Notes under the pieces: generated by a model
Database searches by the model: none
Told to the model about the DNA's origin: nothing
Seen by the model: only the letters and a program-made list of their open reading frames with translations
Assembly: GCF_046105845.1 (NCBI RefSeq)
Contig: NZ_CP151004.1
Length of the DNA: 64,000 nucleotides
Direction: 5' to 3' (one strand)
Source: Escherichia coli
Lineage (GTDB): Bacteria; Pseudomonadota; Gammaproteobacteria; Enterobacterales; Enterobacteriaceae
Part shown: positions 1 to 64,000 of the stretch, one piece after another
How the letters are laid out: each line of letters starts with the position of its first letter
Numbering within the stretch: position 1 is the stretch's first letter
Program-made: the position numbers and the translations under genes

Positions 1-762
1 CTCTGCCAAAGGCAGCGGGGGCAGCAACTCCCCAGTGTCCAGATAATGCTGGATTTCCCGAAAGATCCAGGGTCTTCCCTGAGCTGCGCGGCCTATCATC
101 AGGGCATCCGCCCCTGTATAGTCGAGCACAGCTCTGGCTTTAAGCGGGTCAGTAATGTCGCCATTCGCGATAACCGGAATGGAAACTTTCTGCTTAACTG
201 CCCGAATACTGTCGTACTCAGCTTCTCCATTGAACAAACAGGCGCGTGTACGGCCATGAATGGTCAGAGCCTGAATGCCACAGTCTTCAGCCAGTTGGGC
301 AATCTCTTCGCAGTTACGGTGTTCCGGTGCCCAGCCAGTGCGAATTTTCAGGGTAACAGGAACGTCCACTGCATTGACGACCTCGGTAAGGATCGATTTA
401 ACGACATCCGGGTACTGCAAGAGGGCTGAACCTGCGAGCTTGCGATTCACTTTTTTAGCCGGGCAACCCATATTGATATCAATAATCTGGGCACCGCTTT
501 CCACGTTAATACGTGCTGCATCTGCCATTTCTTTCGGATCGCTACCAGCAATTTGCACGGTGCGAATACCGGGTTCATCAATGTGCACCATCCGTAAACG
601 AGATTTGTCGCTTTCCCAAACCTGTGGGTTAGAAGACATCATCTCGGATACTGTCAATCCGGCTCCCATCTCGTAGCACAACGTCCGAAAAGGTCTGTCT
701 GTAATGCCAGCCATGGGCGCTGCGATCAGGCGATTTCTGAGCTGATATTGTCCGATGCGCAT
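1..762 (-). CDS. dusB: tRNA-dihydrouridine synthase B, 5' portion only (gene runs off the window start)
   Basis: Minus-strand translation from the ATG at 760-762 reads [25 protein letters not shown]..., matching E. coli DusB; no stop before position 1, so it is absent from the ORF track. Confidence 0.9.
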
Positions 763-1090
763 GAGTTAAGAAATGACCATACTGTGACTGCAAGGCGGCG
801 TATATTACGCATTTTTTGCACGAGATGAAAGGCCAAACTTTGACCAATCCTCTGAGATGGATCAAAGAATTGCATTTAAAATGAGCGCGGCGCGATAATT
901 ACTCATAAAAATCATCATATTAGAAAATAGTGACTAAAATTTACACTCAAAGAAATTTGAGTAAGTTCTCAATTTTTCTTTATGAATGAAAATTTTGGCA
1001 CGCAAATTTGCGTAAATAATCGGCAAATTAACGTGCCTTTTGTGACATCGCTCGCACTTCGCTCTGCGTCACCCTACGGCGATGCGAAGG
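763..1090 (-). promoter_or_regulatory. dusB-fis operon promoter and upstream regulatory region
   Basis: AT-rich intergenic region immediately upstream of dusB on the minus strand; position matches the known fis promoter region. Individual sites not resolved. Confidence 0.5.
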
Positions 1091-1972
1091 TTAATTCTTA
1101 CGACCGGTAATGCGGCACCACTCTTCTTTTTCCACGACCGGGTCCAGAGCGAAGCTGTCGGCATAAGCTTCGCAAACGCTCTCTGCCTGGCTTGCCAGAA
1201 TACCGGAAAGGCCCAGCAAACCGCCTGAAACTGGCAGGACGCTGATTAACGGTGCCAGTTCACGTAATGGGCCTGCAAGGATGTTAGCGACCACCACGTC
1301 GGCTTTCATTTCTTCTGGCTGATCTTTCGGTAAGTAGAGTTCCAGACGGTCAGAAACGCCATTACGTTCGGCGTTATCGCGGCTGGCCTGAATCGCCTGC
1401 GGATCGATATCAATACCAATGGCTTTTGCTGCACCCAGTTTCAGCGCCGCGATAGCCAGAATGCCGGAACCGCAGCCAAAGTCGATGACTGTTTTACCGG
1501 TTAAATCGAGGCTGTCGAGCCATTGCAGGCACAGAGAGGTGGTTGGATGGGTACCCGTACCAAACGCCAGCCCTGGATCTAACATCACGTTGACGGCGTT
1601 TTCGTCCGGCACATCACGCCAGCTAGGGCAGATCCACAGTCGTTCACCAAAGCGCATCGGGTGGAAATTATCCATCCATTCGCGCTCCCAGTCTTTATCT
1701 TCCAGTTGTTCGATTTTATGCGCGAAGCCCGCGCCGAGCAGCGGATGGTTTTCCAGAATCGCCACCACGTCGTTCATATCGGTTTCAGCGTCGAACAGAC
1801 CAATCACATCGGTGTCGCCCCACAGGCGCGTTTCGCCCGGCAGCGGCTCAAACACAGGCGTATCGTGGGTATCCTGAAAAGTGATAGAAACGGCACCCGC
1901 TTCCATCAGCGCATCGCTAAGATCTTCCGCGTTCGCGCCGGTGGTGTTCAGTTTCAGTTGGATCCAAGGCAT
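1091..1972 (-). CDS. prmA: ribosomal protein L11 methyltransferase
   Basis: 293-aa ORF; sequence recognised as E. coli PrmA with a SAM-binding DFGCGSGIL motif. Confidence 0.95.
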
Positions 1973-1983
1973 GGCAAAACTCT

Positions 1984-3435
1984 TTATTTATCAGTAGTCA
2001 AAACGGTAGCTTGCGGGACGGATGTACCGAAACGGTTTCCGACCAGGAAAGCCAGCAAACTTAGTAGTAACGAGGGCACGATAGGGTGGAAGCCCAGGTA
2101 CTGAATATTCAGTGTCGCGAGTACGGCATACAGTACGCCGCCAACGATCATCGCACTTAGCGCGCCTTTGGCGTTGGCGCGTTCCCAGTAAAGACCCAGC
2201 ACCAGCGGCCACAGGAAAACGGCTTCCAGCCCACCGAAGGCCAGCAAATTCAGCCAGATGATCATTTCTGGCGGCTTCCAGGCGGCAAGCAGCAGCAACG
2301 CACCGAGAACTAACGTAATTACCGCCGACATCCGCTTCAGACGCGTCTCGTTTTGCATTTGATCCGGACGGATATTCAGATAGAGATCTTTAATGATCGT
2401 AGCGGAACTTTGCAGCAACTGGGCATTGATCGTCGACATGATCGCGGCCATCGGTGCAGCCAGGAAGATCCCGGCAGCAAACGGTGGCAGCACTTTTACC
2501 ATTAACGTCGGGATCACCAGGTCCGGTACGGTGAGATCGGGGATCACCGCCCGACCTAACGCTCCGGCCAGGTGCATACCGAACATCAGGATTGCGACCA
2601 CAATCGTACCGATGATGATCCCCCGATGTACGGCTTTGCTGTCTTTATAAGAGATACAGCGCACCGCAGTATGCGGCAGGCCAATCACGCCAAAGCACAC
2701 CAGCACCCAGAACGATGTCATAAACGCAGGCGACAGAATATCGTCAGCGCCTTGTGGCGTAACCAGTTGCGGATCGATGGTTTGCAACGTCTCTACTGCG
2801 TTGCTTAAGCCACCTGCGGCATGTACCACGCCAATAAGCAGCACAATGGTGCCAATCAGCATCACCAGCCCTTGCATAGTGTCGTTCAGCACGCTGGCGC
2901 GAAAGCCACCAAAGGCGGTATACAACGCAATGCTGATACCGAAAATCAGCAGCCCGGTTTCATAAGGAATACCCGCCGCGGTTTCCAGCAGGCGCGCGCC
3001 GCCGATAAACTGCACGGTCATCGCGCCAATAAACGCGACCAGCAAACTCAAACTCGCCAGCCACACCAAAAGACGACTCTGGTAGCGGGCAAACAGCATA
3101 TCGTTCAGCGTCACTGCATTGTAGCGGCGCGCAAGAATCGCGAACTTCTTGCCGAGAATACCGAGTGAAAGCCAGACTGCAGGAAGCTGAATCATCGCCA
3201 GCAATACCCAGCCCAGGCCGTATTTGTAAGCAGCTCCAGGCCCGCCGATAAACGAACTGGCACTGATATAGGTCGCGGTGAGCGTCATCGCCAGCACAAT
3301 ACCGCCCATAGAGCGGCTACCGAGGAAATACTCATTAAGGAAGGTGCCGGTGCTCCGTTTACGCATCGCATAAACAGAGATACCGAACACCACCACCAGA
3401 TAGGCGACCAGCGGTAGAATCACTTCAAGCTGCAT
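1984..3435 (-). CDS. panF: sodium/pantothenate symporter
   Basis: Multi-pass membrane ORF recognised as PanF; start placed at the second ATG (MQLEVILPL...) as in K-12. Confidence 0.93.
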
Positions 3436-3667
3436 CGTCATCCTCCAGTGGGATATCGCGATAGATAAATTTCACCATCGCCCAGCACAGTCCAATAAAC
3501 AGCAGCGGCGTCAGGATGCAGGCCATCTCAAACCAGCGCGGAAAGCCGGTAAAACCGGGGGCAACGCCAGGTAAGTAAGCGGCTACTAACCATACCGCCA
3601 GATACAAAAGGGTCAGCCCCAGCGCCCAGCGCGCCTCTTTATGGGCCTGAACAAAACGAGTGTCCAT
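3425..3667 (-). CDS. yhdT: small inner-membrane protein YhdT (DUF997)
   Basis: 80-aa ORF with two hydrophobic segments; overlaps the panF start as in K-12. Confidence 0.85.
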   Translation of the reverse strand: MDTRFVQAHKEARWALGLTLLYLAVWLVAAYLPGVAPGFTGFPRWFEMACILTPLLFIGLCWAMVKFIYRDIPLEDDDAA

Positions 3668-3731
3668 TTTTTGTCCCTGATGGGTGAAGAAAGCGGGGAT
3701 TGTACCTTATGGGGGTTGTCGATCCCCAGTA

Positions 3732-3758
3732 ATAAAAAAGGCCGGAAAATCCGGCCTT
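3732..3758 (-). terminator. rho-independent terminator downstream of accBC
   Basis: GGCCGG-AAAAT-CCGGCC hairpin followed on the minus strand by a T6 run, just after the accC stop. Confidence 0.75.
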
Positions 3759-3775
3759 TTGACGCTTTTGCAGTC

Positions 3776-5125
3776 TTATTTTTCCTGAAGACCGAGTTTT
3801 TTCTCCAGATAGTGGATGTTAGTGCCACCATGCTGGAAGTTCTCGTCATTCATGATGCGGATCTGCAGATCAACGTTGGTTTTGATACCGTCGATGATCA
3901 GCTCCTGCAGCGCATTCTTCATGCGGGCAATCGCCACGTCACGGTTTTCACCGTAGCAAATCAGCTTACCGATCATTGAGTCATAGTACGGCGGTACGGT
4001 GTAGCCCGCGTAGATATGAGACTCCCAACGCACGCCAAAACCGCCTGGTGCGTGGAAACGGGTGATTTTGCCCGGGCTTGGCAGGAAGGTGTTCGGATCT
4101 TCGGCGTTGATACGGCATTCCACCGCATGGCCGCGAACGTGAACTTCTTCTTGCTTGATCGACAGCGGTTGACCGGCAGCGATACGCAGCTGTTCTTTGA
4201 TCAGGTCAACGCCGGTGATCATTTCAGTAACCGGGTGTTCTACCTGAATACGGGTGTTCATTTCGATGAAATAGAACTCGCCGTTTTCGAACAGGAACTC
4301 GAAAGTACCCGCACCGCGATAGCCGATATCAACACACGCTTTAGCGCAACGTTCACCGATGTAGCGACGCAGTTCCGGGGTAATGCCCGGTGCTGGTGCT
4401 TCTTCGACCACTTTCTGGTGGCGGCGCTGCATGGAGCAGTCACGTTCCGCCAGATAGATAGCGTTGCCCTGACCGTCAGCCAGTACCTGAATCTCGACGT
4501 GGCGAGGATTTTCCAGGTATTTCTCCATGTAAACCATATCGTTGCTGAAAGCAGCTTTCGCTTCCGCACGGGTCATGGAGATGGATTGTGCCAGTTCAGC
4601 GTCGCCGCGCACTACGCGCATACCGCGACCGCCGCCGCCGCCGGAGGCTTTGATAATCACCGGATAACCAATGCGTTTAGCAATGGCGCGGTTTTTATCC
4701 ATATCGTCACCCAGCGGGCCGTCAGAACCCGGTACGCAAGGAACGCCCGCTTTTTTCATCGCCGCGATTGCGGATACTTTGTCGCCCATCAGGCGAATGG
4801 TTTCTGCTTTCGGGCCGATGAAGATAAAGCCGGAGCGTTCAACCTGCTCGGCAAAGTTGGCGTTCTCGGAGAGGAAGCCGTAACCCGGATGGATTGCTAC
4901 TGCGCCGGTGATTTCAGCGGCGCTGATGATTGCCGGGATGTTCAGATAACTTTTTACTGACGGAGCAGGGCCGATACAGACCGTTTCATCTGCCAGTAAT
5001 ACGTGTTTTAGATCGCGATCCGCGCTGGAGTGCACAGCGACAGTCTTGATGCCCAGTTCTTTACAGGCACGAAGAATACGCAATGCAATCTCGCCGCGGT
5101 TGGCAATAACAATTTTATCCAGCAT
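3776..5125 (-). CDS. accC: biotin carboxylase subunit of acetyl-CoA carboxylase
   Basis: ORF recognised as AccC ([16 protein letters not shown]...); start set at the internal ATG at 5125, which has a GAGG Shine-Dalgarno 10 nt after the accB stop. Confidence 0.95.
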
Positions 5126-5135
5126 GTTCGCCTCG

Positions 5136-5606
5136 TTACTCGATGACGACCAGCGGCTCGTCAAATTCTACCGGTTGTCCACTTTCGACCAGAATTGCTT
5201 TCACGGTACCGGATTTGTCCGCTTCGATCTGGTTCATCATTTTCATGGCTTCAACGATGCACAGGGTATCGCCCACGTTGACTTTCTGACCCACTTCGAT
5301 GAACGCTTTTGCGTCCGGGCTTGGGGTGCGGTAGAAAGTACCAACCATCGGGGAACGTACGATGTGACCACTGATTTCCGCTGCTGCTGGCGCTTCCATG
5401 GAAGGAACGGTCGCCGGAGCGGCTGCGTTAGATTGAGCTGGCTGCTGCATCATTGGTGCAGCGTAAGCTTGTTGCATCACAGGGAAACTTGCGGCAGGAG
5501 CTGCACGGCTAATGCGTACTGACTCTTCGCCTTCAGAAATTTCCAGTTCGGAGATGCCTGATTCTTCAACCAGCTCGATCAGTTTTTTAATCTTACGAAT
5601 ATCCAT
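5136..5606 (-). CDS. accB: biotin carboxyl carrier protein
   Basis: 156-aa ORF with an Ala/Pro-rich linker and the EAMKMM biotinylation motif. Confidence 0.95.
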
Positions 5607-6583
5607 GAGTGGGTTCCGTACTCTTTGTTTAGTGTGATTGTGACAGGCGTTTCACCGCCGTCTGTAAAGCGTATGCCCCGACAGCTGTATGCATAGCGAT
5701 AAATTCCAGCAGGCCGGGACGCCGGTCTATTTTGCCCCAGAGTGTCAATGTTAGACTTGACGGACATTGTGCAGCGATCTGCTGCTATCCTCCGGCAAAA
5801 AACAAAATATACCTTCGTTGCGCCAATGTCACCTTTTCCGCAGCGCAAAAACTGCGTCAGGGAGGACGAGGTCGCACATTATAACGATTTCGTAGCAATT
5901 GGCAGCTAAATACTGGTCTTATCAGGGAAGATAATCAACAGCTAACATGTAAATAACCTTCAACACCGTGTAATTTGCAACAAGCCGCACAATTCACGAA
6001 ATTAGCGCCATCATCGACGGAACTTCTTATAACGTAAGGTGAAAAGCTGTAAAGCCAGCCCTGCGAAGATGAGGGGCTGCAATGAGATAATCTTCACAGA
6101 CCACAAATAATGTAGGGATGCCAGGATCGCGACAAGATAGACGACATTACGCAGCGGTTGCTGAGGATTACGCAATTTTCACTGTATCGTCTGGATAGAT
6201 GTGAATGCTAAAGCACGCAAAATTAACCGATTGACAATGCTCAGCATTAAATAGGTTCGAGTGATTAATTTGTAGTCAAACAAAATCAGATTATTCCCCC
6301 CATGGTACCAGAAATCAGTAACAGGTTAAGCGTAGCGTCGCCCAAGCAAAGCACCATAAACCTAACAGGCGACGGAGGCGTATCAATAATGGCTGTTTAG
6401 TGGAGTAACAGTGCGCATCAATTTGTGGTCAGTCGAAATCATGACTTTCCAGTTTGGATGATGTTGTGCAACTTCATGACCAAGATGTTCGACGAAAGCT
6501 GTCCGGCTAACCGCTTTTCCCGTTAACCGATTGAATAATGATTTCAAAATGAGTTCCCTCTCTTATTATTCCCTGCTAAATGG
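5607..6583 (-). promoter_or_regulatory. long ORF-free region upstream of accB (promoter plus long leader)
   Basis: About 1 kb with no ORF of 60 aa or more in any frame, lying between the acuI stop and the accB start. accB is known to have a long autoregulated leader. Confidence 0.4.
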
Positions 6584-7558
6584 TTAGTTAACCTTCACCA
6601 GCGTGCGACCCTGGATCTGGTTATTAATGATGGCCTCGGCAAATTTCGGTGCCTCTGCCAGAGATATCTCTTTTGCCGCCTGGGTATAGAATGATTCCGG
6701 TAAATCGGCGACCAGTCGCTGCCAGGCTTGTGCGCGGCGTGCTGGTGGCGTCATCACTGAATCCACCCCCTGTAAACGGACATTACGCAGAATAAATGGC
6801 ATGACCGTGGTTGGCAGAGTAAAACCACCCGCCAGACCACAGGCCGCCACGCAGCCGCCGTAATTCATTTGCGCCAGCACTTTTGCAAGCACTTTGTCGC
6901 CAACGGTGTCAATTGCCCCAGCCCAGACTTGTTTTTCCAGAGGACGGGATTCGGCAAACTCATCGCGAGGGAGAATACGGCTGGCACCTAAACTTTTCAG
7001 ATATTCATGGGTACTTTCGCGACCGGAAACGGCAACGACCTGATAACCCAATTTATGCAGCAGCGCCACGGCGGTACTGCCGACGCCACCACTGGCACCC
7101 GTCACGACAATCTCCCCATCCTGCGGGCGAACACCGGCATCTTCCAGCGCCATCACACACAGCATGGCGGTAAAACCGGCAGTACCGATAATCATTGCTT
7201 TACGCGCGTCCAGCCCTTGCGGCATGGCAACCAGCCAGTCACCTTTCACTCGCGCCTGCTCCGCCAGCCCACCCCAGTGGTTTTCACCAACGCCCCAGCC
7301 AGTGAGTAATACGTCCTGACCGGCATGAAAACGCGGATCTTCGCTGGTGCGTACAGTTCCGGCAAAATCGATCCCAGGAATCATCGGAAAATTACGGATG
7401 ATTTTTCCCTTACCGGTAATCGCCAGCGCATCTTTGTAGTTCAGGCTCGACCAGTGAACATCAACCGTGACATCGCCCTCCGGCAGGCAACTTTCGTCCA
7501 GAGTCTTTACCGATGCGAGAGTTTTGCCGTCCTGCTGTTCTAAAAGTAACGCCTGCAT
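6584..7558 (-). CDS. acuI: acrylyl-CoA reductase (NADPH), zinc-independent MDR family
   Basis: 324-aa ORF recognised as YhdH/AcuI, with a GASGGVGS nucleotide-binding motif. Confidence 0.9.
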   Translation of the reverse strand: MQALLLEQQDGKTLASVKTLDESCLPEGDVTVDVHWSSLNYKDALAITGKGKIIRNFPMIPGIDFAGTVRTSEDPRFHAGQDVLLTGWGVGENHWGGLAEQARVKGDWLVAMPQGLDARKAMIIGTAGFTAMLCVMALEDAGVRPQDGEIVVTGASGGVGSTAVALLHKLGYQVVAVSGRESTHEYLKSLGASRILPRDEFAESRPLEKQVWAGAIDTVGDKVLAKVLAQMNYGGCVAACGLAGGFTLPTTVMPFILRNVRLQGVDSVMTPPARRAQAWQRLVADLPESFYTQAAKEISLAEAPKFAEAIINNQIQGRTLVKVN

Positions 7559-7709
7559 AAGTGGTCCTCATGTGCATGATGGATTGGAAAATAATTTCTG
7601 AAGACTATACTCGCTAATGGAAAAGCAAAGCCGATGAAGCGCAATAAATTGCGAGATAAATCTGATTTGCTAGTATGCCCGCTTCCTCACTATCGGAGTT
7701 AACACAAGG

Positions 7710-9650
7710 ATGAGATTAACGACGAAATTTTCGGCCTTTGTTACGCTGCTCACCGGGCTAACAATTTTTGTGACTTTGCTGGGCTGTTCGCTAAGTTTCT
7801 ACAACGCCATTCAGTATAAGTTTAGTCATCGCGTTCAGGCGGTGGCGACGGCAATTGATACCCACCTTGTGTCGAATGACTTCAGCGCATTAAGGCCACA
7901 AATTACCGAATTAATGATGTCGGCAGATATCGTTCGTGTAGACCTGCTGCATGGTGATAAACAGGTATATACCCTGGCCAGAAATGGAAGTTATCGTCCG
8001 GTTGGCACCAGCGATCTGTTTCGCGAACTGAGCGTTCCGTTGATAAAGCATCCGGGGATGTCGCTGCGTCTGGTTTATCAGGATCCGATGGGCAACTATT
8101 TCCATTCGTTGATGACCACCGCGCCGCTCACGGGGGCGATTGGCTTTATCATTCTTATGCTCTTCCTGGCGGTACGCTGGTTACAACGGCAACTTGCCGG
8201 GCAAGAATTGCTGGAAACCCGGGCTACTCGTATCTTAAACGGTGAGCGTGGCTCTAATGTGTTGGGAACCATCTATGAATGGCCGCCCAGAACCAGCAGT
8301 GCGCTGGATACGCTGCTTTGTGAAATTCAGAACGCACGCGAACAACACAGCCGTCTTGATACGCTGATCCGCTCTTATGCCGCCCAGGACATGAAAACCG
8401 GCCTCAATAACCGACTCTTTTTCGATAATCAGTTAGCAACGTTACTGGAAGATCAGGAGAAAGTAGGTACCCACGGGATCGTGATGATGATTCGTCTACC
8501 GGATTTCAATATGTTGAGCGATACCTGGGGGCACAGCCAGGTTGAAGAACAGTTCTTCACTCTGACGAATCTGCTGTCGACATTTATGATGCGCTACCCT
8601 GGCGCACTGCTGGCGCGTTACCACCGCAGTGATTTTGCTGCGCTGTTGCCCCACCGGACGTTAAAAGAGGCTGAGAGCATAGCCAGTCAGTTAATCAAAG
8701 CCGTCGATACCTTGCCGAACAATAAAATGCTCGATCGCGACGATATGATCCACATTGGTATCTGTGCCTGGCGTAGTGGTCAGGATACCGAGCAGGTAAT
8801 GGAACATGCAGAGTCTGCCACGCGTAATGCGGGATTGCAGGGCGGCAATAGCTGGGCTATTTACGATGACTCGTTGCCTGAAAAAGGACGCGGTAATGTT
8901 CGCTGGCGTACGCTTATCGAGCAAATGCTGAGTCGCGGCGGCCCGCGCCTTTATCAAAAACCGGCGGTTACTCGCGAAGGTCAGGTTCATCATCGCGAAC
9001 TCATGTGCCGCATCTTCGATGGTAACGAAGAGGTTAGCTCGGCGGAGTATATGCCGATGGTCTTGCAGTTTGGCTTATCGGAAGAGTATGACCGCCTGCA
9101 AATCAGCCGTCTGATTCCACTATTGCGTTACTGGCCGGAGGAAAATCTGGCGATTCAGGTTACCGTTGAGTCGCTGATTCGCCCGCGTTTTCAGCGTTGG
9201 CTGCGAGATACGTTAATGCAATGTGAAAGATCGCAACGAAAACGCATAATTATTGAACTTGCAGAGGCCGATGTTGGTCAACATATCAGTCGCTTACAAC
9301 CTGTTATTCGTTTAGTGAATGCTTTAGGGGTACGGGTAGCCGTCAACCAGGCTGGTTTGACGCTGGTAAGCACCAGTTGGATCAAAGAACTTAATGTTGA
9401 GTTACTCAAGCTCCATCCGGGGCTGGTCAGAAACATTGAGAAGCGAACGGAGAACCAGCTGCTGGTTCAAAGCCTGGTGGAAGCCTGCTCCGGGACCAGC
9501 ACCCAGGTTTACGCCACCGGCGTGCGTTCGCGAAGCGAGTGGCAGACCCTGATTCAGCGCGGTGTTACAGGTGGGCAAGGGGATTTTTTCGCGTCCTCAC
9601 AGCCACTTGATACTAACGTGAAAAAATATTCACAAAGATACTCGGTTTAA
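7710..9650 (+). CDS. csrD: CsrB/CsrC sRNA turnover factor with degenerate GGDEF and EAL domains
   Basis: 646-aa ORF with two N-terminal transmembrane segments, recognised as YhdA/CsrD. Confidence 0.92.
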   Translation: MRLTTKFSAFVTLLTGLTIFVTLLGCSLSFYNAIQYKFSHRVQAVATAIDTHLVSNDFSALRPQITELMMSADIVRVDLLHGDKQVYTLARNGSYRPVGTSDLFRELSVPLIKHPGMSLRLVYQDPMGNYFHSLMTTAPLTGAIGFIILMLFLAVRWLQRQLAGQELLETRATRILNGERGSNVLGTIYEWPPRTSSALDTLLCEIQNAREQHSRLDTLIRSYAAQDMKTGLNNRLFFDNQLATLLEDQEKVGTHGIVMMIRLPDFNMLSDTWGHSQVEEQFFTLTNLLSTFMMRYPGALLARYHRSDFAALLPHRTLKEAESIASQLIKAVDTLPNNKMLDRDDMIHIGICAWRSGQDTEQVMEHAESATRNAGLQGGNSWAIYDDSLPEKGRGNVRWRTLIEQMLSRGGPRLYQKPAVTREGQVHHRELMCRIFDGNEEVSSAEYMPMVLQFGLSEEYDRLQISRLIPLLRYWPEENLAIQVTVESLIRPRFQRWLRDTLMQCERSQRKRIIIELAEADVGQHISRLQPVIRLVNALGVRVAVNQAGLTLVSTSWIKELNVELLKLHPGLVRNIEKRTENQLLVQSLVEACSGTSTQVYATGVRSRSEWQTLIQRGVTGGQGDFFASSQPLDTNVKKYSQRYSV

Positions 9651-9828
9651 CCTGCCGTTTAATCCGTTTTCACGTAGAATAACGCGCGCTGCGTCTCATG
9701 GGAGTGTGCTTGTCTGCTCGCCAGATTGTTGCAGCACATATGCAGATGAATGACCTTACGCGGTTGCAAACAGGCGAGGAATGCTGCTGATGCATTAAGC
9801 CTTTCTGGACTCAGGCAGAGATTTGTAA

Positions 9829-10998
<1,170 letters not shown>

Positions 10999-11005
10999 TC
11001 GGATG

Positions 11006-11037
11006 CAGGCAGGGGAAGCGTCTGTTTACCCTGCCTG
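11006..11037 (+). other. stem-loop between mreB and mreC (probable partial terminator or processing site)
   Basis: Perfect 9-bp stem CAGGCAGGG...CCCTGCCTG with a 14-nt loop, directly after the mreB stop; no U-run follows. Confidence 0.4.
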
Positions 11038-11063
11038 GTCTGATACGAGAATACGCATAACTT

Positions 11064-12655
<1,592 letters not shown>

Positions 12656-12663
12656 AGGTTTCT

Positions 12664-13257
12664 ATGACTTCTCTGTATTTAGCTTCCGGTTCTCCGCGTC
12701 GTCAGGAGTTACTTGCGCAACTTGGCGTGACCTTTGAACGTATTGTTACGGGCATTGAGGAGCAGCGTCAGCCGCAGGAGAGCGCGCAGCAGTATGTTGT
12801 GCGTCTGGCGCGCGAGAAAGCACAGGCGGGTGTCGCGCAAACGACGCAGGATCTCCCGGTGCTGGGTGCGGATACTATCGTTATCCTGAACGGAGAAGTA
12901 CTGGAGAAACCGCGCGATGCAGAGCATGCGGTGCAGATGTTGCGCAAATTATCGGGTCAGACCCATCAGGTGATGACGGCCGTGGCGTTGGCCGACAGTC
13001 AGCACATTCTCGATTGCCTGGTGGTCACCGATGTGACTTTCAGAACGTTAACAGACGAAGACATCGCGGGCTATGTCGCCAGCGGTGAACCGTTAGATAA
13101 AGCAGGTGCATACGGTATTCAGGGGCTGGGTGGCTGTTTTGTCAGGAAGATAAATGGCAGCTATCACGCCGTAGTCGGCTTACCGCTGGTTGAAACGTAT
13201 GAATTATTAAGTAATTTTAACGCACTGCGTGAGAAAAGGGATAAACATGACGGCTGA
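12664..13257 (+). CDS. yhdE: Maf-family nucleoside triphosphate pyrophosphatase
   Basis: 197-aa ORF recognised as YhdE ([17 protein letters not shown]...). Confidence 0.92.
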
Positions 13258-14716
13258 ATTGTTAGTAAACGTAACGCCTTCGGAAACGCGAGTGGCGTAT
13301 ATTGATGGCGGTATTCTGCAGGAAATTCATATTGAACGTGAGGCGCGACGCGGAATAGTAGGCAATATCTACAAGGGTCGTGTAAGTCGTGTACTTCCGG
13401 GTATGCAGGCGGCTTTTGTAGATATTGGGCTGGATAAAGCCGCGTTTCTTCATGCATCCGATATCATGCCGCACACTGAATGTGTGGCGGGTGAAGAACA
13501 AAAGCAATTCACGGTACGCGACATCTCGGAACTGGTCCGTCAGGGGCAAGATCTGATGGTGCAGGTGGTGAAAGATCCGCTTGGCACTAAAGGTGCGCGC
13601 CTGACTACCGATATCACGCTGCCTTCTCGCTATCTGGTGTTTATGCCAGGGGCTTCTCACGTTGGGGTTTCCCAACGTATTGAAAGCGAATCAGAACGTG
13701 AACGCCTGAAAAAAGTGGTCGCAGAGTATTGCGACGAGCAGGGCGGGTTTATCATCCGTACCGCAGCTGAAGGGGTTGGCGAGGCTGAACTGGCCTCCGA
13801 TGCCGCTTATCTGAAACGCGTCTGGACCAAAGTGATGGAGCGTAAAAAGCGCCCGCAGACTCGTTATCAGCTGTACGGCGAACTGGCGCTGGCGCAGCGT
13901 GTTCTGCGTGATTTCGCCGACGCCGAACTGGATCGCATTCGCGTTGACTCACGCCTGACTTACGAAGCATTACTTGAGTTCACCTCGGAGTACATTCCCG
14001 AGATGACCAGCAAGCTGGAGCATTACACCGGACGCCAGCCGATTTTCGATCTCTTTGATGTCGAAAACGAAATTCAGCGAGCGCTGGAACGCAAAGTAGA
14101 ACTGAAATCCGGTGGCTATCTGATTATCGACCAGACCGAAGCGATGACCACCGTGGACATCAATACCGGAGCGTTTGTCGGTCATCGCAATCTGGACGAC
14201 ACCATTTTCAATACCAATATTGAAGCGACGCAGGCTATCGCTCGCCAGTTACGGTTGCGCAATCTGGGCGGGATTATCATTATTGATTTCATCGACATGA
14301 ATAATGAAGATCACCGTCGCCGCGTGTTGCATTCGCTGGAGCAGGCGTTGAGCAAAGACCGGGTGAAAACCAGCGTTAATGGTTTTTCGGCGCTGGGGCT
14401 GGTGGAGATGACGCGTAAACGCACCCGCGAAAGCATTGAGCACGTACTATGTAACGAATGCCCAACCTGCCACGGTCGCGGAACGGTGAAAACCGTGGAA
14501 ACGGTATGCTATGAAATCATGCGCGAGATTGTTCGTGTACACCATGCTTACGATTCCGACCGTTTCCTGGTCTATGCTTCTCCGGCAGTAGCCGAAGCCT
14601 TGAAAGGCGAAGAGTCACACTCGCTGGCGGAAGTGGAAATTTTCGTTGGCAAACAGGTTAAAGTACAAATTGAACCGCTCTATAACCAGGAGCAGTTTGA
14701 CGTCGTAATGATGTAA
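13247..14716 (+). CDS. rng: ribonuclease G
   Basis: ORF recognised as RNase G (CafA) with an S1 domain; start at the ATG at 13247 (MTAELLVNV...), overlapping the yhdE end by 11 nt. Confidence 0.94.
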
Positions 14717-14783
14717 ACAGATGCTGGGCCGCCATCCGGCAAAGGGTTTTTGAGTCACATTTTTAGCAGACAAGGAGTGACTG

Positions 14784-17700
14784 GTGAGGCGATTGCCGGG
14801 GATTTTACTGCTTACTGGAGCCGCGCTCGTTGTGATCGCTGCCCTGCTGGTTAGCGGCCTGCGTATTGCTTTACCGCATCTTGACGCCTGGCGTCCGGAA
14901 ATCCTCAACAAAATAGAATCCGCGACTGGCATGCCGGTAGAAGCCAGTCAGCTCTCAGCCAGCTGGCAGAATTTTGGCCCGACGCTTGAAGCGCACGACA
15001 TCCGTGCAGAACTAAAAGATGGCGGCGAATTTTCGGTTAAACGCGTTACTCTGGCGCTGGATGTCTGGCAAAGCCTGTTACATATGCGCTGGCAATTTCG
15101 TGATCTCACTTTCTGGCAGCTGCGCTTTCGCACCAACACTCCTATCACCAGCGGTGGTGGTAATGATAGCCTGGAAGCCAGTCACATCAGCGATCTGTTT
15201 CTTCGTCAGTTCGACCATTTTGATCTCCGCGACAGTGAAGTCAGTTTCCTGACGCCATCCGGTCAGCGCGCCGAGCTGGCGATCCCACAACTCACCTGGC
15301 TGAACGATCCACGTCGACACCGTGCAGAAGGCCTGGTAAGCCTCTCCAGCCTTACCGGACAGCACGGCGTGATGCAGGTGCGCATGGATTTGCGTGATGA
15401 TGAGGGGTTGTTAAGCAATGGTCGCGTCTGGCTCCAGGCGGATGACATCGACCTGAAGCCGTGGCTCGGTAAATGGATGCAGGACAATATTGCGCTGGAA
15501 ACGGCGCAGTTCTCCCTTGAAGGCTGGATGACGATCGATAAAGGCGATGTAACCGGTGGCGACGTCTGGCTGAAACAGGGCGGTGCCAGCTGGTTGGGCG
15601 AGAAGGAAACGCATACGTTGTCGGTGGATAATCTGACCGCGCATATTACGCGTGAAAATCCGGGATGGCAGTTCTCTATTCCCGATACACGGATCACGAT
15701 GGACGGCAAACCCTGGCCGAGCGGAGCATTGACGCTGGCCTGGATACCGGAACAGGACGTTGGCGGCAAAGACAATAAACGCAGTGACGAACTCCGGATT
15801 CGCGCCAGTAATCTGGAGCTGGCAGGCCTGGAGGGCATACGTCCGCTGGCCGCGAAACTTTCACCTGCACTGGGTGATGTTTGGCGCTCCACACAACCGA
15901 GCGGCAAGATTAACACTCTGGCGCTGGATATCCCGCTTCAGGCGGCAGACAAGACCCGTTTTCAGGCATCGTGGAGCGATCTGGCCTGGAAGCAATGGAA
16001 ATTATTACCGGGTGCGGAACACTTCTCCGGGACGCTTTCCGGCAGCGTAGAAAATGGTTTGCTTACCGCGTCGATGAAACAGGCAAAGATGCCTTACGAA
16101 ACGGTATTCCGTGCGCCACTGGAAATCGCCGACGGCCAGGCAACGATAAGCTGGCTGAACAATGACAAAGGTTTCCAGCTGGATGGGCGTAATATTGACG
16201 TTAAAGCCAAAGCCGTCCATGCGCGCGGCGGTTTTCGTTACCTGCAACCAGCTAACGATGAACCCTGGCTGGGTATTCTGGCTGGCATCAGTACCGATGA
16301 TGGTTCACAAGCCTGGCGCTATTTCCCGGAAAACTTGATGGGTAAAGACCTGGTTGATTACTTAAGTGGCGCGATTCAGGGCGGTGTAGCGGATAACGCG
16401 ACGCTGGTTTATGGTGGCAATCCGCAACTCTTCCCCTATAAACACAACGAAGGTCAGTTTGAAGTGCTGGTGCCGCTGCGCAACGCGAAGTTTGCCTTCC
16501 AGCCGGACTGGCCTGCATTAACTAACCTTGATATTGAACTGGACTTTATCAACGACGGTTTATGGATGAAAACCGATGGCGTTAATCTGGGCGGCGTGCG
16601 CGCGAGTAATCTCACCGCAGTGATCCCTGACTACTCAAAAGAAAAACTGCTGATTGACGCTGACATTAAAGGCCCGGGTAAAGCCGTTGGCCCTTACTTT
16701 GATGAGACACCGCTGAAAGATTCTCTGGGTGCGACCCTGCAAGAACTCCAGCTCGACGGCGATGTGAATGCTCGCTTACATCTTGATATCCCGCTGAACG
16801 GCGAACTGGTAACCGCGAAAGGTGAAGTGACGCTGCGTAATAACAGTCTGTTTATCAAACCACTCGACAGCACCCTGAAAAATTTGAGCGGTAAATTCAG
16901 CTTTATCAATGGCGATCTGCAAAGTGAACCACTGACAGCAAGCTGGTTTAATCAGCCGTTGAACGTGGATTTTTCCACCAAGGAAGGGGCAAAAGCCTAC
17001 CAGGTAGCGGTAAACCTCAACGGTAACTGGCAACCGGCGAAAACCGGCGTTCTGCCTGAAGCGGTGAACGAAGCATTGAGTGGCAGCGTGGCGTGGGATG
17101 GTAAAGTGGGCATTGATCTGCCTTATCATGCTGGCGCGACCTATAACGTAGAGCTAAACGGCGATTTGAAGAATGTGAGCAGTCACTTACCTTCACCGTT
17201 AGCCAAACCTGCGGGTGAACCACTGCCGGTAAACGTTAAGGTTGATGGCAATCTCAACAGCTTTGAGTTAACCGGACAGGCTGGTGCAGATAACCATTTC
17301 AATAGCCGCTGGTTGCTTGGTCAAAAGCTGACGCTCGACCGTGCTATTTGGGCGGCAGACAGTAAAACGCTCCCGCCGTTGCCGGAACAAAGTGGCGTTG
17401 AACTCAATATGCCGCCGATGAATGGTGCCGAGTGGCTGGCCCTGTTCCAGAAAGGCGCGGCGGAGAGTGTCGGTGGTGCAGCGAGTTTCCCACAACACAT
17501 AACGTTACGTACGCCTATGTTGTCGCTGGGAAATCAGCAATGGAATAACCTGAGTATTGTTTCGCAACCGACGGCAAATGGCACCCTGGTTGAGGCGCAA
17601 GGGCGTGAAATCAACGCCACGCTGGCGATGCGTAATAACGCGCCGTGGCTGGCGAATATCAAATATCTTTATTACAACCCGAGCGTGGCGAAAACTCGTG

Positions 17701-18584
17701 GTGATTCAACACAGTCATCACCTTTCCCGACAACGGGACGCATTAACTTCCGTGGCTGGCCGGACGCACAAATACGATGCGCAGAGTGCTGGTTCTGGGG
17801 GCAAAAATTCGGGCGCATTGACAGTGATATCACCATTTCTGGCAATACATTAACGCTGACTAATGGACTGATTGATACTGGTTTTTCGCGGCTCACTGCC
17901 GATGGTGAATGGGTTAACAATCCGGGAAATGAACGCACCTCGCTGAAAGGAAAACTGCGCGGGCAGAAAATTGATGCCGCCGCAGAATTTTTTGGTGTCA
18001 CGACGCCCATACGCCAGTCGTCATTTAATGTGGATTACGATTTACACTGGCGCAAAGCACCCTGGCAACCAGATGAGGCGACGTTGAATGGCATCATTCA
18101 TACTCAACTGGGCAAAGGCGAAATTACCGAAATCAATACCGGACATGCCGGGCAATTGCTGCGCTTATTGAGCGTTGATGCCCTGATGCGTAAGCTGCGT
18201 TTTGATTTCAGAGACACCTTTGGTGAAGGGTTCTATTTTGACTCCATTCGCAGCACCGCGTGGATTAAAGACGGCGTTATGCACACCGACGACACGCTGG
18301 TGGATGGCCTGGAAGCGGACATTGCCATGAAAGGGTCGGTAAATCTGGTGCGTCGCGACCTGAATATGGAAGCGGTTGTCGCACCAGAGATTTCTGCGAC
18401 GGTGGGCGTGGCTGCGGCTTTTGCGGTTAACCCCATTGTTGGAGCGGCAGTATTTGCAGCCAGTAAAGTGCTGGGGCCGCTGTGGAGCAAAGTCTCTATT
18501 TTGCGCTATCACATTTCGGGTCCGCTGGACGATCCGCAAATCAACGAAGTGTTGCGCCAACCGCGTAAAGAAAAAGCGCAATGA
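14784..18584 (+). CDS. yhdP: AsmA-like envelope protein YhdP (phospholipid transport)
   Basis: 1266-aa ORF with an N-terminal signal anchor; GTG start 6 nt after an AAGGAG Shine-Dalgarno. Confidence 0.93.
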   Translation: MRRLPGILLLTGAALVVIAALLVSGLRIALPHLDAWRPEILNKIESATGMPVEASQLSASWQNFGPTLEAHDIRAELKDGGEFSVKRVTLALDVWQSLLHMRWQFRDLTFWQLRFRTNTPITSGGGNDSLEASHISDLFLRQFDHFDLRDSEVSFLTPSGQRAELAIPQLTWLNDPRRHRAEGLVSLSSLTGQHGVMQVRMDLRDDEGLLSNGRVWLQADDIDLKPWLGKWMQDNIALETAQFSLEGWMTIDKGDVTGGDVWLKQGGASWLGEKETHTLSVDNLTAHITRENPGWQFSIPDTRITMDGKPWPSGALTLAWIPEQDVGGKDNKRSDELRIRASNLELAGLEGIRPLAAKLSPALGDVWRSTQPSGKINTLALDIPLQAADKTRFQASWSDLAWKQWKLLPGAEHFSGTLSGSVENGLLTASMKQAKMPYETVFRAPLEIADGQATISWLNNDKGFQLDGRNIDVKAKAVHARGGFRYLQPANDEPWLGILAGISTDDGSQAWRYFPENLMGKDLVDYLSGAIQGGVADNATLVYGGNPQLFPYKHNEGQFEVLVPLRNAKFAFQPDWPALTNLDIELDFINDGLWMKTDGVNLGGVRASNLTAVIPDYSKEKLLIDADIKGPGKAVGPYFDETPLKDSLGATLQELQLDGDVNARLHLDIPLNGELVTAKGEVTLRNNSLFIKPLDSTLKNLSGKFSFINGDLQSEPLTASWFNQPLNVDFSTKEGAKAYQVAVNLNGNWQPAKTGVLPEAVNEALSGSVAWDGKVGIDLPYHAGATYNVELNGDLKNVSSHLPSPLAKPAGEPLPVNVKVDGNLNSFELTGQAGADNHFNSRWLLGQKLTLDRAIWAADSKTLPPLPEQSGVELNMPPMNGAEWLALFQKGAAESVGGAASFPQHITLRTPMLSLGNQQWNNLSIVSQPTANGTLVEAQGREINATLAMRNNAPWLANIKYLYYNPSVAKTRGDSTQSSPFPTTGRINFRGWPDAQIRCAECWFWGQKFGRIDSDITISGNTLTLTNGLIDTGFSRLTADGEWVNNPGNERTSLKGKLRGQKIDAAAEFFGVTTPIRQSSFNVDYDLHWRKAPWQPDEATLNGIIHTQLGKGEITEINTGHAGQLLRLLSVDALMRKLRFDFRDTFGEGFYFDSIRSTAWIKDGVMHTDDTLVDGLEADIAMKGSVNLVRRDLNMEAVVAPEISATVGVAAAFAVNPIVGAAVFAASKVLGPLWSKVSILRYHISGPLDDPQINEVLRQPRKEKAQ

Positions 18585-18658
18585 TTTGACGAGGGCGCGT
18601 AATTGCCCCAATCTCATATGATAATCGTTGCCAAAGGCCAACGAGCCAGAACATAACC

Positions 18659-18692
18659 GTAGGCCGGACAGGGCGTTCACGCCGCATCCGGC
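18659..18692. repeat. REP (repetitive extragenic palindromic) element, single unit
   Basis: GTAGGCCGGACAGGGCGTTCACGCCGCATCCGGC, a near match to the E. coli REP consensus, in the yhdP-tldD intergenic region. Confidence 0.8.
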
Positions 18693-18724
18693 AGCCGTAA
18701 AAAATCCTCTACTGCAGTAACTAA

Positions 18725-20185
<1,461 letters not shown>

Positions 20186-20236
20186 TAATTTCAGTATTTT
20201 CAGAAGGATAATTAATCCTTTTACGTGCACGAACGG

Positions 20237-20270
20237 TCCCCTCGCCCCTCTGGGATTAGGGTGAGGGGAA
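20237..20270. terminator. GC-rich hairpin between convergent tldD and aaeR (probable bidirectional terminator)
   Basis: TCCCCTCGCCCCT...AGGGTGAGGGGA stem-loop in the 127-bp gap between two convergent stops; weak U-tracts. Confidence 0.45.
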
Positions 20271-20312
20271 CCCGTTGGCACAGGTTTGTACAACGTAACA
20301 GTATAATATTAA

Positions 20313-21242
20313 TTACTTCTCTTTCCCGCGCCCGTGCATCTCCTGAAACAATTTACCGACCTCAACAAAATAATCCGTTAGCGAGTTGATCACGACTTGT
20401 ACCTTCAGCGGCAGCTTATCTTTTTCGGTATATAACGCATAAACCGGGCGTGGATCTGACTGGTAACGTGGCAGCAGGATCTCCAGCTCCCCGCGATTGA
20501 TCTCGTTGATCACCCACATCAGCGGCACGTAGGCGATCCCAGCGCCTGCAGTCAGCCAGCGCACCAGCGTCATCGGATCATTAGTCACAAATCTCCCTTG
20601 CGGGATCAGGCGAGTCGAGATCCCTTCCGGTGCGATCAGTTCAAATTCATTGTCGGGTCGCACGCTGTATTCAAGCCATGAATGACTACTTAAATCGGCG
20701 GGTTTTTCCGGTATGCCGTATTGTGTGAGATAGCTTTTCGCGGCGCACACCACCATTGGCATCGCGCCCAGACGGCGGGAAAACAGGCTGGAATCCTGCA
20801 ACGCGCCGACGCGGATCACCACATCCAGACCATCGGCAATCAGGTCGGGGGCAGGAATTCCGGTAACCAGATTGACGCTCAAACCTGGGTATTCTTTCAG
20901 CATTTTTGCTGTCAGCCCGGCGAGAACATTTTGTGCCATAGTTGAAGAACAGCCAATGCGCAGCGTCCCGATGGGGGTGTTATTGAAGGCATACAGTTGC
21001 TCATGAACATCCTGCACTTCATGGAGCATCCGACGGCAGCCCTGGTAGTAAATTCTGCCGGCTTCAGTCAGGCCAATGCTGCGTGTACTACGGTTTAACA
21101 GCTTTACCTGTAACTCATCTTCCAGTTTTGACACCGTCTGACTGATGGACGAAACGCTCATCTGTAGCTGTCTGGCGGCGGCGGTAAAAGAGCCAAATTC
21201 AACTACTTTGGCAAACACCGACATGCGTTTTAGTCGTTCCAT
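20313..21242 (-). CDS. aaeR: LysR-family transcriptional activator of aaeXAB
   Basis: 309-aa ORF with an N-terminal helix-turn-helix, recognised as AaeR (YhcS); divergent from aaeX. Confidence 0.92.
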   Translation of the reverse strand: MERLKRMSVFAKVVEFGSFTAAARQLQMSVSSISQTVSKLEDELQVKLLNRSTRSIGLTEAGRIYYQGCRRMLHEVQDVHEQLYAFNNTPIGTLRIGCSSTMAQNVLAGLTAKMLKEYPGLSVNLVTGIPAPDLIADGLDVVIRVGALQDSSLFSRRLGAMPMVVCAAKSYLTQYGIPEKPADLSSHSWLEYSVRPDNEFELIAPEGISTRLIPQGRFVTNDPMTLVRWLTAGAGIAYVPLMWVINEINRGELEILLPRYQSDPRPVYALYTEKDKLPLKVQVVINSLTDYFVEVGKLFQEMHGRGKEK

Positions 21243-21424
21243 TATTCACTCTGACTTAAAAGTGATTTAGATCACATAATATAGATAACAGCATAACAGT
21301 TACGCTAATATATTAAATATCAATCTACAGCAATGTTGCTCTCGCCCGGCTTTCCATGCCCTTCTCTGCGGCGACAGATGCTGAAAATAATAACGCCTGC
21401 TCTCTCTATACAACCAAGGTCAAC

Positions 21425-21628
21425 ATGAGTCTGTTTCCCGTTATCGTGGTGTTTGGGCTGTCCTTCCCACCGATATTTTTCGAATTGCTTTTATCACTGG
21501 CGATTTTCTGGCTGGTGCGCCGGGTACTTGTGCCAACAGGTATCTACGACTTTGTCTGGCATCCGGCGTTGTTCAACACCGCGCTCTATTGCTGTTTGTT
21601 TTATTTGATATCGCGACTGTTCGTTTGA
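21425..21628 (+). CDS. aaeX: small membrane protein AaeX
   Basis: 67-aa hydrophobic ORF ([16 protein letters not shown]...) at the internal ATG of the 90-aa track ORF. Confidence 0.85.
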
Positions 21629-21635
21629 GGTTGAA

Positions 21636-22568
21636 GTGAAAACACTAATAAGAAAATTCTCCCGTACGGCCATCACGGTCGTATTAGTCATTCTGGCCTT
21701 CATCGCAATTTTTAATGCCTGGGTCTATTACACCGAATCCCCGTGGACGCGTGACGCGCGCTTTAGCGCTGACGTCGTTGCGATCGCGCCGGACGTTTCT
21801 GGACTTATCACCCAGGTGAATGTTCATGATAACCAGCTGGTGAAAAAAGGACAGGTACTGTTCACCATCGACCAGCCGCGCTATCAAAAGGCGCTTGAGG
21901 AAGCGCAAGCCGATGTTGCTTATTATCAGGTACTGGCACAGGAGAAACGCCAGGAGGCCGGACGTCGTAACCGTCTCGGTGTGCAGGCGATGTCTCGCGA
22001 AGAGATCGATCAGGCCAACAACGTACTACAAACGGTTCTGCATCAGTTAGCGAAAGCGCAGGCGACCCGCGATCTGGCAAAACTGGATCTTGAACGCACG
22101 GTGATCCGCGCGCCAGCAGATGGCTGGGTGACCAACCTCAACGTCTATACCGGTGAGTTTATTACCCGTGGATCAACGGCGGTTGCGCTGGTGAAACAGA
22201 ACTCCTTCTATGTACTGGCCTATATGGAAGAAACTAAGCTGGAAGGGGTGCGCCCTGGGTATCGTGCAGAGATCACGCCGCTTGGCAGTAACAAAGTGCT
22301 AAAAGGGACTGTTGATAGTGTTGCCGCAGGGGTCACCAACGCCAGCAGCACGCGTGACGACAAAGGGATGGCGACCATCGACTCTAACCTTGAATGGGTG
22401 CGTTTGGCGCAACGTGTTCCGGTTCGTATTCGTCTCGACAACCAGCAAGAGAACATCTGGCCTGCGGGCACCACTGCTACAGTGGTGGTCACTGGCAAAC
22501 AAGATCGCGACGAAAGCCAGGATTCGTTCTTCCGTAAAATGGCCCATCGCCTGCGTGAGTTTGGTTAA
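21636..22568 (+). CDS. aaeA: p-hydroxybenzoic acid efflux pump subunit AaeA
   Basis: 310-aa ORF recognised as AaeA (membrane-fusion protein); GTG start. Confidence 0.92.
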
Positions 22569-22573
22569 TCACG

Positions 22574-24541
22574 ATGGGTATTTTCTCCATTGCTAACCAA
22601 CATATTCGCTTTGCGGTAAAACTGGCGACCGCCATTGTACTGGCGCTGTTTGTTGGCTTTCACTTCCAGCTGGAAACGCCACGCTGGGCAGTACTGACAG
22701 CGGCGATTGTTGCCGCCGGTCCGGCCTTTGCTGCGGGAGGTGAACCGTATTCTGGCGCTATTCGCTATCGTGGCTTTTTGCGCATCATCGGCACATTTAT
22801 TGGCTGTATTGCCGGACTGGTGATCATCATTGCGATGATCCGCGCACCATTATTGATGATTCTGGTGTGCTGTATCTGGGCCGGTTTTTGTACCTGGATA
22901 TCCTCGCTGGTACGAATAGAAAACTCGTATGCGTGGGGGCTGGCCGGTTATACCGCGCTGATCATTGTGATCACCATTCAGCCGGAACCATTGCTTACGC
23001 CGCAGTTTGCCGTCGAACGTTGTAGCGAGATCGTTATCGGTATTGTGTGTGCGATTATGGCGGATTTGCTCTTTTCTCCGCGATCGATCAAACAAGAAGT
23101 GGATCGAGAGCTGGAAAGTTTGCTGGTCGCGCAATATCAATTAATGCAACTCTGTATTAAGCATGGCGATGGTGAAGTTGTCGATAAAGCCTGGGGCGAT
23201 CTGGTGCGACGCACCACGGCGTTACAAGGTATGCGCAGCAACCTGAATATGGAATCTTCCCGCTGGGCGCGGGCCAATCGACGTTTAAAAGCGATCAATA
23301 CGCTATCGCTGACGCTGATTACACAATCCTGCGAAACTTATCTTATTCAGAATACGCGCCCGGAATTGATCACTGATACTTTCCGCGAATTTTTTGACAC
23401 GCCGGTAGAAACCGCGCAGGACGTCCACAAGCAGCTCAAACGCCTGCGGAGAGTTATCGCCTGGACCGGGGAACGGGAAACGCCTGTCACCATTTATAGC
23501 TGGGTCGCGGCGGCAACGCGTTATCAGCTTCTCAAGCGCGGCGTTATCAGTAACACAAAAATCAACGCCACCGAAGAAGAGATCCTGCAAGGCGAACCGG
23601 AAGTCAAAGTAGAGTCAGCCGAACGTCATCATGCGATGGTTAACTTCTGGCGAACCACTCTTTCCTGCATTCTGGGGACGCTTTTCTGGCTGTGGACGGG
23701 CTGGACTTCCGGCAGTGGTGCAATGGTGATGATTGCGGTAGTGACGTCACTGGCAATGCGTTTGCCAAATCCACGCATGGTGGCGATCGACTTTATCTAC
23801 GGGACGCTGGCCGCGCTGCCGTTAGGGCTGCTCTACTTTTTGGTGATTATCCCTAATACTCAACAGAGCATGTTGCTGCTGTGTATTAGCCTGGCAGTGC
23901 TGGGATTCTTCCTCGGTATAGAAGTACAGAAACGGCGACTGGGCTCGATGGGGGCGCTGGCCAGCACCATAAATATTATCGTGCTGGATAACCCGATGAC
24001 TTTCCATTTCAGTCAGTTTCTCGACAGCGCATTAGGGCAAATCGTCGGCTGTGTGCTCGCGTTCACCGTTATTTTGCTGGTGCGGGATAAATCGCGCGAC
24101 AGGACTGGACGTGTACTGCTTAATCAGTTCGTTTCTGCTGCTGTTTCCGCGATGACTACCAATGTGGCACGTCGTAAAGAGAACCACCTCCCGGCACTTT
24201 ATCAGCAGCTGTTTTTGCTGATGAATAAGTTCCCAGGGGATTTGCCGAAATTTCGCCTGGCGCTGACGATGATTATCGCGCACCAGCGCCTGCGTGATGC
24301 GCCGATCCCGGTTAACGAGGATTTATCGGCGTTTCACCGACAAATGCGCCGCACAGCAGACCATGTGATATCTGCCCGTAGCGATGATAAACGTCGTCGG
24401 TACTTTGGCCAGTTGCTGGAAGAACTTGAAATCTATCAGGAAAAGCTACGCATCTGGCAAGCGCCACCGCAGGTGACGGAACCGGTTCATCGGCTGGCGG
24501 GGATGCTCCATAAGTATCAACATGCGTTGACCGATAGTTAA
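22574..24541 (+). CDS. aaeB: p-hydroxybenzoic acid efflux pump subunit AaeB
   Basis: 655-aa polytopic membrane ORF recognised as AaeB. Confidence 0.92.
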
Positions 24542-24545
24542 GTCA

Positions 24546-24573
24546 AAACCGACGCCAAAAGCGTCGGTTTTTT
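24546..24573 (+). terminator. rho-independent terminator after aaeB
   Basis: ACCGACGC-CAAAA-GCGTCGGT hairpin followed by a T6 run. Confidence 0.8.
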
Positions 24574-24632
24574 CATGGCTATACTTAGCGATGAACGGCA
24601 GAACTCGCCGCGAAACGTGACGGTGGCAACAG

Positions 24633-24905
24633 ATGAATATTTATACCTTTGATTTTGATGAGATTGAGAGTCAGGAGGATTTTTATCGCGACTTCAGCCA
24701 AGCCTTTGGTCTGGCGAAAGATAAGGTACGCGATCTCGACTCACTATGGGATGTGTTAATGAACGATGTCCTGCCGCTACCACTTGAGATTGAATTTGTT
24801 CATCTGGGAGAGAAAACGCGTCGCCGTTTTGGCGCGTTAATATTGCTGTTTGATGAGGCAGAGGAAGAGCTGGAAGGGCATTTGCGTTTTAATGTTCGTC
24901 ATTAG
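24633..24905 (+). CDS. yhcO: barstar-like protein YhcO
   Basis: 90-aa ORF recognised as YhcO ([21 protein letters not shown]...). Confidence 0.88.
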
Positions 24906-24907
24906 CG

Positions 24908-24933
24908 CAAAAAAAAGCCCCCGAACCGGGGGC
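24908..24933 (-). terminator. rho-independent terminator after yhcN
   Basis: GCCCCCG-AA-CCGGGGGC hairpin preceded on the plus strand by an A-run, which is a T-run on the minus strand. Confidence 0.7.
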
Positions 24934-24960
24934 AATATCGTCGGACAAGACGATGAGGGT

Positions 24961-25224
24961 TTATTTGTACAGTTCAGCCGTAGCGTGCCAAGTGTCACCA
25001 CTACGAGCTTCCGTAATCTGGTAGGCCGTTGCGCCTTTCTCTTCCGCTTTTTTGTTCAGCATTTCACGCATATCCATTGGCGAAGACGCCACACCACTTA
25101 CGGATACGGTCCCGATTGCTTCACGATTTTGTGCTTGTGCAGCATCAATGGAGTCGGCAGCGAATGCACCGAAAGAGAGAACAGAAAGTACGCTTAATGC
25201 AGCAACAGTGGTTTTGATTTTCAT
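24961..25224 (-). CDS. yhcN: periplasmic stress protein YhcN (BhsA/YdgH family)
   Basis: 87-aa product with a signal peptide (MKIKTTVAALSVLSVLSFGAFA); start at the internal ATG of the 104-aa track ORF. Confidence 0.88.
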   Translation of the reverse strand: MKIKTTVAALSVLSVLSFGAFAADSIDAAQAQNREAIGTVSVSGVASSPMDMREMLNKKAEEKGATAYQITEARSGDTWHATAELYK

Positions 25225-25588
25225 GATTTTTACCTCGACATAATCTTTTAGCTGGGCCTTTGTTTCGTGACCCATATCACAAAATCAAGTATACACTAAT
25301 TGTTGGACTAATTAATACCACGCTAACTGTTTCAGTTGATACTAAGTGTTAAAAATGTGAATTTTAATAACAAAAAAGAATTAAAAACACGGTTATTTAT
25401 TATTAATTCTATTGTTTTCAATTAGATAATGAATTTTGCATAATGTGCTTTTTTTACCGTATGTATTCATTGTGTGAATGACATGTCGCAGTAAAACGCA
25501 CTATTCGTTAAATTAATCGCAGAGGAAAGCAGGGGGTTGAGAGGGATAAGCAACATTTTCCCCGCCGCCAGAAGCGACGGGGCAGAGA

Positions 25589-26062
<474 letters not shown>

Positions 26063-26082
26063 TCACCCGATATGGTGGTTGA

Positions 26083-26122
26083 TACAACATTATTGTGCAT
26101 ACAGATGAATTTTTATGCAAAC
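26083..26122 (-). promoter_or_regulatory. putative ARG-box operator in the argR promoter
   Basis: TGAAT-N4-ATGCA half-sites (ATGAATTTTTATGCA) about 45 bp upstream of the argR start; argR is known to be autoregulated. Confidence 0.45.
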
Positions 26123-26418
26123 AGTCAGCCCTGAAGAAGGCTGAAATAATGTTATGAAAGAGCGGGATTTTATCAAATTTCGTTATTGAGAAACATGCCT
26201 GCGTCACGGCATGCAAATTCTGCTTAAAAGTAAATTAATTGTTATCAAATTGATGTTGTTTTGGCTGAACGGTAGGGTATATTGTCACCACCTGTTGGAA
26301 TGTTGCGCTAATGCATAAGCGACTGTTAATTACGTAAGTTAGGTTCCTGATTACGGCAATTAAATGCATAAACGCTAAACTTGCGTGACTACACATTCTT
26401 GAGATGTGGTCATTGTAA

Positions 26419-27432
<1,014 letters not shown>

Positions 27433-27449
27433 TTGATTAGCGGATAATA

Positions 27450-27484
27450 AAAAACCGGAGCATAGACTCCGGTTTTTTGTTTTG
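27450..27484. terminator. bidirectional rho-independent terminator between mdh and degS
   Basis: CCGGAG...CTCCGG hairpin flanked by an A-run on one side and a T-run on the other, between convergent stops. Confidence 0.8.
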
Positions 27485-27494
27485 AGCGCACGAC

Positions 27495-28562
27495 TTAATT
27501 GGTTGCCGGATATTCCTGAATGGTGACCTGCAGCGTTAACTGCTTATCATCACGCATCACTACAACCGGGATCACCGAACCAGGGCGAATTTCCGCCACC
27601 TGATCCATCGTCTCCAGAGCAGAGATGGCCGGTTTGTTATCCACCGAAATAATCAGATCGTTGACCTGAATACCCGCATTCGCCGCCGGGCCGTCAGGTG
27701 ACACTTCATTAACCACGATCCCTTGCAGTTGATCTATACCACCGCCCTGCGCGTGCAGTGGTGCGATCTCACGTCCGCCGATACCAATGTAGCCGCGGAT
27801 CACGCGACCATCGCGGATCAGCTTATCCATAATTTTGGTTGCTAACTGGAAAGGAATCGCAAAGCCGATACCTTCCGGCGTTTCGCCATCGTTACTCTTA
27901 TCAAACGACAGCGTGTTAATGCCCATCAGTTCGCCCAGCGAGTTCACCAGCGCGCCGCCAGAGTTACCGTGGTTAATGGAAGCATCGGTTTGCAGGAAGT
28001 TTTGCCGCCCGGTCGGGTTCAGACCAATTCGACCCGTGGCACTAATAATCCCCTGGGTAATGGTCTGCCCGAGGTTGTACGGGTTACCGATCGCCAGTAC
28101 CACGTCGCCAATGTGCGGTACGCGACGTGCATTGATTGGAATGGTAGGTAAACCGCCAGTGGCATTAATTTTAAGTACCGCCAGATCGGTTAGAGAGTCA
28201 GATCCCACCAGCAATGCTTCAAATACACGTCCATCCTGTAAGGCGACGATGATCTGATCGGCGTCGTTGATGACGTGTTTATTGGTGATGATATAACCGC
28301 GTTGATCCATGATTACACCGGATCCCAGGGTGCGGATCTCAAGCTGGTTGTGAGAGTTGGTGTTCAAACCACGGTTGTAAACGTTAACCACCGCTGGCGC
28401 GGCGCGGCGAACCGCCAGATTATAGCTGGCAGGCGTCTCATCGGTACTGTCAAATTGCGGAGTGGAAAGCGGGTTAAGGCTGCGCAGCGAAGGCATGGCA
28501 ACCAGCAGAATAGCGCCGACAATTAATCCAATCGCAACGGAACGTAAGAGCTTCACAAACAT
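27495..28562 (-). CDS. degS: envelope-stress sensor protease DegS
   Basis: 355-aa ORF with an N-terminal membrane anchor, a trypsin-like GNSGGAL motif and a PDZ domain. Confidence 0.94.
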   Translation of the reverse strand: MFVKLLRSVAIGLIVGAILLVAMPSLRSLNPLSTPQFDSTDETPASYNLAVRRAAPAVVNVYNRGLNTNSHNQLEIRTLGSGVIMDQRGYIITNKHVINDADQIIVALQDGRVFEALLVGSDSLTDLAVLKINATGGLPTIPINARRVPHIGDVVLAIGNPYNLGQTITQGIISATGRIGLNPTGRQNFLQTDASINHGNSGGALVNSLGELMGINTLSFDKSNDGETPEGIGFAIPFQLATKIMDKLIRDGRVIRGYIGIGGREIAPLHAQGGGIDQLQGIVVNEVSPDGPAANAGIQVNDLIISVDNKPAISALETMDQVAEIRPGSVIPVVVMRDDKQLTLQVTIQEYPATN

Positions 28563-28651
28563 GATGGAGGCGTCATTAAAAAAGGGAACGGCAGCAGCAT
28601 ACCACGAGTTAACCGGACATCACACGACAGCCTGATGCCCGGTTTACGACA

Positions 28652-30019
28652 TTAACGCATCAGCAGATAGATGCTTTCATTGCCGCGTACAATTTGCAGG
28701 GCGATGATGGCCGGTTTTGCCGCCAGCACTTTACGCATTTCAGCAATCGAGTTCACCCGATCGCGGTTGACGCCAATGATCACATCGTCTTTTTGCAAGC
28801 CAGCCTGAGCAGCTGGGCTTCCTTTGACAACCTCATCGATCTTAATACCTTTGCCGCCATCTTTTAGCTGACCATCGCTCAACGTTGCACCTTCAAGCGC
28901 TGGCGTGATCATTTCAGCGCTGGCCGACGAAGAGGTGCTGGTATCAAGCGTCACTTCTACTTCCAGTGGTTTGCCGTTACGCAGCAGGCCAAGCTTCACT
29001 TTCGTGCCCGGCTCGGTGGTTGCGATACGAGAGCGCAACTCAGCAAAGCTATTCAGCGGTTTGCCGTTGAGGCTGGTAATAATATCGCCCGCTTTGACGC
29101 CCGCTTTCGCCGAGCCAGAACCTGGCAACACTTCGCTGACAAACGCGCCACGCTGCACGTCAAGGTTGAAGGCTTTGGCGATATCGGCACTCATCTCTGT
29201 GCCTTTGATGCCTAACAGACCGCGTTTGATTTCACCAAAGTCGATAAGCTGCTGCGCCAGTGTTCGCGCCATATTACTGGGGATGGCAAATCCAATCCCG
29301 ACGCTCCCGCCACCAGGCGCAAGGATTGCCGTGTTGATGCCAATTAACTCACCGTTAAGATTTAACAGTGCACCGCCGGAGTTACCGCGGTTAATGGAAG
29401 CATCTGTCTGGATAAAGTTTTCCAGACCTTCAAGATTCAACCCACTGCGGCCTAATGCTGACACAATGCCAGAGGTGGCGGTTTGCCCAAGGCCAAATGG
29501 GTTACCGACCGCCACGGCAAAATCACCGACGCGCAATTTATCGGAGTCGGCAATAGCGATTTGCGTTAATTTGCTCGGGTTTTGAATTTGCAACAGGGCG
29601 ATATCGCTCTGGTCATCGCTACCAATCAGTTTTGCATCAAACTCGCGCCCATCATTGAGCTGAATACTGATTTTCTGTGCCTGATTAATCACATGGTTGT
29701 TAGTCAGCACATAGCCTTTACTGGCGTTGATGATGACACCGGAGCCTAAACCTTCGAAGGGTTGTGCAGGTTGATCCGGTAAATCATCACCAAAAAACTT
29801 TTTGAATTCTTCCGGGATTTTCTGTCCCTGACTGGCCGTTCCTTCCACCCGTACGCTCACCACTGCCGGAAGCACTTTTTCCAGCATTGGGGCCAGACTG
29901 GGGAGGGGGGCCTGATCGGCAACCTGGCCTGGAATCGACGCAACGGCCTGAAATGACGCCGAGAGAGTTAACCCGACACTTAACGCTAATGCACTCAACA
30001 GCTGGGTTTGTTTTTTCAT
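28652..30019 (-). CDS. degQ: periplasmic serine endoprotease DegQ
   Basis: 455-aa ORF with a signal peptide, a GNSGGAL motif and two PDZ-like regions. Confidence 0.94.
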   Translation of the reverse strand: MKKQTQLLSALALSVGLTLSASFQAVASIPGQVADQAPLPSLAPMLEKVLPAVVSVRVEGTASQGQKIPEEFKKFFGDDLPDQPAQPFEGLGSGVIINASKGYVLTNNHVINQAQKISIQLNDGREFDAKLIGSDDQSDIALLQIQNPSKLTQIAIADSDKLRVGDFAVAVGNPFGLGQTATSGIVSALGRSGLNLEGLENFIQTDASINRGNSGGALLNLNGELIGINTAILAPGGGSVGIGFAIPSNMARTLAQQLIDFGEIKRGLLGIKGTEMSADIAKAFNLDVQRGAFVSEVLPGSGSAKAGVKAGDIITSLNGKPLNSFAELRSRIATTEPGTKVKLGLLRNGKPLEVEVTLDTSTSSSASAEMITPALEGATLSDGQLKDGGKGIKIDEVVKGSPAAQAGLQKDDVIIGVNRDRVNSIAEMRKVLAAKPAIIALQIVRGNESIYLLMR

Positions 30020-30172
30020 TATTCCTGCTCTCGTACCTGAATGATAAGAAAAGAGATTTAAAACAGTTTGATGTTATTGAATTTTCAGACGGCTAACAAT
30101 GAGACACCAGATTAAATGATAGTCGGGGAGGGAAAGAAGAGGAGGGCGCAATGGCTGCGCCCGAAAAATAAA

Positions 30173-30571
30173 TTAGTCGCGCTTCGCGCCAGTACGCAGC
30201 AGGCCGGATGCGCCTTCAGAATAGTCGCGAGGCATCTGCACCGGTGCCTGATCGTTGCTGGCTTCAGACTCTGCCAGACGATTACGGAACGGGTTTGCTT
30301 CAGCAGACAGTTCCGGCAGCAGGCTGCTGGAGCTTTTCGCCATGTGTTGATACAGCTGGCGATAGTCGTGCGCCATGGTATCCAGTAATTCCGCGCTGCG
30401 GGCAAAGTGGCTAACCAGCTCTTCGCGATACTCGTCCAGTTCAGCTTTATTCTTTTCCAGTTCGTACTGCAACGCCTGTTGCTGGCGTAGTTTACGATTA
30501 CCAAAACGCATGGCCACAGCACCAATAATGATGCCGACGACTAACCCAATTAGCGCATATTCCCAGGTCAT
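30173..30571 (-). CDS. zapG: inner-membrane cell-division protein ZapG (YhcB)
   Basis: 132-aa product (MTWEYALIGLVVGIIIG...) starting at the second ATG. Confidence 0.88.
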   Translation of the reverse strand: MTWEYALIGLVVGIIIGAVAMRFGNRKLRQQQALQYELEKNKAELDEYREELVSHFARSAELLDTMAHDYRQLYQHMAKSSSSLLPELSAEANPFRNRLAESEASNDQAPVQMPRDYSEGASGLLRTGAKRD

Positions 30572-30764
30572 GAACATCTCCCGTTGTCTTTTGTTTCCGT
30601 AGGGTGTTGGCTTCAGGCTCCATGCCTGCGGCTGATTATGCCACTATAACCGTTAATTCCACAGAAGTGGAATCCCGACTGCATATCGCGTAGTGTAGAA
30701 CGGCCTTTTTTTCGTCAACCGTGAACAACGGCGCACCGATTATTCAAGGAATAACAATAAGATC

Positions 30765-31892
30765 ATGCAAAGCGTTACCCCAACATCGCAATACCTGAAG
30801 GCGCTCAATGAAGGCAGCCATCAACCCGACGACGTTCAAAAAGAGGCCGTCAGCCGCCTGGAAATTATTTATCAGGAACTCATCAATAGCACGCCTCCAG
30901 CCCCCAGGACGAGTGGGCTAATGGCGCGGGTCGGTAAGCTGTGGGGTAAACGCGAAGACACAAAGCATACGCCAGTGCGTGGCTTATATATGTGGGGCGG
31001 TGTAGGACGCGGGAAAACCTGGCTGATGGACCTTTTCTATCAAAGCCTGCCGGGAGAGCGGAAACAGCGCCTGCACTTTCACCGTTTTATGCTGCGGGTG
31101 CATGAAGAGCTAACTGCCTTACAGGGGAAGACCGATCCGCTGGAAATTATTGCCGATCGCTTTAAAGCAGAAACTGACGTGCTCTGTTTTGACGAATTTT
31201 TTGTTTCTGATATTACCGACGCCATGCTACTTGGCGGTCTGATGAAAGCCCTGTTCGCCCGCGGTATTACCCTGGTAGCGACGTCAAATATTCCGCCGGA
31301 CGAACTTTATCGAAATGGCCTACAACGTGCGCGTTTTTTGCCTGCAATCGATGCCATTAAACAGTATTGTGATGTAATGAACGTGGACGCTGGTGTTGAT
31401 TATCGACTGCGTACACTCACTCAGGCGCATCTGTGGCTTTCGCCCCTCAACGATGAAACCCGGGCGCAAATGGATAAACTATGGTTGGCGCTGGCGGGGG
31501 CGAAACGAGAAAATTCACCGACGTTAGAAATCAACCATCGGCCATTGGCGACAATGGGCGTCGAGAACCAGACGCTGGCGGTCTCTTTTACTACGCTGTG
31601 CGTCGACGCCCGCAGTCAGCATGACTATATTGCGCTCTCACGCCTCTTTCACACGGTCATGTTGTTTGATGTACCAGTTATGACGCGGTTGATGGAGAGC
31701 GAAGCGCGGCGCTTTATTGCGCTGGTGGATGAGTTTTACGAGCGCCATGTCAAATTAGTGGTGAGTGCAGAAGTGCCGCTATATGACATTTATCAGGGCG
31801 AGCGGCTGAAATTTGAGTTCCAGCGTTGCCTGTCACGTCTGCAAGAGATGCAAAGCGAAGAGTATCTGAAGCGCGAGCATTTAGCGGGTTAA
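30765..31892 (+). CDS. zapE: cell-division ATPase ZapE (YhcM)
   Basis: 375-aa ORF with a Walker A motif GGVGRGKT. Confidence 0.92.
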   Translation: MQSVTPTSQYLKALNEGSHQPDDVQKEAVSRLEIIYQELINSTPPAPRTSGLMARVGKLWGKREDTKHTPVRGLYMWGGVGRGKTWLMDLFYQSLPGERKQRLHFHRFMLRVHEELTALQGKTDPLEIIADRFKAETDVLCFDEFFVSDITDAMLLGGLMKALFARGITLVATSNIPPDELYRNGLQRARFLPAIDAIKQYCDVMNVDAGVDYRLRTLTQAHLWLSPLNDETRAQMDKLWLALAGAKRENSPTLEINHRPLATMGVENQTLAVSFTTLCVDARSQHDYIALSRLFHTVMLFDVPVMTRLMESEARRFIALVDEFYERHVKLVVSAEVPLYDIYQGERLKFEFQRCLSRLQEMQSEEYLKREHLAG

Positions 31893-32023
31893 AACCTGCC
31901 ACAAATCACAAAAAGGGGTCGATCTTTGACCCCGACTTCTCTATAATCCTGCGACCCCACGTTACAAGAAAGTTTTTTTCCCAAAACTTTTTGTGTGCTG
32001 GCATAGGCTATTCGAAGGGGTAG

Positions 32024-32539
<516 letters not shown>

Positions 32540-32551
32540 TCGGGATTATAG

Positions 32552-32947
<396 letters not shown>

Positions 32948-32979
32948 TTGGCTTCTGCTCCGGCAGAAAACAATTTGCG

Positions 32980-33008
32980 AAAAAACCCGCTTCGGCGGGT
33001 TTTTTTAT
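32980..33008 (+). terminator. rho-independent terminator after rplM-rpsI
   Basis: CCCGC-TTCG-GCGGG hairpin followed by a T8 run. Confidence 0.85.
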
Positions 33009-33341
33009 GGCTAAATTCTGAATCAGCGTAAAAAATGGAAAGTTGCTTTTTGCTGCCGTCTGACAGACAGGTAAAACAAAAACCACATCGCCAATAAGGG
33101 ACTAAGTCAACTATTTCAGACTAAAGCGCATCTCTTTTTCCCCATTTCCGGCATCGACTCACCACAAAGGTCGCAAAATCTGGTAAACTATCATCCAATT
33201 TTCTGCCCAAATGTCGGGTATTGCTCATTTTTTGTTTGATTTTCGAACAAAGAGAGTCGTTCCTTACTGGGTAACACAACTTCTGACTGGCCACCTGGTG
33301 GCTGGTAGCAGTAAAAATTCTGACTATACCTGGAGGTTTTC

Positions 33342-33980
33342 ATGGCTGTCGCTGCCAACAAACGTTCGGTAATGACGCTGTTTTCCGGTCCTACTGACAT
33401 CTATAGCCATCAGGTCCGCATTGTGCTGGCTGAGAAAGGTGTAAGTTTCGAGATCGAACACGTGGAAAAGGACAATCCGCCTCAGGATCTGATTGACCTC
33501 AACCCGAATCAGAGCGTTCCGACCCTGGTGGATCGTGAGCTGACCCTGTGGGAATCTCGCATCATTATGGAATATCTGGATGAGCGTTTCCCGCATCCGC
33601 CACTGATGCCTGTTTACCCGGTAGCTCGCGGTGAAAGCCGTCTGTACATGCATCGCATCGAAAAAGATTGGTACACGCTGATGAACACCATCATCAACGG
33701 TTCAGCTTCTGAAGCAGATGCCGCACGTAAGCAACTGCGCGAAGAACTGCTGGCGATTGCGCCGGTCTTCGGTCAGAAGCCGTACTTCCTGAGCGATGAG
33801 TTCAGCCTGGTCGATTGCTACCTTGCTCCGCTGCTGTGGCGTTTGCCGCAACTGGGCATCGAGTTCAGCGGCCCGGGTGCGAAAGAGCTGAAAGGCTATA
33901 TGACCCGCGTCTTTGAGCGTGACTCTTTCCTTGCTTCTTTAACTGAAGCTGAACGTGAAATGCGTCTGGGCCGGAGTTAA
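33342..33980 (+). CDS. sspA: stringent starvation protein A
   Basis: 212-aa ORF with a GST-like fold, recognised as SspA. Confidence 0.96.
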   Translation: MAVAANKRSVMTLFSGPTDIYSHQVRIVLAEKGVSFEIEHVEKDNPPQDLIDLNPNQSVPTLVDRELTLWESRIIMEYLDERFPHPPLMPVYPVARGESRLYMHRIEKDWYTLMNTIINGSASEADAARKQLREELLAIAPVFGQKPYFLSDEFSLVDCYLAPLLWRLPQLGIEFSGPGAKELKGYMTRVFERDSFLASLTEAEREMRLGRS

Positions 33981-33985
33981 TCTGT

Positions 33986-34483
33986 ATGGATTTGTCACAG
34001 CTAACACCACGTCGTCCCTATCTGCTGCGTGCATTCTATGAGTGGTTGCTGGATAACCAGCTCACGCCGCACCTGGTGGTGGATGTGACGCTCCCTGGCG
34101 TGCAGGTTCCTATGGAATATGCGCGTGACGGGCAAATCGTACTCAACATTGCGCCGCGAGCTGTCGGCAATCTGGAACTGGCGAATGATGAGGTGCGCTT
34201 TAACGCGCGCTTTGGTGGCATTCCGCGTCAGGTTTCTGTGCCGCTGGCTGCCGTGCTGGCTATCTACGCCCGTGAAAATGGCGCAGGCACGATGTTTGAA
34301 CCTGAAGCTGCCTACGATGAAGATGCCAGCATCATGAATGATGAAGAGGCATCGGCAGACAACGAAACCGTTATGTCGGTTATTGATGGCGACAAGCCAG
34401 ATCACGATGATGACACTCATCCTGACGATGAACCACCGCAGCCACCACGTGGTGGTCGACCAGCATTACGCGTTGTGAAGTAA
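33986..34483 (+). CDS. sspB: ClpXP adaptor SspB
   Basis: 165-aa ORF with an acidic C-terminal region ending ...RGGRPALRVVK (ClpX-binding tail). Confidence 0.95.
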   Translation: MDLSQLTPRRPYLLRAFYEWLLDNQLTPHLVVDVTLPGVQVPMEYARDGQIVLNIAPRAVGNLELANDEVRFNARFGGIPRQVSVPLAAVLAIYARENGAGTMFEPEAAYDEDASIMNDEEASADNETVMSVIDGDKPDHDDDTHPDDEPPQPPRGGRPALRVVK

Positions 34484-34486
34484 TAC

Positions 34487-34520
34487 TAAAACAGGCCCTG
34501 GCGGCCTGTTTTGTCTTTTT
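34487..34520. terminator. terminator between convergent sspB and dcuD
   Basis: CAGGCC-CTGGC-GGCCTG hairpin followed by TTTTGTCTTTTT. Confidence 0.75.
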
Positions 34521-34526
34521 AATGAC

Positions 34527-35894
34527 TTAATAAAATAGCGTGATTGTGGCAATCATATTCACCACGAAACCGACTGCCATGGGGATCGCTGTCCGCTTCA
34601 CTACCGCAAAAGGCGAAACGCCTGCAATTCCTGACGTAACGACCACCACCGCAGTAATCGGCGAAACAGCGCGCGCTAGCGTCGTGGCAAAATGCATCGG
34701 CATAATCATTACAACCGCTGGTACATGTAGTCCGGCTGCGATATTCGGAATAAGACTGGCAAATGACATAAACGGCGCATTGCCTGAGCCCATCACAATG
34801 GCACAAATGGCAATGACCAGCGCCATAATAATCATCACGCCAATACCGCCCAGGCCAGAATGCTCCGCACCCCTGATAACCGCATCGACAGTGCCAATCG
34901 TCGTTAAGCCTTTCGCAAATATTTCACCCGCGACCACCAGCGTTACCACGTTGGCAAACTGCGTACCCATGCCGTCAAAAAACGCCTGCACATCGTCCAT
35001 TGTTTCGCGCAAGTTATGCTTGCGGAAGAACTCAACAAACATCGTCACCGTCAAACTCAGTAACATCACCACCACCAGATGCAGTTCTGACTGCATCAGC
35101 CCGACGTGGGCAAGGAACAGCGAGCCGAGCATCAGGATTAACGGCATCACCGGTAAAATGGCGTAATAGAGCGGCGGGACATTATCGAGAGCTTTTTGCT
35201 CTGCCTGTTCGTGATTGATATTTTTATCTTTTTTGTCGAAAGCGCGTTGCACGAAAAAGTGGGAGATCGCCACCGAGATAATGACGCAAGAGGCGACCGG
35301 AAGCTGGTAGTGGAAGAAGTAAGTGGCAATTTTCATTCCTGCGACCTGGGCAGCAAAAATAGAGTTCGTTTCCAGAATCCCCCACTCAATGGACATGGTG
35401 GTTGCGATAACCGCCACCGCAGAGAGACGACTTACTCCCAGACTCACCAGCGTCGGAAATAAGGTGACCATCAGCAACATACCCAGACCGGAGGCGCTGG
35501 TAATAAACTGCGCCATGATTTGGCCGATGACGTAAGTTGCCGACAGAATAATATACGGCGAGCGAATGAGTTTTAACGGGCGGCTTAACAAGCTCACCAT
35601 CGCGCGACTTGCCCCTATGCGCTCCATATAGCGGGCATAACCGCCCACTGCCATAATCGACAGCCCCAATCCGGCAATGCGGTTGGACAGCATGCGCAGG
35701 ATTTCATTATAAATATCGACGATCAAGTAGCCGCTGCTTTTGGCGGGATCGAGCACACCACCGAACCCTAACCAGACACCGCACATCATCAGGAAGATAC
35801 CTGCGGCAGCCAGCACCACCTGAGGTTTGTAGTTTTTCAGGATCAAATAGCCCATCGTAATTAATACGATGACAGATATAATTATGCCGAACAT
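34527..35894 (-). CDS. dcuD: anaerobic C4-dicarboxylate transporter DcuD
   Basis: 455-aa polytopic membrane product ([17 protein letters not shown]...) starting at the internal ATG. Confidence 0.9.
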
Positions 35895-36273
35895 TGTTGA
35901 ACTCCGTGTCAAAAGAAAACGGTCAATCCCATAAACGGCAGATTGAAAACAATGATGTTATATTTTTTGCAAGGCTATTTATGGTGCGGATGTCGTGTTT
36001 TTAATTGTAGGTGAGGTGATTTTTCATTAAAAAATATGCGCTTATGATTATTTTGTAAGAACACATTCATAATATTCATAATGCTCGTGAATAGTCTTAT
36101 AAATAATTCAATCGGGATGTTTTTATCTGCGTTACATTAATTTTTCGCAATAGTTAATTATTCCGTTAATTATGGTAATGATGAGGCACAAAGAGAAAAC
36201 CCTGCCATTTTCCCCTACTTTCAATCCTGTGATAGGATGTCACTGATGATGTTAATCACACTGACCTTACAGA

Positions 36274-37065
36274 ATGGGCCTTATGAACGCATTTGATTCG
36301 CAAACCGAAGATTCTTCACCTGCAATTGGTCGCAACTTGCGTAGCCGCCCGCTGGCGCGTAAAAAACTCTCCGAAATGGTGGAAGAAGAGCTGGAACAGA
36401 TGATCCGCCGTCGTGAATTTGGCGAAGGTGAACAATTACCGTCTGAACGCGAACTGATGGCGTTCTTTAACGTCGGGCGTCCTTCGGTGCGCGAAGCGCT
36501 GGCAGCGTTAAAACGCAAAGGTCTGGTGCAGATAAACAACGGCGAACGCGCTCGCGTCTCACGTCCTTCTGCGGACACCATCATCGGCGAGCTTTCCGGC
36601 ATGGCGAAAGATTTCCTTTCTCATCCTGGCGGGATTGCCCATTTCGAACAATTACGTCTGTTCTTTGAATCCAGCCTGGTGCGCTATGCGGCTGAACACG
36701 CCACCGATGAACAAATCGATTTGCTGGCAAAAGCACTGGAAATCAACAGTCAGTCGCTGGATAACAACGCGGCATTCATTCGCTCAGACGTTGATTTCCA
36801 CCGCGTTCTGGCGGAGATCCCCGGTAACCCAATCTTCATGGCGATCCACGTTGCCCTGCTCGACTGGCTGATCGCCGCACGTCCAACCGTGGCTGATCAG
36901 GCTCTGCACGAGCATAACAACGTTAGCTATCAACAGCATATTGCGATCGTTGACGCGATCCGGCGTCATGATCCTGACGAAGCCGATCGTGCGTTGCAAT
37001 CGCATCTCAACAGCGTCTCTGCTACCTGGCACGCCTTCGGTCAGACCACCAACAAAAAGAAATAA
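36274..37065 (+). CDS. nanR: GntR/FadR-family repressor of sialic-acid genes
   Basis: 263-aa ORF recognised as NanR. Confidence 0.94.
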
Positions 37066-37128
37066 TGCCACTTTAGTGAAGCAGATCGCATTATAAGCTT
37101 TCTGTATGGGGTGTTGCTTAATTGATCT

Positions 37129-37151
37129 GGTATAACAGGTATAAAGGTATA
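37129..37151 (+). promoter_or_regulatory. NanR operator (three GGTATA repeats) in the nanA promoter
   Basis: GGTATA-aca-GGTATA-aa-GGTATA read directly, 36 bp upstream of the nanA ATG. Confidence 0.85.
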
Positions 37152-37186
37152 TCGTTTATCAGACAAGCATCACTTCAGAGGTATTT

Positions 37187-38080
37187 ATGGCAACGAATTT
37201 ACGTGGCGTAATGGCTGCACTCCTGACTCCTTTTGATCAACAACAAGCACTGGATAAAGCGAGTCTGCGTCGCCTGGTTCAGTTCAATATTCAGCAGGGC
37301 ATTGACGGTTTATACGTGGGTGGTTCGACCGGCGAAGCCTTTGTACAAAGCCTTTCCGAGCGTGAACAGGTACTGGAAATCGTCGCCGAAGAGGCGAAAG
37401 GTAAGATTAAACTCATCGCCCACGTCGGTTGTGTCAGCACCGCCGAAAGCCAACAACTTGCGGCATCGGCTAAACGTTATGGCTTCGATGCCGTCTCCGC
37501 CGTCACGCCGTTCTACTATCCTTTCAGCTTTGAAGAACACTGCGATCACTATCGGGCAATTATTGATTCGGCGGATGGTTTGCCGATGGTGGTGTACAAC
37601 ATTCCTGCCCTGAGCGGGGTAAAACTAACCCTGGATCAGATCAACACCCTGGTTACGCTGCCTGGTGTCGGCGCGCTGAAACAGACCTCTGGCGATCTCT
37701 ATCAGATGGAACAGATCCGTCGTGAACATCCTGATCTGGTGCTCTATAACGGTTACGACGAAATCTTCGCCTCTGGTCTTCTGGCGGGCGCTGATGGTGG
37801 TATCGGTAGTACCTACAACATCATGGGCTGGCGTTATCAGGGGATTGTGAAGGCGCTGAAAGAAGGCGATATCCAGACCGCGCAGAAGCTGCAAACCGAA
37901 TGTAATAAAGTCATTGATTTACTGATCAAAACGGGCGTATTCCGCGGCCTGAAAACGGTCCTGCATTATATGGATGTCGTTTCTGTGCCGCTGTGCCGCA
38001 AACCGTTTGGACCGGTAGATGAAAAATATCTGCCAGAACTGAAGGCGTTGGCCCAGCAGTTGATGCAAGAGCGCGGGTGA
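37187..38080 (+). CDS. nanA: N-acetylneuraminate lyase
   Basis: 297-aa ORF recognised as NanA (DHDPS-family aldolase). Confidence 0.95.
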
Positions 38081-38085
38081 GTTGT

Positions 38086-38119
38086 TTCCCCTCGCTCGCC
38101 CCTACCGGGTGAGGGGAAA
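38086..38119 (+). other. GC-rich hairpin in the nanA-nanT spacer, related to the tldD-aaeR hairpin
   Basis: TTCCCCTCGCTCGCCCCTACCGGGTGAGGGGAA; shares TCCCCTCGC...GGGTGAGGGGAA with the element at 20237-20270. Confidence 0.5.
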
Positions 38120-38188
38120 TAAACGCATCTGTACCCTACAATTTTCATACCAAAGCGTGTGGGCATCGCCCACCGCGGGAGACTCACA

Positions 38189-39679
38189 ATGAGTACTACA
38201 ACCCAGAATATCCCGTGGTATCGCCATCTCAATCGTGCACAATGGCGGGCATTTTCCGCTGCCTGGTTGGGATATCTGCTTGACGGTTTTGATTTCGTTT
38301 TAATCGCCCTGGTACTCACCGAAGTACAAGGTGAATTCGGGCTGACGACGGTGCAGGCGGCAAGTCTGATCTCCGCAGCCTTTATCTCTCGCTGGTTCGG
38401 CGGCCTGATGCTCGGCGCTATGGGTGACCGCTACGGGCGTCGTCTGGCAATGGTCACCAGCATCGTTCTCTTCTCGGCCGGGACGCTGGCCTGCGGCTTT
38501 GCGCCAGGCTACATCACCATGTTTATCGCTCGTCTGGTCATCGGCATGGGGATGGCGGGTGAATACGGTTCCAGCGCCACCTATGTCATTGAAAGCTGGC
38601 CAAAACATCTGCGTAATAAAGCCAGTGGTTTTCTGATTTCCGGCTTCTCTGTGGGGGCCGTCGTTGCCGCTCAGGTCTATAGCCTGGTGGTTCCGGTCTG
38701 GGGCTGGCGTGCGCTGTTCTTTATCGGCATTTTGCCAATCATCTTTGCTCTCTGGCTGCGTAAAAACATCCCGGAAGCGGAAGACTGGAAAGAGAAACAT
38801 GCTGGTAAAGCACCAGTACGCACGATGGTAGATATTCTCTACCGTGGTGAACATCGCATTGCCAATATCGTAATGACACTGGCGGCGGCTACTGCGCTGT
38901 GGTTTTGCTTCGCCGGTAACCTGCAAAATGCCGCGATCGTCGCTGTTCTTGGGCTGTTATGCGCCGCAATCTTTATCAGCTTTATGGTGCAAAGTACGGG
39001 CAAACGCTGGCCAACGGGCGTAATGCTGATGGTGGTCGTGTTGTTTGCTTTCCTCTACTCATGGCCGATTCAGGCGCTGCTGCCAACGTATCTGAAAACC
39101 GATCTGGCTTATAACCCGCATACTGTCGCCAATGTGCTGTTCTTTAGTGGCTTTGGCGCGGCGGTGGGATGCTGCGTAGGTGGCTTCCTCGGTGACTGGC
39201 TGGGAACCCGCAAAGCGTACGTTTGTAGCCTGCTGGCCTCGCAGCTGCTGATTATTCCGGTATTTGCGATTGGCGGCGCAAACGTCTGGGTGCTCGGTCT
39301 GTTACTGTTCTTCCAGCAAATGCTTGGACAAGGGATCGCCGGGATCTTACCGAAACTGATTGGCGGTTATTTCGATACCGACCAGCGTGCAGCGGGCCTG
39401 GGCTTTACCTACAACGTCGGCGCATTGGGCGGTGCACTGGCCCCAATCATCGGCGCGTTGATCGCTCAACGTCTGGATCTGGGTACTGCGCTGGCATCGC
39501 TCTCGTTCAGTCTGACATTTGTGGTGATCCTGCTGATTGGTCTGGATATGCCTTCCCGCGTTCAGCGTTGGTTGCGCCCGGAAGCATTGCGTACTCATGA
39601 CGCTATCGACGGCAAACCATTTAGCGGTGCCGTGCCATTTGGCCGCGCCAAAAACGATTTAGTCAAAACCAAAAGTTAA
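38189..39679 (+). CDS. nanT: sialic acid:H+ symporter
   Basis: 496-aa MFS transporter ([19 protein letters not shown]...) starting at the internal ATG. Confidence 0.94.
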
Positions 39680-39726
39680 TCCTGTTGCCCGGTCTCTGTA
39701 CCGGGCCTTTCGCTAAGGGAAGATGT

Positions 39727-40412
39727 ATGTCGTTACTTGCACAACTGGATCAAAAAATCGCTGCTAACGGTGGCCTGATTGTCTCCTGCCAGCCGGTTCC
39801 GGACAGCCCGCTCGATAAACCCGAAATCGTCGCCGCCATGGCATTAGCGGCAGAACAGGCGGGCGCGGTTGCCATTCGCATTGAAGGTGTGGCAAATCTG
39901 CAAGCCGCGCGTGCGGTGGTGAGCGTGCCAATTATCGGGATTGTGAAACGCGATCTGGAGGATTCTCCGGTACGCATCACGGCCTATATTGAAGATGTTG
40001 ATGCGCTGGCGCAGGCGGGCGCGGACATTATCGCCATTGACGGCACCGACCGCCCGCGTCCGGTGCCTGTTGAAACGTTGCTGGCACGTATTCACCATCA
40101 CGGTTTACTGGCGATGACCGACTGTTCCACGCCGGAAGACGGCCTGGCATGCCAAAAGCTGGGAGCCGAAATTATTGGCACTACGCTTTCTGGCTATACC
40201 ACGCCTGAAACGCCAGAAGAGCCGGATCTGGCGCTGGTGAAAACGTTGAGCGACGCCGGATGTCGAGTGATTGCCGAAGGGCGTTACAACACGCCTGCTC
40301 AGGCGGCGGATGCGATGCGCCACGGCGCGTGGGCGGTGACGGTCGGTTCTGCCATTACGCGTCTTGAACACATTTGTCAGTGGTACAACACAGCGATGAA
40401 AAAGGCGGTGCT

Positions 40413-40416
<4 letters not shown>
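39727..40416 (+). CDS. nanE: N-acetylmannosamine-6-phosphate 2-epimerase
   Basis: 229-aa product ([23 protein letters not shown]...) starting at the internal ATG. Confidence 0.93.
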
Positions 40417-41749
<1,333 letters not shown>

Positions 41750-41824
41750 ATTTATTAGATCAGGTGTGACCTGACCCATCTTTGGCACAGAGCCAAACCT
41801 GAACTGACGGACCGCTCTGTGCCA

Positions 41825-42130
41825 TTACCTGACGTTGTATTCTTTTATGTTAACACCCTTGATACTGTATATACCTGTCCGCTTAATTCGCTTGCCCTTT
41901 TTATTCGTAATAGTTGCTGTAAGTGTACTGCAGCGAATGGAATGACGTTCATCAATCACCAGCCGAATTGCTTCTGAAGCATCTTCCACCTCTAGAAGGT
42001 CGTGAGTCTTATTTAAGCCGAATGGAACAAGGTGGAAGGCCGTTTTTCCAGATGATTTTCTGGTTATTTTTACTGGATACAACACATCACCACTTTTATG
42101 GATTAATTCAAGCTGTTCAATGTAAATCAT
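41825..42130 (-). other. AT-rich degenerate ORF downstream of the yhcG-like fragment
   Basis: 101-aa ORF in the same frame as 42218-42574 but separated from it by two in-frame stops; markedly AT-rich; no motif recognised. Confidence 0.25.
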
Positions 42131-42217
42131 GGCAACTTTCCTTCGTTTATCTGCATGAATATATAAACCGAAAATAGGAGATGCAATACAAAAGCTGTGG
42201 AAATATCAAATAGCCTC

Positions 42218-42574
42218 TCAATTTGGCAGACAGCGTCTGCCAAATCTTTGCCGATGGGAATTCTGCAGAATTTCAACATGTTGATAAAAAAGGTAAAAAA
42301 GCTTCATTTGGCGTAAGTTTTTTGCAGAGACCCCACGTTTATACCGTCGACTTAAATCCTGCGATAACCGATCAATCAGCTGTGCAGCATAAGCCGCTCT
42401 TGCCTCGCCGCCTTGTTCAAATTCGACAATTCGTCGGCCAATTTCCCAGTATGTGGCGGTCATTAACGCGTTAACACTACGTACCGTTTCCGTCCGGGCG
42501 CTATCGACCAGGTGAATAATACCGTCGTGGATTTGCTGGTAGCCTGTTGAGGTTCTCTCTGAGAGCGATTCCAT
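42218..42574 (-). pseudogene. yhcG-like (DUF1016-family) N-terminal fragment, probably a gene remnant
   Basis: 118-aa ORF whose sequence (...VNALMTATYWEIGRRIVEFEQGGEARAAYAAQLIDRLSQDLSRRY...) resembles the N-terminal domain of YhcG/DUF1016 proteins; it ends in stops with no PD-(D/E)xK domain. Confidence 0.4.
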
Positions 42575-42727
42575 TATCTGTCCCTTTATATGGCGCTGCG
42601 TTGAATAATGGAATCAGCTATACGCCGGGCATCTACCGGTAACAATCCAGATGAGCGTATTACATTGGTTTTCTTCACATTATGCGAGGCACCTTCCAGC
42701 GAGGTGTCACGTTGTGGTGAAGATAAA

Positions 42728-42760
42728 TCAAAAAAGGCCGGAGCGGGCGTATCCGGCCAG
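42728..42760 (-). terminator. rho-independent terminator of the five-gene operon
   Basis: GGCCGG...CCGGCC hairpin 7 nt after the vWA gene stop, followed on the minus strand by a T6 run. Confidence 0.8.
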
Positions 42761-42765
42761 AATTT

Positions 42766-43935
42766 TCAGGCGGTTTCTCTTGCTGTCACTACGCCATTTT
42801 GCGCAGCCCACAGATTCACATCTTCCTTACGAATGGCGGCGGCCATCATGCCGGGGAATAAATCTGGGGTACAGGCAAAGGAGGGAATACCCATGGCGGC
42901 GAGTTTTCCTGCCAGTGACCGGTCGTAAAACGGCGCACCTTCATCGCTTAAGGCCAGCAGGGTAACCACCTGTACGCCGGACTGAATCAACTCACTGGCG
43001 CGTTGCAACAGATTGCGTTCCACCCCGCCTTCGTAGAGGTCGGAAATCAGCACCAGAATGGTATTGCGCGGATCGCGAATCAAAGACTGGCAGTAGCCCA
43101 CCGCGCGGTTGATGTCGGTGCCGCCACCCAGCTGTACGCCAAACAGCAGCTCTACCGGATCGTCGAGCTTCTCTGTCATATCAACGACTGCGGTGTCGAA
43201 AACCACCAGATGCGTTTTTACCGCCGGGAGCGATGCCATTACTGCGCCAAAAATACTGGAATAGACCACCGAGGAGGCCATCGACCCACTCTGGTCGATA
43301 CATAAAATGATCTCCTTTTGCGTGCGTTGAGACTTGCGCCCGTAGCCGATCAGCGTTTCAGGAACAATACTTTTATACTCTTCCTGCCAGTGGCGCAGGT
43401 TGGCGCGAATGGTGCGCTGCCAGTCAATTTCCGCGTGGCGCGGGCGACGATTACGTACCGCACGATTAAGAGCGCCGCTTACCGCGCTACGCATTGGCTC
43501 TTCAAGCTGTTTCATCAATTGCTCGACAACTTTACGCACCACAAGCCTGGCGGTTTCTTTGGTTTTGGCCGGAATTACGCCATTCAGCGACATCAGCGTG
43601 GAGACCAGATGAACATCAGGCTGGACGTTTGCCAGCATCTCTGGCTCCAGCAGCATACTGTGCAAATTAAGACGTTCAAAGGCGTCTTTTTGCATCACCT
43701 GAACCACAGAAGAAGGGAAATACTGGCGAATATCACCCAGCCAGCGAGCGACTTTGGGTGACGATCCACCCGTGCCGCCGCGTAATCCATGTTTACCGTC
43801 TGGCTGATAGAGCGCCGCCAGCGCGGCATCAATCGCGGACTCTCTGGCATCCAGCGCCACGTTACAGGCATTGTCGGCATCTTCTCCAAGGATCAGACGC
43901 CAGCGGCGCAGCCGTTCCATTTCGTTACTCGACAT
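42766..43935 (-). CDS. von Willebrand factor A (vWA) domain protein with an intact MIDAS motif; gene 5 of the operon
   Basis: 389-aa ORF with ILCIDQSGSM (DxSxS), a downstream GGGTD and LISDLYEGG; AAGGG Shine-Dalgarno; start overlaps the upstream gene by 11 nt. Confidence 0.8.
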   Translation of the reverse strand: MSSNEMERLRRWRLILGEDADNACNVALDARESAIDAALAALYQPDGKHGLRGGTGGSSPKVARWLGDIRQYFPSSVVQVMQKDAFERLNLHSMLLEPEMLANVQPDVHLVSTLMSLNGVIPAKTKETARLVVRKVVEQLMKQLEEPMRSAVSGALNRAVRNRRPRHAEIDWQRTIRANLRHWQEEYKSIVPETLIGYGRKSQRTQKEIILCIDQSGSMASSVVYSSIFGAVMASLPAVKTHLVVFDTAVVDMTEKLDDPVELLFGVQLGGGTDINRAVGYCQSLIRDPRNTILVLISDLYEGGVERNLLQRASELIQSGVQVVTLLALSDEGAPFYDRSLAGKLAAMGIPSFACTPDLFPGMMAAAIRKEDVNLWAAQNGVVTARETA

Positions 43936-46174
43936 GATTTTCCCTTTCGTGTGGTGGCAAAGCCAGAATGCGGCGCAGTAGCGGCAGCATTAACGCGGCA
44001 CGCTGTTCATCCCATATACCGCAGGTCTCTTCTTGCTGCGCGACACGCTCGCCCTGCGCGGCGCGTTCGCCTAACTGGCGGCGTTCCGGGCTGGAAAAAC
44101 GGCCGAATGTCCGCCGCAGCATCGGCAGGATCCGGGTGAAGTGATCGTCGTTCAGACCGCTTAGCCAGGCATCGATCAACTGCCATAATTCGCTATTGTG
44201 CAGTAGCACCATCGCGCTGTCGTTGAGGAAACCTTCCGCCCATGCGGCACTTTCCGCCGGGGGATTGGCTGGCGATAGCGCCAGGTTCATCAGCGTGGTG
44301 ATCCGTTCTGTCGTTAACGTTTGCAGATCAAACAGCAGGCGCGTCGCCGTTCCGCGAAGCAGCGCGTGTGCGGTACTGCCCTCTGCCAGCACCATCAACG
44401 CCTGCAACCAGCCCGCCAACAGATCTTCGTTATCCAGCAACCGCAGCGCGGCGTGGGCGTCGATAACTTTTTCTCTCATACTGGCGGCGCTGTCGTCGTT
44501 GAGCGCCGAACAGGCTCCGGGTAGGGCGATGGCGGCGCGCGGGGCGAGGCTCATCAGTACCTGCATTACCATACCAGAGTCGGTCTGGCGCACGTTGCCG
44601 TAGCGGACAATCGCCACCAGTGGTGCCAGGGATTCCAGCAACTGTTCGATATTGCCCTGAGTGGCAGCCAGTGATTCCAGTGTATTGGCGATGGGGGCAA
44701 TCGCGGTCTGTAAATCGGCCAGTAGCACCTGTTGGATAAGCTTTGCCAGTTCCGGCAGCGTGCTGGCGTATTGCGCCCTCACAATGGCATAGCGGGAGCT
44801 GGCCTGCTCAATGCTGTTACCCCAACGGCTGGCGGTAATGATGTTCATTGCCAGTGCCGGTTCCCAGCGCAGCGACCAGACTTCGTGGAACGTCCCTTTG
44901 CTGTTATTTCCTTGTCCAGCCAGACGGCCCCAGGGAATGTCGAGTAAGGTCAGGCGATGCAGTAAATGGCTACGCGCCAGATCGCCGGGGTTGCGCAGAT
45001 CAAGATCCAGCACTTTTTCGCTGGCTTCTGCCTTCAGGCGCAGCGTTTTTTGCTGTTGCGTAATGTCGCGTTGGAGCGGCACGACGGGCGTATCATCCGG
45101 TACGCTTCCCAGCGCGTAGCCGACAATTAACTTCTGGCGAATCATCTGCATTGGCGCGCTTTCGCCCATACACACTACGGTTTGCAGCGCTTCGCAAAGT
45201 TCGTCAAGCCCCGGCTGCGGGTGATGGCGCATAATCGCCAGCGTCTGCGCCAGCCGCGCCGCTTCGATAATGTGGGCGCTGGAACAGTCGAGATCGGCTT
45301 CGCGAAACAGCCTTGCCGCGCGTGACAGCCAGCCGATATCGCGGTGAGAAGCGCCCTGATAACGCCACAGATGATCGTACCATTCCGGTGACACCACCCC
45401 TGCGCCATAACCGCTGGCGCGGCTTAACGCCTCGTAGCTCCAGGGCGTCCAGGCTGCCGCGACCTTGCACTTCGGCAAATTTTTCAGCAGTTCGTTATCA
45501 TTCTTTGCGGGCGGCAGGTTTTCCAGCGCCGGAACGTGCCACGCACCGCAGACTACCGCGATGCGCGAGAAGCCCTCTTTTTTCGCCTGACGTAGCGTCT
45601 TGCGCATATACGCTTCACGCAGTTGATCTCTGGCTGAGTTTCGGGCTTCGGGAGTTGCCTGGCGTAGGGCAATCATCGCCTCGCGAATCGCCTCGAACAG
45701 AGACAAATCATCTTCGCGTTCCTCTACTCTGTGGCTCCACCAGCTTTCCCCATCGGTGTAACCGGCGGCGCGGCCCAGCCAGTCCAGCGGATCGCCGTCG
45801 GGACTGGCTTCAACGGCATCATCGTCATCGCTTTCTTTTTCGTCATCAAGCGCGAACTGATGACTGATGGGCAAGTCCATAAAGCGCACGGCGATATTTT
45901 GCTCAAAACCATAGCGCAGCGCCTGCCATTCCGGGGAGAACGCCGCAAAGGGGTAAAACGCGGCGTGATGTGAGTCGTCCGGGGCATAAATCAGTAGCGC
46001 GACCGGCGGTTGCATCTGTTCATGCTGCATGAAAGGCAGAATGGATTCGCCGTCGGGCGGCCCTTCCACCAGCAGGCAGTCGGGCTGTAGCGTCTCCAGC
46101 GCCTTTCGCAGGCTGCGCGCGCAGCCAGGGCCATGGTGACGGATGCCAAACAAATGAACGGTTTGTTCAGTCAT
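43925..46174 (-). CDS. large uncharacterised protein, gene 4 of the operon (from memory resembles DUF5682-type, YehM-like proteins; unverified)
   Basis: 749-aa ORF with E. coli-like codon usage, an AAGG Shine-Dalgarno 9 nt upstream and an internal acidic stretch (DDEKESDDDDAVEASPDGD); no catalytic motif recognised. Confidence 0.7.
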   Translation of the reverse strand: MTEQTVHLFGIRHHGPGCARSLRKALETLQPDCLLVEGPPDGESILPFMQHEQMQPPVALLIYAPDDSHHAAFYPFAAFSPEWQALRYGFEQNIAVRFMDLPISHQFALDDEKESDDDDAVEASPDGDPLDWLGRAAGYTDGESWWSHRVEEREDDLSLFEAIREAMIALRQATPEARNSARDQLREAYMRKTLRQAKKEGFSRIAVVCGAWHVPALENLPPAKNDNELLKNLPKCKVAAAWTPWSYEALSRASGYGAGVVSPEWYDHLWRYQGASHRDIGWLSRAARLFREADLDCSSAHIIEAARLAQTLAIMRHHPQPGLDELCEALQTVVCMGESAPMQMIRQKLIVGYALGSVPDDTPVVPLQRDITQQQKTLRLKAEASEKVLDLDLRNPGDLARSHLLHRLTLLDIPWGRLAGQGNNSKGTFHEVWSLRWEPALAMNIITASRWGNSIEQASSRYAIVRAQYASTLPELAKLIQQVLLADLQTAIAPIANTLESLAATQGNIEQLLESLAPLVAIVRYGNVRQTDSGMVMQVLMSLAPRAAIALPGACSALNDDSAASMREKVIDAHAALRLLDNEDLLAGWLQALMVLAEGSTAHALLRGTATRLLFDLQTLTTERITTLMNLALSPANPPAESAAWAEGFLNDSAMVLLHNSELWQLIDAWLSGLNDDHFTRILPMLRRTFGRFSSPERRQLGERAAQGERVAQQEETCGIWDEQRAALMLPLLRRILALPPHERENHVE

Positions 46175-46191
46175 AGTGGTTGCCTTGCTGA

Positions 46192-47286
46192 TTACACAAT
46201 TTCGCGGCAGGCGCGATAGAGATCGTTCCAGTCGCTGCGCTCTTTGACGATGGTTTCCAGATATTCACGCCATACCACGTCGTCCTGCACGGGGTCTTTT
46301 ACCACCGCGCCGACCAGGCTTGCGGCAATATCCCGCGGATGCAGTACGCCGTCGCCAAAATGGCCTGCCAGCGCCATACCGTTGTTGATAACGGAGATCG
46401 CCTCCGCGGTGCTGAGAGTGCTGGTTGGCGACTTAATTTTTGTTTTGCCGTCAACCGTCAGGCCGTTTCGTAGTTCGCGGAATATCTGCACGACTCGCTG
46501 AATCTCCTTTAATGCTGGTGGTTCGGCGGGCAGCGCAAGCGCCTGGCCGAGTTCAGCGACGCGGCGAGTGACAATGTTAATCTCTTCTTCTTCGCTGGCG
46601 GGTACGGGCAAAATAACTGTGTTGAAACGACGTTTAAGCGCGGAAGAAAGTTCGTTAACACCTTTATCCCGGTTGTTGGCGGTGGCGATAACGTTAAAGC
46701 CGCGCGTCGCCTGGACCTCTTCATTCAGTTCGGGGATAGGCAGCGTTTTTTCCGACAGGATCGTGATCAGCGTGTCCTGAACATCAGCAGGAATACGCGT
46801 CAGCTCTTCTACGCGTGCAATCTGCCCGCGCGCCATCGCCCGCATCAACGGACTTTCTACCAGCGCCGAACGTGACGGACCTTTAGAGAGCAACTCCGCG
46901 TAGTTCCAGCCATAACGCATTTGTTCTTCACCGGTGCCTGCGGTGCCCTGAATAATTAACGTTGAGTCGCCGCTGATGGCGGCCGCCAGATGTTCAGAGA
47001 CCCAGGATTTCGCAGTGCCGGGTACGCCATACAACAGCAGTGCGCGATCGGTTGCCAGAGTGGCAACGGCAGTTTCGATAATCCGCCGGTTGCCGATATA
47101 TTTCGGCGTGACCTCAAAGCCATTTTCCAGCTGCCCGCCCAACAGATAGGTGGCGACGGACCATGGAGAAATGGCCCAGTTTTCCGGGCGCGGATGAGTA
47201 TCGTTTTTTTGCAGCTCATCCAGTTCTTCAGCAAATTGTTGTTCGGCATGTCGGCGTAAAACGGCGGCAGTAGCGGTGGAAGTCAT
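46192..47286 (-). CDS. MoxR-family AAA+ ATPase, gene 3 of the operon
   Basis: 364-aa product from the ATG at 47286 (ATGA overlap with the upstream stop; GGAG Shine-Dalgarno). Walker A GVPGTAKS, Walker B region IARVEEL, sensor-1 NVIATANN, arginine motif ALKRRF. Confidence 0.85.
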   Translation of the reverse strand: MTSTATAAVLRRHAEQQFAEELDELQKNDTHPRPENWAISPWSVATYLLGGQLENGFEVTPKYIGNRRIIETAVATLATDRALLLYGVPGTAKSWVSEHLAAAISGDSTLIIQGTAGTGEEQMRYGWNYAELLSKGPSRSALVESPLMRAMARGQIARVEELTRIPADVQDTLITILSEKTLPIPELNEEVQATRGFNVIATANNRDKGVNELSSALKRRFNTVILPVPASEEEEINIVTRRVAELGQALALPAEPPALKEIQRVVQIFRELRNGLTVDGKTKIKSPTSTLSTAEAISVINNGMALAGHFGDGVLHPRDIAASLVGAVVKDPVQDDVVWREYLETIVKERSDWNDLYRACREIV

Positions 47287-48887
47287 AAAGTAGTTTCTCC
47301 GACAAAAAACGAATGAAGTTGAATTCGGTGCGCCAGCGTGGCGCTCAGGGCAGTAAAGGCTGCCTCGCAATAAGGCGTTTGTTGTGCGTCGTGCGGCCAC
47401 TTTTCAATGACATCATTGAGGACTTCGGGGGCCAGCAGGCAGGCGAAATCACTCATCACATGGCGCAGGGCGTAGTCAAAGCGCGCGGAATCATGTTTCA
47501 CCCAACGGTGCAGCTCCGTGACCATTTGCTGGCTCAGGCGCAGGCTAAAGAGCGACGCATCCGGCGGTAACAGGCTGATGTAGCGATGTAAATGTTCGCC
47601 GCCCACCACTGAGAACAATGACCGTAACATCGGCTCGTGTTCTTCTACAGGCAGACATTGCAAAAGCTCAAAGGCGTTAATCTTCACGCCTGCAGTATGA
47701 TGAATGCTCATTCCGACGGGCAGCATGGCGAGAAACGCCTGCGCCCACTGCGGATTTTTTTCGCGCAGTACGGCGTGATACCAGGCGCGCAGTAGCGCCT
47801 CCTGCCAGTCGGTTTTCCCGGCCCAGCGCAGCAGTTCAACGGGGGTAGCCTGCAGTTGCGTTTGCCACCAGTCGAGCGGAACCGCTGCAACTATCTGATA
47901 CAGCCACCATGCGCGCTGGCCCAACTTTTCGCCTTTGGGCTTAGTTTCTTCCAGCGCATCGGCCTTCCACTCTGGTAAGAACGCCTCCGGGGCATCAAGG
48001 GCGACGCGCAGCGTTTTTTCTCCGCGCAGTAAACCTTTTCGCCGCGCAAGCCAGCTCTCAGGATCGGGGGAGGAATTGAGCAGCGGCGCTAACCTGGACT
48101 TCATGCGCCAGACCCAGGCGCTTTCTGGCAGACAAAGCAGTAATCGTGCCGCAGTTTGCCGCACCTCTTTGCTGCGATCGGATAATGTCTGTTCCAGAAA
48201 GGCTTCGTCGTATTGGGAGATCTCCACTTCCAGCACAGCCAGCAGCTGTGCGCGTTCGCGGGCATCCAGCGAACTCATCTCCTGCGCCAGCCGATCGCGA
48301 CCCTGTTCCGGGGCGCGAATGCGCATTTGCGTCAGATATTGCAGACGCTGTTCGGACGTGCCGTGCAGCCACATTTCTTCATCCAGCGGAGCGTCAACGG
48401 AGGCAAGAAAATAGCGCCAGTCGGCGTTAATCTGCGCCAGCCAGCGCCCGCGAGCGCCGAGGACATTGGGCAGAATGCCGCGTATTGATGGATTTTGTAC
48501 GCCGTAATTCAGCAGTGCCGGTAACAGCAGGGGCGGAGAAAGAAGCTGACGCTGGACCAGGTGATCAAGCGCTGACCACAGTAAACGCGGCGGCCCTTCT
48601 GCCAGCAACAGATGCAGCAGTCCCGCAAAAGCCGGGTTGTTTATTGGCTCGGCATTTTCTTTATCGATTTCCGGCAGCGGTGCGGGGTCAATCGCCTGCG
48701 GCTCCCAGCCAGCCAGATGGCAGAGTGCCAGAACGCCCGCCGAGCGCAGTAGCTGTTGCTCTGCAGATGTGTTATTCGCCAGTTCAGACAGTAGCAGCCC
48801 AATCTCACTTTGCGACGCTGACGGTGTAAACGCTTTTTTGTCTGTGCCGAGTAGCGCTGTGCGGGTTAAATTTTTCCATTCGTTCAT
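47283..48887 (-). CDS. uncharacterised Leu/Trp-rich protein, gene 2 of the operon (from memory resembles DUF5691-type proteins; unverified)
   Basis: 534-aa product from the ATG at 48887 (ATGA overlap with the SWIM gene stop; GGAGG Shine-Dalgarno 8 nt upstream); the track ORF begins at an upstream TTG. Confidence 0.7.
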   Translation of the reverse strand: MNEWKNLTRTALLGTDKKAFTPSASQSEIGLLLSELANNTSAEQQLLRSAGVLALCHLAGWEPQAIDPAPLPEIDKENAEPINNPAFAGLLHLLLAEGPPRLLWSALDHLVQRQLLSPPLLLPALLNYGVQNPSIRGILPNVLGARGRWLAQINADWRYFLASVDAPLDEEMWLHGTSEQRLQYLTQMRIRAPEQGRDRLAQEMSSLDARERAQLLAVLEVEISQYDEAFLEQTLSDRSKEVRQTAARLLLCLPESAWVWRMKSRLAPLLNSSPDPESWLARRKGLLRGEKTLRVALDAPEAFLPEWKADALEETKPKGEKLGQRAWWLYQIVAAVPLDWWQTQLQATPVELLRWAGKTDWQEALLRAWYHAVLREKNPQWAQAFLAMLPVGMSIHHTAGVKINAFELLQCLPVEEHEPMLRSLFSVVGGEHLHRYISLLPPDASLFSLRLSQQMVTELHRWVKHDSARFDYALRHVMSDFACLLAPEVLNDVIEKWPHDAQQTPYCEAAFTALSATLAHRIQLHSFFVGETTL

Positions 48888-50206
48888 TGTGCGCCTCCGG
48901 TTGCCCAAATCACGCTACCGGCAAGCCAGGCGCTACAGGGCGTCAGTTGCTGACCGTCCCATTCCCCCATTAGCATAAACGGCGCGCCGCCGCTGGCAGC
49001 CAGTAACCGCCAACCCTCGTCCGATGACAGGAGCGTCGGTAAGTGCTGGCCCTGTGTCGAGACGAATCGCCAGCCGCTCTCGTGCGGGTAAATCAATATT
49101 TCGCTTACTCGCAGCGGCAGAGGCCATTGCCAGGGATTCGCGCTAAGCCGCTGCGCCATGTCATGCAGCGCGTCCGGGAGGGGTAATTCTGCAAGCGGGA
49201 ATCTTTCACCGCGGGTAAACGGCTCCACAACCCGCGCCCGTAGCGGTGATGCGCCAGGGAAAAAGGCAAGCGCGCCCTGGCAGACTTGCCCGGTGATAAA
49301 GTGCTGGGGAAAGTTTTTACCACCGTGTGAATAGTCCAGCAGTAGCGCGGTGCGGTGGCTCTTTTCTCCGTACAACCAGACCCGGCGTCGCCACAGATTA
49401 TTCTCTTCTTGCGCGCTTTGACCTAAGATCTGCCAGTTATCGAGGCAGGTTAATCCGTCAGTGACGTCGTGTTTTTCCGGGGGTATTCCCAATGCCGCAT
49501 GGAGATCGCTAAGTTGTGCCGGGGATAACATTTGTTGCTGGCGCCAGGCGTCAATAATCAGCTGTAGCTGCCCCAGTTCTTTGCACAGGCTCGATGGCCA
49601 TACCTCGGCGGTAGTAAAAAGAGTGGTCAGATTGTTCAGGCGAGCGGCAATTCCCGGTAGTTGGGCGTCGACCATGCGGGCGGCGATCCCGGCAAAAGGC
49701 AACTGTTGTGCAGAGATCTGCGCCAGACCGTGGCGGATCAGGTCGTGCATCCACTGTTCGAGGAAATCCAGCCCCGCCGTCATTTTTTGGTTACGTGCCG
49801 CTTCCCGTTTGGCGGCAGCCTGCGGGTCGGCAGCTTTTGCCTCAGCCTGCTCTTTCTTCTCTTCTTTGTGAACCGCCCGCTGCTGGCGCGAGGTTAGCCA
49901 CTCGCTTACCCATTCCGGCGGCTCGCCAGCGGTGAAACTTGCGGTGTGTTGCACCTGGAGCAAAAGCAACGCAAGGCTATGTTTACAGGGGAATTTACGG
50001 CTGGGGCAGGAACATTTACAGGCCAGATCCTGTCTGTCGATTCGTACCTGATAAGGGCGGGAGCCGCTACCTTTACACTCTCCCCAGAAGGCGGTCTCGC
50101 TATATCCCAGCGTCGGCCATTTTGCGGGGGCAACCAGGCCACGAGCCGCTTTAACCGAGGCGTCATCGGGCGCCAGGGCTTGCACTGATTCAACGGTCAG
50201 TTCCAT
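48884..50206 (-). CDS. SWIM zinc-finger domain protein, gene 1 of the operon
   Basis: 440-aa ORF with a CxCxnCxH motif (CKCSCPSRKFPCKH) near residue 60, then a Lys/Glu/Ala-rich charged linker and a C-terminal domain of unknown function. Confidence 0.8.
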   Translation of the reverse strand: MELTVESVQALAPDDASVKAARGLVAPAKWPTLGYSETAFWGECKGSGSRPYQVRIDRQDLACKCSCPSRKFPCKHSLALLLLQVQHTASFTAGEPPEWVSEWLTSRQQRAVHKEEKKEQAEAKAADPQAAAKREAARNQKMTAGLDFLEQWMHDLIRHGLAQISAQQLPFAGIAARMVDAQLPGIAARLNNLTTLFTTAEVWPSSLCKELGQLQLIIDAWRQQQMLSPAQLSDLHAALGIPPEKHDVTDGLTCLDNWQILGQSAQEENNLWRRRVWLYGEKSHRTALLLDYSHGGKNFPQHFITGQVCQGALAFFPGASPLRARVVEPFTRGERFPLAELPLPDALHDMAQRLSANPWQWPLPLRVSEILIYPHESGWRFVSTQGQHLPTLLSSDEGWRLLAASGGAPFMLMGEWDGQQLTPCSAWLAGSVIWATGGAQ

Positions 50207-50398
50207 TACAATTCTCTATTGGCGTGGGGAAATCGATGGGGTCAAGGAGGCGTTAAGCAAAGCAGGAGGAGACTGTTTTCCGTAACAGCGTATTGCGCGT
50301 CCATCGCAAATTTGTAGTGAGTATAGCGGGCGGTAAATTCAGGAAACAATGGCGGATAGCGGAAAGTGTAGTTTTTCGGAAAAAGATAACTTTATCCC

Positions 50399-50431
50399 GT
50401 GTAACCCGTTTTAAGCGGGCTACACGGGAGG
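50399..50431 (-). terminator. strong hairpin immediately downstream of gltD (probable terminator)
   Basis: 13-bp stem CCCGTGTAGCCCG / CGGGTTACACGGG with one G-U pair, starting 8 nt after the gltD stop; the U-tract is displaced about 12 nt. Confidence 0.5.
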
Positions 50432-50438
50432 CTGCAAT

Positions 50439-51869
<1,431 letters not shown>

Positions 51870-54800
51870 TTACTGCGCCTGCACGCGCAACTCTGCTGCG
51901 CTACGACTACGGTGACCCAGCAGTGCTTTTACATCACTGGACTTCGGTTTAACCAGCGCGAATTTCGTGGCGAAGGTTGACCAGTTCGCCAGAATCTCTT
52001 CACCGCGCTGGGAACCGGTATGCTGCACATGCTCGGTGATAAGACCGCGCAGATGCTCTTCATGGATCGCCAGATCGTCAACGCTTAAGACCTCGACCAG
52101 TTCCGGGTTAACGCGTTTGCGGAAATCGCCGCTTTCATCGAGAACGTAAGCGAAGCCTCCGGTCATACCCGCGCCGAAATTCACGCCGGTTTTACCCAGA
52201 ATACAGACAATACCGCCCGTCATATATTCACAGCCATTATCGCCAATGCCTTCTACCACGGTGATAGCACCGGAGTTCCGCACGCCGAAACGTTCACCCG
52301 CGCGGCCTGCGGCATACAGACGACCACCGGTCGCGCCATACAGGCAGGTGTTGCCGATAATACTTGCTTCATGGCTGCGGAAGGCTGAGCCAACCGGAGG
52401 GCGAATGGCGATTAAGCCGCCCGCCATGCCTTTACCGACATAGTCGTTGGCATCACCGGTCAGGTACAGTTCCACGCCGCCCGCGTTCCACACACCGAAG
52501 CTCTGGCCTGCGGTGCCGTTGAAGTACGCTTTGATCGGATCGGCTGCCAGACCCTGATCGCCGTGCGTCTGGGCGATATAGCCTGAAAGCGACGCGCCGA
52601 CAGAACGGTCGGTGTTGCGAATATCGAACCAGAAGGTTTTGCTCTGACGCTCATCGACAAACGGTTTTGCCTGTTGCAGCAACTGTGCGTTCAGCAGGCC
52701 GTTATCAAACGGCGGGTTGTTTTCGGTACAGTAGAGCGCCTTACCTGGATGCGGCTCAGCGGTCTCCAGCAGTTTCGACAGCGCCAGTTTCTGCTGTTTG
52801 GCGGTGAAACCGTCCAGCTCTTTAAGCAGGTCGGTGCGACCAATCAGATCCACCAGCCGCGTTACCCCCAGCTGTGCCATCAGCTCGCGGGTTTCACGTG
52901 CGATAAACTCAAAGTAATTGGTCACCTTGAACGGCAGGCCGTGATAGTGATTCTTACGCAGTTTGTCATCCTGAGTTGCAACACCCGTCGCGCAGTTGTT
53001 CAGATGGCAAATACGCAGATATTTACAACCGAGCGCCACCATCGGGCCAGTGCCGAAGCCGAAGCTTTCTGCGCCGAGAATCGCCGCTTTGATGATATCA
53101 ACGCCGGTTTTCAGGCCGCCATCAACCTGCAAACGGATCTTATGACGCAGACCATTGGCAACCAGCGCCTGTTGGGTTTCAACAAGCCCCAGCTCCCACG
53201 GACAGCCTGCGTATTTCACCGATGAAAGCGGACTTGCGCCGGTGCCGCCGTCATAGCCTGCGATGGTGATTAAATCGGCATAAGCTTTTGCCACGCCAGT
53301 CGCGATGGTGCCTACGCCTGGTTCGGAAACCAGCTTCACGGAGATCATCGCTTTTGGATTGACCTGCTTGAGGTCGAATATCAGCTGCGCTAAATCCTCG
53401 ATAGAGTAGATATCGTGGTGCGGCGGCGGGGAGATCAGCGTCACTCCGGGCACCGAATAGCGCAGTTTGGCAATGTAAGGAGTGACTTTATCACCCGGCA
53501 ATTGACCGCCTTCGCCCGGCTTCGCGCCCTGGGCGACTTTAATCTGAATGACGTCGGCATTGACCAGGTACGCCGGAGTAACACCGAAGCGACCGGACGC
53601 CACCTGCTTGATGCGCGACACTTTGTTAGTGCCATAGCGCGCCGGGTCTTCACCGCCTTCGCCGGAGTTTGAGTTACCGCCGATGCTGTTCATCGCTTCC
53701 GCCAGCGCCTCGTGGGCTTCCGGGCTTAACGCGCCGATAGACATCGCGGCGGTATCGAAGCGTTTAAACAGTTCGCTTGCCGGTTCAACATCAGCAATGT
53801 TGACCGCGTTTTCACCCGGCGTAATTGCCAGCAGATCGCGCAGCGTGGTTGCCGGACGCTCATTAACCAGCTTCGCGTATTCCTGATAGTCGCTATACTC
53901 GCCGCTTTGTACCGCCTGCTGCAGTGTGCGCACCACGTCCGGGTTGTAGGCGTGGTATTCGCCGCCGTGCACGTATTTCAGCAGGCCGCCCTGGCTGATG
54001 GGCTTGCGCGCCAGCCAGGCACGTTTCGACAGATTCAGCAGATCCTGCTGGAAGTCTTCAAAGCTCGCCCCGCCAATGCGGCTAACCGCGCCCTGGAAGC
54101 ACAGGCCTACGACATCATCGTGTAGACCGACCGCTTCAAACAGTTTCGAGCAGCGGTAAGAGGCGATGGTGGAGATGCCCATTTTGGACATGATTTTGTA
54201 CAAGCCTTTGTTGATGCCGTTACGGTAGTTGAGCATCACGGTACGATAATCTTTGGCAATCGCGTGGGTGTCTACCAGGCGGCCCAGCGTTTCATAGGCA
54301 AGGTACGGATAAATAGCCGTCGCACCGAAGCCCAGCAACACGGCGAAGTGGTGCGGATCACGGGCGCTGGCGGTTTCGACGATGATGTTGGCATCGCAAC
54401 GCAGGCTTTGCTCGACCAGACGGGTCTGGATCGCGCCAACCGCCATCGGGGCTGGAACCGGCAGGCGATCTTTAGCGATATTCCTGTCGGAGAGCACCAG
54501 CAACACGGTGCCGCTACGTACCATTTTTTCAGCTTTGTCGCACAGCTCTTTGACCGTCGCTTCGAGCGTGGTTTTGGTGACGTCAAAGGTGATATCCAGT
54601 GTATCTGCGCGGTAGTGCTCCTCTTTCATCGTCGTGAGCTGTTTGAAATCGGAGTAGAGCAGAATCGGCGATTTAAAACTTAAACGGTGCGCCTGGCCCT
54701 CTGCTTCACAGAAGACGTTCATTTCACGCCCGATGCTGGTGGCGAGCGACATAACATGCGCTTCACGCAGTGGGTCGATTGGCGGGTTGGTGACCTGGGC

Positions 54801-56423
54801 AAATTGCTGGCGGAAGTAATCGTAAATAATGCGCGGCTGACTGGAGAGCACGGCGAATGGGGTGTCGTCGCCCATCGAACCGACCGCTTCCTGACCGTTT
54901 TCGCCCAGTACGCGAATTACGGAGTCCAGCTCTTCCGCGCTGTAGTTAAACTGTTTCTGGTAGCTGGCAAGTGTGTCGTCGTCCAGTTCGCGGCTACCTA
55001 CTTCTTCATCGGGCAGATCTTCAAACGGTACCAGTCGGCGGACGTTTTTCTCCATCCACTCTTTATATGGATGGCGGCTTTTCAGATCGTCATCGGTTTC
55101 TGCCGAGTGCAGAATACGCCCACTGCGGGTGTCGATAACCATCAGTTCGCCTGGCCCGACGCGGCCTTTTTCGACCACTTCGTCAGGCTGGTAATCCCAG
55201 ATACCGACTTCAGAGGCGCAGGTGATGAGCTTATCTTTGGTGATGACGTAGCGCGCCGGACGCAGACCGTTACGGTCGAGGTTACAGGCAGCGAAGCGAC
55301 CATCGGACATCACGATGCCCGCCGGACCATCCCACGGCTCCATATGCATGGAGTTAAAGTCAAAGAAGGCACGCAGTTCCGGGTCCATATCCGGGTTGTT
55401 CTGCCAGGCGGGTGGTACTAACAGACGCATGGCGCGGATGATATCCATCCCGCCTGCCAGCAGCAGTTCCAGCATGTTATCCATCGAACTGGAGTCAGAA
55501 CCGGTTTCGTTGACGAACGGCGCGGCGTCGTGCAGGTCAGGGATCAGCGGCGTCTGGAATTTATAGGTACGTGCGCGCGCCCATTGGCGGTTACCGGTGA
55601 TGGTGTTGATTTCACCGTTATGCGCCAGGTAGCGGAACGGCTGCGCCAGCGGCCAGCGCGGTACGGTGTTAGTGGAAAAGCGCTGGTGAAACAGGCAGAT
55701 GGCCGATTCCAGACGCAGGTCCGCGAGGTCCAGGTAGAAGCGCGGCAGATCCGCCGGCATACACAGACCTTTATAGATGTTCACCAGATTCGACAGGCTA
55801 CAGACGTAGAAGTCTTTGTCGGCTTCGAGACGCTTTTCAATGCGGCGGCGGGCGATAAACAGACGGCGCTCCATATCGCGCGGACGCCAGCCTGCCGGGG
55901 CGTTCACAAAAATTTGCTCAATGCGTGGCAGAGAGGAGAGGGCGATTTCACCCAGCACGCCTTCGTTAGTGGGGACATCACGCCAGCCCACAATCGACAA
56001 CGTTTCGCGTTGCAGCTCTTCTTCAACGATGTGGCGTGCGGCAGCAGCGAGTTCAGGATCTTTATTCAGGAATAGCATCCCGACGGCGTAGTTTTTTGCT
56101 AAACGCCAGCCGCGCTCCTGCGCAACGATGCGAAAAAAGCGATCCGGTTTTTGTAACAGCAAGCCGCAACCGTCACCGGTTTTACCATCGGCGAGAATCG
56201 CGCCACGGTGCTGCATGCGGGCCAGTGCGTGTATTGCAGTACGCACTACCTTGTGGCTAGGTTCGCCTTCTATGTGGGCGATCAGGCCGAAACCACAGTT
56301 ATCCCTCTCAAGGGATTTATCGTACAACATATCGTGAACCTCCCCCAGGCTCTGCGGGAACCCCACTTCCGAACCGCTGCGCACGGGCACAGAAAGAGCG
56401 TGGCGACGGGGGTTGCGTGTCAT
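51870..56423 (-). CDS. gltB: glutamate synthase large subunit
   Basis: About 1517-aa product from the ATG at 56423 ([14 protein letters not shown]...), including the propeptide before the Cys of [11 protein letters not shown]. Confidence 0.96.
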
Positions 56424-57004
56424 ACGCGCGCCTCGCATTCGCCCCCTTGTTGTCCTTTTCGCATCGGTTAATACGGTGAAGAGGGGATCTCAATTACTGC
56501 ATAAATATGATGAGCAGGCTGCTCATCCAGAAAGCTTCCAGCGGATTTCCAACTTATCGGGAAAGCTGATACAGGTCAAATGGCAAGCTTATTGGTACAG
56601 AAATGTGCTTTAGCGCAAAATTCTTTATTAAATGGCTGAAATTAAAATAGATTTTATCTTTAAGGCTAAAAGGGAAGTCGTTAGAGAAACAGTCAATTCC
56701 TGACTGTCATAAAGGCGTGTTAACCCTTATCCTGCCTTGAACTGACGAGAAAACCAGCATTTTATACTGCCTTAATTGATAATGACGTTTCATGCTACTG
56801 TTTTTGCCTAAAATCCATAAGGAGATAAAAAAATCTGACACAAGATAAGCAAAAGTGATTTATGTGATTATGCATGAAATTTCGGTAATTTTGATTGATT
56901 ATGCAGTTGATAAAAGCAGGCCGGGACGATTGATCCAGGTCATCGCCGAATTGGGCTAAAAATGGCAGGCTTTGGCCTCTTTTCAAGGCGCGGTCTATCA
57001 GATT
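56424..57004. promoter_or_regulatory. divergent gltB / yhcC promoter region
   Basis: 580-bp AT-rich intergenic region between divergent starts; contains a 19-bp perfect palindrome at 56509-56527. Confidence 0.5.
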
Positions 57005-57934
57005 ATGCAGTTACAGAAATTAGTCAATATGTTTGGTGGTGATCTCACCCGTCGTTATGGGCAAAAGGTGCATAAGCTGACGCTGCACGGCGGTTTTAGC
57101 TGCCCTAACCGTGACGGTACCATCGGGCGTGGTGGCTGCACATTCTGTAATGTTGCCTCGTTTGCCGATGAAGCGCAGCAACATCGTTCCATTGCCGAAC
57201 AACTGGCGCACCAGGCGAATTTAGTTAACCGCGCTAAACGCTATCTGGCCTACTTTCAGGCGTATACCAGCACCTTTGCGGAAGTTCAGGTGCTGCGTTC
57301 TATGTATCAGCAGGCGGTGAGCCAGGCCAATATTGTCGGTTTGTGTGTTGGTACCCGCCCGGACTGCGTGCCGGATGCAGTGCTGGATCTGCTTTGTGAA
57401 TATAAAGACCAGGGCTACGAAGTGTGGCTGGAGCTGGGGCTACAAACCGCCCACGACAAAACGCTACATCGCATTAATCGCGGTCATGATTTTGCCTGCT
57501 ATCAGCGCACGACGCAGCTGGCGCGTGAGCGCGGGCTGAAGGTGTGTTCTCACTTAATTGTCGGCCTGCCTGGCGAAGGGCAGGCTGAATGTTTGCAAAC
57601 GCTGGAGCGAGTGGTTGAAACCGGCGTGGACGGCATAAAGCTGCATCCGCTGCATATAGTAAAAGGCAGCATTATGGCGAAAGCCTGGGAAGCGGGGCGT
57701 TTGAATGGTATTGAACTGGAGGATTACACGCTCACTGCCGGAGAAATGATTCGCCATACGCCACCGGAAGTGATCTACCACCGCATTTCCGCCAGCGCCC
57801 GTCGCCCGACGCTGCTTGCTCCGCTGTGGTGCGAAAATCGATGGACGGGAATGGTCGAGCTGGATCGCTATCTGAATGAACATGGCGTACAGGGATCGGC
57901 GCTGGGACGTCCGTGGCTACCTCCTACGGAGTAG
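57005..57934 (+). CDS. yhcC: radical-SAM family protein YhcC
   Basis: 309-aa product (MQLQKLVNMFGG...) with a CPNRDGTIGRGGCTFC cysteine motif; start at the internal ATG. Confidence 0.9.
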   Translation: MQLQKLVNMFGGDLTRRYGQKVHKLTLHGGFSCPNRDGTIGRGGCTFCNVASFADEAQQHRSIAEQLAHQANLVNRAKRYLAYFQAYTSTFAEVQVLRSMYQQAVSQANIVGLCVGTRPDCVPDAVLDLLCEYKDQGYEVWLELGLQTAHDKTLHRINRGHDFACYQRTTQLARERGLKVCSHLIVGLPGEGQAECLQTLERVVETGVDGIKLHPLHIVKGSIMAKAWEAGRLNGIELEDYTLTAGEMIRHTPPEVIYHRISASARRPTLLAPLWCENRWTGMVELDRYLNEHGVQGSALGRPWLPPTE

Positions 57935-58029
57935 GTCATTGAGGGGAATTCCGCATTTCTCACACAATTTATAACGTAACTGTCAGAATTGGGTATTATT
58001 GGGGCAGGTTGTCGTGAAGGAATTCCCTA

Positions 58030-60366
58030 ATGAAGCAAATTCGTCTGCTGGCGCAGTATTATGTTGACCTGATGATGAAGTTAGGTCTGGTGCGCTTCTC
58101 AATGTTGCTGGCGCTGGCCCTCGTCGTTCTTGCCATTGTGGTACAAATGGCGGTAACCATGGTGCTGCATGGTCAGGTCGAAAGCATTGATGTTATTCGT
58201 TCTATCTTCTTTGGTTTGCTGATTACGCCGTGGGCGGTCTACTTTCTATCGGTGGTCGTCGAGCAACTGGAGGAGTCACGGCAACGTCTGTCACGGCTGG
58301 TGCAAAAACTGGAGGAGATGCGCGAGCGCGATTTGAGCCTCAACGTTCAGTTAAAAGATAATATTGCCCAGCTAAATCAGGAAATCGCCGTTCGTGAAAA
58401 AGCGGAAGCAGAACTGCAGGAAACCTTCGGCCAACTGAAAATTGAAATCAAAGAGCGCGAAGAGACACAAATTCAGCTCGAGCAGCAATCCTCATTCTTA
58501 CGTTCCTTCCTTGACGCTTCACCCGACCTGGTTTTTTATCGTAACGAAGATAAAGAGTTTTCCGGCTGTAACCGCGCGATGGAGCTGCTGACCGGAAAAA
58601 GCGAAAAACAACTGGTTCACCTGAAACCTGCTGATGTTTACTCACCGGAAGCCGCTGCGAAAGTCATTGAAACCGATGAAAAAGTGTTCCGTCATAATGT
58701 GTCACTGACCTATGAGCAGTGGCTGGATTATCCCGACGGACGCAAAGCCTGCTTTGAAATTCGTAAAGTGCCGTACTACGACCGCGTGGGTAAACGTCAC
58801 GGTTTGATGGGCTTTGGTCGCGACATTACCGAGCGTAAGCGGTATCAGGATGCGCTTGAACGGGCCAGCCGCGACAAAACGACGTTTATCTCCACCATCA
58901 GTCACGAATTGCGTACACCGCTGAACGGTATCGTCGGCCTGAGCCGCATCCTACTGGATACCGAACTCACCGCCGAGCAGGAAAAATATCTCAAAACCAT
59001 CCATGTTTCGGCCGTCACGCTCGGGAATATCTTCAACGATATTATCGACATGGATAAGATGGAACGGCGTAAGGTCCAGCTTGATAATCAGCCGGTTGAT
59101 TTCACCAGCTTCCTTGCCGATCTGGAAAATCTCTCCGCATTGCAGGCGCAACAAAAAGGATTGCGCTTTAATCTGGAGCCTACGCTGCCATTACCGCATC
59201 AGGTCATTACCGACGGGACGCGTTTACGGCAGATCCTGTGGAACCTCATCAGTAACGCCGTCAAATTCACCCAGCAAGGCCAGGTTACTGTGCGCGTGCG
59301 CTACGATGAAGGCGATATGCTGCATTTTGAAGTGGAAGACTCTGGTATCGGCATTCCGCAAGATGAGCTGGATAAAATCTTCGCCATGTATTACCAGGTG
59401 AAAGACAGTCATGGCGGTAAACCTGCCACCGGCACCGGTATTGGTCTGGCCGTTTCTCGTCGTCTGGCGAAAAATATGGGCGGCGATATTACGGTTACCA
59501 GCGAACAGGGCAAAGGTTCAACCTTTACGTTGACGATCCACGCACCGTCGGTAGCAGAAGAGGTTGATGATGCGTTTGATGAAGACGATATGCCTTTACC
59601 GGCGCTGAATGTGCTGCTGGTGGAAGATATTGAACTGAACGTGATTGTCGCACGCTCTGTGCTGGAAAAATTAGGTAACAGCGTTGATGTCGCCATGACC
59701 GGCAAGGCGGCGCTGGAAATGTTTAAACCGGGCGAATACGACCTGGTGTTGCTGGATATTCAGTTGCCAGATATGACCGGGCTGGATATCTCTCGTGAAC
59801 TGACGAAGCGTTATCCGCGCGAGGATTTACCGCCGCTGGTGGCCTTAACCGCTAACGTGCTGAAAGACAAGCAAGAGTACCTCAATGCTGGAATGGATGA
59901 TGTGCTGAGTAAGCCGCTTTCTGTTCCGGCGCTAACCGCGATGATCAAGAAATTCTGGGATACCCAGGATGATGAGGAAAGTACGGTGACGACAGAAGAG
60001 AACAGTAAATCAGAAGCATTGCTCGATATTCCCATGCTGGAACAGTATCTCGAACTTGTAGGACCGAAGCTGATCACCGACGGGTTAGCGGTGTTTGAGA
60101 AGATGATGCCGGGCTATGTCAGCGTGCTGGAGTCGAATCTGACGGCGCAGGATAAAAAAGGCATTGTTGAGGAAGGACATAAAATTAAAGGTGCGGCGGG
60201 GTCAGTGGGGTTACGCCATCTGCAACAGCTGGGTCAGCAAATTCAGTCTCCTGACCTTCCCGCCTGGGAAGATAACGTCGGTGAATGGATTGAAGAGATG
60301 AAAGAAGAGTGGCGTCACGACGTAGAAGTGCTGAAAGCGTGGGTGGCAAAAGCCACTAAAAAATGA
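58030..60366 (+). CDS. arcB: aerobic respiration control sensor kinase ArcB
   Basis: 778-aa ORF with two transmembrane segments, PAS, a histidine-kinase H-box (ISHELRTPLN), receiver and HPt domains. Confidence 0.96.
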   Translation: MKQIRLLAQYYVDLMMKLGLVRFSMLLALALVVLAIVVQMAVTMVLHGQVESIDVIRSIFFGLLITPWAVYFLSVVVEQLEESRQRLSRLVQKLEEMRERDLSLNVQLKDNIAQLNQEIAVREKAEAELQETFGQLKIEIKEREETQIQLEQQSSFLRSFLDASPDLVFYRNEDKEFSGCNRAMELLTGKSEKQLVHLKPADVYSPEAAAKVIETDEKVFRHNVSLTYEQWLDYPDGRKACFEIRKVPYYDRVGKRHGLMGFGRDITERKRYQDALERASRDKTTFISTISHELRTPLNGIVGLSRILLDTELTAEQEKYLKTIHVSAVTLGNIFNDIIDMDKMERRKVQLDNQPVDFTSFLADLENLSALQAQQKGLRFNLEPTLPLPHQVITDGTRLRQILWNLISNAVKFTQQGQVTVRVRYDEGDMLHFEVEDSGIGIPQDELDKIFAMYYQVKDSHGGKPATGTGIGLAVSRRLAKNMGGDITVTSEQGKGSTFTLTIHAPSVAEEVDDAFDEDDMPLPALNVLLVEDIELNVIVARSVLEKLGNSVDVAMTGKAALEMFKPGEYDLVLLDIQLPDMTGLDISRELTKRYPREDLPPLVALTANVLKDKQEYLNAGMDDVLSKPLSVPALTAMIKKFWDTQDDEESTVTTEENSKSEALLDIPMLEQYLELVGPKLITDGLAVFEKMMPGYVSVLESNLTAQDKKGIVEEGHKIKGAAGSVGLRHLQQLGQQIQSPDLPAWEDNVGEWIEEMKEEWRHDVEVLKAWVAKATKK

Positions 60367-60478
60367 CCCCGGCTAGACCGGGGTGCGCGAATACTGCGCC
60401 AACACCAGGGAAATCTTGGCTGCGCCGTAAATTATTATGATGAGTTACAAGGGCACAGCACTGTTTTTCAGGCCGCAC
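60358..60478 (-). ncRNA. arcZ: Hfq-dependent sRNA ArcZ (RyhA/SraH)
   Basis: The minus-strand sequence GTGCGGCCTGAAAAACAGTGCTGTGCCC...CACCCCGGTCTAGCCGGGGTCATTTTTT matches ArcZ as I remember it, with its terminator hairpin and U6; its 3' end overlaps the arcB stop codon. Confidence 0.9.
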
Positions 60479-60595
60479 GCAGTTAAGATAGCAAAACTTA
60501 AATGATTTGTTACATGAATCAGTTAAATGTGTGATGCGTAGCATTTTTATTAAAAAAATTAATGTGTTTCAGTCAATTGCGAAAGGATGATCACA

Positions 60596-61249
60596 ATGAA
60601 GAAAATTGGCGTAATTCTGAGCGGATGCGGCGTCTATGACGGTTCTGAAATTCATGAAGCGGTGTTGACGTTGTTAGCTATTTCACGCAGCGGTGCGCAG
60701 GCGGTCTGCTTTGCACCGGATAAGCAGCAGGTTGATGTTATCAACCATTTAACGGGCGAAGCGATGACGGAAACGCGCAATGTGCTGATTGAAGCGGCAC
60801 GAATAACGCGCGGTGAAATCCGTCCTCTGGCTCAGGCCGATGCCGCTGAACTGGATGCGTTGATTGTGCCGGGGGGGTTTGGCGCGGCGAAGAATTTAAG
60901 CAATTTTGCCAGTCTTGGTAGCGAATGCACCGTTGACCGTGAATTAAAGGCGCTGGCACAAGCGATGCATCAGGCCGGAAAACCGCTTGGTTTTATGTGT
61001 ATTGCCCCGGCGATGCTGCCGAAAATTTTCGATTTCCCGCTGCGTTTGACCATCGGTACTGATATCGATACCGCAGAAGTGCTGGAAGAGATGGGCGCGG
61101 AGCATGTGCCGTGTCCTGTCGATGATATCGTGGTTGATGAAGACAATAAGATTGTCACCACCCCGGCATATATGCTGGCGCAGAACATTGCAGAAGCGGC
61201 GAGCGGCATTGATAAGCTGATTTCCCGCGTGCTGGTTCTGGCTGAATGA
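60596..61249 (+). CDS. elbB: DJ-1/PfpI-family protein ElbB (YhbL)
   Basis: 217-aa product ([23 protein letters not shown]...); AGGA Shine-Dalgarno 8 nt upstream of the ATG at 60596. Confidence 0.92.
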
Positions 61250-61974
61250 GTAAAAGCCGCTTAACGGTGTTTAGTTTCATTCGCCGTTTTCTTCTGCGGT
61301 TAATGGTTGTCCTCGCCGTTTTCTGGGGCGGGGGCATCGCGTTGTTTAGCGTTGCGCCTGTTCCTTTCTCAGCGGTAATGGCCGAGCGACAAGTCAGCGC
61401 CTGGCTGCATGGCAATTTTCGTTACGTGGCACATTCTGACTGGGTCAGTATGGATCAAATTTCGCCGTGGATGGGACTGGCGGTGATTGCCGCAGAAGAT
61501 CAGAAGTTTCCTGAGCACTGGGGCTTTGATGTCGCCTCCATTGAGCAAGCCCTGGCCCACAACGAGCGCAATGAAAACCGTATTCGCGGTGCGTCAACGA
61601 TTTCTCAGCAGACAGCCAAAAATCTCTTTTTATGGGATGGGCGTAGCTGGGTTCGAAAAGGGCTGGAAGCTGGATTAACGCTGGGGATAGAAACAGTCTG
61701 GAGCAAAAAGCGTATCCTGACGGTTTACCTGAATATCGCCGAATTTGGCGACGGTGTGTTTGGCGTCGAAGCTGCGGCACAACGTTATTTCCACAAACCC
61801 GCGAGCAAACTTACCCGGTCGGAAGCTGCATTACTGGCAGCTGTATTACCTAATCCACTTCGTTTCAAAGTCTCCGCGCCATCGGGCTACGTGCGTGGCC
61901 GTCAGGCGTGGATTTTACGGCAGATGTATCAGTTAGGCGGTGAGTCGTTTATGCAACAGCACCAGCTGGATTAA
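61246..61974 (+). CDS. mtgA: monofunctional peptidoglycan glycosyltransferase
   Basis: 242-aa ORF with an N-terminal membrane anchor and a transglycosylase motif (RGASTISQQ); overlaps the elbB stop. Confidence 0.93.
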
Positions 61975-62603
61975 GCTTCGCGCGAAGTGAGGGCCAGCGT
62001 TTTGCTCTCACGAGGTTGCAGATCTTTCTGCAGGGCAATAGCCAGCGCCGGTTGGGCGATAAATCGTTTCCATAACCGCTCTTGCTTACGCAGACAACAC
62101 CACTTCGACCAGGTCGCCAGTGGAATCAATGTGCTTTCACCAATGTTGTCGCAGACGACTGGGATAACCTCTGACTCACTGATGCGGTGACAGAGGATAT
62201 TCTGCGGCTTCAGCGACATCGTCACGATACGGTTATCCTGCAAATAACGCTTCAGCTGTTTCAGTAACTGGCGCAGTTGTGCAATGTCTTCTTCGTAACG
62301 GCATTGTTCTGCAAATTCGGTCAGCGTAATGGAAGGCTTGCCGTCGAAATCGGCAATCACATCGTAGACATAACCGGTTCCGCAATCCGTCTCAACGGTA
62401 CCGTGATAGCGCGGTATTCCACTCCAGTCTTTTAACCGGCGACCAAGATGCGCGTAGTACTTTAACTCACGGCGGATCTCTTTATCGCCACCATCGCCAC
62501 GATGGTAGACAATCTTGATACAGCGTTGGGCATCTTCCGGATGCGCATAACATTTCCGATGTCTTCCGGTGCCCAGGGGACTTTGTTCAGATAAGCGAAT
62601 CAT
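61971..62603 (-). CDS. yrbL: PhoP-regulated protein YrbL
   Basis: 210-aa ORF recognised as YrbL; convergent with mtgA, with a 4-nt overlap of the gene ends. Confidence 0.88.
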
Positions 62604-62653
62604 GCCATCTCCTGGAAATATTTTCTGACGATCTCCAGTATGGTCGATTAACT

Positions 62654-62670
62654 TAAACGAAACCTAAACA
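62654..62670 (-). promoter_or_regulatory. PhoP box upstream of yrbL
   Basis: The minus strand reads TGTTTA-GGTTT-CGTTTA, a direct hexamer repeat with a 5-nt spacer, 51-67 nt upstream of the yrbL ATG. Confidence 0.6.
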
Positions 62671-62815
62671 ATGCTTCTTAAGGTTTTCTTAAGGTTCTTC
62701 TGAAAGTAAAAAGCGCACGAAATGTACAATTGACGTTGATTGAGAACGATTTCAGTACGCGCTTTTCTTATTGCCGGGGGAGCTTGAAGGGATTTGAATG
62801 TCAAAGTGATGAAGA

Positions 62816-63088
62816 TTAATCTTCATCAAAACCAGAGTTAAAGAGGGCGATAACGGCGGCCAGTGCTTCCTCTTCCTGTGGACCGGTCGCTTCAACTTCA
62901 ATCTGCCGTCCTTTGGCAGAATCCAACATCAGCAGCGCAATAACGCTGTTGGCTTCAGCCTCGGTGCCTTCGTCATTACGTAACAGCACTTCAGCGTCAA
63001 AACCTTGCATTAATTCAAACAGCTTCATTGCAGGCCGGGCATGCATGCCCAGCTTGTTTGTGATTTCAACAGTTTGCTTGACGGTCAT
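62816..63088 (-). CDS. npr: nitrogen-PTS phosphocarrier protein NPr
   Basis: 90-aa HPr-like ORF ([20 protein letters not shown]...), with the active-site His in GMHARPA. Confidence 0.93.
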
Positions 63089-63939
63089 GGTTTACGTTTT
63101 TCCAGCGTACGATGGCGTGACTGGACATTTTTACCGCGCGAGCGGAAGTAGTCTGCCAGTTGCTCTGCAATATACACCGAACGGTGCTTCCCGCCGGTAC
63201 AACCAATGGCGACCGTCAGGTAGCTACGGTTGTTGGTTTCCAGCATAGGTAACCATAGCTCAAGATAGCTTCGCGTCTGGTAGATAAAATTGTGTACTTC
63301 TGTGTGGCGGTCGAGGAACGCGGCGACAGGTTTATCAAGACCTGTCATTGGACGCAGTTTCGGATCCCAGTGCGGGTTCGGCAAGAAGCGCACGTCAAAG
63401 ACGTAATCTGCATCGATAGGGATACCGTGTTTGAAGCCGAAAGACTCAAAGACCATGGTCAGTTCGCGTTCACGTTTACCCAGCAGACGGGTACGCAGCA
63501 TTTCAGCCAGCTCGTGAACGGACATTTCTGAGGTATCGACAATCAGATCCGCTCGCGAACGCAGAGGCTCCAGCAAATCGCTTTCTTTGTCGATAGCACT
63601 TTCCAGCGACAGGTTTTTGCTGGAAAGCGGATGCAGTCGGCGCGTGTCACTGTAACGACGAATTAAGGTATTACGGTCGGCATCCAGGAACAGTAGTTGC
63701 GGTGAGAAAGCGTCAGGCAGGTTACTCATCGCCTGTTCGAATATTTCTGGTGACTCCGGCATATTACGAACATCAATGCTGACGGCGGCAGAAATCTCGC
63801 GATCGGCCAGGGTTCGAGCCAGATCGGGTAACAACACTACGGGAAGGTTATCCACGCAGTAAAAACCCATATCTTCCAGCGCACGCAGGGCGACAGATTT
63901 ACCTGAACCTGAACGTCCGCTGACGATCATCAGTACCAT
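63085..63939 (-). CDS. rapZ: RNase adaptor protein RapZ (YhbJ)
   Basis: 284-aa ORF with a P-loop GRSGSGKS; overlaps the npr start by 4 nt. Confidence 0.94.
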
Positions 63940-64000
63940 GTACTGTTTCTCCTCACAACGTCTAAAAGAGACATTACCGAATAACTACGCTTCATCCGGA

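Follow-up and report, generated by a model that had tools for sequence, protein, structure and literature searches.

The 977 bp between acuI and accB in the E. coli DNA analysed here (a stretch of 64,000 nucleotides, below called the window) very probably consist of decayed gene relics and one live control region, that of the accBC operon, without an independent small RNA (sRNA) or small-protein gene. The decayed remnants derive from four genes: yrdF, msrP, msrQ and aroQ. To judge from profile matches and colinearity with intact operons, the long accBC leader is likewise a gene relic, derived from aroQ, which encodes a type II dehydroquinase. This origin of the leader is mentioned neither in the annotation nor in the searchable papers. 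As a whole, the gap is ordinary, since it is accounted for by pseudogenes that are already annotated and by a long leader that is already known.

The gap occupies 5607..6583, exactly as the original prediction placed it, and corresponds to K-12 3404459-3405435; of 5426 complete E. coli genomes, 5425 carry it, with 95-99% identity. Its features and both neighbouring genes are listed below in the order in which the minus strand is read.

6584..7558, minus strand: acuI (yhdH), the upstream neighbour of the gap; a 324-aa ORF annotated acuI/yhdH in homologous E. coli records.
6458..6526, plus strand: a 22-codon ORF antisense to yrdF', judged to be non-functional.
6405..6547, minus strand: yrdF' (K-12 b4697; K-12 3404495-3404637), the first 47 codons of yrdF with a TTG start.
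6002..6404, minus strand: yrdE' (K-12 b4646 = 6011..6404), a relic of msrQ/yedZ, nt 199-600.
5940..6001, minus strand: a spacer with weak conservation that separates the ancestral msrQ stop from the accBC control region.
5870..5939, minus strand: the invariant promoter block of the (aroQ)-accBC operon, assigned from consensus and conservation.
5839..5856, minus strand: a small leader hairpin CGCAG...CUGCG, seen in per-sequence folds of 68 relatives.
5796..5832, minus strand: GTGACA-17-TATTTT with a T run, invariant in alignments and picked up by the promoter scan.
5747..5767, minus strand: the 5' end of the aroQ relic, nt 1-21, with the start codon at 5767..5765.
5677..5746, minus strand: an unalignable middle of ~70 nt, compared with 384 nt in intact aroQ (net loss ~313 nt).
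5629..5676, minus strand: the 3' end of the aroQ relic, nt 406-453, with the stop codon TAA at 5631..5629.
5607..5628, minus strand: the accB translation initiation region, a 22-nt spacer from the aroQ' stop to the accB ATG.
5136..5606, minus strand: accB, the downstream neighbour of the gap; a 156-aa ORF annotated accB in homologous records.

The gap had been described as free of ORFs of 60 aa or more. This is correct for ORFs wholly within it, the longest being 55 aa, but not for one that crosses into accB: an 89-aa ORF on the minus strand starts with TTG at 5848 and extends 28 nt into accB (5848..5579), and the ATG at 5767 gives a 62-aa version of the ORF ending at 5579. Nor is the absence of long ORFs statistically unusual in itself, given that 22% of 2000 shuffles of the region also lack an ORF of at least 60 aa; a stretch of 977 bp with no live gene, however, does stand out in a compact genome. 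The long accB leader is real and, as expected, covers only part of the gap.

Most of the remainder is taken up by yrdF' and yrdE', which are already known as annotated pseudogenes of K-12. In K-12, they have the same locus, length and mapped coordinates (window position = 3411042 - K-12 position) within the same 977-bp gap, and the window copies are ~97% identical to them, with no essential difference. Our analysis adds to the K-12 annotation the parent gene of yrdF', the exact lesions, and a second allele.

The relation of yrdE' to msrQ is clear from a tblastn search with K-12 MsrQ as a query, in which residues 69-95 were matched with 89% identity and residues 101-195 with 64% identity (E 4e-39). 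At the DNA level, yrdE' is 79% identical to the msrQ of Escherichia sp. E1V33 (locus L006) and 77% identical to K-12 msrQ. It is colinear with intact msrQ in loci L006-L008 and in ~70 further loci, and window 6400..5500 aligns with L006 4203..5102 with 89% identity. A complete msrQ frame has ~199 codons; the relic lacks codons 1-66 and retains the last two thirds, with an additional C (+1) at 6318 and in-frame TGA codons at 6181..6179 (codon 141) and 6013..6011 (codon 197), ahead of the ancestral stop TAA at 6004..6002. Judged by these lesions in its sequence, yrdE' is a pseudogene and not a functional member of the MsrQ family; in other strains, PGAP annotates a 'sulfoxide reductase heme-binding subunit YedZ' pseudogene at this site. 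The msrP gene is deleted from the window, where 183 bp stand for 1304 bp of L006. The copy of msrPQ (yedYZ) located between hiuH and zinT in E. coli is intact, and its MsrQ ends in a different C-terminal tail of 15 residues, whereas the window copy is dead. The spacer that follows the ancestral msrQ stop shows a divergence of 0.10-0.11 from the three divergent Escherichia lineages.

The parent gene of yrdF' was recognized in strain Ec-U10, where window 6547..6405 corresponds to codons 1-47 of an intact 276-aa gene (a DUF1444 domain-containing protein according to PGAP). A frameshifted yrdF copy with the same 47 starting codons is present in strain FG31-1. In the window, the reading frame of yrdF' continues to a stop at 6383, forming a 54-codon ORF (6547-6383). 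The long yrdF allele is found in 670 of 5426 E. coli genomes (~12%), in which 856 bp of other sequence replaces 6304-6404, and also in E. albertii. Downstream of the long allele, a relic of msrP nt 17-105 can be detected (E 1.6e-10 to 4e-12). Since the short and the long alleles each retain a piece of msrPQ that is absent from the other, neither is derived from the other; the presence of both alleles in E. coli and of one in E. albertii requires either a long-lived polymorphism or recombination. Homologues of the YrdF protein were found only in Escherichia and on a few mobile-element contigs. The intact protein has no Pfam match at E 1e-3 and weakly resembles NCBIfam PRK13668 (20.5 bits with a cut-off of 221, E 2.8e-4). 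A blastn search of plasmids and phages for an outside source of the 183-bp block 6401-6583, which contains yrdF', returned E. coli chromosomal sequence only.

Two other origins of yrdF' were considered and rejected. As for an N-terminal fragment of msrP, tblastn with MsrP gave no match, and DNA alignments with the acuI-msrP region were at the level of shuffled sequences. The idea of a serine-recombinase fragment came from a protein (P0016) encoded on an 817-bp metagenome scaffold, which joins a recombinase N-terminus to the yrdF' tail; the scaffold shares with a gut-phage recombinase gene an identical stretch of 19-21 nt and no homology beyond it, and the fusion was judged to be a chimeric assembly. 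It can also be noted that the YrdF start LKSLFNRL and the K-12 MsrQ tail LRSLFNRL agree in 7 of 8 residues; the DNA similarity (~64% over 36 nt) is not significant.

Both remnants evolve as non-functional DNA. Conservation analysis, suggested earlier as a way of revealing a hidden gene, gave a neutral rate for 6002-6583 (0.030-0.046, compared with 0.043-0.046 at acuI third codon positions). Within E. coli, divergence is neutral both for the 183-bp block (0.033-0.038 per site) and for yrdE'. Published 3'-end (Term-seq) data indicate Rho-dependent termination within yrdF', in a region at 6524, and no stable RNA; a weak orphan 3' end on the minus strand was recorded at 6215, within yrdE'. Thus, the small RNA or small protein that the original prediction placed in the rest of the gap is not borne out: this part consists of two neutrally diverging pseudogene remnants.

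That the gap nevertheless makes a small protein is very unlikely. Three candidate ORFs are open: the 22-codon ORF on the plus strand (which exists as predicted, except that it starts at 6458 and not at 6459), the 54-codon yrdF' ORF, and the 62-codon ORF beginning at the aroQ ATG (5767-5579). The last one is open in every Escherichia sequence examined, overlaps the accB start, stopping 28 nt into the gene, and could be a regulatory upstream ORF. However, its Shine-Dalgarno sequence is mutated from AGGAG to AGCAG, all 2-4 substitutions among Escherichia are nonsynonymous, and in Salmonella and Citrobacter the frame ends after 5 codons. The 22-codon ORF lacks a Shine-Dalgarno sequence, and a comparison of five E. 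coli strains shows variation at 3 of its 22 residues, every difference being nonsynonymous. The yrdF' ORF is truncated, neutrally evolving and located inside the Rho termination zone. Small-ORF ribosome profiling, also proposed earlier as a check, is represented here by one catalogue, the supplement of Stringer et al. 2021, which has no entry in the gap (K-12 34044xx-34054xx).

A small regulatory RNA encoded in 6010-6583, outside the accB leader, is very unlikely too. Some transcription of this segment is indicated by the orphan 3' end at 6215, and Rfam gives a weak match to the Yersinia sRNA 190 (RF02764, Ysr190), although the latter lies in the accB leader, aligning with 5903..5804, that is, with the promoter and the early leader up to the T run. 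The similarity to Ysr190 is far under the gathering threshold (25.3 vs. 66 bits, E 0.43), and its best-aligned part is conserved promoter DNA; no Rfam family reaches its gathering score, the others having E >5. Against an sRNA are also the neutral divergence of 6002-6583, its composition from a dead msrQ and a yrdF fragment, the replacement of part of it in ~12% of E. coli genomes, and the Rho-dependent end of transcription at 6524. No terminator-like site was predicted, and no ncRNA is listed at the locus in K-12 RefSeq. For a discrete sRNA transcript, Term-seq offers only weak orphan 3' ends and the Rho termination region. For sRNAs, the assessment draws on a single Term-seq study, a single catalogue of small ORFs, and Rfam. 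On this evidence, the gap is a poor candidate for sRNA or small-protein hunting.

The live part of the gap is the accBC control region. Li and Cronan reportedly described the promoter and the long leader of accBC in E. coli in 1993, and James and Cronan are said to have described autoregulation through the AccB N-terminal domain in 2004; the length of the leader we take to be roughly 300 nt. The E. coli accBC upstream region corresponds to window segment 5970-5607. According to reviews, accBC is subject to growth-rate control and to autoregulation by the AccB N-terminus. In the published yrdE-kan strain HC555, a kanamycin-resistance (KanR) cassette is located at 5971/5970, and growth is the same as in the wild type; all sequence required for accBC expression would sit downstream of ~5970.

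The promoter block is nearly identical in 23 Enterobacterales sequences, out to Erwinia, and differs from the divergent Escherichia lineages at 1 of 70 nt. The promoter scan found a perfect -10 TATAAT (5883..5878) with a weak -35 CTGCCA (5905..5900), and the block also contains an alternative pair TTGATT (5938..5933)-17-CAGTAT. The putative accBC promoter is assigned from consensus matches and conservation, and the conserved region contains three promoter-like sites. The acc operons were reported to be under FadR regulation (PMC11602165), and the CTGGTC half-site at 5913..5918 may be a FadR site. The invariant element at 5796..5832 may be another promoter-like site, or it may mark where a leader RNA equivalent to Ysr190 ends; a 3' end at the leader T run is not listed in E. 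coli Term-seq. Three E. coli strains, compared over the 395 bp that precede accB, differ at 0-1 positions. The leader hairpin usually forms a stem at the same site across the 68 relatives, with base pairs that differ between genera. RNAalifold gave no consensus structure for the 5' leader in the 68 sequences, and the predicted fold of the full 295-nt leader is no better than that of shuffled sequences (z = -1.3).

The aroQ origin of the leader is indicated by matches at both of its ends. An nhmmer search with a profile of 42 intact aroQ genes gave the 3' relic (E 5.5e-13) as the sole significant match in the 64-kb window, and 14 of 15 C-terminal residues are matched in tblastn. A second profile, covering 60 nt upstream to aroQ nt 150 and built from the 42 intact loci, matched 5825..5747 (E 2.3e-17); the 21 nt of the 5' relic are significant only jointly with the conserved upstream context. 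The former aroQ Shine-Dalgarno sequence AGGAG is now AGCAG. The divergent Escherichia lineages and Citrobacter sedlakii share the middle sequence 5677..5746, which is absent from Salmonella and most Citrobacter. Raoultella, Erwinia, Enterobacter and others have an intact aroQ (Pfam DHquinase_II, PF01220; E 1e-59) at the site between msrQ and accB. The aroQ-accB-accC operon of other Enterobacterales has the promoter block, the 5' UTR, the start position, the last 48 nt and the 22-nt spacer in common with the window; in the window, ~313 nt of aroQ are lost and the Shine-Dalgarno sequence is mutated. The full 150-codon AroQ frame with its catalytic core is absent, nt 1-21 and 406-453 being all that remains, with the two ends in different frames. 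With such a loss and such a mutation, no dehydroquinase can be made. E. coli depends on the type I enzyme AroD.

The alternative that the leader is a purpose-built regulatory RNA with a coincidental resemblance to aroQ could appeal to the mere 21 nt of the 5' relic and to the strong conservation of the whole leader, but its probability is close to negligible in view of the E-value of 5.5e-13 for the last 48 nt, placed 22 nt from the accB ATG exactly as in intact operons, of the colinearity of the promoter, 5' UTR, RBS position and ATG with aroQ loci, and of the intermediate decay states, with Kosakonia/Phytobacter keeping aroQ nt 1-90 and 295-453 and a further such state in K. grimontii. Insertion of aroQ into an older leader is disfavoured by the occurrence of intact aroQ out to Erwinia, Chimaeribacter and Prodigiosinella. 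Descent of the leader from a gutted aroQ gives a simple historical cause of its unusual length, a small evolutionary footnote.

The aroQ tail seems to have been retained for signals of accB translation or mRNA processing. More specifically, the tail (48 nt) together with the 22-nt spacer may have been co-opted as a cis-acting RNA for accB translation, mRNA processing or autoregulation; we offer this tentatively, with slightly less than an even chance of its being correct. Such a co-option would explain why the repeated losses of aroQ in Enterobacteriaceae were internal deletions, with both ends of the gene left in place every time: the last 45-65 nt of aroQ are retained in 24 of 24 aroQ-less loci, while the internal deletions differ. 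It would also explain the near-frozen synonymous sites in the last 16 codons even of intact aroQ, where the third-position identity is 0.895, compared with 0.49-0.62 across most of the gene. Finally, it would explain why a weak Term-seq 3' end (5669, within the tail) and a cut by the MazF toxin 22 nt upstream of the accB AUG (MazF-regulon table, PMC5001579) both fall in the tail/spacer segment. The 22-nt spacer is invariant in all aligned Enterobacteriaceae, and segment 5629-5689 shows 0 differences per 61 nt from the divergent Escherichia lineages. The case for constraint is weaker for the relic middle (5690-5768), because accB/accC third positions themselves differ by only 0.06-0.10 from the divergent Escherichia. 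For accBC regulation, the invariant promoter block and the last 70 nt are likely to matter, and the rest of the leader is probably filler.

The ancestral gene order was derived from a scan for MsrQ, which returned 80 loci. Nearly all of them have the order acuI-msrP-msrQ-...-accB-accC, including three divergent Escherichia lineages, whereas in K-12, in E. albertii and in one Escherichia sp., msrPQ lies between hiuH and zinT instead. The comparison shows that the ancestral enterobacterial order, on the same strand, was acuI - msrP - msrQ - aroQ - accB - accC. From it, the steps in the Escherichia lineage can be reconstructed by comparison, and the sequence in which they are given here implies no order in time. 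The aroQ gene would have lost ~313 nt from its middle but not its promoter, 5' UTR, start codon or last 48 nt, and these surviving parts would today provide the accBC operon, which is essential, with its promoter and its ~265-300-nt leader. A working copy of msrPQ would have come to sit at hiuH-zinT, and a foreign gene, yrdF, would have been inserted between acuI and msrP. In the window allele, a single deletion from yrdF codon 48 through msrQ nt 198 would have joined the 47 codons of yrdF' to yrdE', the surviving two thirds of msrQ. Today, both remnants are inert and drift neutrally, apparently transcribed only by read-through from acuI that is ended by Rho.

The locus can thus be regarded as a worked example of the removal of redundant genes by deletion: msrPQ, of which a second copy exists, and aroQ, which is backed by the type I enzyme. 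Both alleles continue to segregate within E. coli. The ancestral arrangement is kept by the three sampled divergent Escherichia lineages and not by E. coli or E. albertii, and the protein identity between K-12 MsrQ and the acuI-linked MsrQ of these divergent lineages is 91-93%.

The gap between acuI and accB spans 977 bp (5607..6583), exactly as originally predicted. Of 5426 complete E. coli genomes, 5425 have it, with 95–99% identity. Its upstream 60% is made up of two pseudogene remnants, and the rest is the accBC promoter and leader. The yrdF and yrdE remnants are already known. An aroQ relic in the leader is unannotated: it is absent from the K-12 RefSeq and PGAP annotation, and no description of it in the accB leader was found in the literature searched. 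The original prediction considered the lack of ORFs of 60 aa or more unusual. This lack holds inside the gap alone, where the longest ORF is 55 aa; one minus-strand ORF begins in the gap and ends in accB. Since 22% of shuffles of the region likewise lack such ORFs, the feature is not significant by itself. K-12 MG1655 has the same 977-bp gap, and its positions were converted as window = 3411042 − K-12 position.

Features of the acuI–accB region
7558..6584, minus: acuI, upstream flank of the gap
6547..6405, minus: yrdF (b4697) pseudogene, K-12 MG1655 annotation
6404..6011, minus: yrdE (b4646) pseudogene, K-12 MG1655 annotation
6318, 6181..6179, 6013..6011: yrdE' lesions against the L006 (Escherichia sp. 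E1V33) msrQ (extra C, TGA, TGA)
6004..6002: ancestral msrQ stop TAA, from the same comparison
5939..5870, minus: invariant 70-nt block with a perfect TATAAT (5883..5878), alignment
5856..5839, minus: variable hairpin, alignment
5848 (TTG, 89 aa) or 5767 (ATG, 62 aa), minus: ORF straddling gap and accB, stop 28 nt into accB
5832..5796, minus: GTGACA-17-TATTTT followed by a T run, invariant, alignment
Between the T run and the relic: aroQ ribosome-binding region, alignment
5676..5632, minus: aroQ C-terminal coding remnant, stop 22 nt before accB, as with intact aroQ
Final 70 nt before accB: invariant, alignment
5606..5136, minus: accB, downstream flank, followed by accC

In other strains, PGAP's entry at the position of yrdE' is a pseudogene, ‘sulfoxide reductase heme-binding subunit YedZ’. 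On the minus strand, 6398..6318 corresponds to residues 69–95 of K-12 MsrQ (89% identity) and 6301..6017 to residues 101–195 (64%; E = 4e-39); an MsrP query gave no match in the window. Compared with the intact L006 orthologue, yrdE' is 79% identical and lacks nt 1–198. Judging from these alignments, yrdE' is a dead msrQ.

An MsrQ scan of one genome per species yielded 80 loci, nearly all with the order acuI-msrP-msrQ-...-accB-accC; Citrobacter, Salmonella, Klebsiella, Enterobacter, Raoultella, Kluyvera, Leclercia, Erwinia and Chimaeribacter are among the carriers. The acuI-msrP-msrQ-accB order is also found in three divergent Escherichia lineages (Escherichia sp. E1V33, E. whittamii and strain E69), while in K-12, E. 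albertii and Escherichia sp. MOD1-EC7003 the order is hiuH-msrP-msrQ-zinT. Positions 4203..5102 of L006 are colinear with window 6400..5500 (89% identity), and its acuI end matches 6700..6584. The window thus has 183 bp where L006 has 1304 bp, made up of the acuI-msrP spacer, msrP and msrQ nt 1–202.

The 183-bp block contains yrdF', whose 54-aa ORF has homologues in E. coli only and which exists in two alleles. Some strains have 804–856 bp at the place of window 6304..6404, and the ORF runs on to a 276-aa protein, intact in strain Ec-U10 (a DUF1444 domain-containing protein in PGAP) and frameshifted in strain FG31-1. Of 5426 E. coli genomes, 670 have this long allele, and E. albertii has it at about 90% identity. 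The long allele keeps most of yrdF and, 3' of the intact gene, a relic of msrP nt 17–105 (74–75% identity, E = 1.6e-10 to 4e-12), both absent from the window; msrQ nt 199–303 are kept in the window allele and absent from the long one. Since each allele holds pieces missing in the other, neither can derive from the other, and both would come from an acuI-yrdF-msrP'-msrQ arrangement via separate deletions. Full-length YrdF has no Pfam match and only a weak NCBIfam match, and a search of plasmids and phages gave nothing for the 183-bp block. Among the few YrdF relatives outside Escherichia, one with 62% identity (3898–4731 of a 5501-bp Logan contig) adjoins genes of the KfrA and Aca2 families (KfrA_N, Aca2_YdiL and DUF7352 domains). 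This is a mobile-element context and suggests that the family is carried on plasmids or other mobile elements.

Between the msrQ stop and the accB start lie about 393–395 bp in Escherichia, Citrobacter, Salmonella and two Klebsiella species. Most other genera have about 708 bp there, the difference being an intact aroQ (Pfam DHquinase_II, E = 1e-59) that ends 22 nt short of the accB ATG. A DNA profile built from 42 intact aroQ genes has a single match in the 64-kb window, 5676..5629 (aroQ nt 406–453, E = 5.5e-13). Another profile, spanning the 60 nt before aroQ and its first 150 nt, matches 5825..5747 (E = 2.3e-17), which places the aroQ ATG at 5767..5765 with 21 nt of coding sequence left. 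About 313 nt between the two remnants are gone, and the former Shine-Dalgarno AGGAG is AGCAG. These matches identify the accB leader as a gutted aroQ.

The last 45–65 nt of aroQ are retained in all 24 loci without the intact gene, with differing internal deletions. In intact aroQ, third-position identity is 0.895 over the last 16 codons vs 0.49–0.62 over most of the gene, which points to a non-coding role of this end segment. The conserved tail may have become a required element for accB expression. Upstream of accB, aroQ decayed several independent times: in Kosakonia and Phytobacter nt 91–294 alone are missing (a common 204-bp deletion; L043, L047, L072), L048 is rearranged, and K. grimontii (L060) has a larger deletion, keeping nt 2–52; the promoter end and last 45–160 nt are kept in all five. 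Another conserved patch, codons 61–80 of intact genes (e.g., L024, ~5014–5073; third-position identity 0.84 vs ~0.5–0.6 elsewhere), is deleted in E. coli and could act as a signal for accBC, such as an internal promoter.

Divergence was calculated between the window and K-12 and AZ162 (within E. coli) and between the window and the three divergent lineages.

Divergence along the region
acuI third codon positions: 0.043–0.046 within E. coli; 0.29–0.35 against divergent lineages
183-bp block with yrdF' (6401–6583): 0.033–0.038; no homologue
yrdE' (6005–6400): 0.030–0.046; 0.20–0.23
395 bp upstream of accB (5607–6001): 0–1 differences in total within E. coli

Against the divergent lineages, there is 1 difference in the 70 nt of the promoter block, none in the 61 nt of the aroQ tail (5629–5689), none in the 22 nt of the aroQ'-accB spacer and 2–4 in the 79 nt of the middle of the relic. 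Constraint on this middle part is only moderately supported, because third positions of accB and accC are themselves low (0.06–0.10).

The control region was aligned across 23 Enterobacterales sequences, and a promoter scan also predicted both hexamer pairs. As anticipated, a long accB leader fills part of the gap: the TATAAT predicts a length of ~265 nt, and the accBC leader has been described as about 300 nt long. The Rfam Yersinia family Ysr190 aligns below threshold from 5903, 297 nt ahead of accB, as far as the T run. No consensus RNA structure emerged for the 5' leader, and folding of the whole leader was no better than that of shuffled sequences. According to reviews, accBC transcription tracks growth rate and is autoregulated by the AccB N-terminus. 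FadR may activate accBC (PMC11602165), and a candidate for its site is the CTGGTC half-site (5913..5918). Growth is like that of the wild type in a published strain carrying a KanR cassette between 5971 and 5970; hence accBC expression requires nothing upstream of 5970, and acuI read-through is unneeded.

A small RNA or small protein, raised as a possibility for the remainder of the gap, finds no place there: pseudogene remnants occupy it, an Rfam scan found no family at its gathering score, and the small-ORF catalogue of Stringer et al. (2021) has no entry in the interval. The proposed 22-codon plus-strand ORF is present, starting at 6458, one base earlier than predicted; it has no Shine-Dalgarno sequence, and 3 of its 22 residues vary among five strains. 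Every Escherichia sequence examined keeps open the 62-codon ORF that begins at the old aroQ ATG, but all its substitutions are nonsynonymous; in Salmonella and Citrobacter this frame meets a stop after five codons.

Term-seq of MG1655 places a Rho termination region just past acuI (3404518, window 6524), a weak orphan 3' end at 3404827 (6215) and a 3' end that does not depend on Rho at 3405373 (5669), 63 nt before the accB ATG. MazF cleaves accB mRNA 22 nt before the AUG (PMC5001579), at 5628, the first base past the aroQ' stop and 41 nt downstream of the last 3' end. Together, the two sites suggest a hotspot of processing at the former junction of aroQ and accB.

One metagenome protein (P0016) would make yrdF' part of a serine recombinase; this was rejected. 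Its 817-bp ENA scaffold, compared with window 6462..6135 and a gut-phage recombinase gene (L086), joins the N-terminus of a Firmicutes/gut-phage large serine recombinase to yrdF'/yrdE' via a shared 19–21 nt (ATCATCCAAACTGGAAAGT), and looks like a chimeric assembly now in protein databases.

The three divergent lineages keep an intact msrPQ between acuI and accB, with no hiuH-linked copy among the matches. Placement at acuI-accB or hiuH-zinT may be a useful marker within Escherichia; it has no obvious fit to a simple species tree. Citrobacter portucalensis (L075) and Citrobacter sp. wls619 (L084) carry a second, more divergent msrPQ pair (73–75% identity to K-12 MsrQ) adjoining neither acuI nor accB. 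In E. coli and E. albertii, the hiuH-linked MsrQ has its own 15-residue C-terminal tail (LRSLFNRLRKQV...; in K-12, L004 3048..3119), resembling the YrdF start (LKSLFNRLTGKAV...; window 6547..6524); at the DNA level, identity is ~64% over 36 nt and not significant. This likeness could reflect an old msrQ-yrdF junction from the copying of msrPQ to hiuH-zinT.

Follow-up and report, generated by a model that had tools for sequence, protein, structure and literature searches.

Two palindromes in intergenic spacers

The window, by which we mean the whole 64-kb stretch of Escherichia coli DNA analyzed here, contains two short GC-rich palindromes, both of which are intergenic on the open reading frame (ORF) map. 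On the plus strand, yhdP ends at 18584 and is followed by tldD (ORF 18740..20185, 481 aa; annotated as tldD in K-12 and other strains), the stop codon of which occupies 20183..20185. The convergent gene aaeR, identified from annotation (ORF 20313..21242 on the minus strand, 309 aa), has its stop codon at 20313..20315. The first palindrome lies between these two genes, starting 51 nt after the tldD stop codon and ending 42 nt before the aaeR stop codon. The second lies on the plus strand in the spacer that separates nanA (ORF 37187..38080, 297 aa, by annotation; stop codon at 38078..38080) from nanT, the start codon of which is at 38189..38191, and it begins 5 nt after the nanA stop codon. An initial annotation had placed both palindromes directly after stop codons, which is accurate for the nanA copy but not for the tldD copy. 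The window also carries the gene for the ArcZ small RNA (60371-60478, minus strand; Rfam RF00081, 120.8 bits, E = 4e-27), which is unrelated to the palindromes.

Positions 20237-20270 read TCCCCTCGCCCCTCTGGGATTAGGGTGAGGGGAA in the window, and positions 38086-38119 read TTCCCCTCGCTCGCCCCTACCGGGTGAGGGGAAA. Both strings had been quoted at these positions before, the nanA string in a form that is one A short of its interval. The two elements have the arms CCCCTCGC and GGGTGAGGGG in common, which amounts to 18 specified bases that match exactly, and these arms are separated by 13 nt in the tldD copy and by 11 nt in the nanA copy. A spacer of 12 to 18 nt, as originally proposed for a search motif, would thus miss the nanA copy. 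When the spacer was set to 8 to 26 nt (CCCCTCGC-N(8-26)-GGGTGAGGGG), exactly two matches were found in the 64 kb, at 20238-20268 and 38088-38116 and both on the plus strand, and none was found in 100 dinucleotide-preserving shuffles of the window. No further copy or half-copy of the element was detected in the window. The predicted RNA fold of the tldD copy has a free energy of -34.4 kcal/mol (z = -3.6) on the plus strand and -31.3 kcal/mol on the minus strand, and that of the nanA copy has a free energy of -32.3 kcal/mol (z = -5.1) on the plus strand and only -19.1 kcal/mol (z = -1.0) on the minus strand. With two matches in the window against none in 100 shuffles, together with strong folds, the pair of related palindromes with shared ends is therefore real and not a product of chance, as the initial annotation had held.

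Neither palindrome is a REP element, which also agrees with the first description: the REP consensus (GCCGGATG.GGCG-type palindrome) has no match at either site. The only REP-like match in the window, found with the consensus CG[CT]C[GT]CATC[CA]GGC, lies near 18680 in the yhdP-tldD spacer (18585-18739). At the gathering threshold, Rfam returned nothing at the elements. The sub-threshold Rfam matches seen in the E-value scans (Antizyme_FSE, mir-3179, and GlsR7) are to eukaryotic families and were rejected as chance.

The BoxC family

BoxC is a palindromic repeat of E. coli described in work of the 1990s; Maher and co-workers gave it the name PIT (potential intrastrand triplex) in 2000, and Holder et al. 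named it TMECO (Holder et al. 2015, NAR 43:10126, PMC4666352). An intact BoxC has three blocks: CCCTC(G/T)CCC(C) comes first, a loop leads on to GGG(G)AGAGGG, and a linker of TTA or CCG leads on to GGG(G)TGAGGG(G). Copies with T-T-A as their second loop are type A, and those with a CCG linker are type B (PMC4666352). The catalogue for K-12 MG1655 lists 23 copies (PMC4666352, Table 1), which lie upstream of ORFs more often than downstream. The same authors described "degenerated TMECO" alleles and raised variability at TMECO loci, attributed the instability to the three-block form, applied the term "palindromic effect" to pairs of TMECOs that collapse into stable stem-loops, and reported the three-block motif across phyla (PMC4666352). 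The circular dichroism (CD) and nuclear magnetic resonance (NMR) evidence for an intrastrand purine-motif triplex in single-stranded DNA concerns the intact motif only (PMC4666352).

The initial annotation had suggested a genome-wide search for further copies and had supposed that the two palindromes belong to a small dispersed family resembling terminators. The repeat family is indeed dispersed, but it is neither small nor new, being BoxC/PIT/TMECO. Copy number in E. coli was taken from BLAST against 5426 complete genomes and from the published K-12 table. A 71-nt query consisting of the full O157:H7 allele of the tldD-aaeR element matched 96,226 places in 5425 of the 5426 genomes (median per genome, 19; range, 2 to 35), alongside the 23 copies catalogued in K-12. 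The similarity between copies extends beyond the core of 34 to 37 nt. Type-A copies are preceded by a 5' flank of the approximate form G(C/T)GCAC.A.CGGTC, which is found at nine type-A copies, the tldD copy among them, and at one Pseudocitrobacter copy. In the type-B copies TMECO 1 and TMECO 18, as in the nanA copy (TTT...AAA), the 5' flank is rich in T and the 3' flank is rich in A.

A motif scan of 100,044 species genomes gave at least 139 matches in very diverse bacteria, with at least 120 loci in other phyla. Among the matches listed, most spacers were 18 to 26 nt long, and nearly all of those that were read had the three-block form. About five, again among the matches listed, had spacers of 6 to 9 nt and the two-block form, and simple two-block hairpins occurred sporadically in the GC-rich genomes of Streptomyces, Corynebacterium, and Chloroflexi. 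The three-block matches in diverse phyla agree with the cross-phylum distribution of Holder et al. Although nearly the same 36-nt sequence is met with in different phyla, the surroundings of the core differ among these genomes. In Pseudomonas sp. dw_612 (loci L025-L044), the three-block core forms the 3' end of a longer repeat, with at least 90 nt of upstream flank highly conserved and a unit of about 140 nt. In a Gemmataceae metagenome-assembled genome (MAG) (L082-L127), the core alone is conserved, in dozens of copies, and in a Bradyrhizobium MAG (L050-L055), a further palindromic module, likewise conserved, lies after the core.

The element between tldD and aaeR

On the plus strand of the window, the tldD copy can be read as a whole BoxC unit, an extended imperfect palindrome at 20225..20281 in which the flanks GTGCACGAACGG and CCGTTGGCAC pair around the core in the RNA fold. 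Its type-A 5' flank, GTGCACGAACGGT (20225..20237), is the same flank that precedes eight other type-A copies in K-12 and the one in Pseudocitrobacter. Block 1, the pyrimidine block CCCCTCGCCCC (20238..20248), has exactly the sequence listed for this block in the TMECOs labeled "A mm" (PMC4666352, Table 1). It is followed by the loop TCT and by GGGA, a block 2 remnant from which 6 nt are missing according to strain alignments and an nhmmer gap of the same length (together 20249..20255). The TTA linker at 20256..20258 marks the copy as type A. Block 3, the purine block GGGTGAGGGG with an AA flank (20259..20270), pairs directly with block 1 in this allele.

A BoxC at the same locus is already in the published catalogue. 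K-12 TMECO no. 14 has the sequence CCCTCGCCCCTTTGGGGTGAGGGTTAGGGTGAGGGG at 3,390,494-3,390,529 (PMC4666352, Table 1), which places it between aaeR (ending at 3,390,449) and tldD (ending at 3,390,583) in NC_000913.3. The window and the K-12 spacer align end to end, with a 6-nt gap in block 2 and point changes in the loop and in the block 2 remnant. A profile built from the other 22 K-12 TMECOs gave a full-model match at 20239-20268 (E = 0.0017, nhmmer) with the same 6-nt gap in block 2. Judged by this alignment and the shared position, the tldD-aaeR copy is the ortholog of K-12 TMECO no. 14.

The locus is polymorphic. Among the sampled strains, O157:H7 and K-12 carry full-length alleles, with GGGGAGAGGG as block 2 in O157:H7 and GGGGTGAGGG in K-12. 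The window, UM146, and A34 carry the allele lacking 6 nt of block 2; CUVET18 has a different 6-nt deletion, which truncates block 3, and 2020S05-235 lacks 12 nt. All sampled alleles form a hairpin of -32 to -36 kcal/mol, and the hairpin is kept because block 1 can pair with either purine block. Across E. coli, the 127-nt tldD-aaeR spacer is at least 99% identical to that of the window in 151 genomes and falls in the 90 to 95% band in 4031. In a rough breakdown by identity bands, made with the full allele as the query, full alleles account for about 2040 genomes, the 6-nt-deletion classes for about 3170, and more extensive losses for about 550.

Two further features of this spacer were recorded. 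In O127:H6 "EPEC1" (NZ_LT903847.1, L007:469-500), an IS4-family element sits inside the tldD-aaeR BoxC, immediately after CCCCTCGCCCCTCTGGGGTT. The insert bears the annotation ISEc13-family transposase. As the strain was engineered from enteropathogenic E. coli (EPEC), the insertion may be nonnatural. The terminal sequence of the insert, CTGTCTCTTGATCAGATCT, resembles the IS50 inside end. In the window, an AT-rich hairpin (AAGGAT-AATTA-ATCCTT, followed by TTTAC) lies at 20203-20226, 18 nt past the tldD stop codon. It has two G-C pairs only and is consequently not called by the terminator scan, and the K-12 version has ATCTTT in place of ATCCTT as its 3' arm, which would leave a G-U pair. This hairpin is a weak terminator at best.

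The element between nanA and nanT

The nanA copy is an intercistronic hairpin at 38082..38122 on the plus strand, with 17-nt arms and a 7-nt loop (inverted repeat I6 and the fold), and it is read here as a BoxC relic without block 2. Comparison with the K-12 type-B copies and with a collapsed allele of TMECO-18 identifies a block 1 with an internal 4-nt duplication, CCCCTCGC(TCGC)CCC, at 38088..38102, preceded by a T-rich flank at 38085-38087. The interval 38105..38119 comprises the CC(G) linker that defines type B (38105-38107), block 3 (GGGTGAGGGG), and an AAA flank. Read from end to end, the layout is that of a type-B copy without block 2, namely, a T-rich flank, CCCTCGC(TCGC)CCC, TA, CCG, GGTGAGGGG, and AAA. 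The element is identical in K-12, and over 141 nt it is at least 99% identical in 5390 of 5408 E. coli genomes, the common variant having a T run of different length where the stem begins. It is absent from the 23-member K-12 list (PMC4666352).

The BoxC core profile does not match the nanA copy significantly (E = 2.9), so its membership in the family rests on synteny, flanks, and one natural analog. The analog came from a search with a 51-nt query covering the nanA hairpin, which matched 6906 places in E. coli; the nanA locus accounts for 5408 genomes, leaving about 1500 extra places. The one extra match that was inspected is the lldD-trmL TMECO-18 locus of strain ExPEC (L128:1496-1530), where the element, which has the full three blocks in K-12, is reduced by collapse to CTCCCTCGCCCCTCCGGGGTGAGGGGAAAA. 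The 4-nt duplication and two substitutions separate the nanA element from this allele, and the two have the T-rich 5' flank, the CCG linker, and the A-rich 3' flank in common; the BLAST match between them has an E value of 0.9 in 28 Gb. If the remaining extra places are alike, about one-quarter of E. coli genomes carry a collapsed TMECO-18.

The orthologous spacers of related genera were compared by pairwise affine-gap alignment, as MAFFT misaligned the repeats. In Pseudocitrobacter faecalis, the nanA-nanT spacer contains two full BoxC copies, an inverted pair of type A and type B, and the 3' flank AAACGCATC and the sequence downstream of it are common to the E. coli nanA copy and the second Pseudocitrobacter BoxC. 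The Kluyvera spacer contains a degenerate single BoxC. On these comparisons, the nanA-nanT element appears to be a BoxC relic of type B that lacks block 2. A NanR operator or other protein site was considered and dropped, as we found no evidence for one and the element lies 3' of nanA.

The two window copies thus differ in what remains of the middle block. The tldD copy has intact blocks 1 and 3 and only GGGA of block 2, and the nanA copy has blocks 1 and 3 with no block 2 between them. Both are BoxC derivatives and not intact members of the family.

A second small hairpin, GTGGGC-ATC-GCCCAC, lies in the same spacer at 38155-38177 (core stem 38159-38173), directly ahead of the Shine-Dalgarno sequence (GGGAGA) and the start codon of nanT. 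It reads ATGGGCACAGCCCAT in Salmonella, with both sides changed and the pairing kept, GTGGGCGCAGCCCAT in K. aerogenes, where a change on one side gives a G-U pair, and GTGGGCACAGCCCAC in Superficieibacter, where only the loop is changed. The K-12 Rho region coordinate 3,372,577 falls just 3' of it. This conserved hairpin may be a translational or processing element for nanT.

Transcription across the elements

The description of the palindromes as terminator-like was examined against their flanks and against published 3' end maps, and it did not hold. No U tract follows the stem of either element on either strand; on the plus strand the stems give way to AACCCGUUGG and AAAUAAACGC, and on the minus strand to CCGUUCGUGC and AACAACUCAC. 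A scan for consensus terminators called nothing at either element. 3' end mapping was the check suggested in the initial annotation. Among the curated Term-seq 3' ends for K-12, obtained under three conditions (Adams et al. 2021) and checked over 3,390,3xx-5xx and 3,372,5xx-6xx, none lies at either element. That data set has no entry for tldD, aaeR, or nanT, and its sole nanA entry is internal to the ORF (3,373,531); it covers the K-12 alleles, growth in LB or in M63 glucose (in which the nan operon is poorly induced), and curated dominant 3' ends. The supplements of the SMRT-Cappable-seq and TERMITe papers likewise contain no entries for nanA, nanT, tldD, or aaeR.

Rho-dependent termination regions are recorded beyond both elements. 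One, at 3,390,148 on the minus strand of K-12 and antisense to aaeR (score, 5.99; P = 5.5e-18; Adams et al. 2021), is about 345 nt farther along the tldD strand than the BoxC, which means that transcripts continue across the element. The other, at 3,372,577 on the minus strand, is located 3 nt upstream of the nanT start codon, at the nanA/nanT junction (score, 2.10; P = 6.2e-5; Adams et al. 2021), and is the only entry, a Rho region call, in the coordinate ranges checked. The 3' end counts at this position were 164 upstream and 58 downstream without bicyclomycin (BCM) and 205 upstream and 152 downstream with BCM (Adams et al. 2021). The nanATEK-yhcH operon was kept among the 390 operons that remained after removal of those with an intergenic intrinsic-terminator motif, and it is not among the 47 differentially decaying operons (Dar and Sorek, PLoS Genet 2018). 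Most likely, neither element terminates transcription.

Proposed origin and alternative explanations

Taken as a whole, these observations are best explained if both elements are decay products of BoxC, a reading that we consider quite probable. Given that block 1 is complementary to both purine blocks and that blocks 2 and 3 form near-identical direct repeats 13 nt apart, we infer that slippage or deletion between the G runs could remove all or part of one purine block, and the product would be a simple hairpin of block 1 and block 3. At tldD-aaeR, the window strain would carry such an allele, with block 2 shortened by 6 nt, at a BoxC locus that is catalogued and polymorphic. A collapse of this kind would have taken place earlier at nanA-nanT, and its product would now be fixed in E. 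coli. The starting point there may have been a single type-B copy or an inverted pair of type A and type B like that of Pseudocitrobacter; the pairwise spacer alignment fits both the loss of block 2 from one copy and the removal of the center of an inverted pair. At both loci, the direction of change is open to one objection, namely, that conversion with another copy as donor could in principle regenerate a full allele. Both elements are transcribed, the one as part of the tldD 3' region and the other within the nanA-nanT spacer, and their transcripts would form GC-rich stem-loops that no U tract follows. Any effect at the RNA level, such as a block to 3' exonucleases after downstream Rho termination, would be a putative by-product, and the elements would otherwise be without function. 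The ability to form a triplex is expected to be lost without block 2.

Two alternatives concern what the palindromes are. Bidirectional terminators are common between convergent genes, the tldD copy lies between such genes, and both elements are very stable GC-rich stem-loops located 3' of a gene, all of which would suit a terminator-like repeat family that ends the tldD and nanA transcripts. Against this stand the lack of a U tract on both strands, of a consensus terminator, and of a curated K-12 Term-seq end, the readthrough of tldD transcripts to the Rho region at 3,390,148, and the cotranscription of nanA and nanT in an operon that passed the filter for intergenic intrinsic terminators. 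In addition, PIT elements showed neither promoter nor terminator activity in the experiments of Maher and co-workers as summarized by Holder et al., and the K-12 copies are found more often upstream of ORFs (PMC4666352). The terminator reading is thus already largely refuted, and we regard it as highly improbable. The nanA-nanT hairpin could instead be an independent GC-rich stem-loop that resembles BoxC by convergence, leaving the tldD copy as the only BoxC. The nonsignificant core profile, the weak E value of the BLAST match to a BoxC site, and, among the matches listed, the sporadic two-block hairpins of unrelated GC-rich genomes are what such convergence would produce. It would not readily produce 18 exact bases in a pattern that none of the 100 shuffles contained, type-B flanks together with a CCG linker, a sequence so close to a collapsed allele that is demonstrably derived from BoxC, or the full and degenerate BoxC copies that occupy the orthologous spacer of Pseudocitrobacter and Kluyvera with flanking sequence in common. 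Convergence is accordingly an improbable account of the nanA copy.

A different alternative accepts the BoxC origin and concerns function. A REP hairpin in malE-malF protects the upstream mRNA. By analogy, the nanA hairpin might have been co-opted as a barrier to 3' exonucleases that acts after Rho-dependent termination or endonucleolytic cleavage downstream, thereby stabilizing the nanA segment and setting the NanA:NanT ratio. The hairpin core is nearly invariant in E. coli, in contrast to the highly polymorphic BoxC at tldD; folding is strong on the mRNA strand only; and the hairpin is situated just upstream of the weak Rho region at the nanA/nanT junction. Stem-loops of different families also lie directly after the nanA stop codon in most of 10 other genera: BoxC in Pseudocitrobacter and Kluyvera, REP-type palindromes in Citrobacter enshiensis, Enterobacter, Trabulsiella, Superficieibacter, and probably Yokenella, and other palindromes in Klebsiella aerogenes and Salmonella. 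The near invariance of the nanA hairpin and the presence of stem-loops after nanA in nearly every genus examined could reflect selection for function, and the site (loci L129-L134 and L136-L138) marks either a hot spot for insertion or convergent selection that favors a stem-loop. Hairpins that protect mRNA and have no U tract are, moreover, the common mechanism of differential operon decay (Dar and Sorek, PLoS Genet 2018). In that study, however, the nan operon was analyzed and was not among the differentially decaying operons, and the K-12 Term-seq lists give no dominant 3' end for the hairpin. Nor should selection be needed to keep a two-block hairpin genetically stable, given that Holder et al. 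trace instability to the three-block form (PMC4666352), and REP and BoxC elements accumulate in intergenic spacers generally. Co-option is in our judgment unlikely, though worth keeping in mind. We think it rather doubtful that the nanA hairpin has been domesticated and works with the weak Rho region as a 3' end-protecting stem-loop that tunes the ratio of lyase to transporter; if it has, the need for a stem-loop would explain why unrelated palindrome families occupy the same position after nanA.

Returning to the reading of both elements as decayed BoxC copies, the window offers an internal contrast: the tldD locus, which retains a remnant of the third block, is highly polymorphic, whereas the two-block nanA relic is essentially fixed. 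This contrast agrees with the claim that the three-block form, and not the hairpin, drives instability (PMC4666352). The finding is an ordinary one in that the BoxC family, the tldD-aaeR locus, its instability, and the decay into simple hairpins have already been published. For annotation, it means that BoxC or BoxC relic, and not terminator, is the proper label for GC-rich palindromes of enterobacterial spacers that have the arms CCCCTCGC...GGGTGAGGGG.

Comparison with known systems

The two elements resemble intrinsic terminators in being GC-rich stem-loops downstream of a gene. Unlike terminators, they have no 3' U tract and no mapped 3' end, and transcripts read through them to Rho-dependent regions.

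A closer likeness is to the REP/BIME (PU) repeats, which are also dispersed intergenic palindromes, often found 3' of genes and inside operons, that form hairpins without a U tract. Their sequence family, however, is unrelated to that of the window elements. REP mobility is linked to RAYT transposases; to our knowledge, no mobilizing enzyme is known for BoxC.

The system that the elements match in sequence is BoxC/PIT/TMECO. They differ from the intact repeat in that the window copies have no intact middle purine block and thus would not adopt the proposed three-strand fold, being plain hairpins. In block 1, linker, block 3, flanks, and intergenic location they are like BoxC, the tldD copy corresponding to locus no. 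14, and the strain-to-strain instability and the decay to simple stem-loops are as described for TMECOs (PMC4666352).

What the first reader, a model, noticed from the sequence alone, without database searches (positions are those of the whole stretch)
24633..24905. Stand-alone barstar-like gene with no adjacent nuclease
yhcO encodes a barstar-family inhibitor but no barnase-like toxin gene is nearby; its neighbours are aaeB and the convergent yhcN. It may be an orphan immunity gene against incoming toxins. This arrangement is known from K-12 but its function is unexplained.
Basis: partly seen in the sequence, partly recalled or inferred. Interest (0 to 1): 0.25.

Follow-up and report, generated by a model that had tools for sequence, protein, structure and literature searches.

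The report
Widowed barstar gene yhcO
E. coli yhcO is a ribonuclease-inhibitor gene that has outlived its partner: related bacteria still carry a secreted barnase-type ribonuclease gene directly upstream at the same chromosomal site, E. coli's lineage deleted it, and selection has kept the inhibitor for a purpose still unknown.

Summary
Window 24633-24905 (+) is an intact 90-codon ORF, E. coli yhcO. It matches Pfam Barstar (38.6 bits, cutoff 23.4), and crystal structures exist (2CX6, 5F4C). No barnase-like ORF occurs in the 64-kb window.

The gene is not an acquired orphan. About 70 of 80 related loci, from Serratia, Yersinia, Hafnia, Edwardsiella, Xenorhabdus, Photorhabdus, Providencia and others, have a PF00545 barnase-type RNase. 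It carries an export signal and ends 0-5 nt before the yhcO homolog. In Yersinia and Hafnia the order is aaeB-aldH-RNase-barstar. In Citrobacter and Enterobacter it is aaeB-aldH-yhcO. In E. coli and Klebsiella it is aaeB-yhcO. So yhcO is a vertically inherited "widow".

It is still under selection: dS is saturated between genera and dN/dS is about 0.05-0.1. It is present in 5425 of 5426 E. coli genomes. Constraint loosened only in the RNase-binding helix (pN 0.246 vs 0.088 in paired relatives, p=1e-5). The acidic hot-spot residues stay acidic.

Literature reports RpoS-dependent, acid-induced and LldR-activated expression. A Salmonella deletion of the barstar-domain gene STM3363 swarms more. 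The present target is unknown.

This is a known gene of a known family with a modestly new origin story, so interest is low to moderate.

The parts
24633..24905 (+). yhcO coding sequence (90 aa plus stop), a barstar-family protein
   Evidence: The ORF is listed. It matches Pfam PF01337 at 38.6 bits. It differs at 1 of 90 residues from PDB 2CX6. An AF2 model has pLDDT 95.9, TM 0.99 to 2CX6 and TM about 0.8 to barstar 1BRS_D. RefSeq annotates it as yhcO.
24720..24770 (+). Codons 30-46: the segment equivalent to barstar's barnase-binding loop and helix alpha2 ([17 protein letters not shown])
   Evidence: In the alignment to barstar, D35, W38 and D39 correspond to D36, W39 and D40. The motif FGxNLDALWDxxT is invariant in 69 RNase-paired homologs but variable in 88 widowed homologs. 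Nonsynonymous divergence here is 2.8 times higher in the widowed clade, p=1e-5.
24579..24587 (+). CTATACTTA, a predicted sigma-S-type extended -10 element 46 nt upstream of the yhcO start codon
   Evidence: This is the only occurrence in the window. It is conserved at the same position after the aaeB terminator in K. pneumoniae and K. oxytoca. It fits published RpoS dependence of yhcO. The match to the sigma-S consensus comes from my own knowledge, and the promoter itself was not tested. The generic sigma-70 scan found no promoter here.
24545..24574 (+). Intrinsic terminator of aaeB (11-bp stem followed by a U-run), which separates yhcO from the aae operon
   Evidence: It folds at -16.9 kcal/mol with z=-5.55 against shuffles. 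It is conserved in Klebsiella.
24622..24626 (+). GGTGG, a weak Shine-Dalgarno-like element 6 nt before the ATG
   Evidence: Read directly from the sequence. The corresponding position in RNase-paired species holds the last codons of the RNase gene (..ATGGAGTAA..), which supply GGAG. Homology over so few bases is only a hint.
24917..24933 (.). GC-rich hairpin between the convergent yhcO and yhcN genes. It is followed by U8 on the - strand, so it is the yhcN terminator; it is possibly bidirectional
   Evidence: Found by the terminator scan and supported by folding. A second hairpin at 24936-24955 followed by a T-rich tail may terminate yhcO.

Best explanation
yhcO is the surviving inhibitor half of an ancestral two-gene operon: a secreted barnase-type RNase followed by its intracellular inhibitor, barstar.

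Shown:
- In most other Enterobacterales families a PF00545 RNase lies 0-5 nt upstream of the yhcO homolog. It has an N-terminal export signal or anchor and intact catalytic residues.
- The flanks are syntenic: tldD-RNase-barstar, or aaeRXAB-aldH-RNase-barstar.
- In the sampled Enterobacteriaceae the RNase gene has been cleanly removed (aaeB-aldH-yhcO). In E. coli and Klebsiella aldH has gone too, leaving a 91-bp spacer that holds the aaeB terminator and a sigma-S-type -10 box.
- The loss order is forced. An RNase without its inhibitor is lethal, so only the RNase can go first. Two further, recent RNase losses show the same outcome.
- The widowed gene has not decayed. It is a core gene, synonymous sites are saturated between genera, and dN/dS is about 0.05-0.1.
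- The N- and C-terminal parts evolve at the same rate as in paired barstars. Constraint relaxed about 3-fold only in the RNase-binding loop and helix.
- D36, W39, E75 and E79 remain invariant, and position 40 stays acidic (D or E).

Inferred: YhcO still works as barstar does. It is a small acidic cytoplasmic protein that plugs a basic RNA-binding cleft stoichiometrically with helix alpha2 and the alpha4 glutamates. It no longer needs extreme affinity for a resident enzyme. It is made from its own stress and stationary-phase promoter. It most likely serves as a low-cost safeguard against barnase-type RNases of foreign origin reaching the cytoplasm, or against another basic partner not yet identified. 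The present-day target is not known.
For: Identity and fold.

Adjacent RNase in relatives: PF00545 lies directly upstream of 45%-identical homologs downstream of yhdP and tldD. In 80 loci from one-genome-per-species contigs, about 70 have the RNase ending 0-5 nt before the barstar. Pfam confirms the RNases at 56-58 bits. Their alignment to barnase keeps the catalytic Glu, Arg and His and adds a hydrophobic N-terminus.

Synteny and stepwise deletion.

Independent losses: Chimaeribacter arupi keeps the last ~26 nt of the RNase gene. 'Hafnia psychrotolerans' keeps a 3' pseudogene fragment (tblastn E=5e-5) that lacks the catalytic DHY.

No RNase in E. coli: none in the window. In 5,426 genomes the RNase part of a Serratia RNase-barstar DNA query matched nothing.

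Selection. For the alpha2 segment, pN is 0.246 vs 0.088 at equal pS of 0.67 (Fisher p=1e-5). The other regions do not differ (p=0.54 and 0.56). The core-motif entropy is 0.01 bit in paired sequences against 0.60 in widowed ones.

Core-gene status.

Expression: RpoS-dependent, acid-induced, and LldR-bound and LldR-activated. The CTATACTTA box is conserved with Klebsiella.

Phenotype without any RNase: the Salmonella STM3363 deletion swarms more.
Against: No biochemical test of RNase inhibition by YhcO was found in the searchable literature.

The widowed clade carries fixed changes next to the binding helix: G32 to V, and a one-residue insertion (L47). It has also lost the otherwise invariant F31, N34, A37 and T43. 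Its Pfam scores have dropped from 56-58 to 32-41 bits. It may therefore no longer bind barnase-type enzymes at all.

The secreted RNases of neighbouring bacteria have no obvious route into the E. coli cytoplasm. No barnase-type domain was seen on Enterobacteriaceae plasmids or on phages.

The absence of a barnase-type RNase elsewhere in E. coli genomes rests on a DNA-level search of limited sensitivity and on general knowledge.

The sigma-S promoter is a sequence match only.
Confidence: 0.6

Rival explanations
1. Exaptation. After the RNase was lost, YhcO was recruited to a different cellular partner, for example another basic RNA- or DNA-binding protein or an endogenous BECR-fold toxin. It would then act as a stress-phase regulator and no longer as an inhibitor of barnase-type RNases.
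For: V32 and the L47 insertion are fixed and diagnostic of the clade, and the canonical FGxN..A..T positions have been lost. The rest of the protein is exactly as constrained as in paired barstars. The gene has acquired its own sigma-S-type promoter and has stress, lactate and acid regulation. A Salmonella deletion of the barstar-domain gene STM3363 changes swarming although no RNase is present.
Against: No partner is known. The binding segment shows relaxation (pN/pS 0.37), not a new pattern of strong conservation. The classical acidic hot spots are all retained. The swarming phenotype is mild and its mechanism is unexplained.
Confidence: 0.28
2. YhcO is a true orphan immunity gene of the polymorphic-toxin kind, maintained specifically to neutralise barnase-domain effectors injected by competitors through T6SS, CDI or Rhs systems.
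For: [quoted passage not shown] The DxxxD motif and the glutamates are conserved. Interface variability could in principle reflect an arms race.
Against: The gene is vertically inherited, syntenic and core, and is nearly invariant within E. coli. It is not in an island or next to any toxin cassette. pN/pS in the interface stays well below 1. There are no barnase-type domains on Enterobacteriaceae plasmids or on phages. It does not match PADLOC.
Confidence: 0.1
3. Non-functional relic. yhcO is simply a leftover gene decaying slowly, with no present function.
For: The cognate partner is gone. The interface constraint is relaxed and Pfam scores are falling. No strong phenotype is known.
Against: The ORF is intact in every sampled genus of the family and in 5425 of 5426 E. 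coli genomes. Synonymous sites are saturated while dN is 0.08-0.2. Two-thirds of the protein is as constrained as in paired barstars. Expression is regulated.
Confidence: 0.02

Closest known systems
Barstar of Bacillus amyloliquefaciens (PF01337; PDB 1BRS, 1A19), the intracellular inhibitor of the secreted RNase barnase
   Same: The length is the same (89-90 aa) and so is the alpha/beta fold: TM about 0.8 and rmsd about 2.0 A. The acidic hot spots correspond: D35, W38, D39, E76 and E80 match D36, W39, D40, E75 and E79. The protein is strongly acidic, with 21 D+E against 10 K+R.
   Different: Sequence identity is only about 24% (22 identical aligned residues). Y29, T42 and W44 are replaced by D30, M43 and D45. 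There is no RNase gene in cis or, as far as tested, anywhere in the genome. The gene has its own stress promoter instead of operon expression.
Chromosomal RNase-barstar pairs of other Enterobacterales (e.g. the Yersinia pestis YPO3690-type inhibitor, and the Serratia 'ribonuclease N/Ba' with its barstar)
   Same: They are orthologous by synteny (aaeB-aldH-[RNase]-barstar, or tldD-RNase-barstar). Identity is 50-57%, and the C-terminal half (RRRFGA(L/I)(I/V)[16 protein letters not shown]) is nearly the same.
   Different: They keep the invariant FGxNLDALWDxxT motif and a translationally coupled RNase gene. YhcO has KVR(D/N)LDSLWD, an extra residue after the helix, and no RNase.
Orphan immunity or antitoxin genes of polymorphic toxin and T6SS systems
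   Same: It is an inhibitor gene without its toxin gene, and cross-protection against non-self toxins is conceivable.
   Different: Those genes are typically accessory, island-borne, variable between strains and often horizontally acquired. yhcO is core, syntenic, vertically inherited and nearly invariant within the species.

Membership tests
Barstar family (Pfam PF01337 / Imm-Barstar) | Sequence match to the family profile above the curated threshold | tested here: met
   38.6 bits against a cutoff of 23.4, E=1.1e-9. This is lower than the 56-58 bits of RNase-paired orthologs.
Barstar family (Pfam PF01337 / Imm-Barstar) | Barstar alpha/beta fold (three-stranded parallel sheet with four helices) | tested here: met
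   Crystal structures 2CX6 and 5F4C exist. The AF2 model (pLDDT 95.9) has TM 0.99 to 2CX6 and TM 0.78-0.81, rmsd about 2.0 A, to barstar chains.
Barstar family (Pfam PF01337 / Imm-Barstar) | DxxxD motif on helix alpha2 plus the acidic alpha4 residues that plug the RNase active site | tested here: met
   D36, W39, D40, E75 and E79 align with barstar D35, W38, D39, E76 and E80. D36, W39, E75 and E79 are invariant in 88 widowed sequences. Position 40 is D or E in all but one.
Barstar family (Pfam PF01337 / Imm-Barstar) | Encoded next to, and co-expressed with, a barnase-family RNase (PF00545) | tested here: not met
   There is no such ORF in the window or upstream in any sampled Enterobacteriaceae. 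The feature is met at the orthologous locus in about 70 other Enterobacterales species. This is a feature of the system, not of the protein family as such.
Barstar family (Pfam PF01337 / Imm-Barstar) | Tight 1:1 inhibition of a guanyl-specific microbial RNase | not testable with these tools
   No biochemical report was found in the searchable literature.
Orphan immunity gene of polymorphic toxin / T6SS / CDI systems | Located in a variable island or array next to toxin cassettes or secretion-system genes | tested here: not met
   The neighbours are aaeRXAB, yhcN, argR, mdh, degS and degQ, all core genes.
Orphan immunity gene of polymorphic toxin / T6SS / CDI systems | Presence/absence or sequence polymorphism between strains; horizontal acquisition | tested here: not met
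   It is present in 5425 of 5426 E. coli genomes at >=95% identity (one at 90-95%). Synteny with other families indicates vertical descent. It is not on true plasmids.
Orphan immunity gene of polymorphic toxin / T6SS / CDI systems | Protects against a non-self toxin delivered by competitors | not testable with these tools
   This needs competition assays. There are no barnase-type domains on Enterobacteriaceae plasmids or on phages, but chromosomal Rhs and CdiA C-terminal domains were not surveyed.

The most novel reading that the evidence does not exclude
After losing its RNase, YhcO was re-purposed. The fixed G32V change, the L47 insertion and the new sigma-S promoter would mark recruitment to a new basic partner, such as an endogenous RNA-binding protein or a BECR-fold toxin. 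That would make it a stress-phase regulator, a case of an immunity protein exapted into core physiology and consistent with the swarming phenotype in Salmonella.
Probability: 0.28. Interest if true: 0.55.

Novelty: already known. Interest (0 to 1): 0.3.

Why it matters
The gene, its family and its fold are already in the databases, so the finding itself is not new.

What this analysis adds is an explanation for why a lone barstar sits in the E. coli core genome. It is the inhibitor left behind when an ancestral secreted-RNase/inhibitor operon lost its RNase. This is a one-way process, because the RNase can be lost safely but the inhibitor cannot.

The case is unusually clean. Intact pairs, a pseudogene stage and old widows all sit at one syntenic locus. 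That lets one measure what happens to an inhibitor's binding surface once its target disappears.

It also turns "function unknown" into concrete tests: does YhcO still inhibit the Serratia, Yersinia or Proteus enzyme, and what does it bind in stationary phase?

Tried and rejected
(1) I looked for a hidden barnase-like ORF in the window using tblastn, phmmer and a small profile against all six frames. Only noise came back.

(2) I looked for a remnant of the RNase gene in the 91-bp aaeB-yhcO spacer of E. coli, and in the spacers of Klebsiella and Salmonella. Nothing was significant. There is a ~10-nt resemblance of the Shine-Dalgarno region to the RNase 3' end, but it is too short to count.

(3) I searched E. 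coli genomes with Serratia RNase-barstar DNA. Only the 3' part of yhcO matched. The sensitivity of this search is limited.

(4) I searched plasmids and phages for barnase-type RNases that E. coli might meet. None were on Enterobacteriaceae plasmids (the two 'Proteus' records are 4-Mb chromosomes), and none were in phages.

(5) NCBIfam, PADLOC and PHROGs gave no hits for YhcO.

(6) Literature searches on yhcO found only transcriptome tables plus the Salmonella swarming study.

(7) I considered a fused RNase-linker-YhcO AlphaFold run to test docking, but rejected it. AF2 is insensitive to the few interface substitutions, and no coordinates or interface scores are returned, so the result would not discriminate.

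(8) I tested positive selection as the cause of the interface variability.

Full report
**Observation**

The ORF list shows an ATG-initiated 90-codon ORF at exactly 24633-24905 on the + strand. It matches Pfam Barstar (PF01337) over residues 1-81 at 38.6 bits, against a gathering threshold of 23.4.

The window is E. coli chromosome. A 1-kb stretch around the gene is 100% identical to strain PCN033 and occurs in 5425 of 5426 complete E. coli genomes, nearly all at >=95% identity. There the gene is annotated 'yhcO: barstar family protein'.

- aaeR/aaeXAB lie upstream, and aaeB ends at 24541.
- yhcN lies convergent downstream.
- argR, mdh, degS and degQ follow.

It returned only noise, with best E-values of 0.25-0.9.

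The proposed check by structure prediction is already answered by experiment. PDB 2CX6 is E. coli YhcO and 5F4C is the Salmonella ortholog. An AF2 model (pLDDT 95.9) superposes on 2CX6 at TM 0.99, and on barstar chains at TM about 0.8 and rmsd about 2.0 A.

**What it is: a widowed barstar**

An exhaustive HMMER search of 1.84 billion cluster representatives found only 111 relatives at E<=1e-3, so this is a narrow subfamily.

Homologs at 45% identity sit in the order yhdP - CN-hydrolase - tldD - PF00545 ribonuclease - barstar. In E. coli, yhdP and tldD lie just upstream of the aae operon. That suggested shared ancestry of the locus.

I then ran a scan of one genome per species with a family alignment. 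It returned 80 loci, which I annotated with marker proteins from the window.
- About 70 loci have a barnase-type RNase gene ending 0-5 nt before, or slightly overlapping, the start of the yhcO homolog.
- They come from Serratia, Yersinia (including Y. pestis), Rahnella, Ewingella, Rouxiella, Hafnia, Edwardsiella, Xenorhabdus, Photorhabdus, Providencia, Arsenophonus, Pragia, Limnobaculum, Erwinia and Pantoea.
- Three Bacteroidota metagenome bins are also among them.

Pfam confirms these RNases at 56-58 bits. They align with barnase over the whole catalytic domain, keep the catalytic Glu, Arg and His, and carry a basic-then-hydrophobic N-terminus typical of an export signal or anchor. These are classical 'secreted RNase plus intracellular inhibitor' pairs.

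**Synteny gives the history**
- In Morganellaceae and Budviciaceae the order is tldD-RNase-barstar.
- In Serratia it is aaeR-aaeXAB-RNase-barstar.
- In Yersinia, Rahnella, Ewingella, Hafnia and Chimaeribacter an aldehyde dehydrogenase gene (PF00171) lies between aaeB and the RNase.
- In Citrobacter koseri, Enterobacter, Pseudenterobacter and two unnamed Enterobacteriaceae the order is aaeB-aldH-yhcO. The RNase is missing and yhcO starts 29-50 bp after aldH.
- In Salmonella only a remnant of the aldH 3' end is left.
- In E. coli and Klebsiella aldH has gone too. What remains is an 80-90-bp spacer containing the aaeB terminator (-16.9 kcal/mol, z=-5.6) and the sequence CTATACTTA.

Two independent, recent RNase losses show the process in action.
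- Chimaeribacter arupi lacks the RNase but keeps its last ~26 nt, identical to those of C. californicus, which has the intact gene.
- The record titled Hafnia psychrotolerans keeps a 3' RNase pseudogene fragment (tblastn E=5e-5) with the catalytic DHY deleted.

The direction of loss makes biological sense. From what is established for barnase and barstar, the RNase is lethal without its inhibitor. The pair can therefore only decay RNase-first.

**Is any RNase left for it in E. coli?**
- None is in the window.
- Serratia RNase-barstar DNA searched against 5,426 E. coli genomes matches only the 3' part of yhcO. This is a DNA-level search, sensitive only above about 65-70% identity.
- tblastn of the RNase domain against 72,556 plasmids hits only Bacillus, Clostridium, one Acetoanaerobium and one Aerococcus record, plus two 4-Mb 'Proteus' chromosomes. 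Those chromosomes also carry the adjacent barstar.
- tblastn against 50,697 phage records finds nothing.
- The 120 best homologs of the Serratia RNase include no Escherichia, Salmonella, Klebsiella or Citrobacter names. Only the top 120 of 563 hits were visible.
- That E. coli K-12 has no N1/T1/barnase-family RNase is also general knowledge.

**Is the widow still under selection?**

Between genera of Enterobacteriaceae, synonymous sites are saturated (dS >=1 or undefined) while dN is 0.08-0.20. Where dN/dS can be computed it is about 0.04-0.09, the same range as for RNase-paired barstars, 0.04-0.17. The ORF is intact in every sampled genus.

The pattern of constraint has changed in one place only.
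- In 69 distinct paired sequences the motif FGxNLDALWDxxT is essentially invariant. Its mean entropy is 0.01 bit against 1.50 for the rest of the protein (p=5e-6). This motif corresponds to barstar residues 30-42, the barnase-binding loop and helix.
- In 88 widowed sequences the same positions are no more conserved than the rest (0.60 vs 0.51, p=0.71). Segment 29-46 is the most variable part of the protein.

Counts of substitutions in phylogenetically independent pairs make this quantitative:

| Region | pN, widowed | pN, paired | Test |
|---|---|---|---|
| alpha2 segment, codons 29-46 (pS 0.67 in both) | 0.246 | 0.088 | Fisher p=1e-5 |
| N-terminal, codons 1-28 | 0.159 | 0.143 | p=0.54 |
| C-terminal, codons 47-89 | 0.104 | 0.117 | p=0.56 |

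pN/pS in the relaxed segment is about 0.37. The constraint is loosened, not abolished, and there is no sign of positive selection at this resolution.

The central hot spots survive. D36, W39, E75 and E79 are invariant. Position 40, equivalent to barstar D39, is Asp in most lineages and Glu in the Citrobacter freundii and Leclercia groups. Two changes are fixed and diagnostic of the widowed clade: G32 to V, and a one-residue insertion (L47) after the helix. Pfam scores fall from 56-58 bits in paired proteins to 32-41 bits in widowed ones.

**Expression and phenotype (from the literature)**
- yhcO is RpoS-dependent in E. coli O157 (PMC2907692).
- It is induced by rapid acid shift together with yhcN (PMC2270276).
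- It is bound and activated by LldR (PMC10272880), a paper that states its function 'remains unknown'.
- It is mildly induced by a cathelicidin-derived peptide.
- The CTATACTTA box at 24579-24587 is unique in the window and conserved in Klebsiella. By my knowledge of the consensus it matches the sigma-S extended -10. The generic sigma-70 scan found nothing there.
- In Salmonella, a clean deletion of STM3363 increased swarming without changing flagellar number (PMC4534456). The authors describe STM3363 as a hypothetical protein with a barstar-like domain. I infer that it is the yhcO ortholog from gene-number order and because all Salmonella hits are yhcO orthologs.

**Mechanism**

Shown: the family, the fold, the retained acidic hot spots, the ancestral partnership with a secreted barnase-type RNase, the deletion of that partner, continued purifying selection, and relaxation restricted to the binding helix.

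Inferred: YhcO still acts as an acidic plug for a basic RNA-binding cleft, but without a resident target and without the need for extreme affinity. It is now produced from its own stress-phase promoter.

Its present target is unknown. The two live options are a safeguard against barnase-type RNases of other bacteria, and a new cellular partner.
- Safeguard: many gut and environmental Enterobacterales secrete the ancestral-type enzyme, but a route into the cytoplasm is unclear.
- New partner: suggested by the fixed clade-specific changes, the new regulation and the swarming phenotype.

A purely decaying relic is very unlikely given the selection data.

**Comparison with what is known**

YhcO is a member of the barstar family by sequence, fold and motif. 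The only 'system' feature it fails is the adjacent RNase.

It does not fit the usual profile of an orphan immunity gene of polymorphic toxin systems (Zhang et al. 2012, PMC3482391). It is core, syntenic, vertically inherited and nearly invariant within the species. It is absent from true plasmids and unknown to PADLOC and PHROGs.

**Verdict**

The finding is real but concerns an annotated gene with solved structures, so its novelty is 'already known'. The origin story and the measured, interface-specific relaxation are, as far as the searchable literature shows, not described. They make the open question directly testable. Interest is low to moderate (0.3).

Noticed in passing
L055:5930-6000 (Chimaeribacter arupi) vs L056:5559-5996 (C. 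californicus); L066:5900-6000 (record titled Hafnia psychrotolerans): There are two independent, recent losses of the RNase gene with the barstar retained. C. arupi keeps only the last ~26 nt of the RNase. L066 keeps a 3' pseudogene fragment (tblastn E=5e-5) with the catalytic DHY deleted. The L066 barstar and flanks look like those of Ewingella, so the organism label may be wrong.
   Followed up: partly
L087:2830-3000 (Salmonella enterica), compared with L088:1523-2971 (C. koseri aldH): The Salmonella aaeB-yhcO spacer still contains a recognisable remnant of the 3' end of the aldehyde dehydrogenase gene, which is intact at this position in Citrobacter, Enterobacter and Yersinia. E. coli and Klebsiella have lost it completely. 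The locus shows stepwise gene loss.
   Followed up: partly
L038:3881-4936 (Yersinia pestis NCTC5923): The aldH homolog between aaeB and the RNase matches only residues 5-356 of 482 in Y. pestis, whereas other Yersinia match full length. It may be a pseudogene in Y. pestis.
   Followed up: no
L065, L074, L086 (Sphingobacteriales, Niabella, Porphyromonadaceae MAGs): Three Bacteroidota metagenome bins carry RNase-barstar pairs whose barstar is 36-41% identical to YhcO and whose RNase is 47-58% identical to the enterobacterial query RNases. This suggests cross-phylum transfer of the whole pair or deep conservation.
   Followed up: no
L011 (422-bp contig in a Hydrogenophaga intermedia assembly): This tiny contig encodes the aaeB 3' end and a yhcO that is 70% identical to E. 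coli's. It is almost certainly Enterobacteriaceae contamination in a betaproteobacterial assembly.
   Followed up: no
L073 (record titled Enterobacter cancerogenus M004) and L077 (Erwinia sp. S63): The 'Enterobacter' record has an RNase-paired, Erwinia-like barstar (31% identity to YhcO) in a non-aae context, matching L077 in layout and identity values. It is probably a naming problem (formerly Erwinia cancerogena) and not an Enterobacteriaceae genome that kept the RNase.
   Followed up: no
P0213 (255-aa metagenomic protein): A YhcO-like barstar domain (residues 173-251) is fused to an unrelated ~170-residue N-terminal region. This is the only clear multi-domain member among the 111 representatives.
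   Followed up: no
window 24961-25275 (- strand): The mechanical ORF for yhcN is 104 aa, from an upstream ATG. RefSeq annotates 87 aa starting at MKIKTT (about 24964-25227). Salmonella and one other Enterobacteriaceae locus carry two tandem yhcN paralogs here.
   Followed up: no
window ~13247-14716 (rng) and ~41809-42936 (yhcG): Two unrelated nuclease genes lie in the window: RNase G about 10 kb upstream and a PDDEXK-domain protein about 17 kb downstream. Neither is barnase-like, and neither is linked to yhcO in other genomes examined.
   Followed up: partly

Follow-up and report, generated by a model that had tools for sequence, protein, structure and literature searches.

The nanR-dcuD spacer of Escherichia coli: a possible mosaic of two control regions, with a 9-bp tandem repeat as a candidate dcuD element

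The model we propose for the spacer between the divergent genes dcuD and nanR of Escherichia coli, to which we give about even chances, is that of a mosaic in which two independent control regions would be split by filler DNA. The nanR gene would be transcribed from an old, weak and probably constitutive σ70 promoter of the extended -10 type (36210-36238, with a start at about 36245), and dcuD would be a cassette, lodged between the sspB terminator and the nanR promoter, that brought with it its own conserved upstream DNA of about 190 bp (35895-36085). A perfect 9-bp tandem repeat at the far edge of this dcuD module would most likely be part of a binding array for a putative dcuD regulator. 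All coordinates refer to the window, that is, the whole stretch of 64,000 nucleotides (64 kb) of E. coli DNA that was analysed.

Anatomy and conservation of the spacer

The spacer occupies positions 35895-36273 (379 bp), from the base past the dcuD start codon (CAT at 35892-35894 on the minus strand) to the base preceding the annotated nanR ATG (36274), and RefSeq places no annotation inside it. The gene order of the locus is rplM-rpsI-sspA-sspB, dcuD on the opposite strand, then nanR-nanA-nanT-nanE. The GC content of the spacer is 33%, with a minimum of 27% at 36000-36199, and that of the flanking genes is 50-57%; the initial annotation, which described an AT-rich interval of about 380 bp between the divergent dcuD and nanR starts, was correct on this point. 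The spacer differs from that of MG1655 (NC_000913.3, 3374490-3374868) by two SNPs, and it finds a match in 4373 of the 5426 complete E. coli genomes, with an identity of at least 99% in 2449 of those. It is an ordinary, uncharacterised promoter/operator region of a very well-studied genome.

On its left, the dcuD coding sequence (34527-35894, minus strand) is an open reading frame of 455 amino acids which encodes a transporter of the DcuC family, 99.8% identical to the MG1655 b3227 product, and Pfam PF03606 is on record for its relatives. In most strains, the RefSeq PGAP label for 34527-35894 is dcuC (anaerobic C4-dicarboxylate transporter DcuC); this is a naming inconsistency, the gene being the true orthologue of dcuD (b3227). 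On the right, nanR as annotated extends from 36274 to 37065 on the plus strand.

The footprinting alignment comprises the spacer from four Escherichia and 11 Citrobacter sequences and is scored by the identity of the E. coli base to Citrobacter, the neutral yardstick being the 41% identity found at the 4-fold degenerate sites of dcuD. Zone 1 (35895-36085), the dcuD-linked upstream module, is present only where dcuD is present and is 62% identical to Citrobacter, with conserved blocks at 70-97%. Its peaks are 35955-35967, which is invariant, 35973-36002 (65-81%) and 36021-36068 (70%). The invariant block, ATGTTATATTTTT, is identical in all 15 sequences and reads AAAAATATAACAT on the dcuD (minus) strand. 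In the last of the peaks lies the near-invariant TTATGAT (36042-36048, plus strand), of which six of the seven positions are identical in 15/15 sequences and the A at 36044 is conserved in at least 90%. Zone 2 (36086-36205) is an AT-rich filler of variable length, with indels; its identity to Citrobacter (31%) is at or below the neutral level, and it appears to be effectively unconstrained. Zone 3 (36206-36273, plus strand), which would represent the ancestral nanR promoter region and 5' leader, is 67% identical to Citrobacter and reaches 89% in its core (36219-36238); its conservation extends over 45 aligned loci of more than ten genera, irrespective of the presence of dcuD.

The two conserved zones, 1 and 3, are thus separated by 120 bp at neutral identity, which is not the pattern of a shared bidirectional control region. 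The initial annotation had read the interval as one divergent dcuD/nanR control region: its regulatory nature is upheld by these data, but its unity is not, since the nanR promoter persists where dcuD and the AT-rich DNA are missing.

The nanR promoter and the two haplotypes

The nanR promoter was analysed in an alignment of the 130 bp upstream of the conserved nanR ATG in 45 loci. The motif TGTGnTAnGAT is found about 45 nt upstream of this ATG in every anchorable genus, among them Escherichia, Citrobacter, Salmonella, Kluyvera, Raoultella, Trabulsiella and Yokenella, whether dcuD is present or not. In the window it would correspond to an extended -10 element (36230-36238, plus strand) consisting of a TG at 36230-36231, one base, and the hexamer TAGGAT at 36233-36238, in which the A at the second position and the T at the sixth are those of a -10 hexamer. 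The TG is kept in all but one of the 45 loci (L039, which reads TA). Where the window has TAGGAT, Salmonella and the E. coli without dcuD have TACGAT; Kluyvera has TATGAT, and TAAGAT is the form of both Raoultella and Trabulsiella. A weak -35-like element, TTCCCC (36210-36215, plus strand), stands 17 nt upstream of the -10 and is replaced by TTCACC in Citrobacter and by TTCGCC in dcuD-less E. coli. The predicted transcription start would fall at about 36244-36246, giving a leader of 30-40 nt.

In a scan with a rough weight matrix derived from textbook frequencies, this site is the top σ70 candidate on both spacer strands with a score of 10.97, which is reached by 9.7% of composition-matched shuffles; the case for the extended -10 promoter therefore rests on its conservation and not on its score. 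The consensus scan missed the site because its -35 is poor. In every genus covered, the 1053 dcuD-less E. coli genomes and many species without the AT-rich DNA included, nanR would retain this promoter of the extended -10 class at most about 65 bp ahead of its start. The supplements of the Cappable-seq and SMRT-Cappable-seq papers contain no transcription start entries for the spacer coordinates or genes.

The NanR-controlled promoters of nanA, nanC and yjhB each carry a (GGTATA)3 operator (Horne 2021, PMC8012715). In 35895-36273, GGTATA is absent from either strand, and the known (GGTATA)3 operator is located at 37129-37151, 855 bp downstream of the spacer. Neither autoregulation of nanR from the spacer nor sialic-acid control via NanR is therefore to be expected here. 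A CRP site at the nanR promoter was rejected by eye, the spacing of TGTGA-N7-TCAC being wrong and its right half unconserved.

Two further observations concern this side of the spacer. A perfect 5-bp inverted repeat, ATCCT-gtgat-AGGAT, extends across the nanR -10 region (36224-36238); the Citrobacter sequences with TAGGAT keep it, those with TACGAT and the E. coli without dcuD lack it, and it could be either a coincidence or an operator that overlaps the nanR promoter. The annotated nanR ATG (36274) is unconserved, being ATA in C. youngae and C. werkmanii and missing in several genera. The second ATG, at 36283 (MNAFD...), is conserved in all 45 anchorable loci and may be the true start of nanR.

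A dcuD-less junction is found in 1053 of the 5426 complete E. coli genomes, 1034 of those being at least 99% identical to it. The sum of 4373 and 1053 being 5426, the two haplotypes (34510-36340; L003, 6896-7070) partition the collection. In strain O83:H1 NRG857C, sspB and nanR are 107 bp apart, with dcuD and the AT-rich DNA missing. In the 1053 dcuD-less genomes, the DNA which is missing together with dcuD extends roughly from 36205 leftwards. A 1379-bp query over both gene starts gave matches in 5419 genomes; in 4326 the match covered most of the query, and in about a thousand it began no earlier than two bases ahead of the nanR ATG. When the haplotypes are aligned, only the last ~70 bp before nanR align, and poorly. 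The identity between the window and NRG857C is 60-72% at 36200-36300 and 97-100% from 36350. The K-12-type nanR promoter is closer to the Citrobacter form than to that of dcuD-less E. coli. Isolates labelled UPEC and APEC are included among the dcuD-less strains.

The right-hand break between the haplotypes is located inside nanR, at about 36340, and not at the gene start. NanR residues 1-19 (36274-36330) differ between the haplotypes at 7 of the 19 positions, one of the two forms being MSPMNAFDPQAEDSTTTIG. Recombinant combinations of the haplotypes also exist (L004).

In a tblastn survey of one genome per species with NanR (80 enterobacterial loci), the widespread arrangement is that in which sspB adjoins nanR with a gap of about 110-190 bp. 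It is found in E. albertii, Salmonella arizonae, C. koseri, C. amalonaticus, C. sedlakii and Kluyvera, as well as in Yokenella, Raoultella, Trabulsiella, Enterobacter, Lelliottia, Buttiauxella and others. The presence of dcuD between sspB and nanR, in the same orientation, is restricted to E. coli, two further Escherichia lineages, E. whittamii and the Citrobacter freundii complex. The identity of DcuD between the genera is similar to that of the flanking NanR, NanA and SspB, and the distribution of dcuD would result either from one old insertion with repeated loss or from transfer by flanking homology.

Beyond Escherichia and Citrobacter, the nearest relatives of DcuD are 73-77% identical and belong to assemblies of about 40% GC, in which (L084-L086, genes 877-7877) they are encoded in a conserved cluster that also comprises an Asp/Glu-racemase-like gene, two M20 peptidases, a MaoC dehydratase and a family III CoA-transferase. 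In the enterics dcuD thus stands by itself, as a transporter gene detached from a catabolic cluster, and no homology was found between the DNA upstream of E. coli dcuD and that upstream of these nearest non-enteric relatives. The gene content of the cluster hints at the natural substrate pathway of the dcuD transporter family.

The dcuD-linked module and its tandem repeat

According to the literature, dcuD shows no expression under the conditions that were examined and is considered transcriptionally dormant; the statement of the initial annotation that its regulation is poorly understood agrees with the papers that call the gene not expressed or silent. The start codon of dcuD and its Shine-Dalgarno sequence, GGAGT, 7 nt upstream of the ATG (35902-35906, minus strand), do not vary among the 15 Escherichia and Citrobacter sequences. 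The block AAAAATATAACAT contains a -10-like TATAAC (35962 to 35957), 63 nt before the dcuD ATG, which may be the -10 element of dcuD. No -35 partner is recognisable upstream of TATAAC on this strand. The best σ70-like score on the dcuD strand is 5.79, against 8.62 ± 1.74 for the shuffles, of which 2.6% score that low, and this depletion of σ70-like sites fits the published silence of dcuD.

The DcuD protein is 88-90% identical between Escherichia and Citrobacter, and the silent sites of the gene are saturated. This protein identity and the conservation of zone 1 above the neutral level indicate that dcuD and its upstream DNA are under purifying selection. Because protein and zone 1 are conserved in spite of the reported silence, we infer that dcuD uses an activator-dependent promoter under some other condition. 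In an evolution experiment where nanR inactivation had been selected in earlier work, an IS5 insertion in the spacer appeared in two of the three lineages. In strain WEM25 (L002, 6001-7100), an IS1 is present 58 bp upstream of dcuD, and a deletion extends from there to gltD and takes in nanR together with the entire nan operon.

At the distal edge of zone 1, where conservation decays, a repeat search identified the unit ATTCATAAT in two perfect head-to-tail copies (36065-36073 and 36074-36082), within which TTCATAAT starts at 36066 and at 36075. The direct repeat that had been reported at 36067-36090 is real, its coordinates being slightly off: the true limits are 36065-36082 and the end was overshot by 8 bases. 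Counted upstream from the dcuD ATG, the repeat occupies 171-188 bp; it is likewise upstream of nanR, 192 bp from the ATG of that gene. As only 21 of 5000 dinucleotide-preserving shuffles of the spacer produce a perfect tandem with a unit of 9 nt or longer, the repeat is unlikely to be due to chance and is no artefact of composition. Two other perfect tandem duplications of 9-11 nt are present in the 64-kb window, namely AATGCTTTA in two copies at 26010-26028, within an ORF at 25589-26059 (minus strand), and TTCTTAAGGTT in two copies at 62675-62696, just upstream of an ORF at 61971-62603 (minus strand); features of this class are therefore common.

Among E. coli strains, the copy number of the unit varies from 1 to 3, with two copies in the great majority. 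A single copy is found in ESDR8, 401651 and the O145:H28 lineage, and three copies in G5, MEW and BS15R-A; by an estimate from coverage counts, one copy occurs in about 30 genomes and three copies in about 5, of a total of about 4340. The existence of strains with one and three copies means that the exact duplication is not essential. Outside E. coli, the exact two-copy repeat is found in two of the three other Escherichia lineages, Escherichia sp. MOD1-EC7003 having one base changed in the second copy. In Citrobacter, the corresponding sequence is ATTC-N5-TTTCA, in which TTC and TCA are invariant and the core TTC-N6-TTCA is kept, and an intact TCATAA occurs at one or other repeat position in 8 of the 11 sequences. 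The identity of the repeat to Citrobacter is 67%, against 41% for neutral sites and 31% for the adjacent filler, and it is below that of the neighbouring blocks. Each repeat unit holds TCATAA, with which the conserved TTATGAT at 36042 forms an inverted pair, and no known regulator consensus was matched to the repeat. Because the zone in which it lies occurs only in dcuD-bearing genomes, and dcuD-less genomes retain nanR, the repeat would belong to dcuD and not to nanR; it is a candidate dcuD element, and not a nanR or sialic-acid element.

The main rival of this interpretation considers the repeat as a neutral duplication generated by replication slippage, and the region as generic AT-rich DNA whose occupation by nucleoid proteins silences dcuD. 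The variation in copy number, the two other duplications of the window, the lack of a match to a known motif, the position at the edge of a conserved zone and the GC content of 27-33% are all in keeping with it, and it is a serious possibility, if well short of an even chance. Neutral slippage accounts poorly, however, for the fact that about 99% of the E. coli genomes with dcuD, and all but one of the three other Escherichia lineages compared (the exception being 1 nt off), have retained two copies, for the invariance of the TTC-N6-TTCA core in Citrobacter and for an identity above both the neutral and the filler levels. Could the repeat belong instead to a promoter of the plus strand, directing a distal nanR transcript or an upstream one? 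Its second copy would then supply the -10 element (TTGTAA, 18 nt, CATAAT, 36053-36082), or the repeat would be an operator downstream of the weak promoter-like site in which the TATGAT contained in TTATGAT (36042-36048) serves as the -10, with TTTTCA 16 nt upstream (36021-36048). These two sites are the sole hits of the consensus scan, they rank 5th and 8th with the weight matrix, and TATGAT is present in 15/15 sequences with five positions invariant and the A conserved in at least 90%. The number of consensus hits is nevertheless that expected from shuffles (2 found, 1.8 expected), CATAAT is not kept in Citrobacter (CATAAA, CACGAA or CATCAA), a leader of ~200 nt through the unconserved filler would be required, and nanR works without this DNA in dcuD-less genomes; such a promoter is, to our mind, distinctly unlikely.

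Still less weight can be given to a leader peptide on the dcuD strand (36079 to 35975, 34 aa, MNIMNVFLQNNHKRIFFNEK...), in which the repeat would encode MNI-MN and whose translation would control dcuD. An open frame of 16-34 or more codons, with ATG, GTG or TTG as start, does exist at the homologous position in 15/15 sequences, a hypothetical protein figures there in a few GenBank records and the 9-bp copy variants remain in frame. But open frames of that length are common by chance at this composition; length, stop and C-terminus are unconserved, there is no clear ribosome-binding site, and the pairwise differences at codon positions 1, 2 and 3 are 0.31, 0.20 and 0.21 (permutation p = 0.72). 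The alignment fold contains 0 predicted pairs and the E. coli fold has a z of -0.38 relative to shuffles, all of which makes the leader peptide highly improbable. A σ54 promoter driving dcuD from within the spacer, or acting through it, is suggested by the presence of dcuD in the RegulonDB list of σ54 promoters quoted in PMC3118216 and by the assignment to dcuD of the ChIP peak OA06 (Bonocora 2015). The OA06 motif is, however, 2.25 kb distant, on the minus strand of the nanA-nanT spacer (38137-38153); it is found in Escherichia with or without dcuD and is absent from every dcuD-bearing Citrobacter. No ChIP peak is listed at the spacer coordinates, where the best that TGGCAC-N5-TTGCW (GG-N10-GC) finds is matches with 3 mismatches, at a frequency expected by chance (337 in the window for 341 expected). 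This promoter, largely refuted for the spacer, is scarcely credible.

Several other candidates were tried and rejected. A small protein on the dcuD strand has no coding signature, the most variable codon position being the first and not the third, and an attenuator or cis-regulatory RNA on the same strand finds 0 consensus pairs and no excess stability (z = -0.38). The spacer has no Rfam match, the best E-values (0.5-2.9) being sub-threshold and belonging to eukaryotic families (snoRNA and Xist models). For Fur, ArgR, TorR, RcsB, GlpR, ArcA, FNR and NagC, a comparison with the consensus sequences gave no convincing match conserved in both genera. As a separate observation, the OA06 motif TTGGTATGAAAATTGTA (38137-38153, minus strand) points antisense through nanA and nanR toward dcuD and is found only in Escherichia.

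Proposed model and comparison with known systems

In the mosaic model that we prefer, the half-sites of the binding array of the dcuD module would be TCATAA/TTATGA, represented by the invariant TTATGAT at 36042 and by one or two TCATAA at 36067 and 36076, so that the two copies of ATTCATAAT would supply redundant half-sites for the putative dcuD regulator. Such a regulator would be needed because the dcuD strand offers only the -10-like TATAAC and no usable -35. In the laboratory, this regulator would be lacking or inactive, and H-NS-type proteins would probably occupy the AT-rich DNA, an assumption made from base composition alone (27-33% GC), with the silence of dcuD as the outcome.

A broader proposal, which is speculative and, taken as a whole, rather unlikely, joins the two sides of the spacer. 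The dcuD gene would be conditionally expressed, the ~190-bp module with its TTATGA/TCATAA array being the operator set of an unrecognised regulator, and the dcuD cassette would be linked to a second haplotype, deeply diverged, that comprises the nanR promoter and residues 1-19 of NanR. These residues are part of the extension that mediates cooperative operator binding, and the ~19% of E. coli that are dcuD-less could set sialic-acid repression differently.

The dissection of the spacer separates the control of nanR from the dcuD-linked DNA, so that reporter and start-site experiments can be aimed at each. The purifying selection upstream of a "silent" dcuD argues for the existence of a natural inducing condition and of a regulator, and the 190-bp module defines a bait for it. 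The haplotype split (4373 versus 1053 genomes) also alters the nanR promoter and the NanR N-terminus, and could matter for the use of sialic acid in dcuD-less strains. The stakes are modest, and the results will not surprise the specialist.

In conclusion, the two sides of the spacer can be compared with several known systems. The paralogous C4-dicarboxylate carrier genes dcuB and dcuC have promoters that are induced anaerobically (PMC6414658). The dcuD gene comes from the same transporter superfamily, and an activator would be expected; it differs from them in being unexpressed under the published conditions. By eye, no FNR (TTGAT-N4-ATCAA) or CRP site was recognised in the conserved blocks of the spacer.

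The extended -10 σ70 promoters of E. coli are typified by galP1. The predicted nanR promoter is like these TGn promoters in its TG one base before the -10, its A2 and T6, its poor -35 and its leader of 30-40 nt; it is unlike them in the unusual GG in the middle of the hexamer, and its assignment comes from cross-genus conservation. The NanR-controlled nan promoters, said to have been described by Kalivoda in 2003 and 2013, reportedly carry the (GGTATA)3 operator; the spacer shares their regulon neighbourhood and differs from them by having zero GGTATA. The bgl operon is a silent AT-rich locus of E. coli which nucleoid proteins keep off and which lacks a competent promoter. The dcuD locus resembles such silent loci in its AT-rich upstream DNA, its silence in the laboratory, its patchy distribution and the IS insertions acquired in experimental evolution. 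It is unlike them in that the GC content of the dcuD coding sequence is normal (about 51%) and in that its upstream DNA is not decaying but appears to be under purifying selection.

Follow-up and report, generated by a model that had tools for sequence, protein, structure and literature searches.

Families that pair a MoxR-type ATPase with a VWA protein work by MIDAS docking and ATP-driven remodelling. MoxR ATPases have been viewed as chaperone-like, and their YehL subfamily is without any characterised member (PMC3893208). Here, in a window of 64,000 nucleotides of Escherichia coli DNA (the whole stretch analysed), the interval between gltD and nanQ carries a five-gene cassette that is predicted to encode a YehL-subfamily MoxR AAA+ ATPase together with a VWA/MIDAS partner. 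The polymorphism of gltD-nanQ is by itself ordinary; of greater interest is what the cassette encodes. Taken as a whole, we consider it likely that this is a two-slot locus in which an old cassette represents a MoxR-VWA remodelling operon.

Outside the gltD-nanQ interval, the window and K-12 3,347,055-3,411,041 are collinear, with 98.0-98.5% identity, in agreement with an earlier note on this DNA, which had described the flanking gene order as that of K-12; identity drops from 98-99% to 95.5-97% within 2-6 kb of the locus, and on the left K-12 homology stops at 41750. The K-12 order underlying the note's comparison, gltB-gltD-gltF-yhcA-yhcD-yhcE(IS5)-yhcF-yhcG-nanQ-nanK, is correct, and so is its reading that gltF and the yhc fimbrial genes are missing from the window. 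Specifically, tblastn of K-12 GltF, YhcA, YhcD, YhcE and YhcF over all 64 kb returns chance matches alone (best E 0.05), the same search finds GltD, NanQ and NanK of K-12 at 97-99.8%, and the window holds no usher, chaperone or fimbrial subunit homologue. Pfam and tblastn support both the five-gene operon and the yhcG-like fragment that had been placed between nanQ and gltD (Table 1).

Table 1. Features of the gltD-nanQ interval and its flanks, in window coordinates
Feature	Position	Strand	Remarks
nanQ (yhcH), conserved left flank	41285..41749	+	97.4% aa identity to K-12 NanQ
AT-rich segment in place of yhcG 3' two-thirds	41751..42220	.	40% GC
101-aa ORF inside AT-rich segment	41825-42130	-	RefSeq label 'transposase'; GC 0.39
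yhcG 5' fragment and upstream region	42221..42699	-	ORF 42218-42574, DUF1016 N-terminal domain only
Operon terminator-like hairpin	42730..42758	-	stem 42736-42758, then U6 run 42730-42735
VWA_CoxE protein, 389 aa	42766..43935	-	Pfam PF05762 E 3.6e-52
DUF5682 protein, 749 aa	43925..46174	-	Pfam DUF5682; YehM paralogue
AAA_5 / MoxR-type ATPase, 364 aa	46192..47286	-	Pfam PF07728 E 1.9e-38
DUF5691 protein, 534 aa	47283..48887	-	Pfam PF18944 E 5e-121
SWIM zinc-finger protein, 440 aa	48884..50206	-	Pfam PF04434 E 1.3e-6
gltD-to-SWIM intergenic region, 232 bp	50207..50438	-	holds post-gltD hairpin 50395-50429
gltD, conserved right flank	50439..51857	-	99.8% aa identity to K-12 GltD

The operon consists of five co-directional minus-strand genes that fill 42766-50206, and the ATGA start/stop overlaps at the ATPase/DUF5691 and DUF5691/SWIM junctions are those of a predicted translationally coupled operon. 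In particular, the DUF5691 start (ATG 48887) overlaps the SWIM stop codon, and likewise the ATPase start (ATG 47286) the DUF5691 stop. A longer ATPase frame, starting at GTG 47400, is given in the mechanical ORF listing; the RefSeq homologues of the ATPase are 364 aa long. The ATPase has the P-loop GVPGTAKS and carries VEE at the Walker-B position instead of the usual DE. It shares 41% identity with K-12 YehL (E 6e-77), is assigned by sequence to the YehL subfamily of MoxR ATPases, and has Midasin AAA domains (E 1e-15) and NorQ (E 5e-6) as its PDB sequence matches; its dN/dS is 0-0.06, and its identity is 94% to Klebsiella huaxiensis and about 60-83% to other phyla. The VWA protein, whose translation contains the MIDAS-type motif DQSGS ... 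GGGTD ... SD, is 37% identical to K-12 YehP (E 3e-79), with a dN/dS of 0.03-0.14 and about 52-80% identity across phyla.

The DUF5682 protein bears two invariant GxxH motifs (G10-H13 and G210-H213) in its N-terminal domain. Judged by its structural model and fold matches, it appears to combine a TIKI/TraB-like N-terminal domain with a C-terminal helical-repeat scaffold of about 450 residues; sequence-profile searches match it neither to TraB or any other Pfam family besides DUF5682 nor to PDB chains. Of the five proteins, DUF5691 is the least conserved (26-38% identity across phyla, 56% to K. huaxiensis); its E. coli alleles show a dN/dS of 0.25-0.54 and a mosaic of blocks that diverge by 8-12%. 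In the SWIM protein, the motif C65-x-C67-x6-C74-x-H76 is invariant in the alignment. Its AlphaFold2 model (pLDDT 89.7) has beta-rich C-terminal domains, and the fold matches are weak, to OB-fold proteins (E 5e-3 to 0.1) and to ZSWIM8 over the SWIM region.

Both ends of the operon-bearing segment are sharply defined. On the left, the O157 and TKEC21-59 alleles cease to be homologous after 42699, whereas on the right the blastn match to K-12 breaks off at the gltD stop codon (50439), precisely where all other allele types resume homology. A terminator-like hairpin, GGCCGGA...UCCGGCC followed by UUUUUU (-15.8 kcal/mol, z -2.7), lies 8 nt past the VWA stop codon. The hairpin just after gltD, which the earlier note took to be kept from K-12, is indeed present and strong (-26.7 kcal/mol, z -5.8), but its sequence is unrelated to the one in K-12: the post-gltD hairpins of the K-12/B2, O157-type and operon-type alleles are non-homologous. 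The K-12 hairpin is that of the empty B2-type allele and differs from that of the operon allele, so that the background into which the fimbrial cluster came was of the empty type. The intergenic region is 100% identical in four operon alleles that elsewhere differ by 1.8-2.5%. It presumably contains the operon promoter and 5' UTR; no sigma-70 consensus site is found on its minus strand, and an Rfam search of it returns no match. In line with what had been noted by eye, no integrase or IS element is present in the interval, no direct or inverted repeats above chance flank it, and no tRNA gene lies across 36-57 kb of the window.

On the nanQ side, YhcG residues 1-105 align by tblastn with 42260-42574 at 87% identity, residues 120-135 are also matched at 100%, and the fragment matches PADLOC PDC-S02 (E 1.9e-30) in its N-terminal part only. 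The transposase label of the adjacent 101-aa ORF finds no support in Pfam, NCBIfam or PHROG. Of 5,426 complete E. coli genomes, 717 contain the segment with truncated yhcG and this ORF at 99% identity, and copies of the AT-rich segment, in one or two places per genome and all chromosomal, adjoin nanQ in each instance inspected.

Across the same 5,426 genomes, a direct junction of gltD with yhcG occurs in 3,141 (about 58%), a direct junction of gltD with nanQ in 947 (about 17%), the K-12 fimbrial cluster, at least 99% identical, in 1,120-1,293 (about 21-24%) and the five-gene operon in 33 (0.6%), percentages that are not population frequencies because the set over-represents K-12 derivatives and clinical clones. 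The operon is single-copy and chromosomal in every case, and adjoins gltD in each locus inspected. This range of allele types bears out the view of a variable locus, and the gltD-nanQ interval is a multi-allelic accessory region with two adjacent slots. Slot A, directly past the gltD stop, can be empty or hold either the gltF-yhcADEF fimbrial cluster or the five-gene cassette, while slot B, at nanQ, can be empty or hold intact yhcG, truncated yhcG with the AT-rich 101-aa ORF, or two other small ORFs. The window combines the rare cassette allele with the truncated-yhcG allele, and overall the cassette occurs together with three different slot-B alleles. The cassette and the fimbrial cluster are two independent alternatives for slot A.

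The cassette is probably an old resident at gltD-nanQ and not a recent import. In K. huaxiensis the order is gltBD-cassette-nanQKETAR, and operon DNA identity to this species is 74.6%, compared with 74-77% for nan and 85% for gltBD. The four E. coli operon alleles compared are all intact, with a dN/dS below 0.55 that points to purifying selection, and their dS of 0.01-0.2 is of the same order as the 0.12-0.22 in gltD and gltB, with a mosaic pattern of divergence blocks of 8-12%. Synteny with one other genus does not prove vertical descent; the entire block from gltD through the cassette to nan may instead have been transferred long ago, or the cassette may have inserted separately at a site that it favours. 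A scan of species-representative genomes with exact peptide patterns returned no Enterobacteriaceae. A recent genomic island, inserted downstream of gltD by site-specific or illegitimate recombination and displacing prior content, is in our judgement improbable. It would accord with the rarity of the cassette in E. coli, with a GC content (57.7%) above the window average of 52%, and with a patchy distribution across phyla at high AAA and VWA identities, which suggests horizontal spread on a long timescale; some 28 loci, belonging to at least 10 phyla or classes, have the identical five-gene order. Additionally, because another enterobacterial lineage holds the cassette elsewhere, between ygjQ and ygjR, the cassette has moved at least once. 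However, the locus lacks the mobility hallmarks sought above, GC and GC3 (60-67%) do not differ from those of adjacent gltBD and nanEK, divergence in E. coli and from K. huaxiensis resembles that of the flanks, plasmids carry no copy of the cassette at close identity, and phages essentially lack it.

The earlier note had also framed the operon as a replacement of the K-12 interval, either gained or ancestral and replaced in K-12. The K. huaxiensis synteny favours its ancestral or old side, but the idea of replacement does not hold, as K-12 gltF-yhcADEF is a minority occupant and most genomes carry neither cargo. A single event in which the operon displaced an ancestral gltF-yhcADEF, or conversely the fimbrial cluster displaced the operon in K-12, is very improbable. 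It is true that no more than a few bases separate the left breakpoints upstream of yhcG, that the right one is the gltD stop in both, and that the cargoes are similar in size (7.7 kb and 7.1 kb). Against this, about 75% of genomes have neither cargo, the hairpin of K-12 matches the empty allele, and the near-identity of the fimbrial cluster (at least 99% in 1,288 genomes), reported in phylogroup A strains only (PMC5216030), points to a late, lineage-specific gain. We propose instead that the old cassette would be common to the K. huaxiensis site and lost from most E. coli lineages, that homologous recombination in flanking gltBD and nan genes would shuffle it among backgrounds, as the lowered identity to K-12 near the locus and the three slot-B alleles suggest, and that the K-12 fimbrial cluster would be an independent occupant of its slot.

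By analogy with MoxR-VWA pairs and Midasin, the VWA protein would probably dock a client via its MIDAS site, and the ATPase ring would remodel or extract the docked client. DUF5682 would contribute a helical scaffold bearing a putative TIKI/TraB-like hydrolase domain that may depend on metal, DUF5691 would serve as a further adaptor, and recognition would probably fall to the SWIM zinc-finger protein. An alternative, which we regard as unlikely although less so than a recent island, is that the cassette is a conflict system directed against phages or mobile elements and not a chaperone of a housekeeping complex, with SWIM and DUF5691 as fast-evolving sensors and a TIKI/TraB-like proteolytic effector gated by the MoxR-VWA pair. 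The cassette is sporadic, accessory and self-contained, with no conserved neighbours; its slot is hypervariable and adjoins yhcG, which in PADLOC is a candidate for defence (PDC-S02). DUF5691 and SWIM are its fastest-evolving members (dN/dS up to 0.54, with the mosaic blocks), at 26-48% identity across phyla versus about 60-83% for the ATPase. A role as NTP-dependent conflict systems has been described for other MoxR-vWA ternary systems (PMC10910872), and in K-12 H-NS/StpA silence the paralogues yehL and yehM as they do foreign genes (PMC3686432). On the other hand, PADLOC-DB v2 has no model that matches any of the five proteins, dN/dS stays below 1 throughout, the cassette has no recognisable nuclease, toxin or membrane effector, and two genera keep it at the same chromosomal site.

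Comparison with known systems places the cassette as follows. K-12 gltF-yhcADEF, a beta-class chaperone-usher locus, occupies the same slot with near-identical breakpoints, yet its content is unrelated, and it is nearly invariant whereas the cassette is rare, diverged and mosaic. NorQ-NorD, CbbQ-CbbO, CoxD-CoxE, RavA-ViaA and Midasin/Rea1 share with the cassette an AAA_5 ATPase and a MIDAS-bearing VWA protein, but the characterised MoxR-VWA pairs have no counterparts of its SWIM, DUF5691 and DUF5682 proteins, and, unlike them, the cassette has no linked client enzyme gene. Members of the TIKI/TraB/PrgY/ChaN superfamily are reportedly putative metalloproteases and haem-binding proteins with a GX2H pair; in the DUF5682 model, by contrast, the putative TIKI-like domain is fused to the helical-repeat region. 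The K-12 yeh cluster lies at a different chromosomal site, metG-btsSR, and has a single SWIM protein, YehQ, after yehP, whereas the cassette has SWIM and DUF5691 as two distinct genes upstream of its ATPase; apart from the zinc-finger motif, YehQ has no significant similarity to SWIM or DUF5691 in hhalign (probability <1%). Nevertheless, both clusters include a SWIM-domain protein, and the three homologous core genes of yehL-yehM-yehP(-yehQ) follow the same relative order of ATPase, large protein and VWA protein. K-12 YehM is 27% identical to the DUF5682 protein and aligns with it across the invariant GxxH motifs, and the cassette is, to judge from such sequence comparisons, a distant paralogue of yehLMP.

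The window is collinear with K-12 MG1655 from ptsN to dusB (3,347,055–3,411,041) at 98.0–98.5% identity, the sole exception being the gltD–nanQ interval. The K-12 gene order across this interval is gltB-gltD-gltF-yhcA-yhcD-yhcE::IS5-yhcF-yhcG-nanQ-nanK, as assumed in an earlier note, which also described the collinear flanks correctly. When the K-12 proteins GltF, YhcA, YhcD, YhcE and YhcF are searched by tblastn against all 64 kb, they give chance matches only (best E 0.05), and the same search recovers the flank proteins GltD, NanQ and NanK at 99.8%, 97.4% and 96.9% identity, respectively. The window thus lacks the fimbrial cluster altogether, in agreement with the note, and no K-12-type yhc (beta chaperone-usher) locus, with its usher YhcD, chaperone YhcA and subunits GltF and YhcF, is found there. 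The five-gene operon and the yhcG-like fragment that had been read between gltD and nanQ are likewise recovered by ORF, Pfam and tblastn analyses. Homology to K-12 ends precisely at the stop codon of gltD (50439) and resumes approximately 114 bp upstream of yhcG. Compared with genomes in which gltD directly adjoins yhcG (O157:H7 and TKEC21-59), the operon-bearing segment spans 7,739 bp (42700–50438) and stands in place of approximately 60 bp. Elsewhere in the window, the tldD–yhdP intergenic region (18635–18698) is approximately 150 bp shorter than in K-12, and K-12 3,392,133–3,392,344 has no counterpart in it; this length difference is probably a repeat-element indel.

Among 5,426 complete RefSeq E. 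coli genomes, the gltD–nanQ locus occurs in four states whose counts sum to 5,414: a direct gltD|yhcG junction (3,141 genomes), a direct gltD|nanQ junction with the two genes 67 bp apart (947 genomes, e.g. ATCC 11775 and IMT5155), the K-12 gltF-yhcAD segment (1,293 genomes, 1,120 of them nearly full length and 1,288 at an identity of at least 99%) and the five-gene operon (33 genomes). Reports of the yhc fimbrial locus are limited to phylogroup A strains (PMC5216030). In the 33 complete genomes, the operon is present as a single copy and on chromosomes only, and it lies beside gltD in every locus inspected. The yhcG side varies independently, being intact, truncated and accompanied by a 101-aa ORF, reduced to a 41-aa remnant with two small ORFs, or lacking altogether. 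The variable locus suspected earlier thus proves to consist of two adjacent variable slots, one directly after the gltD stop codon and the other proximal to nanQ. The earlier wording that the operon had replaced the K-12 genes fits the pairwise comparison with K-12 only: the gltD-proximal slot is commonly empty and most strains carry neither cargo, and by this distribution of sequence states the operon and the K-12 fimbrial genes are alternative cargoes, and the operon did not replace the K-12 genes. Nor is the hairpin that was said to be kept just after gltD kept in the homology sense, as the allele classes carry three unrelated hairpins after the stop codon: GCCAGAC...GTCTGGC in K-12 and B2 strains, CAGCGCCG...CGGCGCTG in O157-type strains and CCCGTGTAGCCCG...CGGGTTACACGGG in operon carriers (50395–50429, −26.7 kcal/mol). 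The K-12 hairpin is also that of the "empty" B2 allele, which points to an empty-type background as the one that received the fimbrial cluster.

In complete genomes, the operon is partnered either with an intact yhcG (N96 type, n = 4) or with the SMS-3-5 type (n = 29). The window, in which the operon is joined to a truncated yhcG, represents a third partner type, absent from the 33 operon-carrying complete genomes and found in draft assemblies, one of which matches the window at 99.985% identity across 20 kb. Since these drafts share the combination, we take the arrangement to be real and to come from a natural lineage. An assembly artefact was considered and rejected, as the same junctions recur not only in the 33 complete genomes but also in over 24 draft contigs.

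The yhcG remnant in the window is a 5' fragment that retains YhcG residues 1–105 and 120–135 and the DUF1016 N-terminal domain only. The C-terminal YhcG_C domain, the PD-(D/E)XK nuclease part of the protein, is missing; intact yhcG alleles carry PF17761 and PF06250. An AT-rich segment of 470 bp (41751–42220, 39–40% GC) takes the place of the C-terminal two-thirds of the gene and contains the 101-aa ORF (41825–42130, minus strand), which is annotated as "transposase" in RefSeq and has no match in Pfam, NCBIfam or PHROGs. At 99% identity, this truncated yhcG allele with its 101-aa ORF is present in 717 of the 5,426 complete genomes, and it adjoins nanQ in every instance inspected. Within the fragment, a 49-bp stretch (42221–42269) matches both K-12 and N96 at 100%, the remainder (42262–42699) reaches only 85–89% identity to K-12, and approximately 44 bp of K-12 sequence is missing between the two pieces, a pattern that resembles a small mosaic or a deletion junction. 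A further allele of the nanQ-proximal slot occurs in most operon carriers, namely SMS-3-5 and 28 others, in which two unannotated hypothetical ORFs of 190 and 48 aa and a 41-aa DUF1016 remnant occupy the place of yhcG (3114–3801 of the SMS-3-5 locus, L007).

The five genes on the gltD side probably form a tight operon with translational coupling. A mechanical ORF list over-extends two of them, and their starts were taken from the RefSeq annotation of homologous loci, in which ATG starts overlap the preceding stop codons (ATGA); additionally, the VWA gene overlaps the DUF5682 gene by 11 bp. A hairpin followed by U6 lies just 3' of the VWA stop codon (42730–42758). This hairpin and the one after gltD were both folded directly, the promoter/terminator scan having missed them.

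Genes of the five-gene operon in the window
Product	Coordinates	Strand
SWIM zinc-finger protein	48884–50206	−
DUF5691 protein	47283–48887	−
AAA_5/MoxR ATPase	46192–47286	−
DUF5682 protein	43925–46174	−
VWA_CoxE protein	42766–43935	−

The promoter scan finds no promoter on the minus strand within the gltD–SWIM spacer, and a permissive Rfam scan gives no match in 41700–50500. This 232-bp spacer (50207–50438) is 100% identical in four operon alleles (window, N96, SMS-3-5 and O158:H23) that differ by approximately 2% overall. We did not adopt its reading as a constrained regulatory RNA, as a 500-bp coding stretch inside the DUF5682 gene (45194–45694) is equally invariant in the same four alleles. 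Two of the 33 operon-carrying complete genomes, EC17CM2 (locus L009, 7449–8246) and strain e1-39 (H63), have a deletion of approximately 297 bp in the ATPase gene, which leaves an ATPase of 265 aa versus 364 aa, with the other four genes intact.

The operon does not show the marks of an integrative island. All ORFs in 41750–50438 are accounted for and none has a recombinase domain, no tRNA gene lies within 36–57 kb of the window, and a repeat search across the interval finds only chance-level repeats of 14–25 nt, none of them at the breakpoints. The impression, gained by eye, that integrase, tRNA, IS element and meaningful flanking repeat are all lacking is thereby borne out. The base composition of the operon (GC 0.577, GC3 0.60–0.67) is like that of gltD and gltB (GC 0.555–0.571, GC3 0.63–0.66) and not distinct from it, and deviant composition is limited to the 470-bp segment with the 101-aa ORF (GC 0.40). 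On plasmids, only distant cassette homologues of less than 60% identity are found, mostly on megaplasmids, and a single metagenomic fragment matches the cassette among 50,697 phage records.

The earlier note had left undecided whether the module was gained or ancestral. Klebsiella huaxiensis has the order gltB-gltD-[same five genes]-nanQ-nanK-nanE-nanT-nanA-nanR-sspBA, and its DNA is 74.6% identical to the window in the operon, 74–77% in the nan genes and 85% in gltBD. At the protein level, the identities are 94% (AAA), 89% (VWA), 76% (DUF5682), 68% (SWIM) and 56% (DUF5691), with flanking proteins at 62% to 94%. The four E. coli alleles are all intact and differ by 1.8–2.5%, and operon dS among them is 0.01–0.2 versus 0.12–0.22 in the adjacent gltD and gltB. 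The cassette is under purifying selection, with dN/dS of 0–0.06 for the AAA gene, 0.03–0.14 for VWA, 0.14–0.39 for SWIM, 0.16–0.45 for DUF5682 and 0.25–0.54 for DUF5691. Allele divergence is mosaic, in that blocks of 8–12%, seen at 250-bp resolution in the DUF5691 and AAA genes, alternate with invariant stretches, as is typical of old alleles that have recombined with one another. Identity to K-12 falls on either side of the locus from 98–99% to 95.5–97% within 2–6 kb (40000–42000, nanK–nanQ; 50439–56000, gltD–gltB), as would be expected if old haplotypes had been exchanged through the flanks. Taken together, the K. huaxiensis synteny, the intact alleles with flank-like dS, the mosaicism, the matching GC and GC3 and the drop in flank identity favour a long residence of the cassette at the gltD–nanQ site, and of the two options an old or ancestral origin accounts for the data better than a recent gain. 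Outside E. coli, the cassette is found at this same site in one other genus only, and no Enterobacteriaceae came up in the one scan made of species-representative genomes. The slot flanks themselves carry unusually old or recombinant haplotypes, given the drop in K-12 identity and the gltD/gltB dS of 0.12–0.22 among operon carriers. The cassette has also moved at least once, because another enterobacterial lineage carries a 65%-identical whole copy between ygjQ (DUF218) and ygjR (metagenome contigs L046 and L047), where it adjoins a HicB-like antitoxin gene. The cassette thus has a second location on enterobacterial chromosomes. The cluster of these contigs includes an Enterobacteriaceae MAG, and Superficieibacter electus belongs to an adjacent cluster at a similar distance.

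The gene order of the cassette is kept far more widely, from Proteobacteria to Bacteroidota, Chloroflexota and Actinomycetota. Specifically, approximately 28 of 33 distant loci from species-representative genomes keep all five genes in order, in Allochromatium, Pseudomonas oryzagri, Aquabacterium, Mailhella, Verrucomicrobiota, Bacteroides, Alistipes, Chloroflexota, Planctomycetia, Armatimonadota, Obscuribacterales, Thermoanaerobaculia and Propionibacteriaceae, among others. Identity to the window across these loci is approximately 60–83% for AAA, approximately 52–80% for VWA, 37–58% for DUF5682, 29–48% for SWIM and 26–38% for DUF5691, and no neighbour gene is conserved in them beyond close relatives. 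DUF5682 homologues alone fall into at least 4,434 clusters when grouped at 50% identity (E up to 1e-3). Our literature search found no paper mentioning DUF5682 or DUF5691, and no relevant description of the gltD–nanQ locus as a defence hotspot.

The ATPase (PF07728, E 1.9e-38) has the P-loop GVPGTAKS, an atypical VEE at the Walker-B position, and matches to the AAA domains of Midasin (E 1e-15) and to NorQ (E 5e-6). Its partner in the same operon is a VWA protein (PF05762, E 3.6e-52; PF13519, E 1.4e-6) whose translation contains the MIDAS-type motifs DQSGS, GGGTD and SD, a pairing characteristic of MoxR/VWA systems. In 72 DUF5682 sequences, including YehM, the widely spaced GX2H pair of the TIKI/TraB/PrgY/ChaN type is invariant (G10, H13, G210 and H213), as are E37, E82, D100, E151, R171, R186 and E187. 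The SWIM protein is modelled with a pLDDT of 89.7; its CxCx6CxH motif is invariant, and its beta-rich C-terminal domains give weak OB-fold-like matches only. PDB sequence searches return no match for the SWIM, DUF5691, DUF5682 or VWA proteins; CHRAC-14, the only PDB match of the DUF5682 profile, was judged spurious. NCBIfam gives nothing informative for the cassette proteins, with MadB and GvpN below cut-off, and neither does PHROGs, in which one family of unassigned function matches DUF5682.

Beyond the domain content, operon organisation, purifying selection and kept five-gene order observed here, we tentatively propose, as a possible rather than a probable reading, that the cassette is an undescribed ATP-driven machine in which MIDAS-mediated target capture is coupled to regulated proteolysis or remodelling, possibly in conflict or defence. 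The mechanism that we consider most likely follows the model of NorQ/NorD, CbbQ/CbbO, CoxD/CoxE, RavA/ViaA and Midasin: the MIDAS site of the VWA protein would dock an acidic residue of a client, and the AAA_5 ring would spend ATP to remodel or extract it. DUF5682 would contribute a putative TIKI/TraB-like domain, possibly a catalytic one, carried on a scaffold, DUF5691 would serve as a further adaptor, and specificity would come from the fast-evolving SWIM and DUF5691 proteins. That the cassette is a conflict or defence system in its own right would accord with its accessory distribution, with its place in a hypervariable slot next to a candidate defence gene and with the fast-evolving putative sensor subunits; however, no PADLOC-DB v2.0.0 family matches the SWIM, DUF5691, DUF5682 or VWA protein, and the ATPase has only sub-threshold IetA P-loop matches (E 1.5e-3, no stretch passing), and we regard such a role as a less likely but live alternative.

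The polymorphism of the locus is routine E. coli pan-genome variation, and it corrects a view centred on K-12, whose fimbrial cluster is the lineage-specific oddity; in most strains the position is empty. Of greater use is the cassette, which has a fixed order across many phyla and unusually conserved ATPase and VWA cores, and constitutes a new, tractable member of an already catalogued, uncharacterised family. To our knowledge, no member of the YehL subfamily among MoxR ATPases has been characterised. A ready genetic system for YehL-type MoxR-VWA machines is provided by natural strains that either have or lack the cassette at a single defined site, with the sequenced SMS-3-5 among those that have it, together with carriers of the ATPase deletion. 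If the machine reading is true, the presence/absence polymorphism at gltD–nanQ offers a tractable route to the function of both the cassette and the orphan yehLMPQ.

YehL is one of seven MoxR subfamilies (PMC3893208), and yehL and yehM of K-12 are repressed by H-NS/StpA (PMC3686432). By pairwise identity, three cassette proteins have distant paralogues in K-12: YehL for the ATPase (41%, E 6e-77), YehM for the DUF5682 protein (27%, E 7e-41) and YehP for the VWA protein (37%, E 3e-79), which gives a YehL-related ATPase the YehM-like and YehP-like partners of that subfamily. A YehQ-type partner is not detected: hhalign against YehQ gives a probability of 0.5% for the SWIM profile and 0.15% for the DUF5691 profile, values that also led us to reject YehQ as a fused SWIM and DUF5691 protein. 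K-12 yehLMPQ and the cassette thus have the three-gene core in common, whereas YehQ shares only the SWIM zinc-finger motif with the cassette proteins. Because profile comparison detects no relation of the SWIM and DUF5691 proteins to YehQ other than that motif, the cassette represents a distinct architecture on the same three-gene core as yehLMP.

Follow-up and report, generated by a model that had tools for sequence, protein, structure and literature searches.

In the RavA-ViaA, CoxD-CoxE, CbbQ-CbbO and NorQ-NorD systems the gene for a MoxR-class AAA+ ATPase adjoins a VWA/MIDAS gene, and the characterised MoxR-VWA pairs work in the manner of chaperones, as maturation factors (PMC3893208). YehL is one of the seven recognised MoxR subfamilies (PMC3893208), and no experimental work on it was found in the literature; in Escherichia coli K-12 the yehLMPQ cluster has the core order AAA_5 ATPase, DUF5682 and VWA_CoxE, and also includes a SWIM zinc-finger protein. 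Ternary NTP-dependent conflict systems built on vWA and MoxR proteins are known too, and are patchily distributed (PMC10910872).

The window analysed here is a stretch of 64,000 nucleotides (64 kb) of an E. coli chromosome (NZ_CP151004.1), in which five tightly packed minus-strand genes lie between gltD and nanQ (Table 1). A preliminary description had drawn attention to an abrupt contrast between a GC-rich operon and a neighbouring AT-rich patch, and had read both as fitting horizontal acquisition from different sources.

Table 1. Features of the gltD-nanQ interval, with positions counted from the first nucleotide of the window.
Feature	Position	Strand	Remarks
AT-rich replacement segment, 470 bp, GC 0.402	41751..42220	.	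between nanQ stop codon and yhcG breakpoint
101-aa ORF inside AT-rich patch	41825..42130	-	
yhcG remnant, N-terminal DUF1016_N fragment	42218..42574	-	Pfam DUF1016_N, E 1.9e-25
Whole replaceable cassette, 7,739 bp	42700..50438	.	relative to empty-site strains
Terminator-like hairpin (GGCCGGA, 9-nt loop, TCCGGCC, T6)	42730..42758	-	read from sequence
Gene 5, VWA (CoxE-type) protein, 389 aa	42766..43935	-	Pfam VWA_CoxE, E 2.7e-52
Gene 4, DUF5682 protein, 749 aa	43925..46174	-	predicted N-terminal TIKI/TraB/ChaN-like domain and alpha-helical repeat C-terminus
Gene 3, MoxR-type AAA+ ATPase (AAA_5), 364 aa	46192..47286	-	Pfam AAA_5, E 1.2e-38
Gene 2, DUF5691 protein, 534 aa	47283..48887	-	Pfam DUF5691, E 4e-121
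Gene 1, SWIM zinc-finger protein, 440 aa	48884..50206	-	
13-bp-stem hairpin	50396..50428	-	directly 3' of gltD stop codon; read from sequence

The five-gene cassette and its relatives

The cassette shares the core order of yehLMPQ, and its AAA, DUF5682 and VWA proteins are 41, 27 and 37% identical to K-12 YehL, YehM and YehP respectively. In pairwise comparison YehL is the nearest named relative of the MoxR ATPase (41% over 350 aa, E 1e-78) and a VWA_CoxE gene lies two genes downstream, as expected of the YehL subfamily. A SWIM zinc-finger protein belongs to both clusters, but its gene is first in the operon here and last in K-12, and the protein has no significant alignment with YehQ (best E 0.91) and none outside the zinc finger, which argues, at the level of sequence, that the cassette is a distant paralogous variant of yehLMPQ rather than its orthologue. 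The two also differ in chromosomal location, in the DUF5691 gene, which is absent in K-12, and in the DUF4132 and WGR genes present upstream in K-12; the DUF5691 protein was considered as a relative of YehI/DUF4132, and shows no resemblance to it. Compared with the RavA-ViaA, CoxD-CoxE, CbbQ-CbbO and NorQ-NorD systems the SWIM, DUF5691 and DUF5682 subunits are extra, and unlike the characterised pairs no client enzyme gene lies near the cassette in the Bilophila, Klebsiella and enteric loci. The vWA-MoxR-VMAP systems similarly combine a MoxR ATPase and a vWA protein with additional specificity or effector proteins (PMC10910872), but the bpMoxR score here is 21.4 bits, below the Pfam cutoff of 27, and Pfam finds no VMAP or beta-propeller domain in the five proteins. 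NCBIfam and PADLOC supply no useful names for the proteins, PDB sequence searches with the DUF5682, DUF5691 and SWIM proteins return no match, and no publication on the cassette came up in literature searches for DUF5682/DUF5691, for yehLMPQ or for MoxR+SWIM+vWA. It is a widespread and strongly constrained relative of yehLMPQ, so far uncharacterised.

The genes overlap by 4 nt at two of their boundaries and by 11 nt at one, and gene 2 overlaps the stop codon of gene 1 by 4 nt when its start is taken as the ATG at 48887, as in the RefSeq annotation of N96 (the long ORF begins with TTG at 48908). The five-gene order is collinear in ~28 loci from many phyla, and all five genes are under purifying selection, with dN/dS of 0.03–0.27 relative to Klebsiella huaxiensis. 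Conservation across phyla is unusually high for the AAA and VWA proteins. The MoxR ATPase, in which the AAA_5 match covers residues 121–259 of the long ORF and a Walker A motif (GVPGTAKS) is seen in the translation, is 94% identical to its K. huaxiensis counterpart and 62–83% across phyla (dN/dS 0.03), and the VWA protein, with a MIDAS-like DQSGS motif in its translation, is 52–80% identical across phyla (dN/dS 0.05). The DUF5691 protein is the fastest-evolving subunit, with 26–38% identity across phyla and dN/dS of 0.27 relative to Klebsiella and 0.45 within E. coli. The terminator-like hairpin sits directly 3' of the VWA stop codon, within the cassette, and was missed by a consensus scan because its loop is longer than 8 nt; this promoter and terminator scan was uninformative, its counts equalling those of shuffles. 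The second hairpin is within a cassette-specific 232-bp spacer common only to operon-bearing strains.

The N-terminal domain of the DUF5682 protein has a predicted alpha/beta fold with a parallel sheet core, as in the superfamily that contains TIKI, TraB, PrgY, ChaN and erythromycin esterase, a likeness that is undetected by sequence searches of Pfam or PDB. A set of two His and two Glu is described in PMC6254334, and H13, E37 and H213 of DUF5682 are invariant in 34 sequences, YehM included. Judging from the alignment, this invariant His-Glu-His set would be of the kind typical of hydrolases of the TIKI/TraB/ChaN-like superfamily and is a putative catalytic one; the predicted domain provides a concrete catalytic hypothesis. 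The domain differs from other members of the superfamily in its fusion to a helical-repeat region of ~450 residues and in being embedded in a MoxR-VWA operon.

The gltD-nanQ interval

Homology to the empty-site strains KFu022 and SMN152SH1 stops at 42699 and restarts at 50439, the gltD stop codon, giving exact cassette junctions at 42699/42700 and 50438/50439. The five-gene operon is present in 33 of 5,426 complete E. coli genomes, in every case on the chromosome; all 33 have the SWIM-gltD junction (33/33), three different left flanks accompany the operon, and copies within E. coli differ by 1.8–2.5%. The corresponding interval of K-12 (7,096 bp, yhcF through gltF) is occupied by the gltF-yhcA-yhcD-yhcE-yhcF chaperone-usher cassette, a fimbrial operon in the same orientation and 7.1 kb long, compared to 7.7 kb here; its right junction likewise falls at the gltD stop codon, and its left junction lies within 12 bp of that of the five-gene cassette. 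Its genes are unrelated, however, it is AT-rich (GC 0.43–0.45) and it is much commoner, being found in 1,136 of the 5,426 genomes. In many E. coli strains the site is empty. The interval from the gltD stop codon to nanQ is a multi-allelic replacement slot of the E. coli chromosome, which may hold the fimbrial operon, nothing, or the five-gene cassette, and the states of yhcG vary independently of these occupants.

The cassette lacks the features of an integrative element (integrase or transposase, tRNA target, direct repeats): there is no integrase or transposase among the Pfam assignments of the five operon proteins, no repeat in the alignments of either junction, and no tRNA gene at the junctions, one of which is at the gltD stop codon, the other in the spacer upstream of yhcG. 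Given these absences, the cassette would most likely be exchanged by homologous recombination in the conserved flanks.

Between the cassette and nanQ lie a yhcG remnant, for which the KFu022 annotation has a partial pseudogene, and the 470-bp AT-rich segment. The remnant is truncated and, by blastn against K-12 yhcG, lacks 44 bp from its interior. The AT-rich segment takes the place of the yhcG 3' end, has no homology to K-12 or N96 there, and is present in 716–725 of the 5,426 genomes (~13%). Its 101-aa ORF is the most deviant ORF of the window (GC 0.389, z -6.2; GC3 0.373, z -4.7) and has no match in Pfam, NCBIfam or PHROGs; homologues with 82–89% identity occur in Enterobacter, bordering a lambdoid prophage, and in Yersinia, where one adjoins an integrase. 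Horizontal acquisition holds better for this patch than for the operon, as homologues of the ORF are found at prophage and integrase borders. The labels "transposase" and "IS600 orf-like" come from source annotations only, no transposase or IS-accessory profile matching the ORF, and the suggestion that it is a diverged YhcG C-terminus was rejected on comparison. An inverted-repeat search around the patch revealed just one palindrome, at the yhcG breakpoint, and no IS-like ends. The fragment may be mobile-element-border DNA that removed the yhcG 3' end, and the slot in this strain would contain an old, rare five-gene cassette, a decayed yhcG and this AT-rich piece.

Base composition of the operon and the AT-rich patch

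The operon segment (42766–50206) has a GC content of 57.7% (0.577), compared with 0.526 for the whole window, 0.531 for the flanks within ±10 kb and a mean of 53.1% (sd 0.023, range 0.482–0.581) for the 40 other genes of the window, which, rather than the whole genome, are the background for all GC and codon comparisons. Sliding windows show it to be the GC-richest 7.4-kb stretch; its value is reached by 0.4% of windows, every one overlapping the operon, and the best non-overlapping window has 0.553. The individual genes have GC contents of 0.554, 0.595, 0.557, 0.574 and 0.588 (z +1.0 to +2.8), so that two are above the range of all 40 other genes and three are inside it. The operon is therefore the GC maximum that had been described, but it is not clearly richer than its direct neighbours: gltD, gltB, nanE, nanK and nanT have GC contents of 0.555, 0.571, 0.581, 0.575 and 0.552, and the pooled direct flanks have GC 0.562 and GC3 0.623, next to an operon GC3 of 0.630. 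Codon usage is likewise ordinary, with Karlin codon bias z values of -0.55 to +0.16 for the five genes, and against the background of the 64-kb window the operon lacks the combination of deviant GC or GC3 and deviant codon usage expected of an "alien" island. The reported abruptness is seen on the yhcG side, where GC falls from 0.58 to 0.36–0.42, and only there. A GC-rich 20-mer quoted in the preliminary description is located at 45247–45266.

The GC excess of the operon amounts to +3.9, +3.6 and +5.3 points at GC1, GC2 and GC3 and is accompanied by shifted amino-acid frequencies; codon positions 1 and 2 together hold ~59% of it, so that amino-acid composition is reflected. The excess would derive from proteins rich in Ala, Arg, Pro, Leu and Trp, together with a somewhat raised GC3. 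Among 25 hosts with flank GC of 0.42–0.74, the cassette is above its own flanks in GC in 23 (Wilcoxon p ~1e-6), and the mean excess over the 25 hosts is +4.7 points, compared with +4.6 in this E. coli. The copies of K. huaxiensis, of Bilophila and of two enteric contigs likewise have a GC excess. Since the same offset recurs across such different hosts, it is an intrinsic property of the cassette family and not the signature of a donor; an offset of 4–5 points may thus be a family trait that accompanies the cassette, and is unusable for identifying its source.

The patch at 41800–42200 is AT-rich, as described (39.9% GC, 0.399; z -2.7), but 2.3% of all 401-bp windows are equally low and it is one of six patches in the window with GC ≤0.40 and not the lowest, those at 25000–25728 and 35681–36447 reaching ~0.32–0.33. 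Both the operon and the AT-rich segment are strain-variable and not core, which is shown by genome comparison and not by composition; here presence or absence and synteny supply the real answer.

Age, movement and possible function

K. huaxiensis carries the cassette in the same gltD-nanQ slot, and the nearest copy outside Escherichia has 76–77% protein identity. Between E. coli and K. huaxiensis dS is 1.08–1.29 for the operon genes and 1.23, 1.45, 1.29 and 0.89 for the flanking core genes nanE, nanT, sspB and gltD, values near saturation for this pair of genera (pS ~0.6), so that being as old as the flanks means not recent and provides no date. This shared slot and flank-like dS identify the cassette as an old resident rather than a GC-rich segment newly brought in. 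Within E. coli the operon dS (0.015–0.127) is lower than that of the flanks (0.10–0.23), which fits later spread by recombination and not simple co-inheritance. On other enteric contigs the cassette lies elsewhere, in a ygjQ-ygjR slot, and near-identical copies are apparently common to several genera of Bacteroidales; on these grounds there is horizontal movement of the cassette over some span of time. The copies returned by a plasmid search were all distant (≤46% identity) and for the most part located on large replicons or chromids, so nothing points to a plasmid as the vector that brought the cassette into E. coli. A phage origin was considered after a match to phrog_30700 and was set aside, the sole "phage" record being an UNVERIFIED 14-kb faecal contig with an AAA-DUF5682-VWA triad.

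The reading we consider probable is that a replacement slot holds an old cassette with a family-intrinsic GC content, encoding a putative YehLMPQ-type MoxR-VWA machine. Recent import from a GC-richer donor, with the raised GC as an unameliorated signature, was the original interpretation; it accords with the GC maximum and the two genes beyond the range of the others, with the rarity of the operon in E. coli, and with a family scattered across phyla and partly on large plasmids or chromids. The strain variability of the operon survives from that interpretation, but its GC-rich source does not, and we regard recent import as improbable: codon bias is host-like, GC3 equals that of gltBD and nan, the offset of ~4.7 points is present in AT-rich and GC-rich hosts alike, the nearest relative outside Escherichia is distant, in the same slot and at saturated dS, the E. 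coli copies have already diverged from one another, and the junctions have no integrase, tRNA or repeat. Somewhat less doubtful, but still unlikely, is strictly vertical descent from a gltD-nanQ copy in the Escherichia-Klebsiella ancestor, with independent losses and no horizontal step. The K. huaxiensis copy, purifying selection on all five genes and the three left-flank haplotypes, which suggest long residence, are in its favour, but it demands very many losses, as 99.4% of complete E. coli genomes are without the operon; among Klebsiella the searches returned K. huaxiensis only, a peptide-pattern scan (which can miss diverged copies) found no Escherichia or Klebsiella species representative, the operon dS within E. 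coli is below that of the flanks, and other enterics use a different slot. Ordinary gene-to-gene GC variation within a core chromosomal region would account for the three genes inside the range of the others, the equally GC-rich gltB, nanE and nanK, the ordinary codon bias and the six AT patches of such depth, but it is refuted by the presence/absence data, both segments being missing from most E. coli genomes with exact replacement junctions.

As a YehLMPQ-type MoxR-VWA machine, the cassette would comprise a MoxR hexamer and a MIDAS-bearing VWA adaptor that could drive ATP-dependent remodelling or activation of a DUF5682-based complex, with the faster-evolving SWIM and DUF5691 subunits perhaps acting in target recognition. 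An anti-phage or other conflict role, in which the MoxR-VWA pair is an NTP-dependent switch on a TIKI-like effector within a small defence-type variable hotspot, is suggested by the patchy, rare and strain-variable distribution, the match of neighbouring yhcG to the PADLOC candidate PDC-S02, the fast evolution of the SWIM and DUF5691 subunits, the H-NS silencing of yehLM, the K-12 paralogue (PMC3686432), and the precedent of the vWA-MoxR ternary systems (PMC10910872). We think such a role unlikely, given that in PADLOC-DB 2.0 four of the five proteins have no match and the AAA protein has only a sub-threshold one to IetA (E 0.0015), that the bpMoxR score is below cutoff, that housekeeping genes, not defence islands, surround the cassette at the loci of Bilophila, Klebsiella and the enterics, and that the conservation of the AAA and VWA proteins across phyla is unlike that of typical arms-race genes. 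Returning to the MoxR-VWA machine, we raise tentatively the idea that it represents a new class of ATP-gated machine, in which a MoxR/VWA switch controls a TIKI-like hydrolase (protease or esterase) acting on a conserved cellular or invading target. As a separate observation that bears on such a machine, the gene order is conserved across at least 10 bacterial phyla.

Composition of the operon and its excess across hosts

The window is a segment of the Escherichia coli chromosome in which the interval between nanQ and gltD contains, on the minus strand, five closely packed genes, a yhcG fragment and a short AT-rich segment with a 101-aa open reading frame.

Coordinates of features in and around the nanQ-gltD interval
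Feature	Coordinates	Strand	Remarks
nanR, nanA, nanT, nanE, nanK, nanQ (yhcH)	36274-41749	plus	
AT-rich segment	41751-42220	minus	470 bp, GC 0.402; starts directly after nanQ stop codon
101-aa ORF	41825-42130	minus	GC 0.389, GC3 0.373
yhcG fragment	42218-42574	minus	DUF1016 N-terminal domain
Palindrome	42221-42245		
Replaceable cassette	42700-50438		7,739 bp
Five-gene operon	42766-50206	minus	
MoxR ATPase gene	46192-47286	minus	
gltD	50439-51857	minus	
gltB	51870-56438	minus	

With a GC content of 0.577 the operon exceeds both the whole window (0.526) and its ±10 kb flanks (0.531), and tops all 7.4-kb stretches of the window. Its genes, whose products have SWIM, DUF5691, AAA_5 (MoxR-like), DUF5682 and VWA_CoxE Pfam domains respectively, have GC contents of 0.554, 0.595, 0.557, 0.574 and 0.588; the other 40 window genes average 0.531 (sd 0.023, range 0.482-0.581), with two of the five operon genes slightly above all of them and three inside their range. 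Adjoining genes nearly equal the operon (gltD 0.555, gltB 0.571, nanE 0.581, nanK 0.575), and the pooled immediate flanks have a GC of 0.562. GC3 is 0.630 versus 0.623 in these flanks, and Karlin codon bias is ordinary when referred to the window's other genes (z -0.55 to +0.16). The preliminary description, which quoted a 20-mer that we find at 45247-45266, had called the operon clearly more GC-rich than the flanking core genes. This is borne out only marginally for GC, and GC3 and codon usage, the measures it had itself proposed, fall within the flanking core-gene range; the compositional contrast is thus partly confirmed, and modest.

In a scan limited to one genome per species, the cassette turned up at 33 loci, about 28 with an identical five-gene order, in Gammaproteobacteria, Betaproteobacteria, Desulfovibrionaceae, Verrucomicrobia, Bacteroidales, Chloroflexi, Thermoanaerobaculia, Obscuribacterales, Planctomycetia, Armatimonadota and Actinobacteria. 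Cassette GC follows host GC (0.455 to 0.782 among the 25 loci with sufficient flanking DNA) and is above that of the surroundings at 23 of these 25 (mean +4.7 points; Wilcoxon p about 1e-6), and the +4.6 points in the window are in line with this. The excess in the window is present at all codon positions (+3.9, +3.6 and +5.3 points at positions 1, 2 and 3), and the operon proteins are enriched in Ala, Arg, Pro, Leu and Trp and depleted in Ile, Lys, Phe, Tyr, Val and Gly. Given the recurrence across hosts, the excess at positions 1 and 2 and the amino acid shifts, the GC offset is largely a property of the cassette proteins and not a donor signature.

The cassettes of Alistipes putredinis, Bacteroides sp. 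43_108 and Bacteroides gallinarum (loci L021, L022 and L023) have identical coordinates (about 6082-13344 each) and identities, with a GC of 0.562 in flanks of 0.455-0.470, which suggests recent transfer between Bacteroidales genera. Verrucomicrobial cassettes are interrupted by further gaps, each of about 0.7-0.9 kb, between DUF5691 and AAA (L017, L020) or between AAA and DUF5682 (L008, L035, L038); these may hold an additional gene.

A variable slot between gltD and nanQ

Operon DNA is present in 33 of 5,426 complete E. coli genomes, always on the chromosome and at 97.5-98.2% identity, leaving 99.4% without it. Homology to empty sites stops at 42699 and restarts exactly at the gltD stop codon, so that the cassette constitutes a replacement, standing in place of 58 bp in strain KFu022 and of 7,096 bp in K-12 (yhcF, yhcE::IS5, yhcD, yhcA, gltF). 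The K-12 alternative is AT-rich (GC 0.43-0.45) and present in 1,136 genomes; other strains, STEC435 among them, have an intact yhcG directly adjoining gltD. Pfam assignments and junction alignments reveal no integrase, transposase, tRNA gene or junction repeat associated with the operon. The junction between the SWIM gene and gltD is the same in all 33 operon-bearing genomes, and the left flank varies independently between strains. Strain N96 and three others carry the operon with an intact yhcG, and in the window yhcG is truncated and accompanied by the AT-rich patch. A third state, held by most operon-bearing E. coli, is seen in SMS-3-5 (L049, 4092-4995) and O158:H23 (L050), where two hypothetical ORFs (190 aa and 48 aa) are accompanied by an internal piece of yhcG, 123 bp long, that abuts the VWA stop codon. 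A yhcG-VWA junction like that of the window occurs in only four of the 33, and operon and AT-rich patch occur together in none of the 5,426 genomes.

The AT-rich patch reported in the preliminary description is real, with a GC of 0.399 at 41800-42200 and a local minimum of 0.355. It is one of six window patches at GC 0.40 or below and not the lowest, and is set apart from the others in being an ORF and not a regulatory spacer; this ORF is the most deviant of the window. Deeper AT-rich patches (401-bp GC down to 0.32-0.37) lie at 629-1135, 25000-26534, 35681-36447, covering the gap from ORF 34527-35912 (dcuC by K-12 synteny) to nanR, and 56429-57082, covering that from gltB to the next gene. 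To the AT-rich segment yhcG has lost its 3' 722 bp, and what is left of the gene also has a 44-bp deletion; the segment is found in 716-725 of the 5,426 genomes. Searches of Pfam, NCBIfam and PHROGs gave no match for the ORF product, which is also unlike YhcG, and the label 'transposase' is found in source annotations only. Enterobacter and Yersinia have homologues at 82-89% identity: that of Yersinia canariae adjoins a phage-type integrase downstream of icd, and that of Enterobacter cloacae is at a lambdoid prophage edge, positions that support derivation of the patch from mobile-element border DNA. Horizontal acquisition of patch and operon from different sources, as had been proposed, is partly supported: it finds support for the patch, and for the operon it stands only in the sense of accessory DNA.

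A perfect 11+11-nt palindrome, ATTTGGCAGAC agc GTCTGCCAAAT, is located exactly where K-12 yhcG homology starts. The yhcG fragment is hit by many of the PADLOC models for PDC-S02, a phage-defence candidate (best E 1.9e-30), and the slot therefore may hold a decayed candidate defence gene.

Age and history of the cassette

The five genes occupy the same slot in Klebsiella huaxiensis, in the order gltB, gltD, cassette, nanQ, nanK, nanE, nanT, nanA, nanR, sspB, sspA, rpsI, rplM. Between this species and the window, dS is 1.08-1.29 for the operon genes, compared with 0.89 for gltD, 1.23 for nanE, 1.45 for nanT and 1.29 for sspB, and dN/dS is 0.03-0.27; the cassette is thus subject to purifying selection and has diverged as far as the core genes around it. 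With dS near saturation, a recent transfer between the two lineages is excluded, without a date being set. A purely vertical history is nonetheless disfavored by the absence of the operon from most complete E. coli genomes, by copies between ygjQ and ygjR in other enteric contigs (DUF5682 protein 65-66% identical), and by a dS against N96 that is lower in the operon (0.015-0.127) than in the nan and gltBD flanks (0.10-0.23). The history we favor is therefore that of an old accessory cassette, which homologous replacement within a variable slot has maintained and moved.

Divergence between E. coli strains is unusually high in these flanks (36274-41749 and 50439-56438), with 94.5-97.8% nucleotide identity to N96. 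On one enteric contig (L046, 1097-4993) a second, different MoxR trio (AAA_3, DUF2201, LRV repeats) lies directly upstream of the ygjQ-cassette-ygjR region.

Operon proteins and their possible role

The uncharacterized cassette is more interesting than the compositional contrast itself. The K-12 proteins YehL, YehM and YehP share 41, 27 and 37% identity with the cassette's AAA, DUF5682 and VWA proteins, YehM is itself a DUF5682 protein and YehQ a SWIM protein, and by these similarities the cassette is a distant paralogue of yehLMPQ, a variant within the YehL-type MoxR-VWA clusters. YehL is one of seven recognized MoxR subfamilies (PMC3893208), and hns/stpA mutants show derepression of both yehL and yehM (PMC3686432). 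Searches of the literature turned up neither experiments on YehL nor a study of the operon, which RefSeq annotates by domain names. Identity across phyla is very uneven, at 62-83% for AAA, 52-80% for VWA, 38-58% for DUF5682, 30-49% for SWIM and 26-38% for DUF5691. At E ≤ 1e-3, 4,434 representatives of 50%-identity clusters belong to the DUF5682 family. The DUF5682 residues G10, R12, H13, E37, C209, G210 and H213 are invariant in 34 homologues including YehM and are reminiscent of the set of catalytic His/Glu residues in the TIKI superfamily (PMC6254334).

In the mechanism proposed, a MoxR hexamer and its VWA adaptor with a MIDAS would spend ATP on remodeling or activating a DUF5682-scaffolded complex, in which the TIKI-like site of DUF5682 would act as a hydrolase and SWIM and DUF5691 would be recognition subunits. 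A role in defense is possible but unsupported: the operon proteins have no PADLOC hits above threshold, the bpMoxR score is below cutoff, and the neighbors are housekeeping genes.

The MoxR ATPase is extremely conserved, with 94% amino acid identity to that of Klebsiella, above the 93% of GltD, and 78-83% to its counterparts in Pseudomonas, Verrucomicrobia and Chromatiales. In its Walker B region, VEEL, Glu-Glu takes the place of Asp-Glu, as in YehL. DUF5682 also matches phrog_30700 (no known function), and an AAA, DUF5682 and VWA triad at 56, 29 and 44% identity is present on an UNVERIFIED 14-kb 'Bacteriophage sp.' contig from human faeces (L048, MT835988.1, 289-4888).
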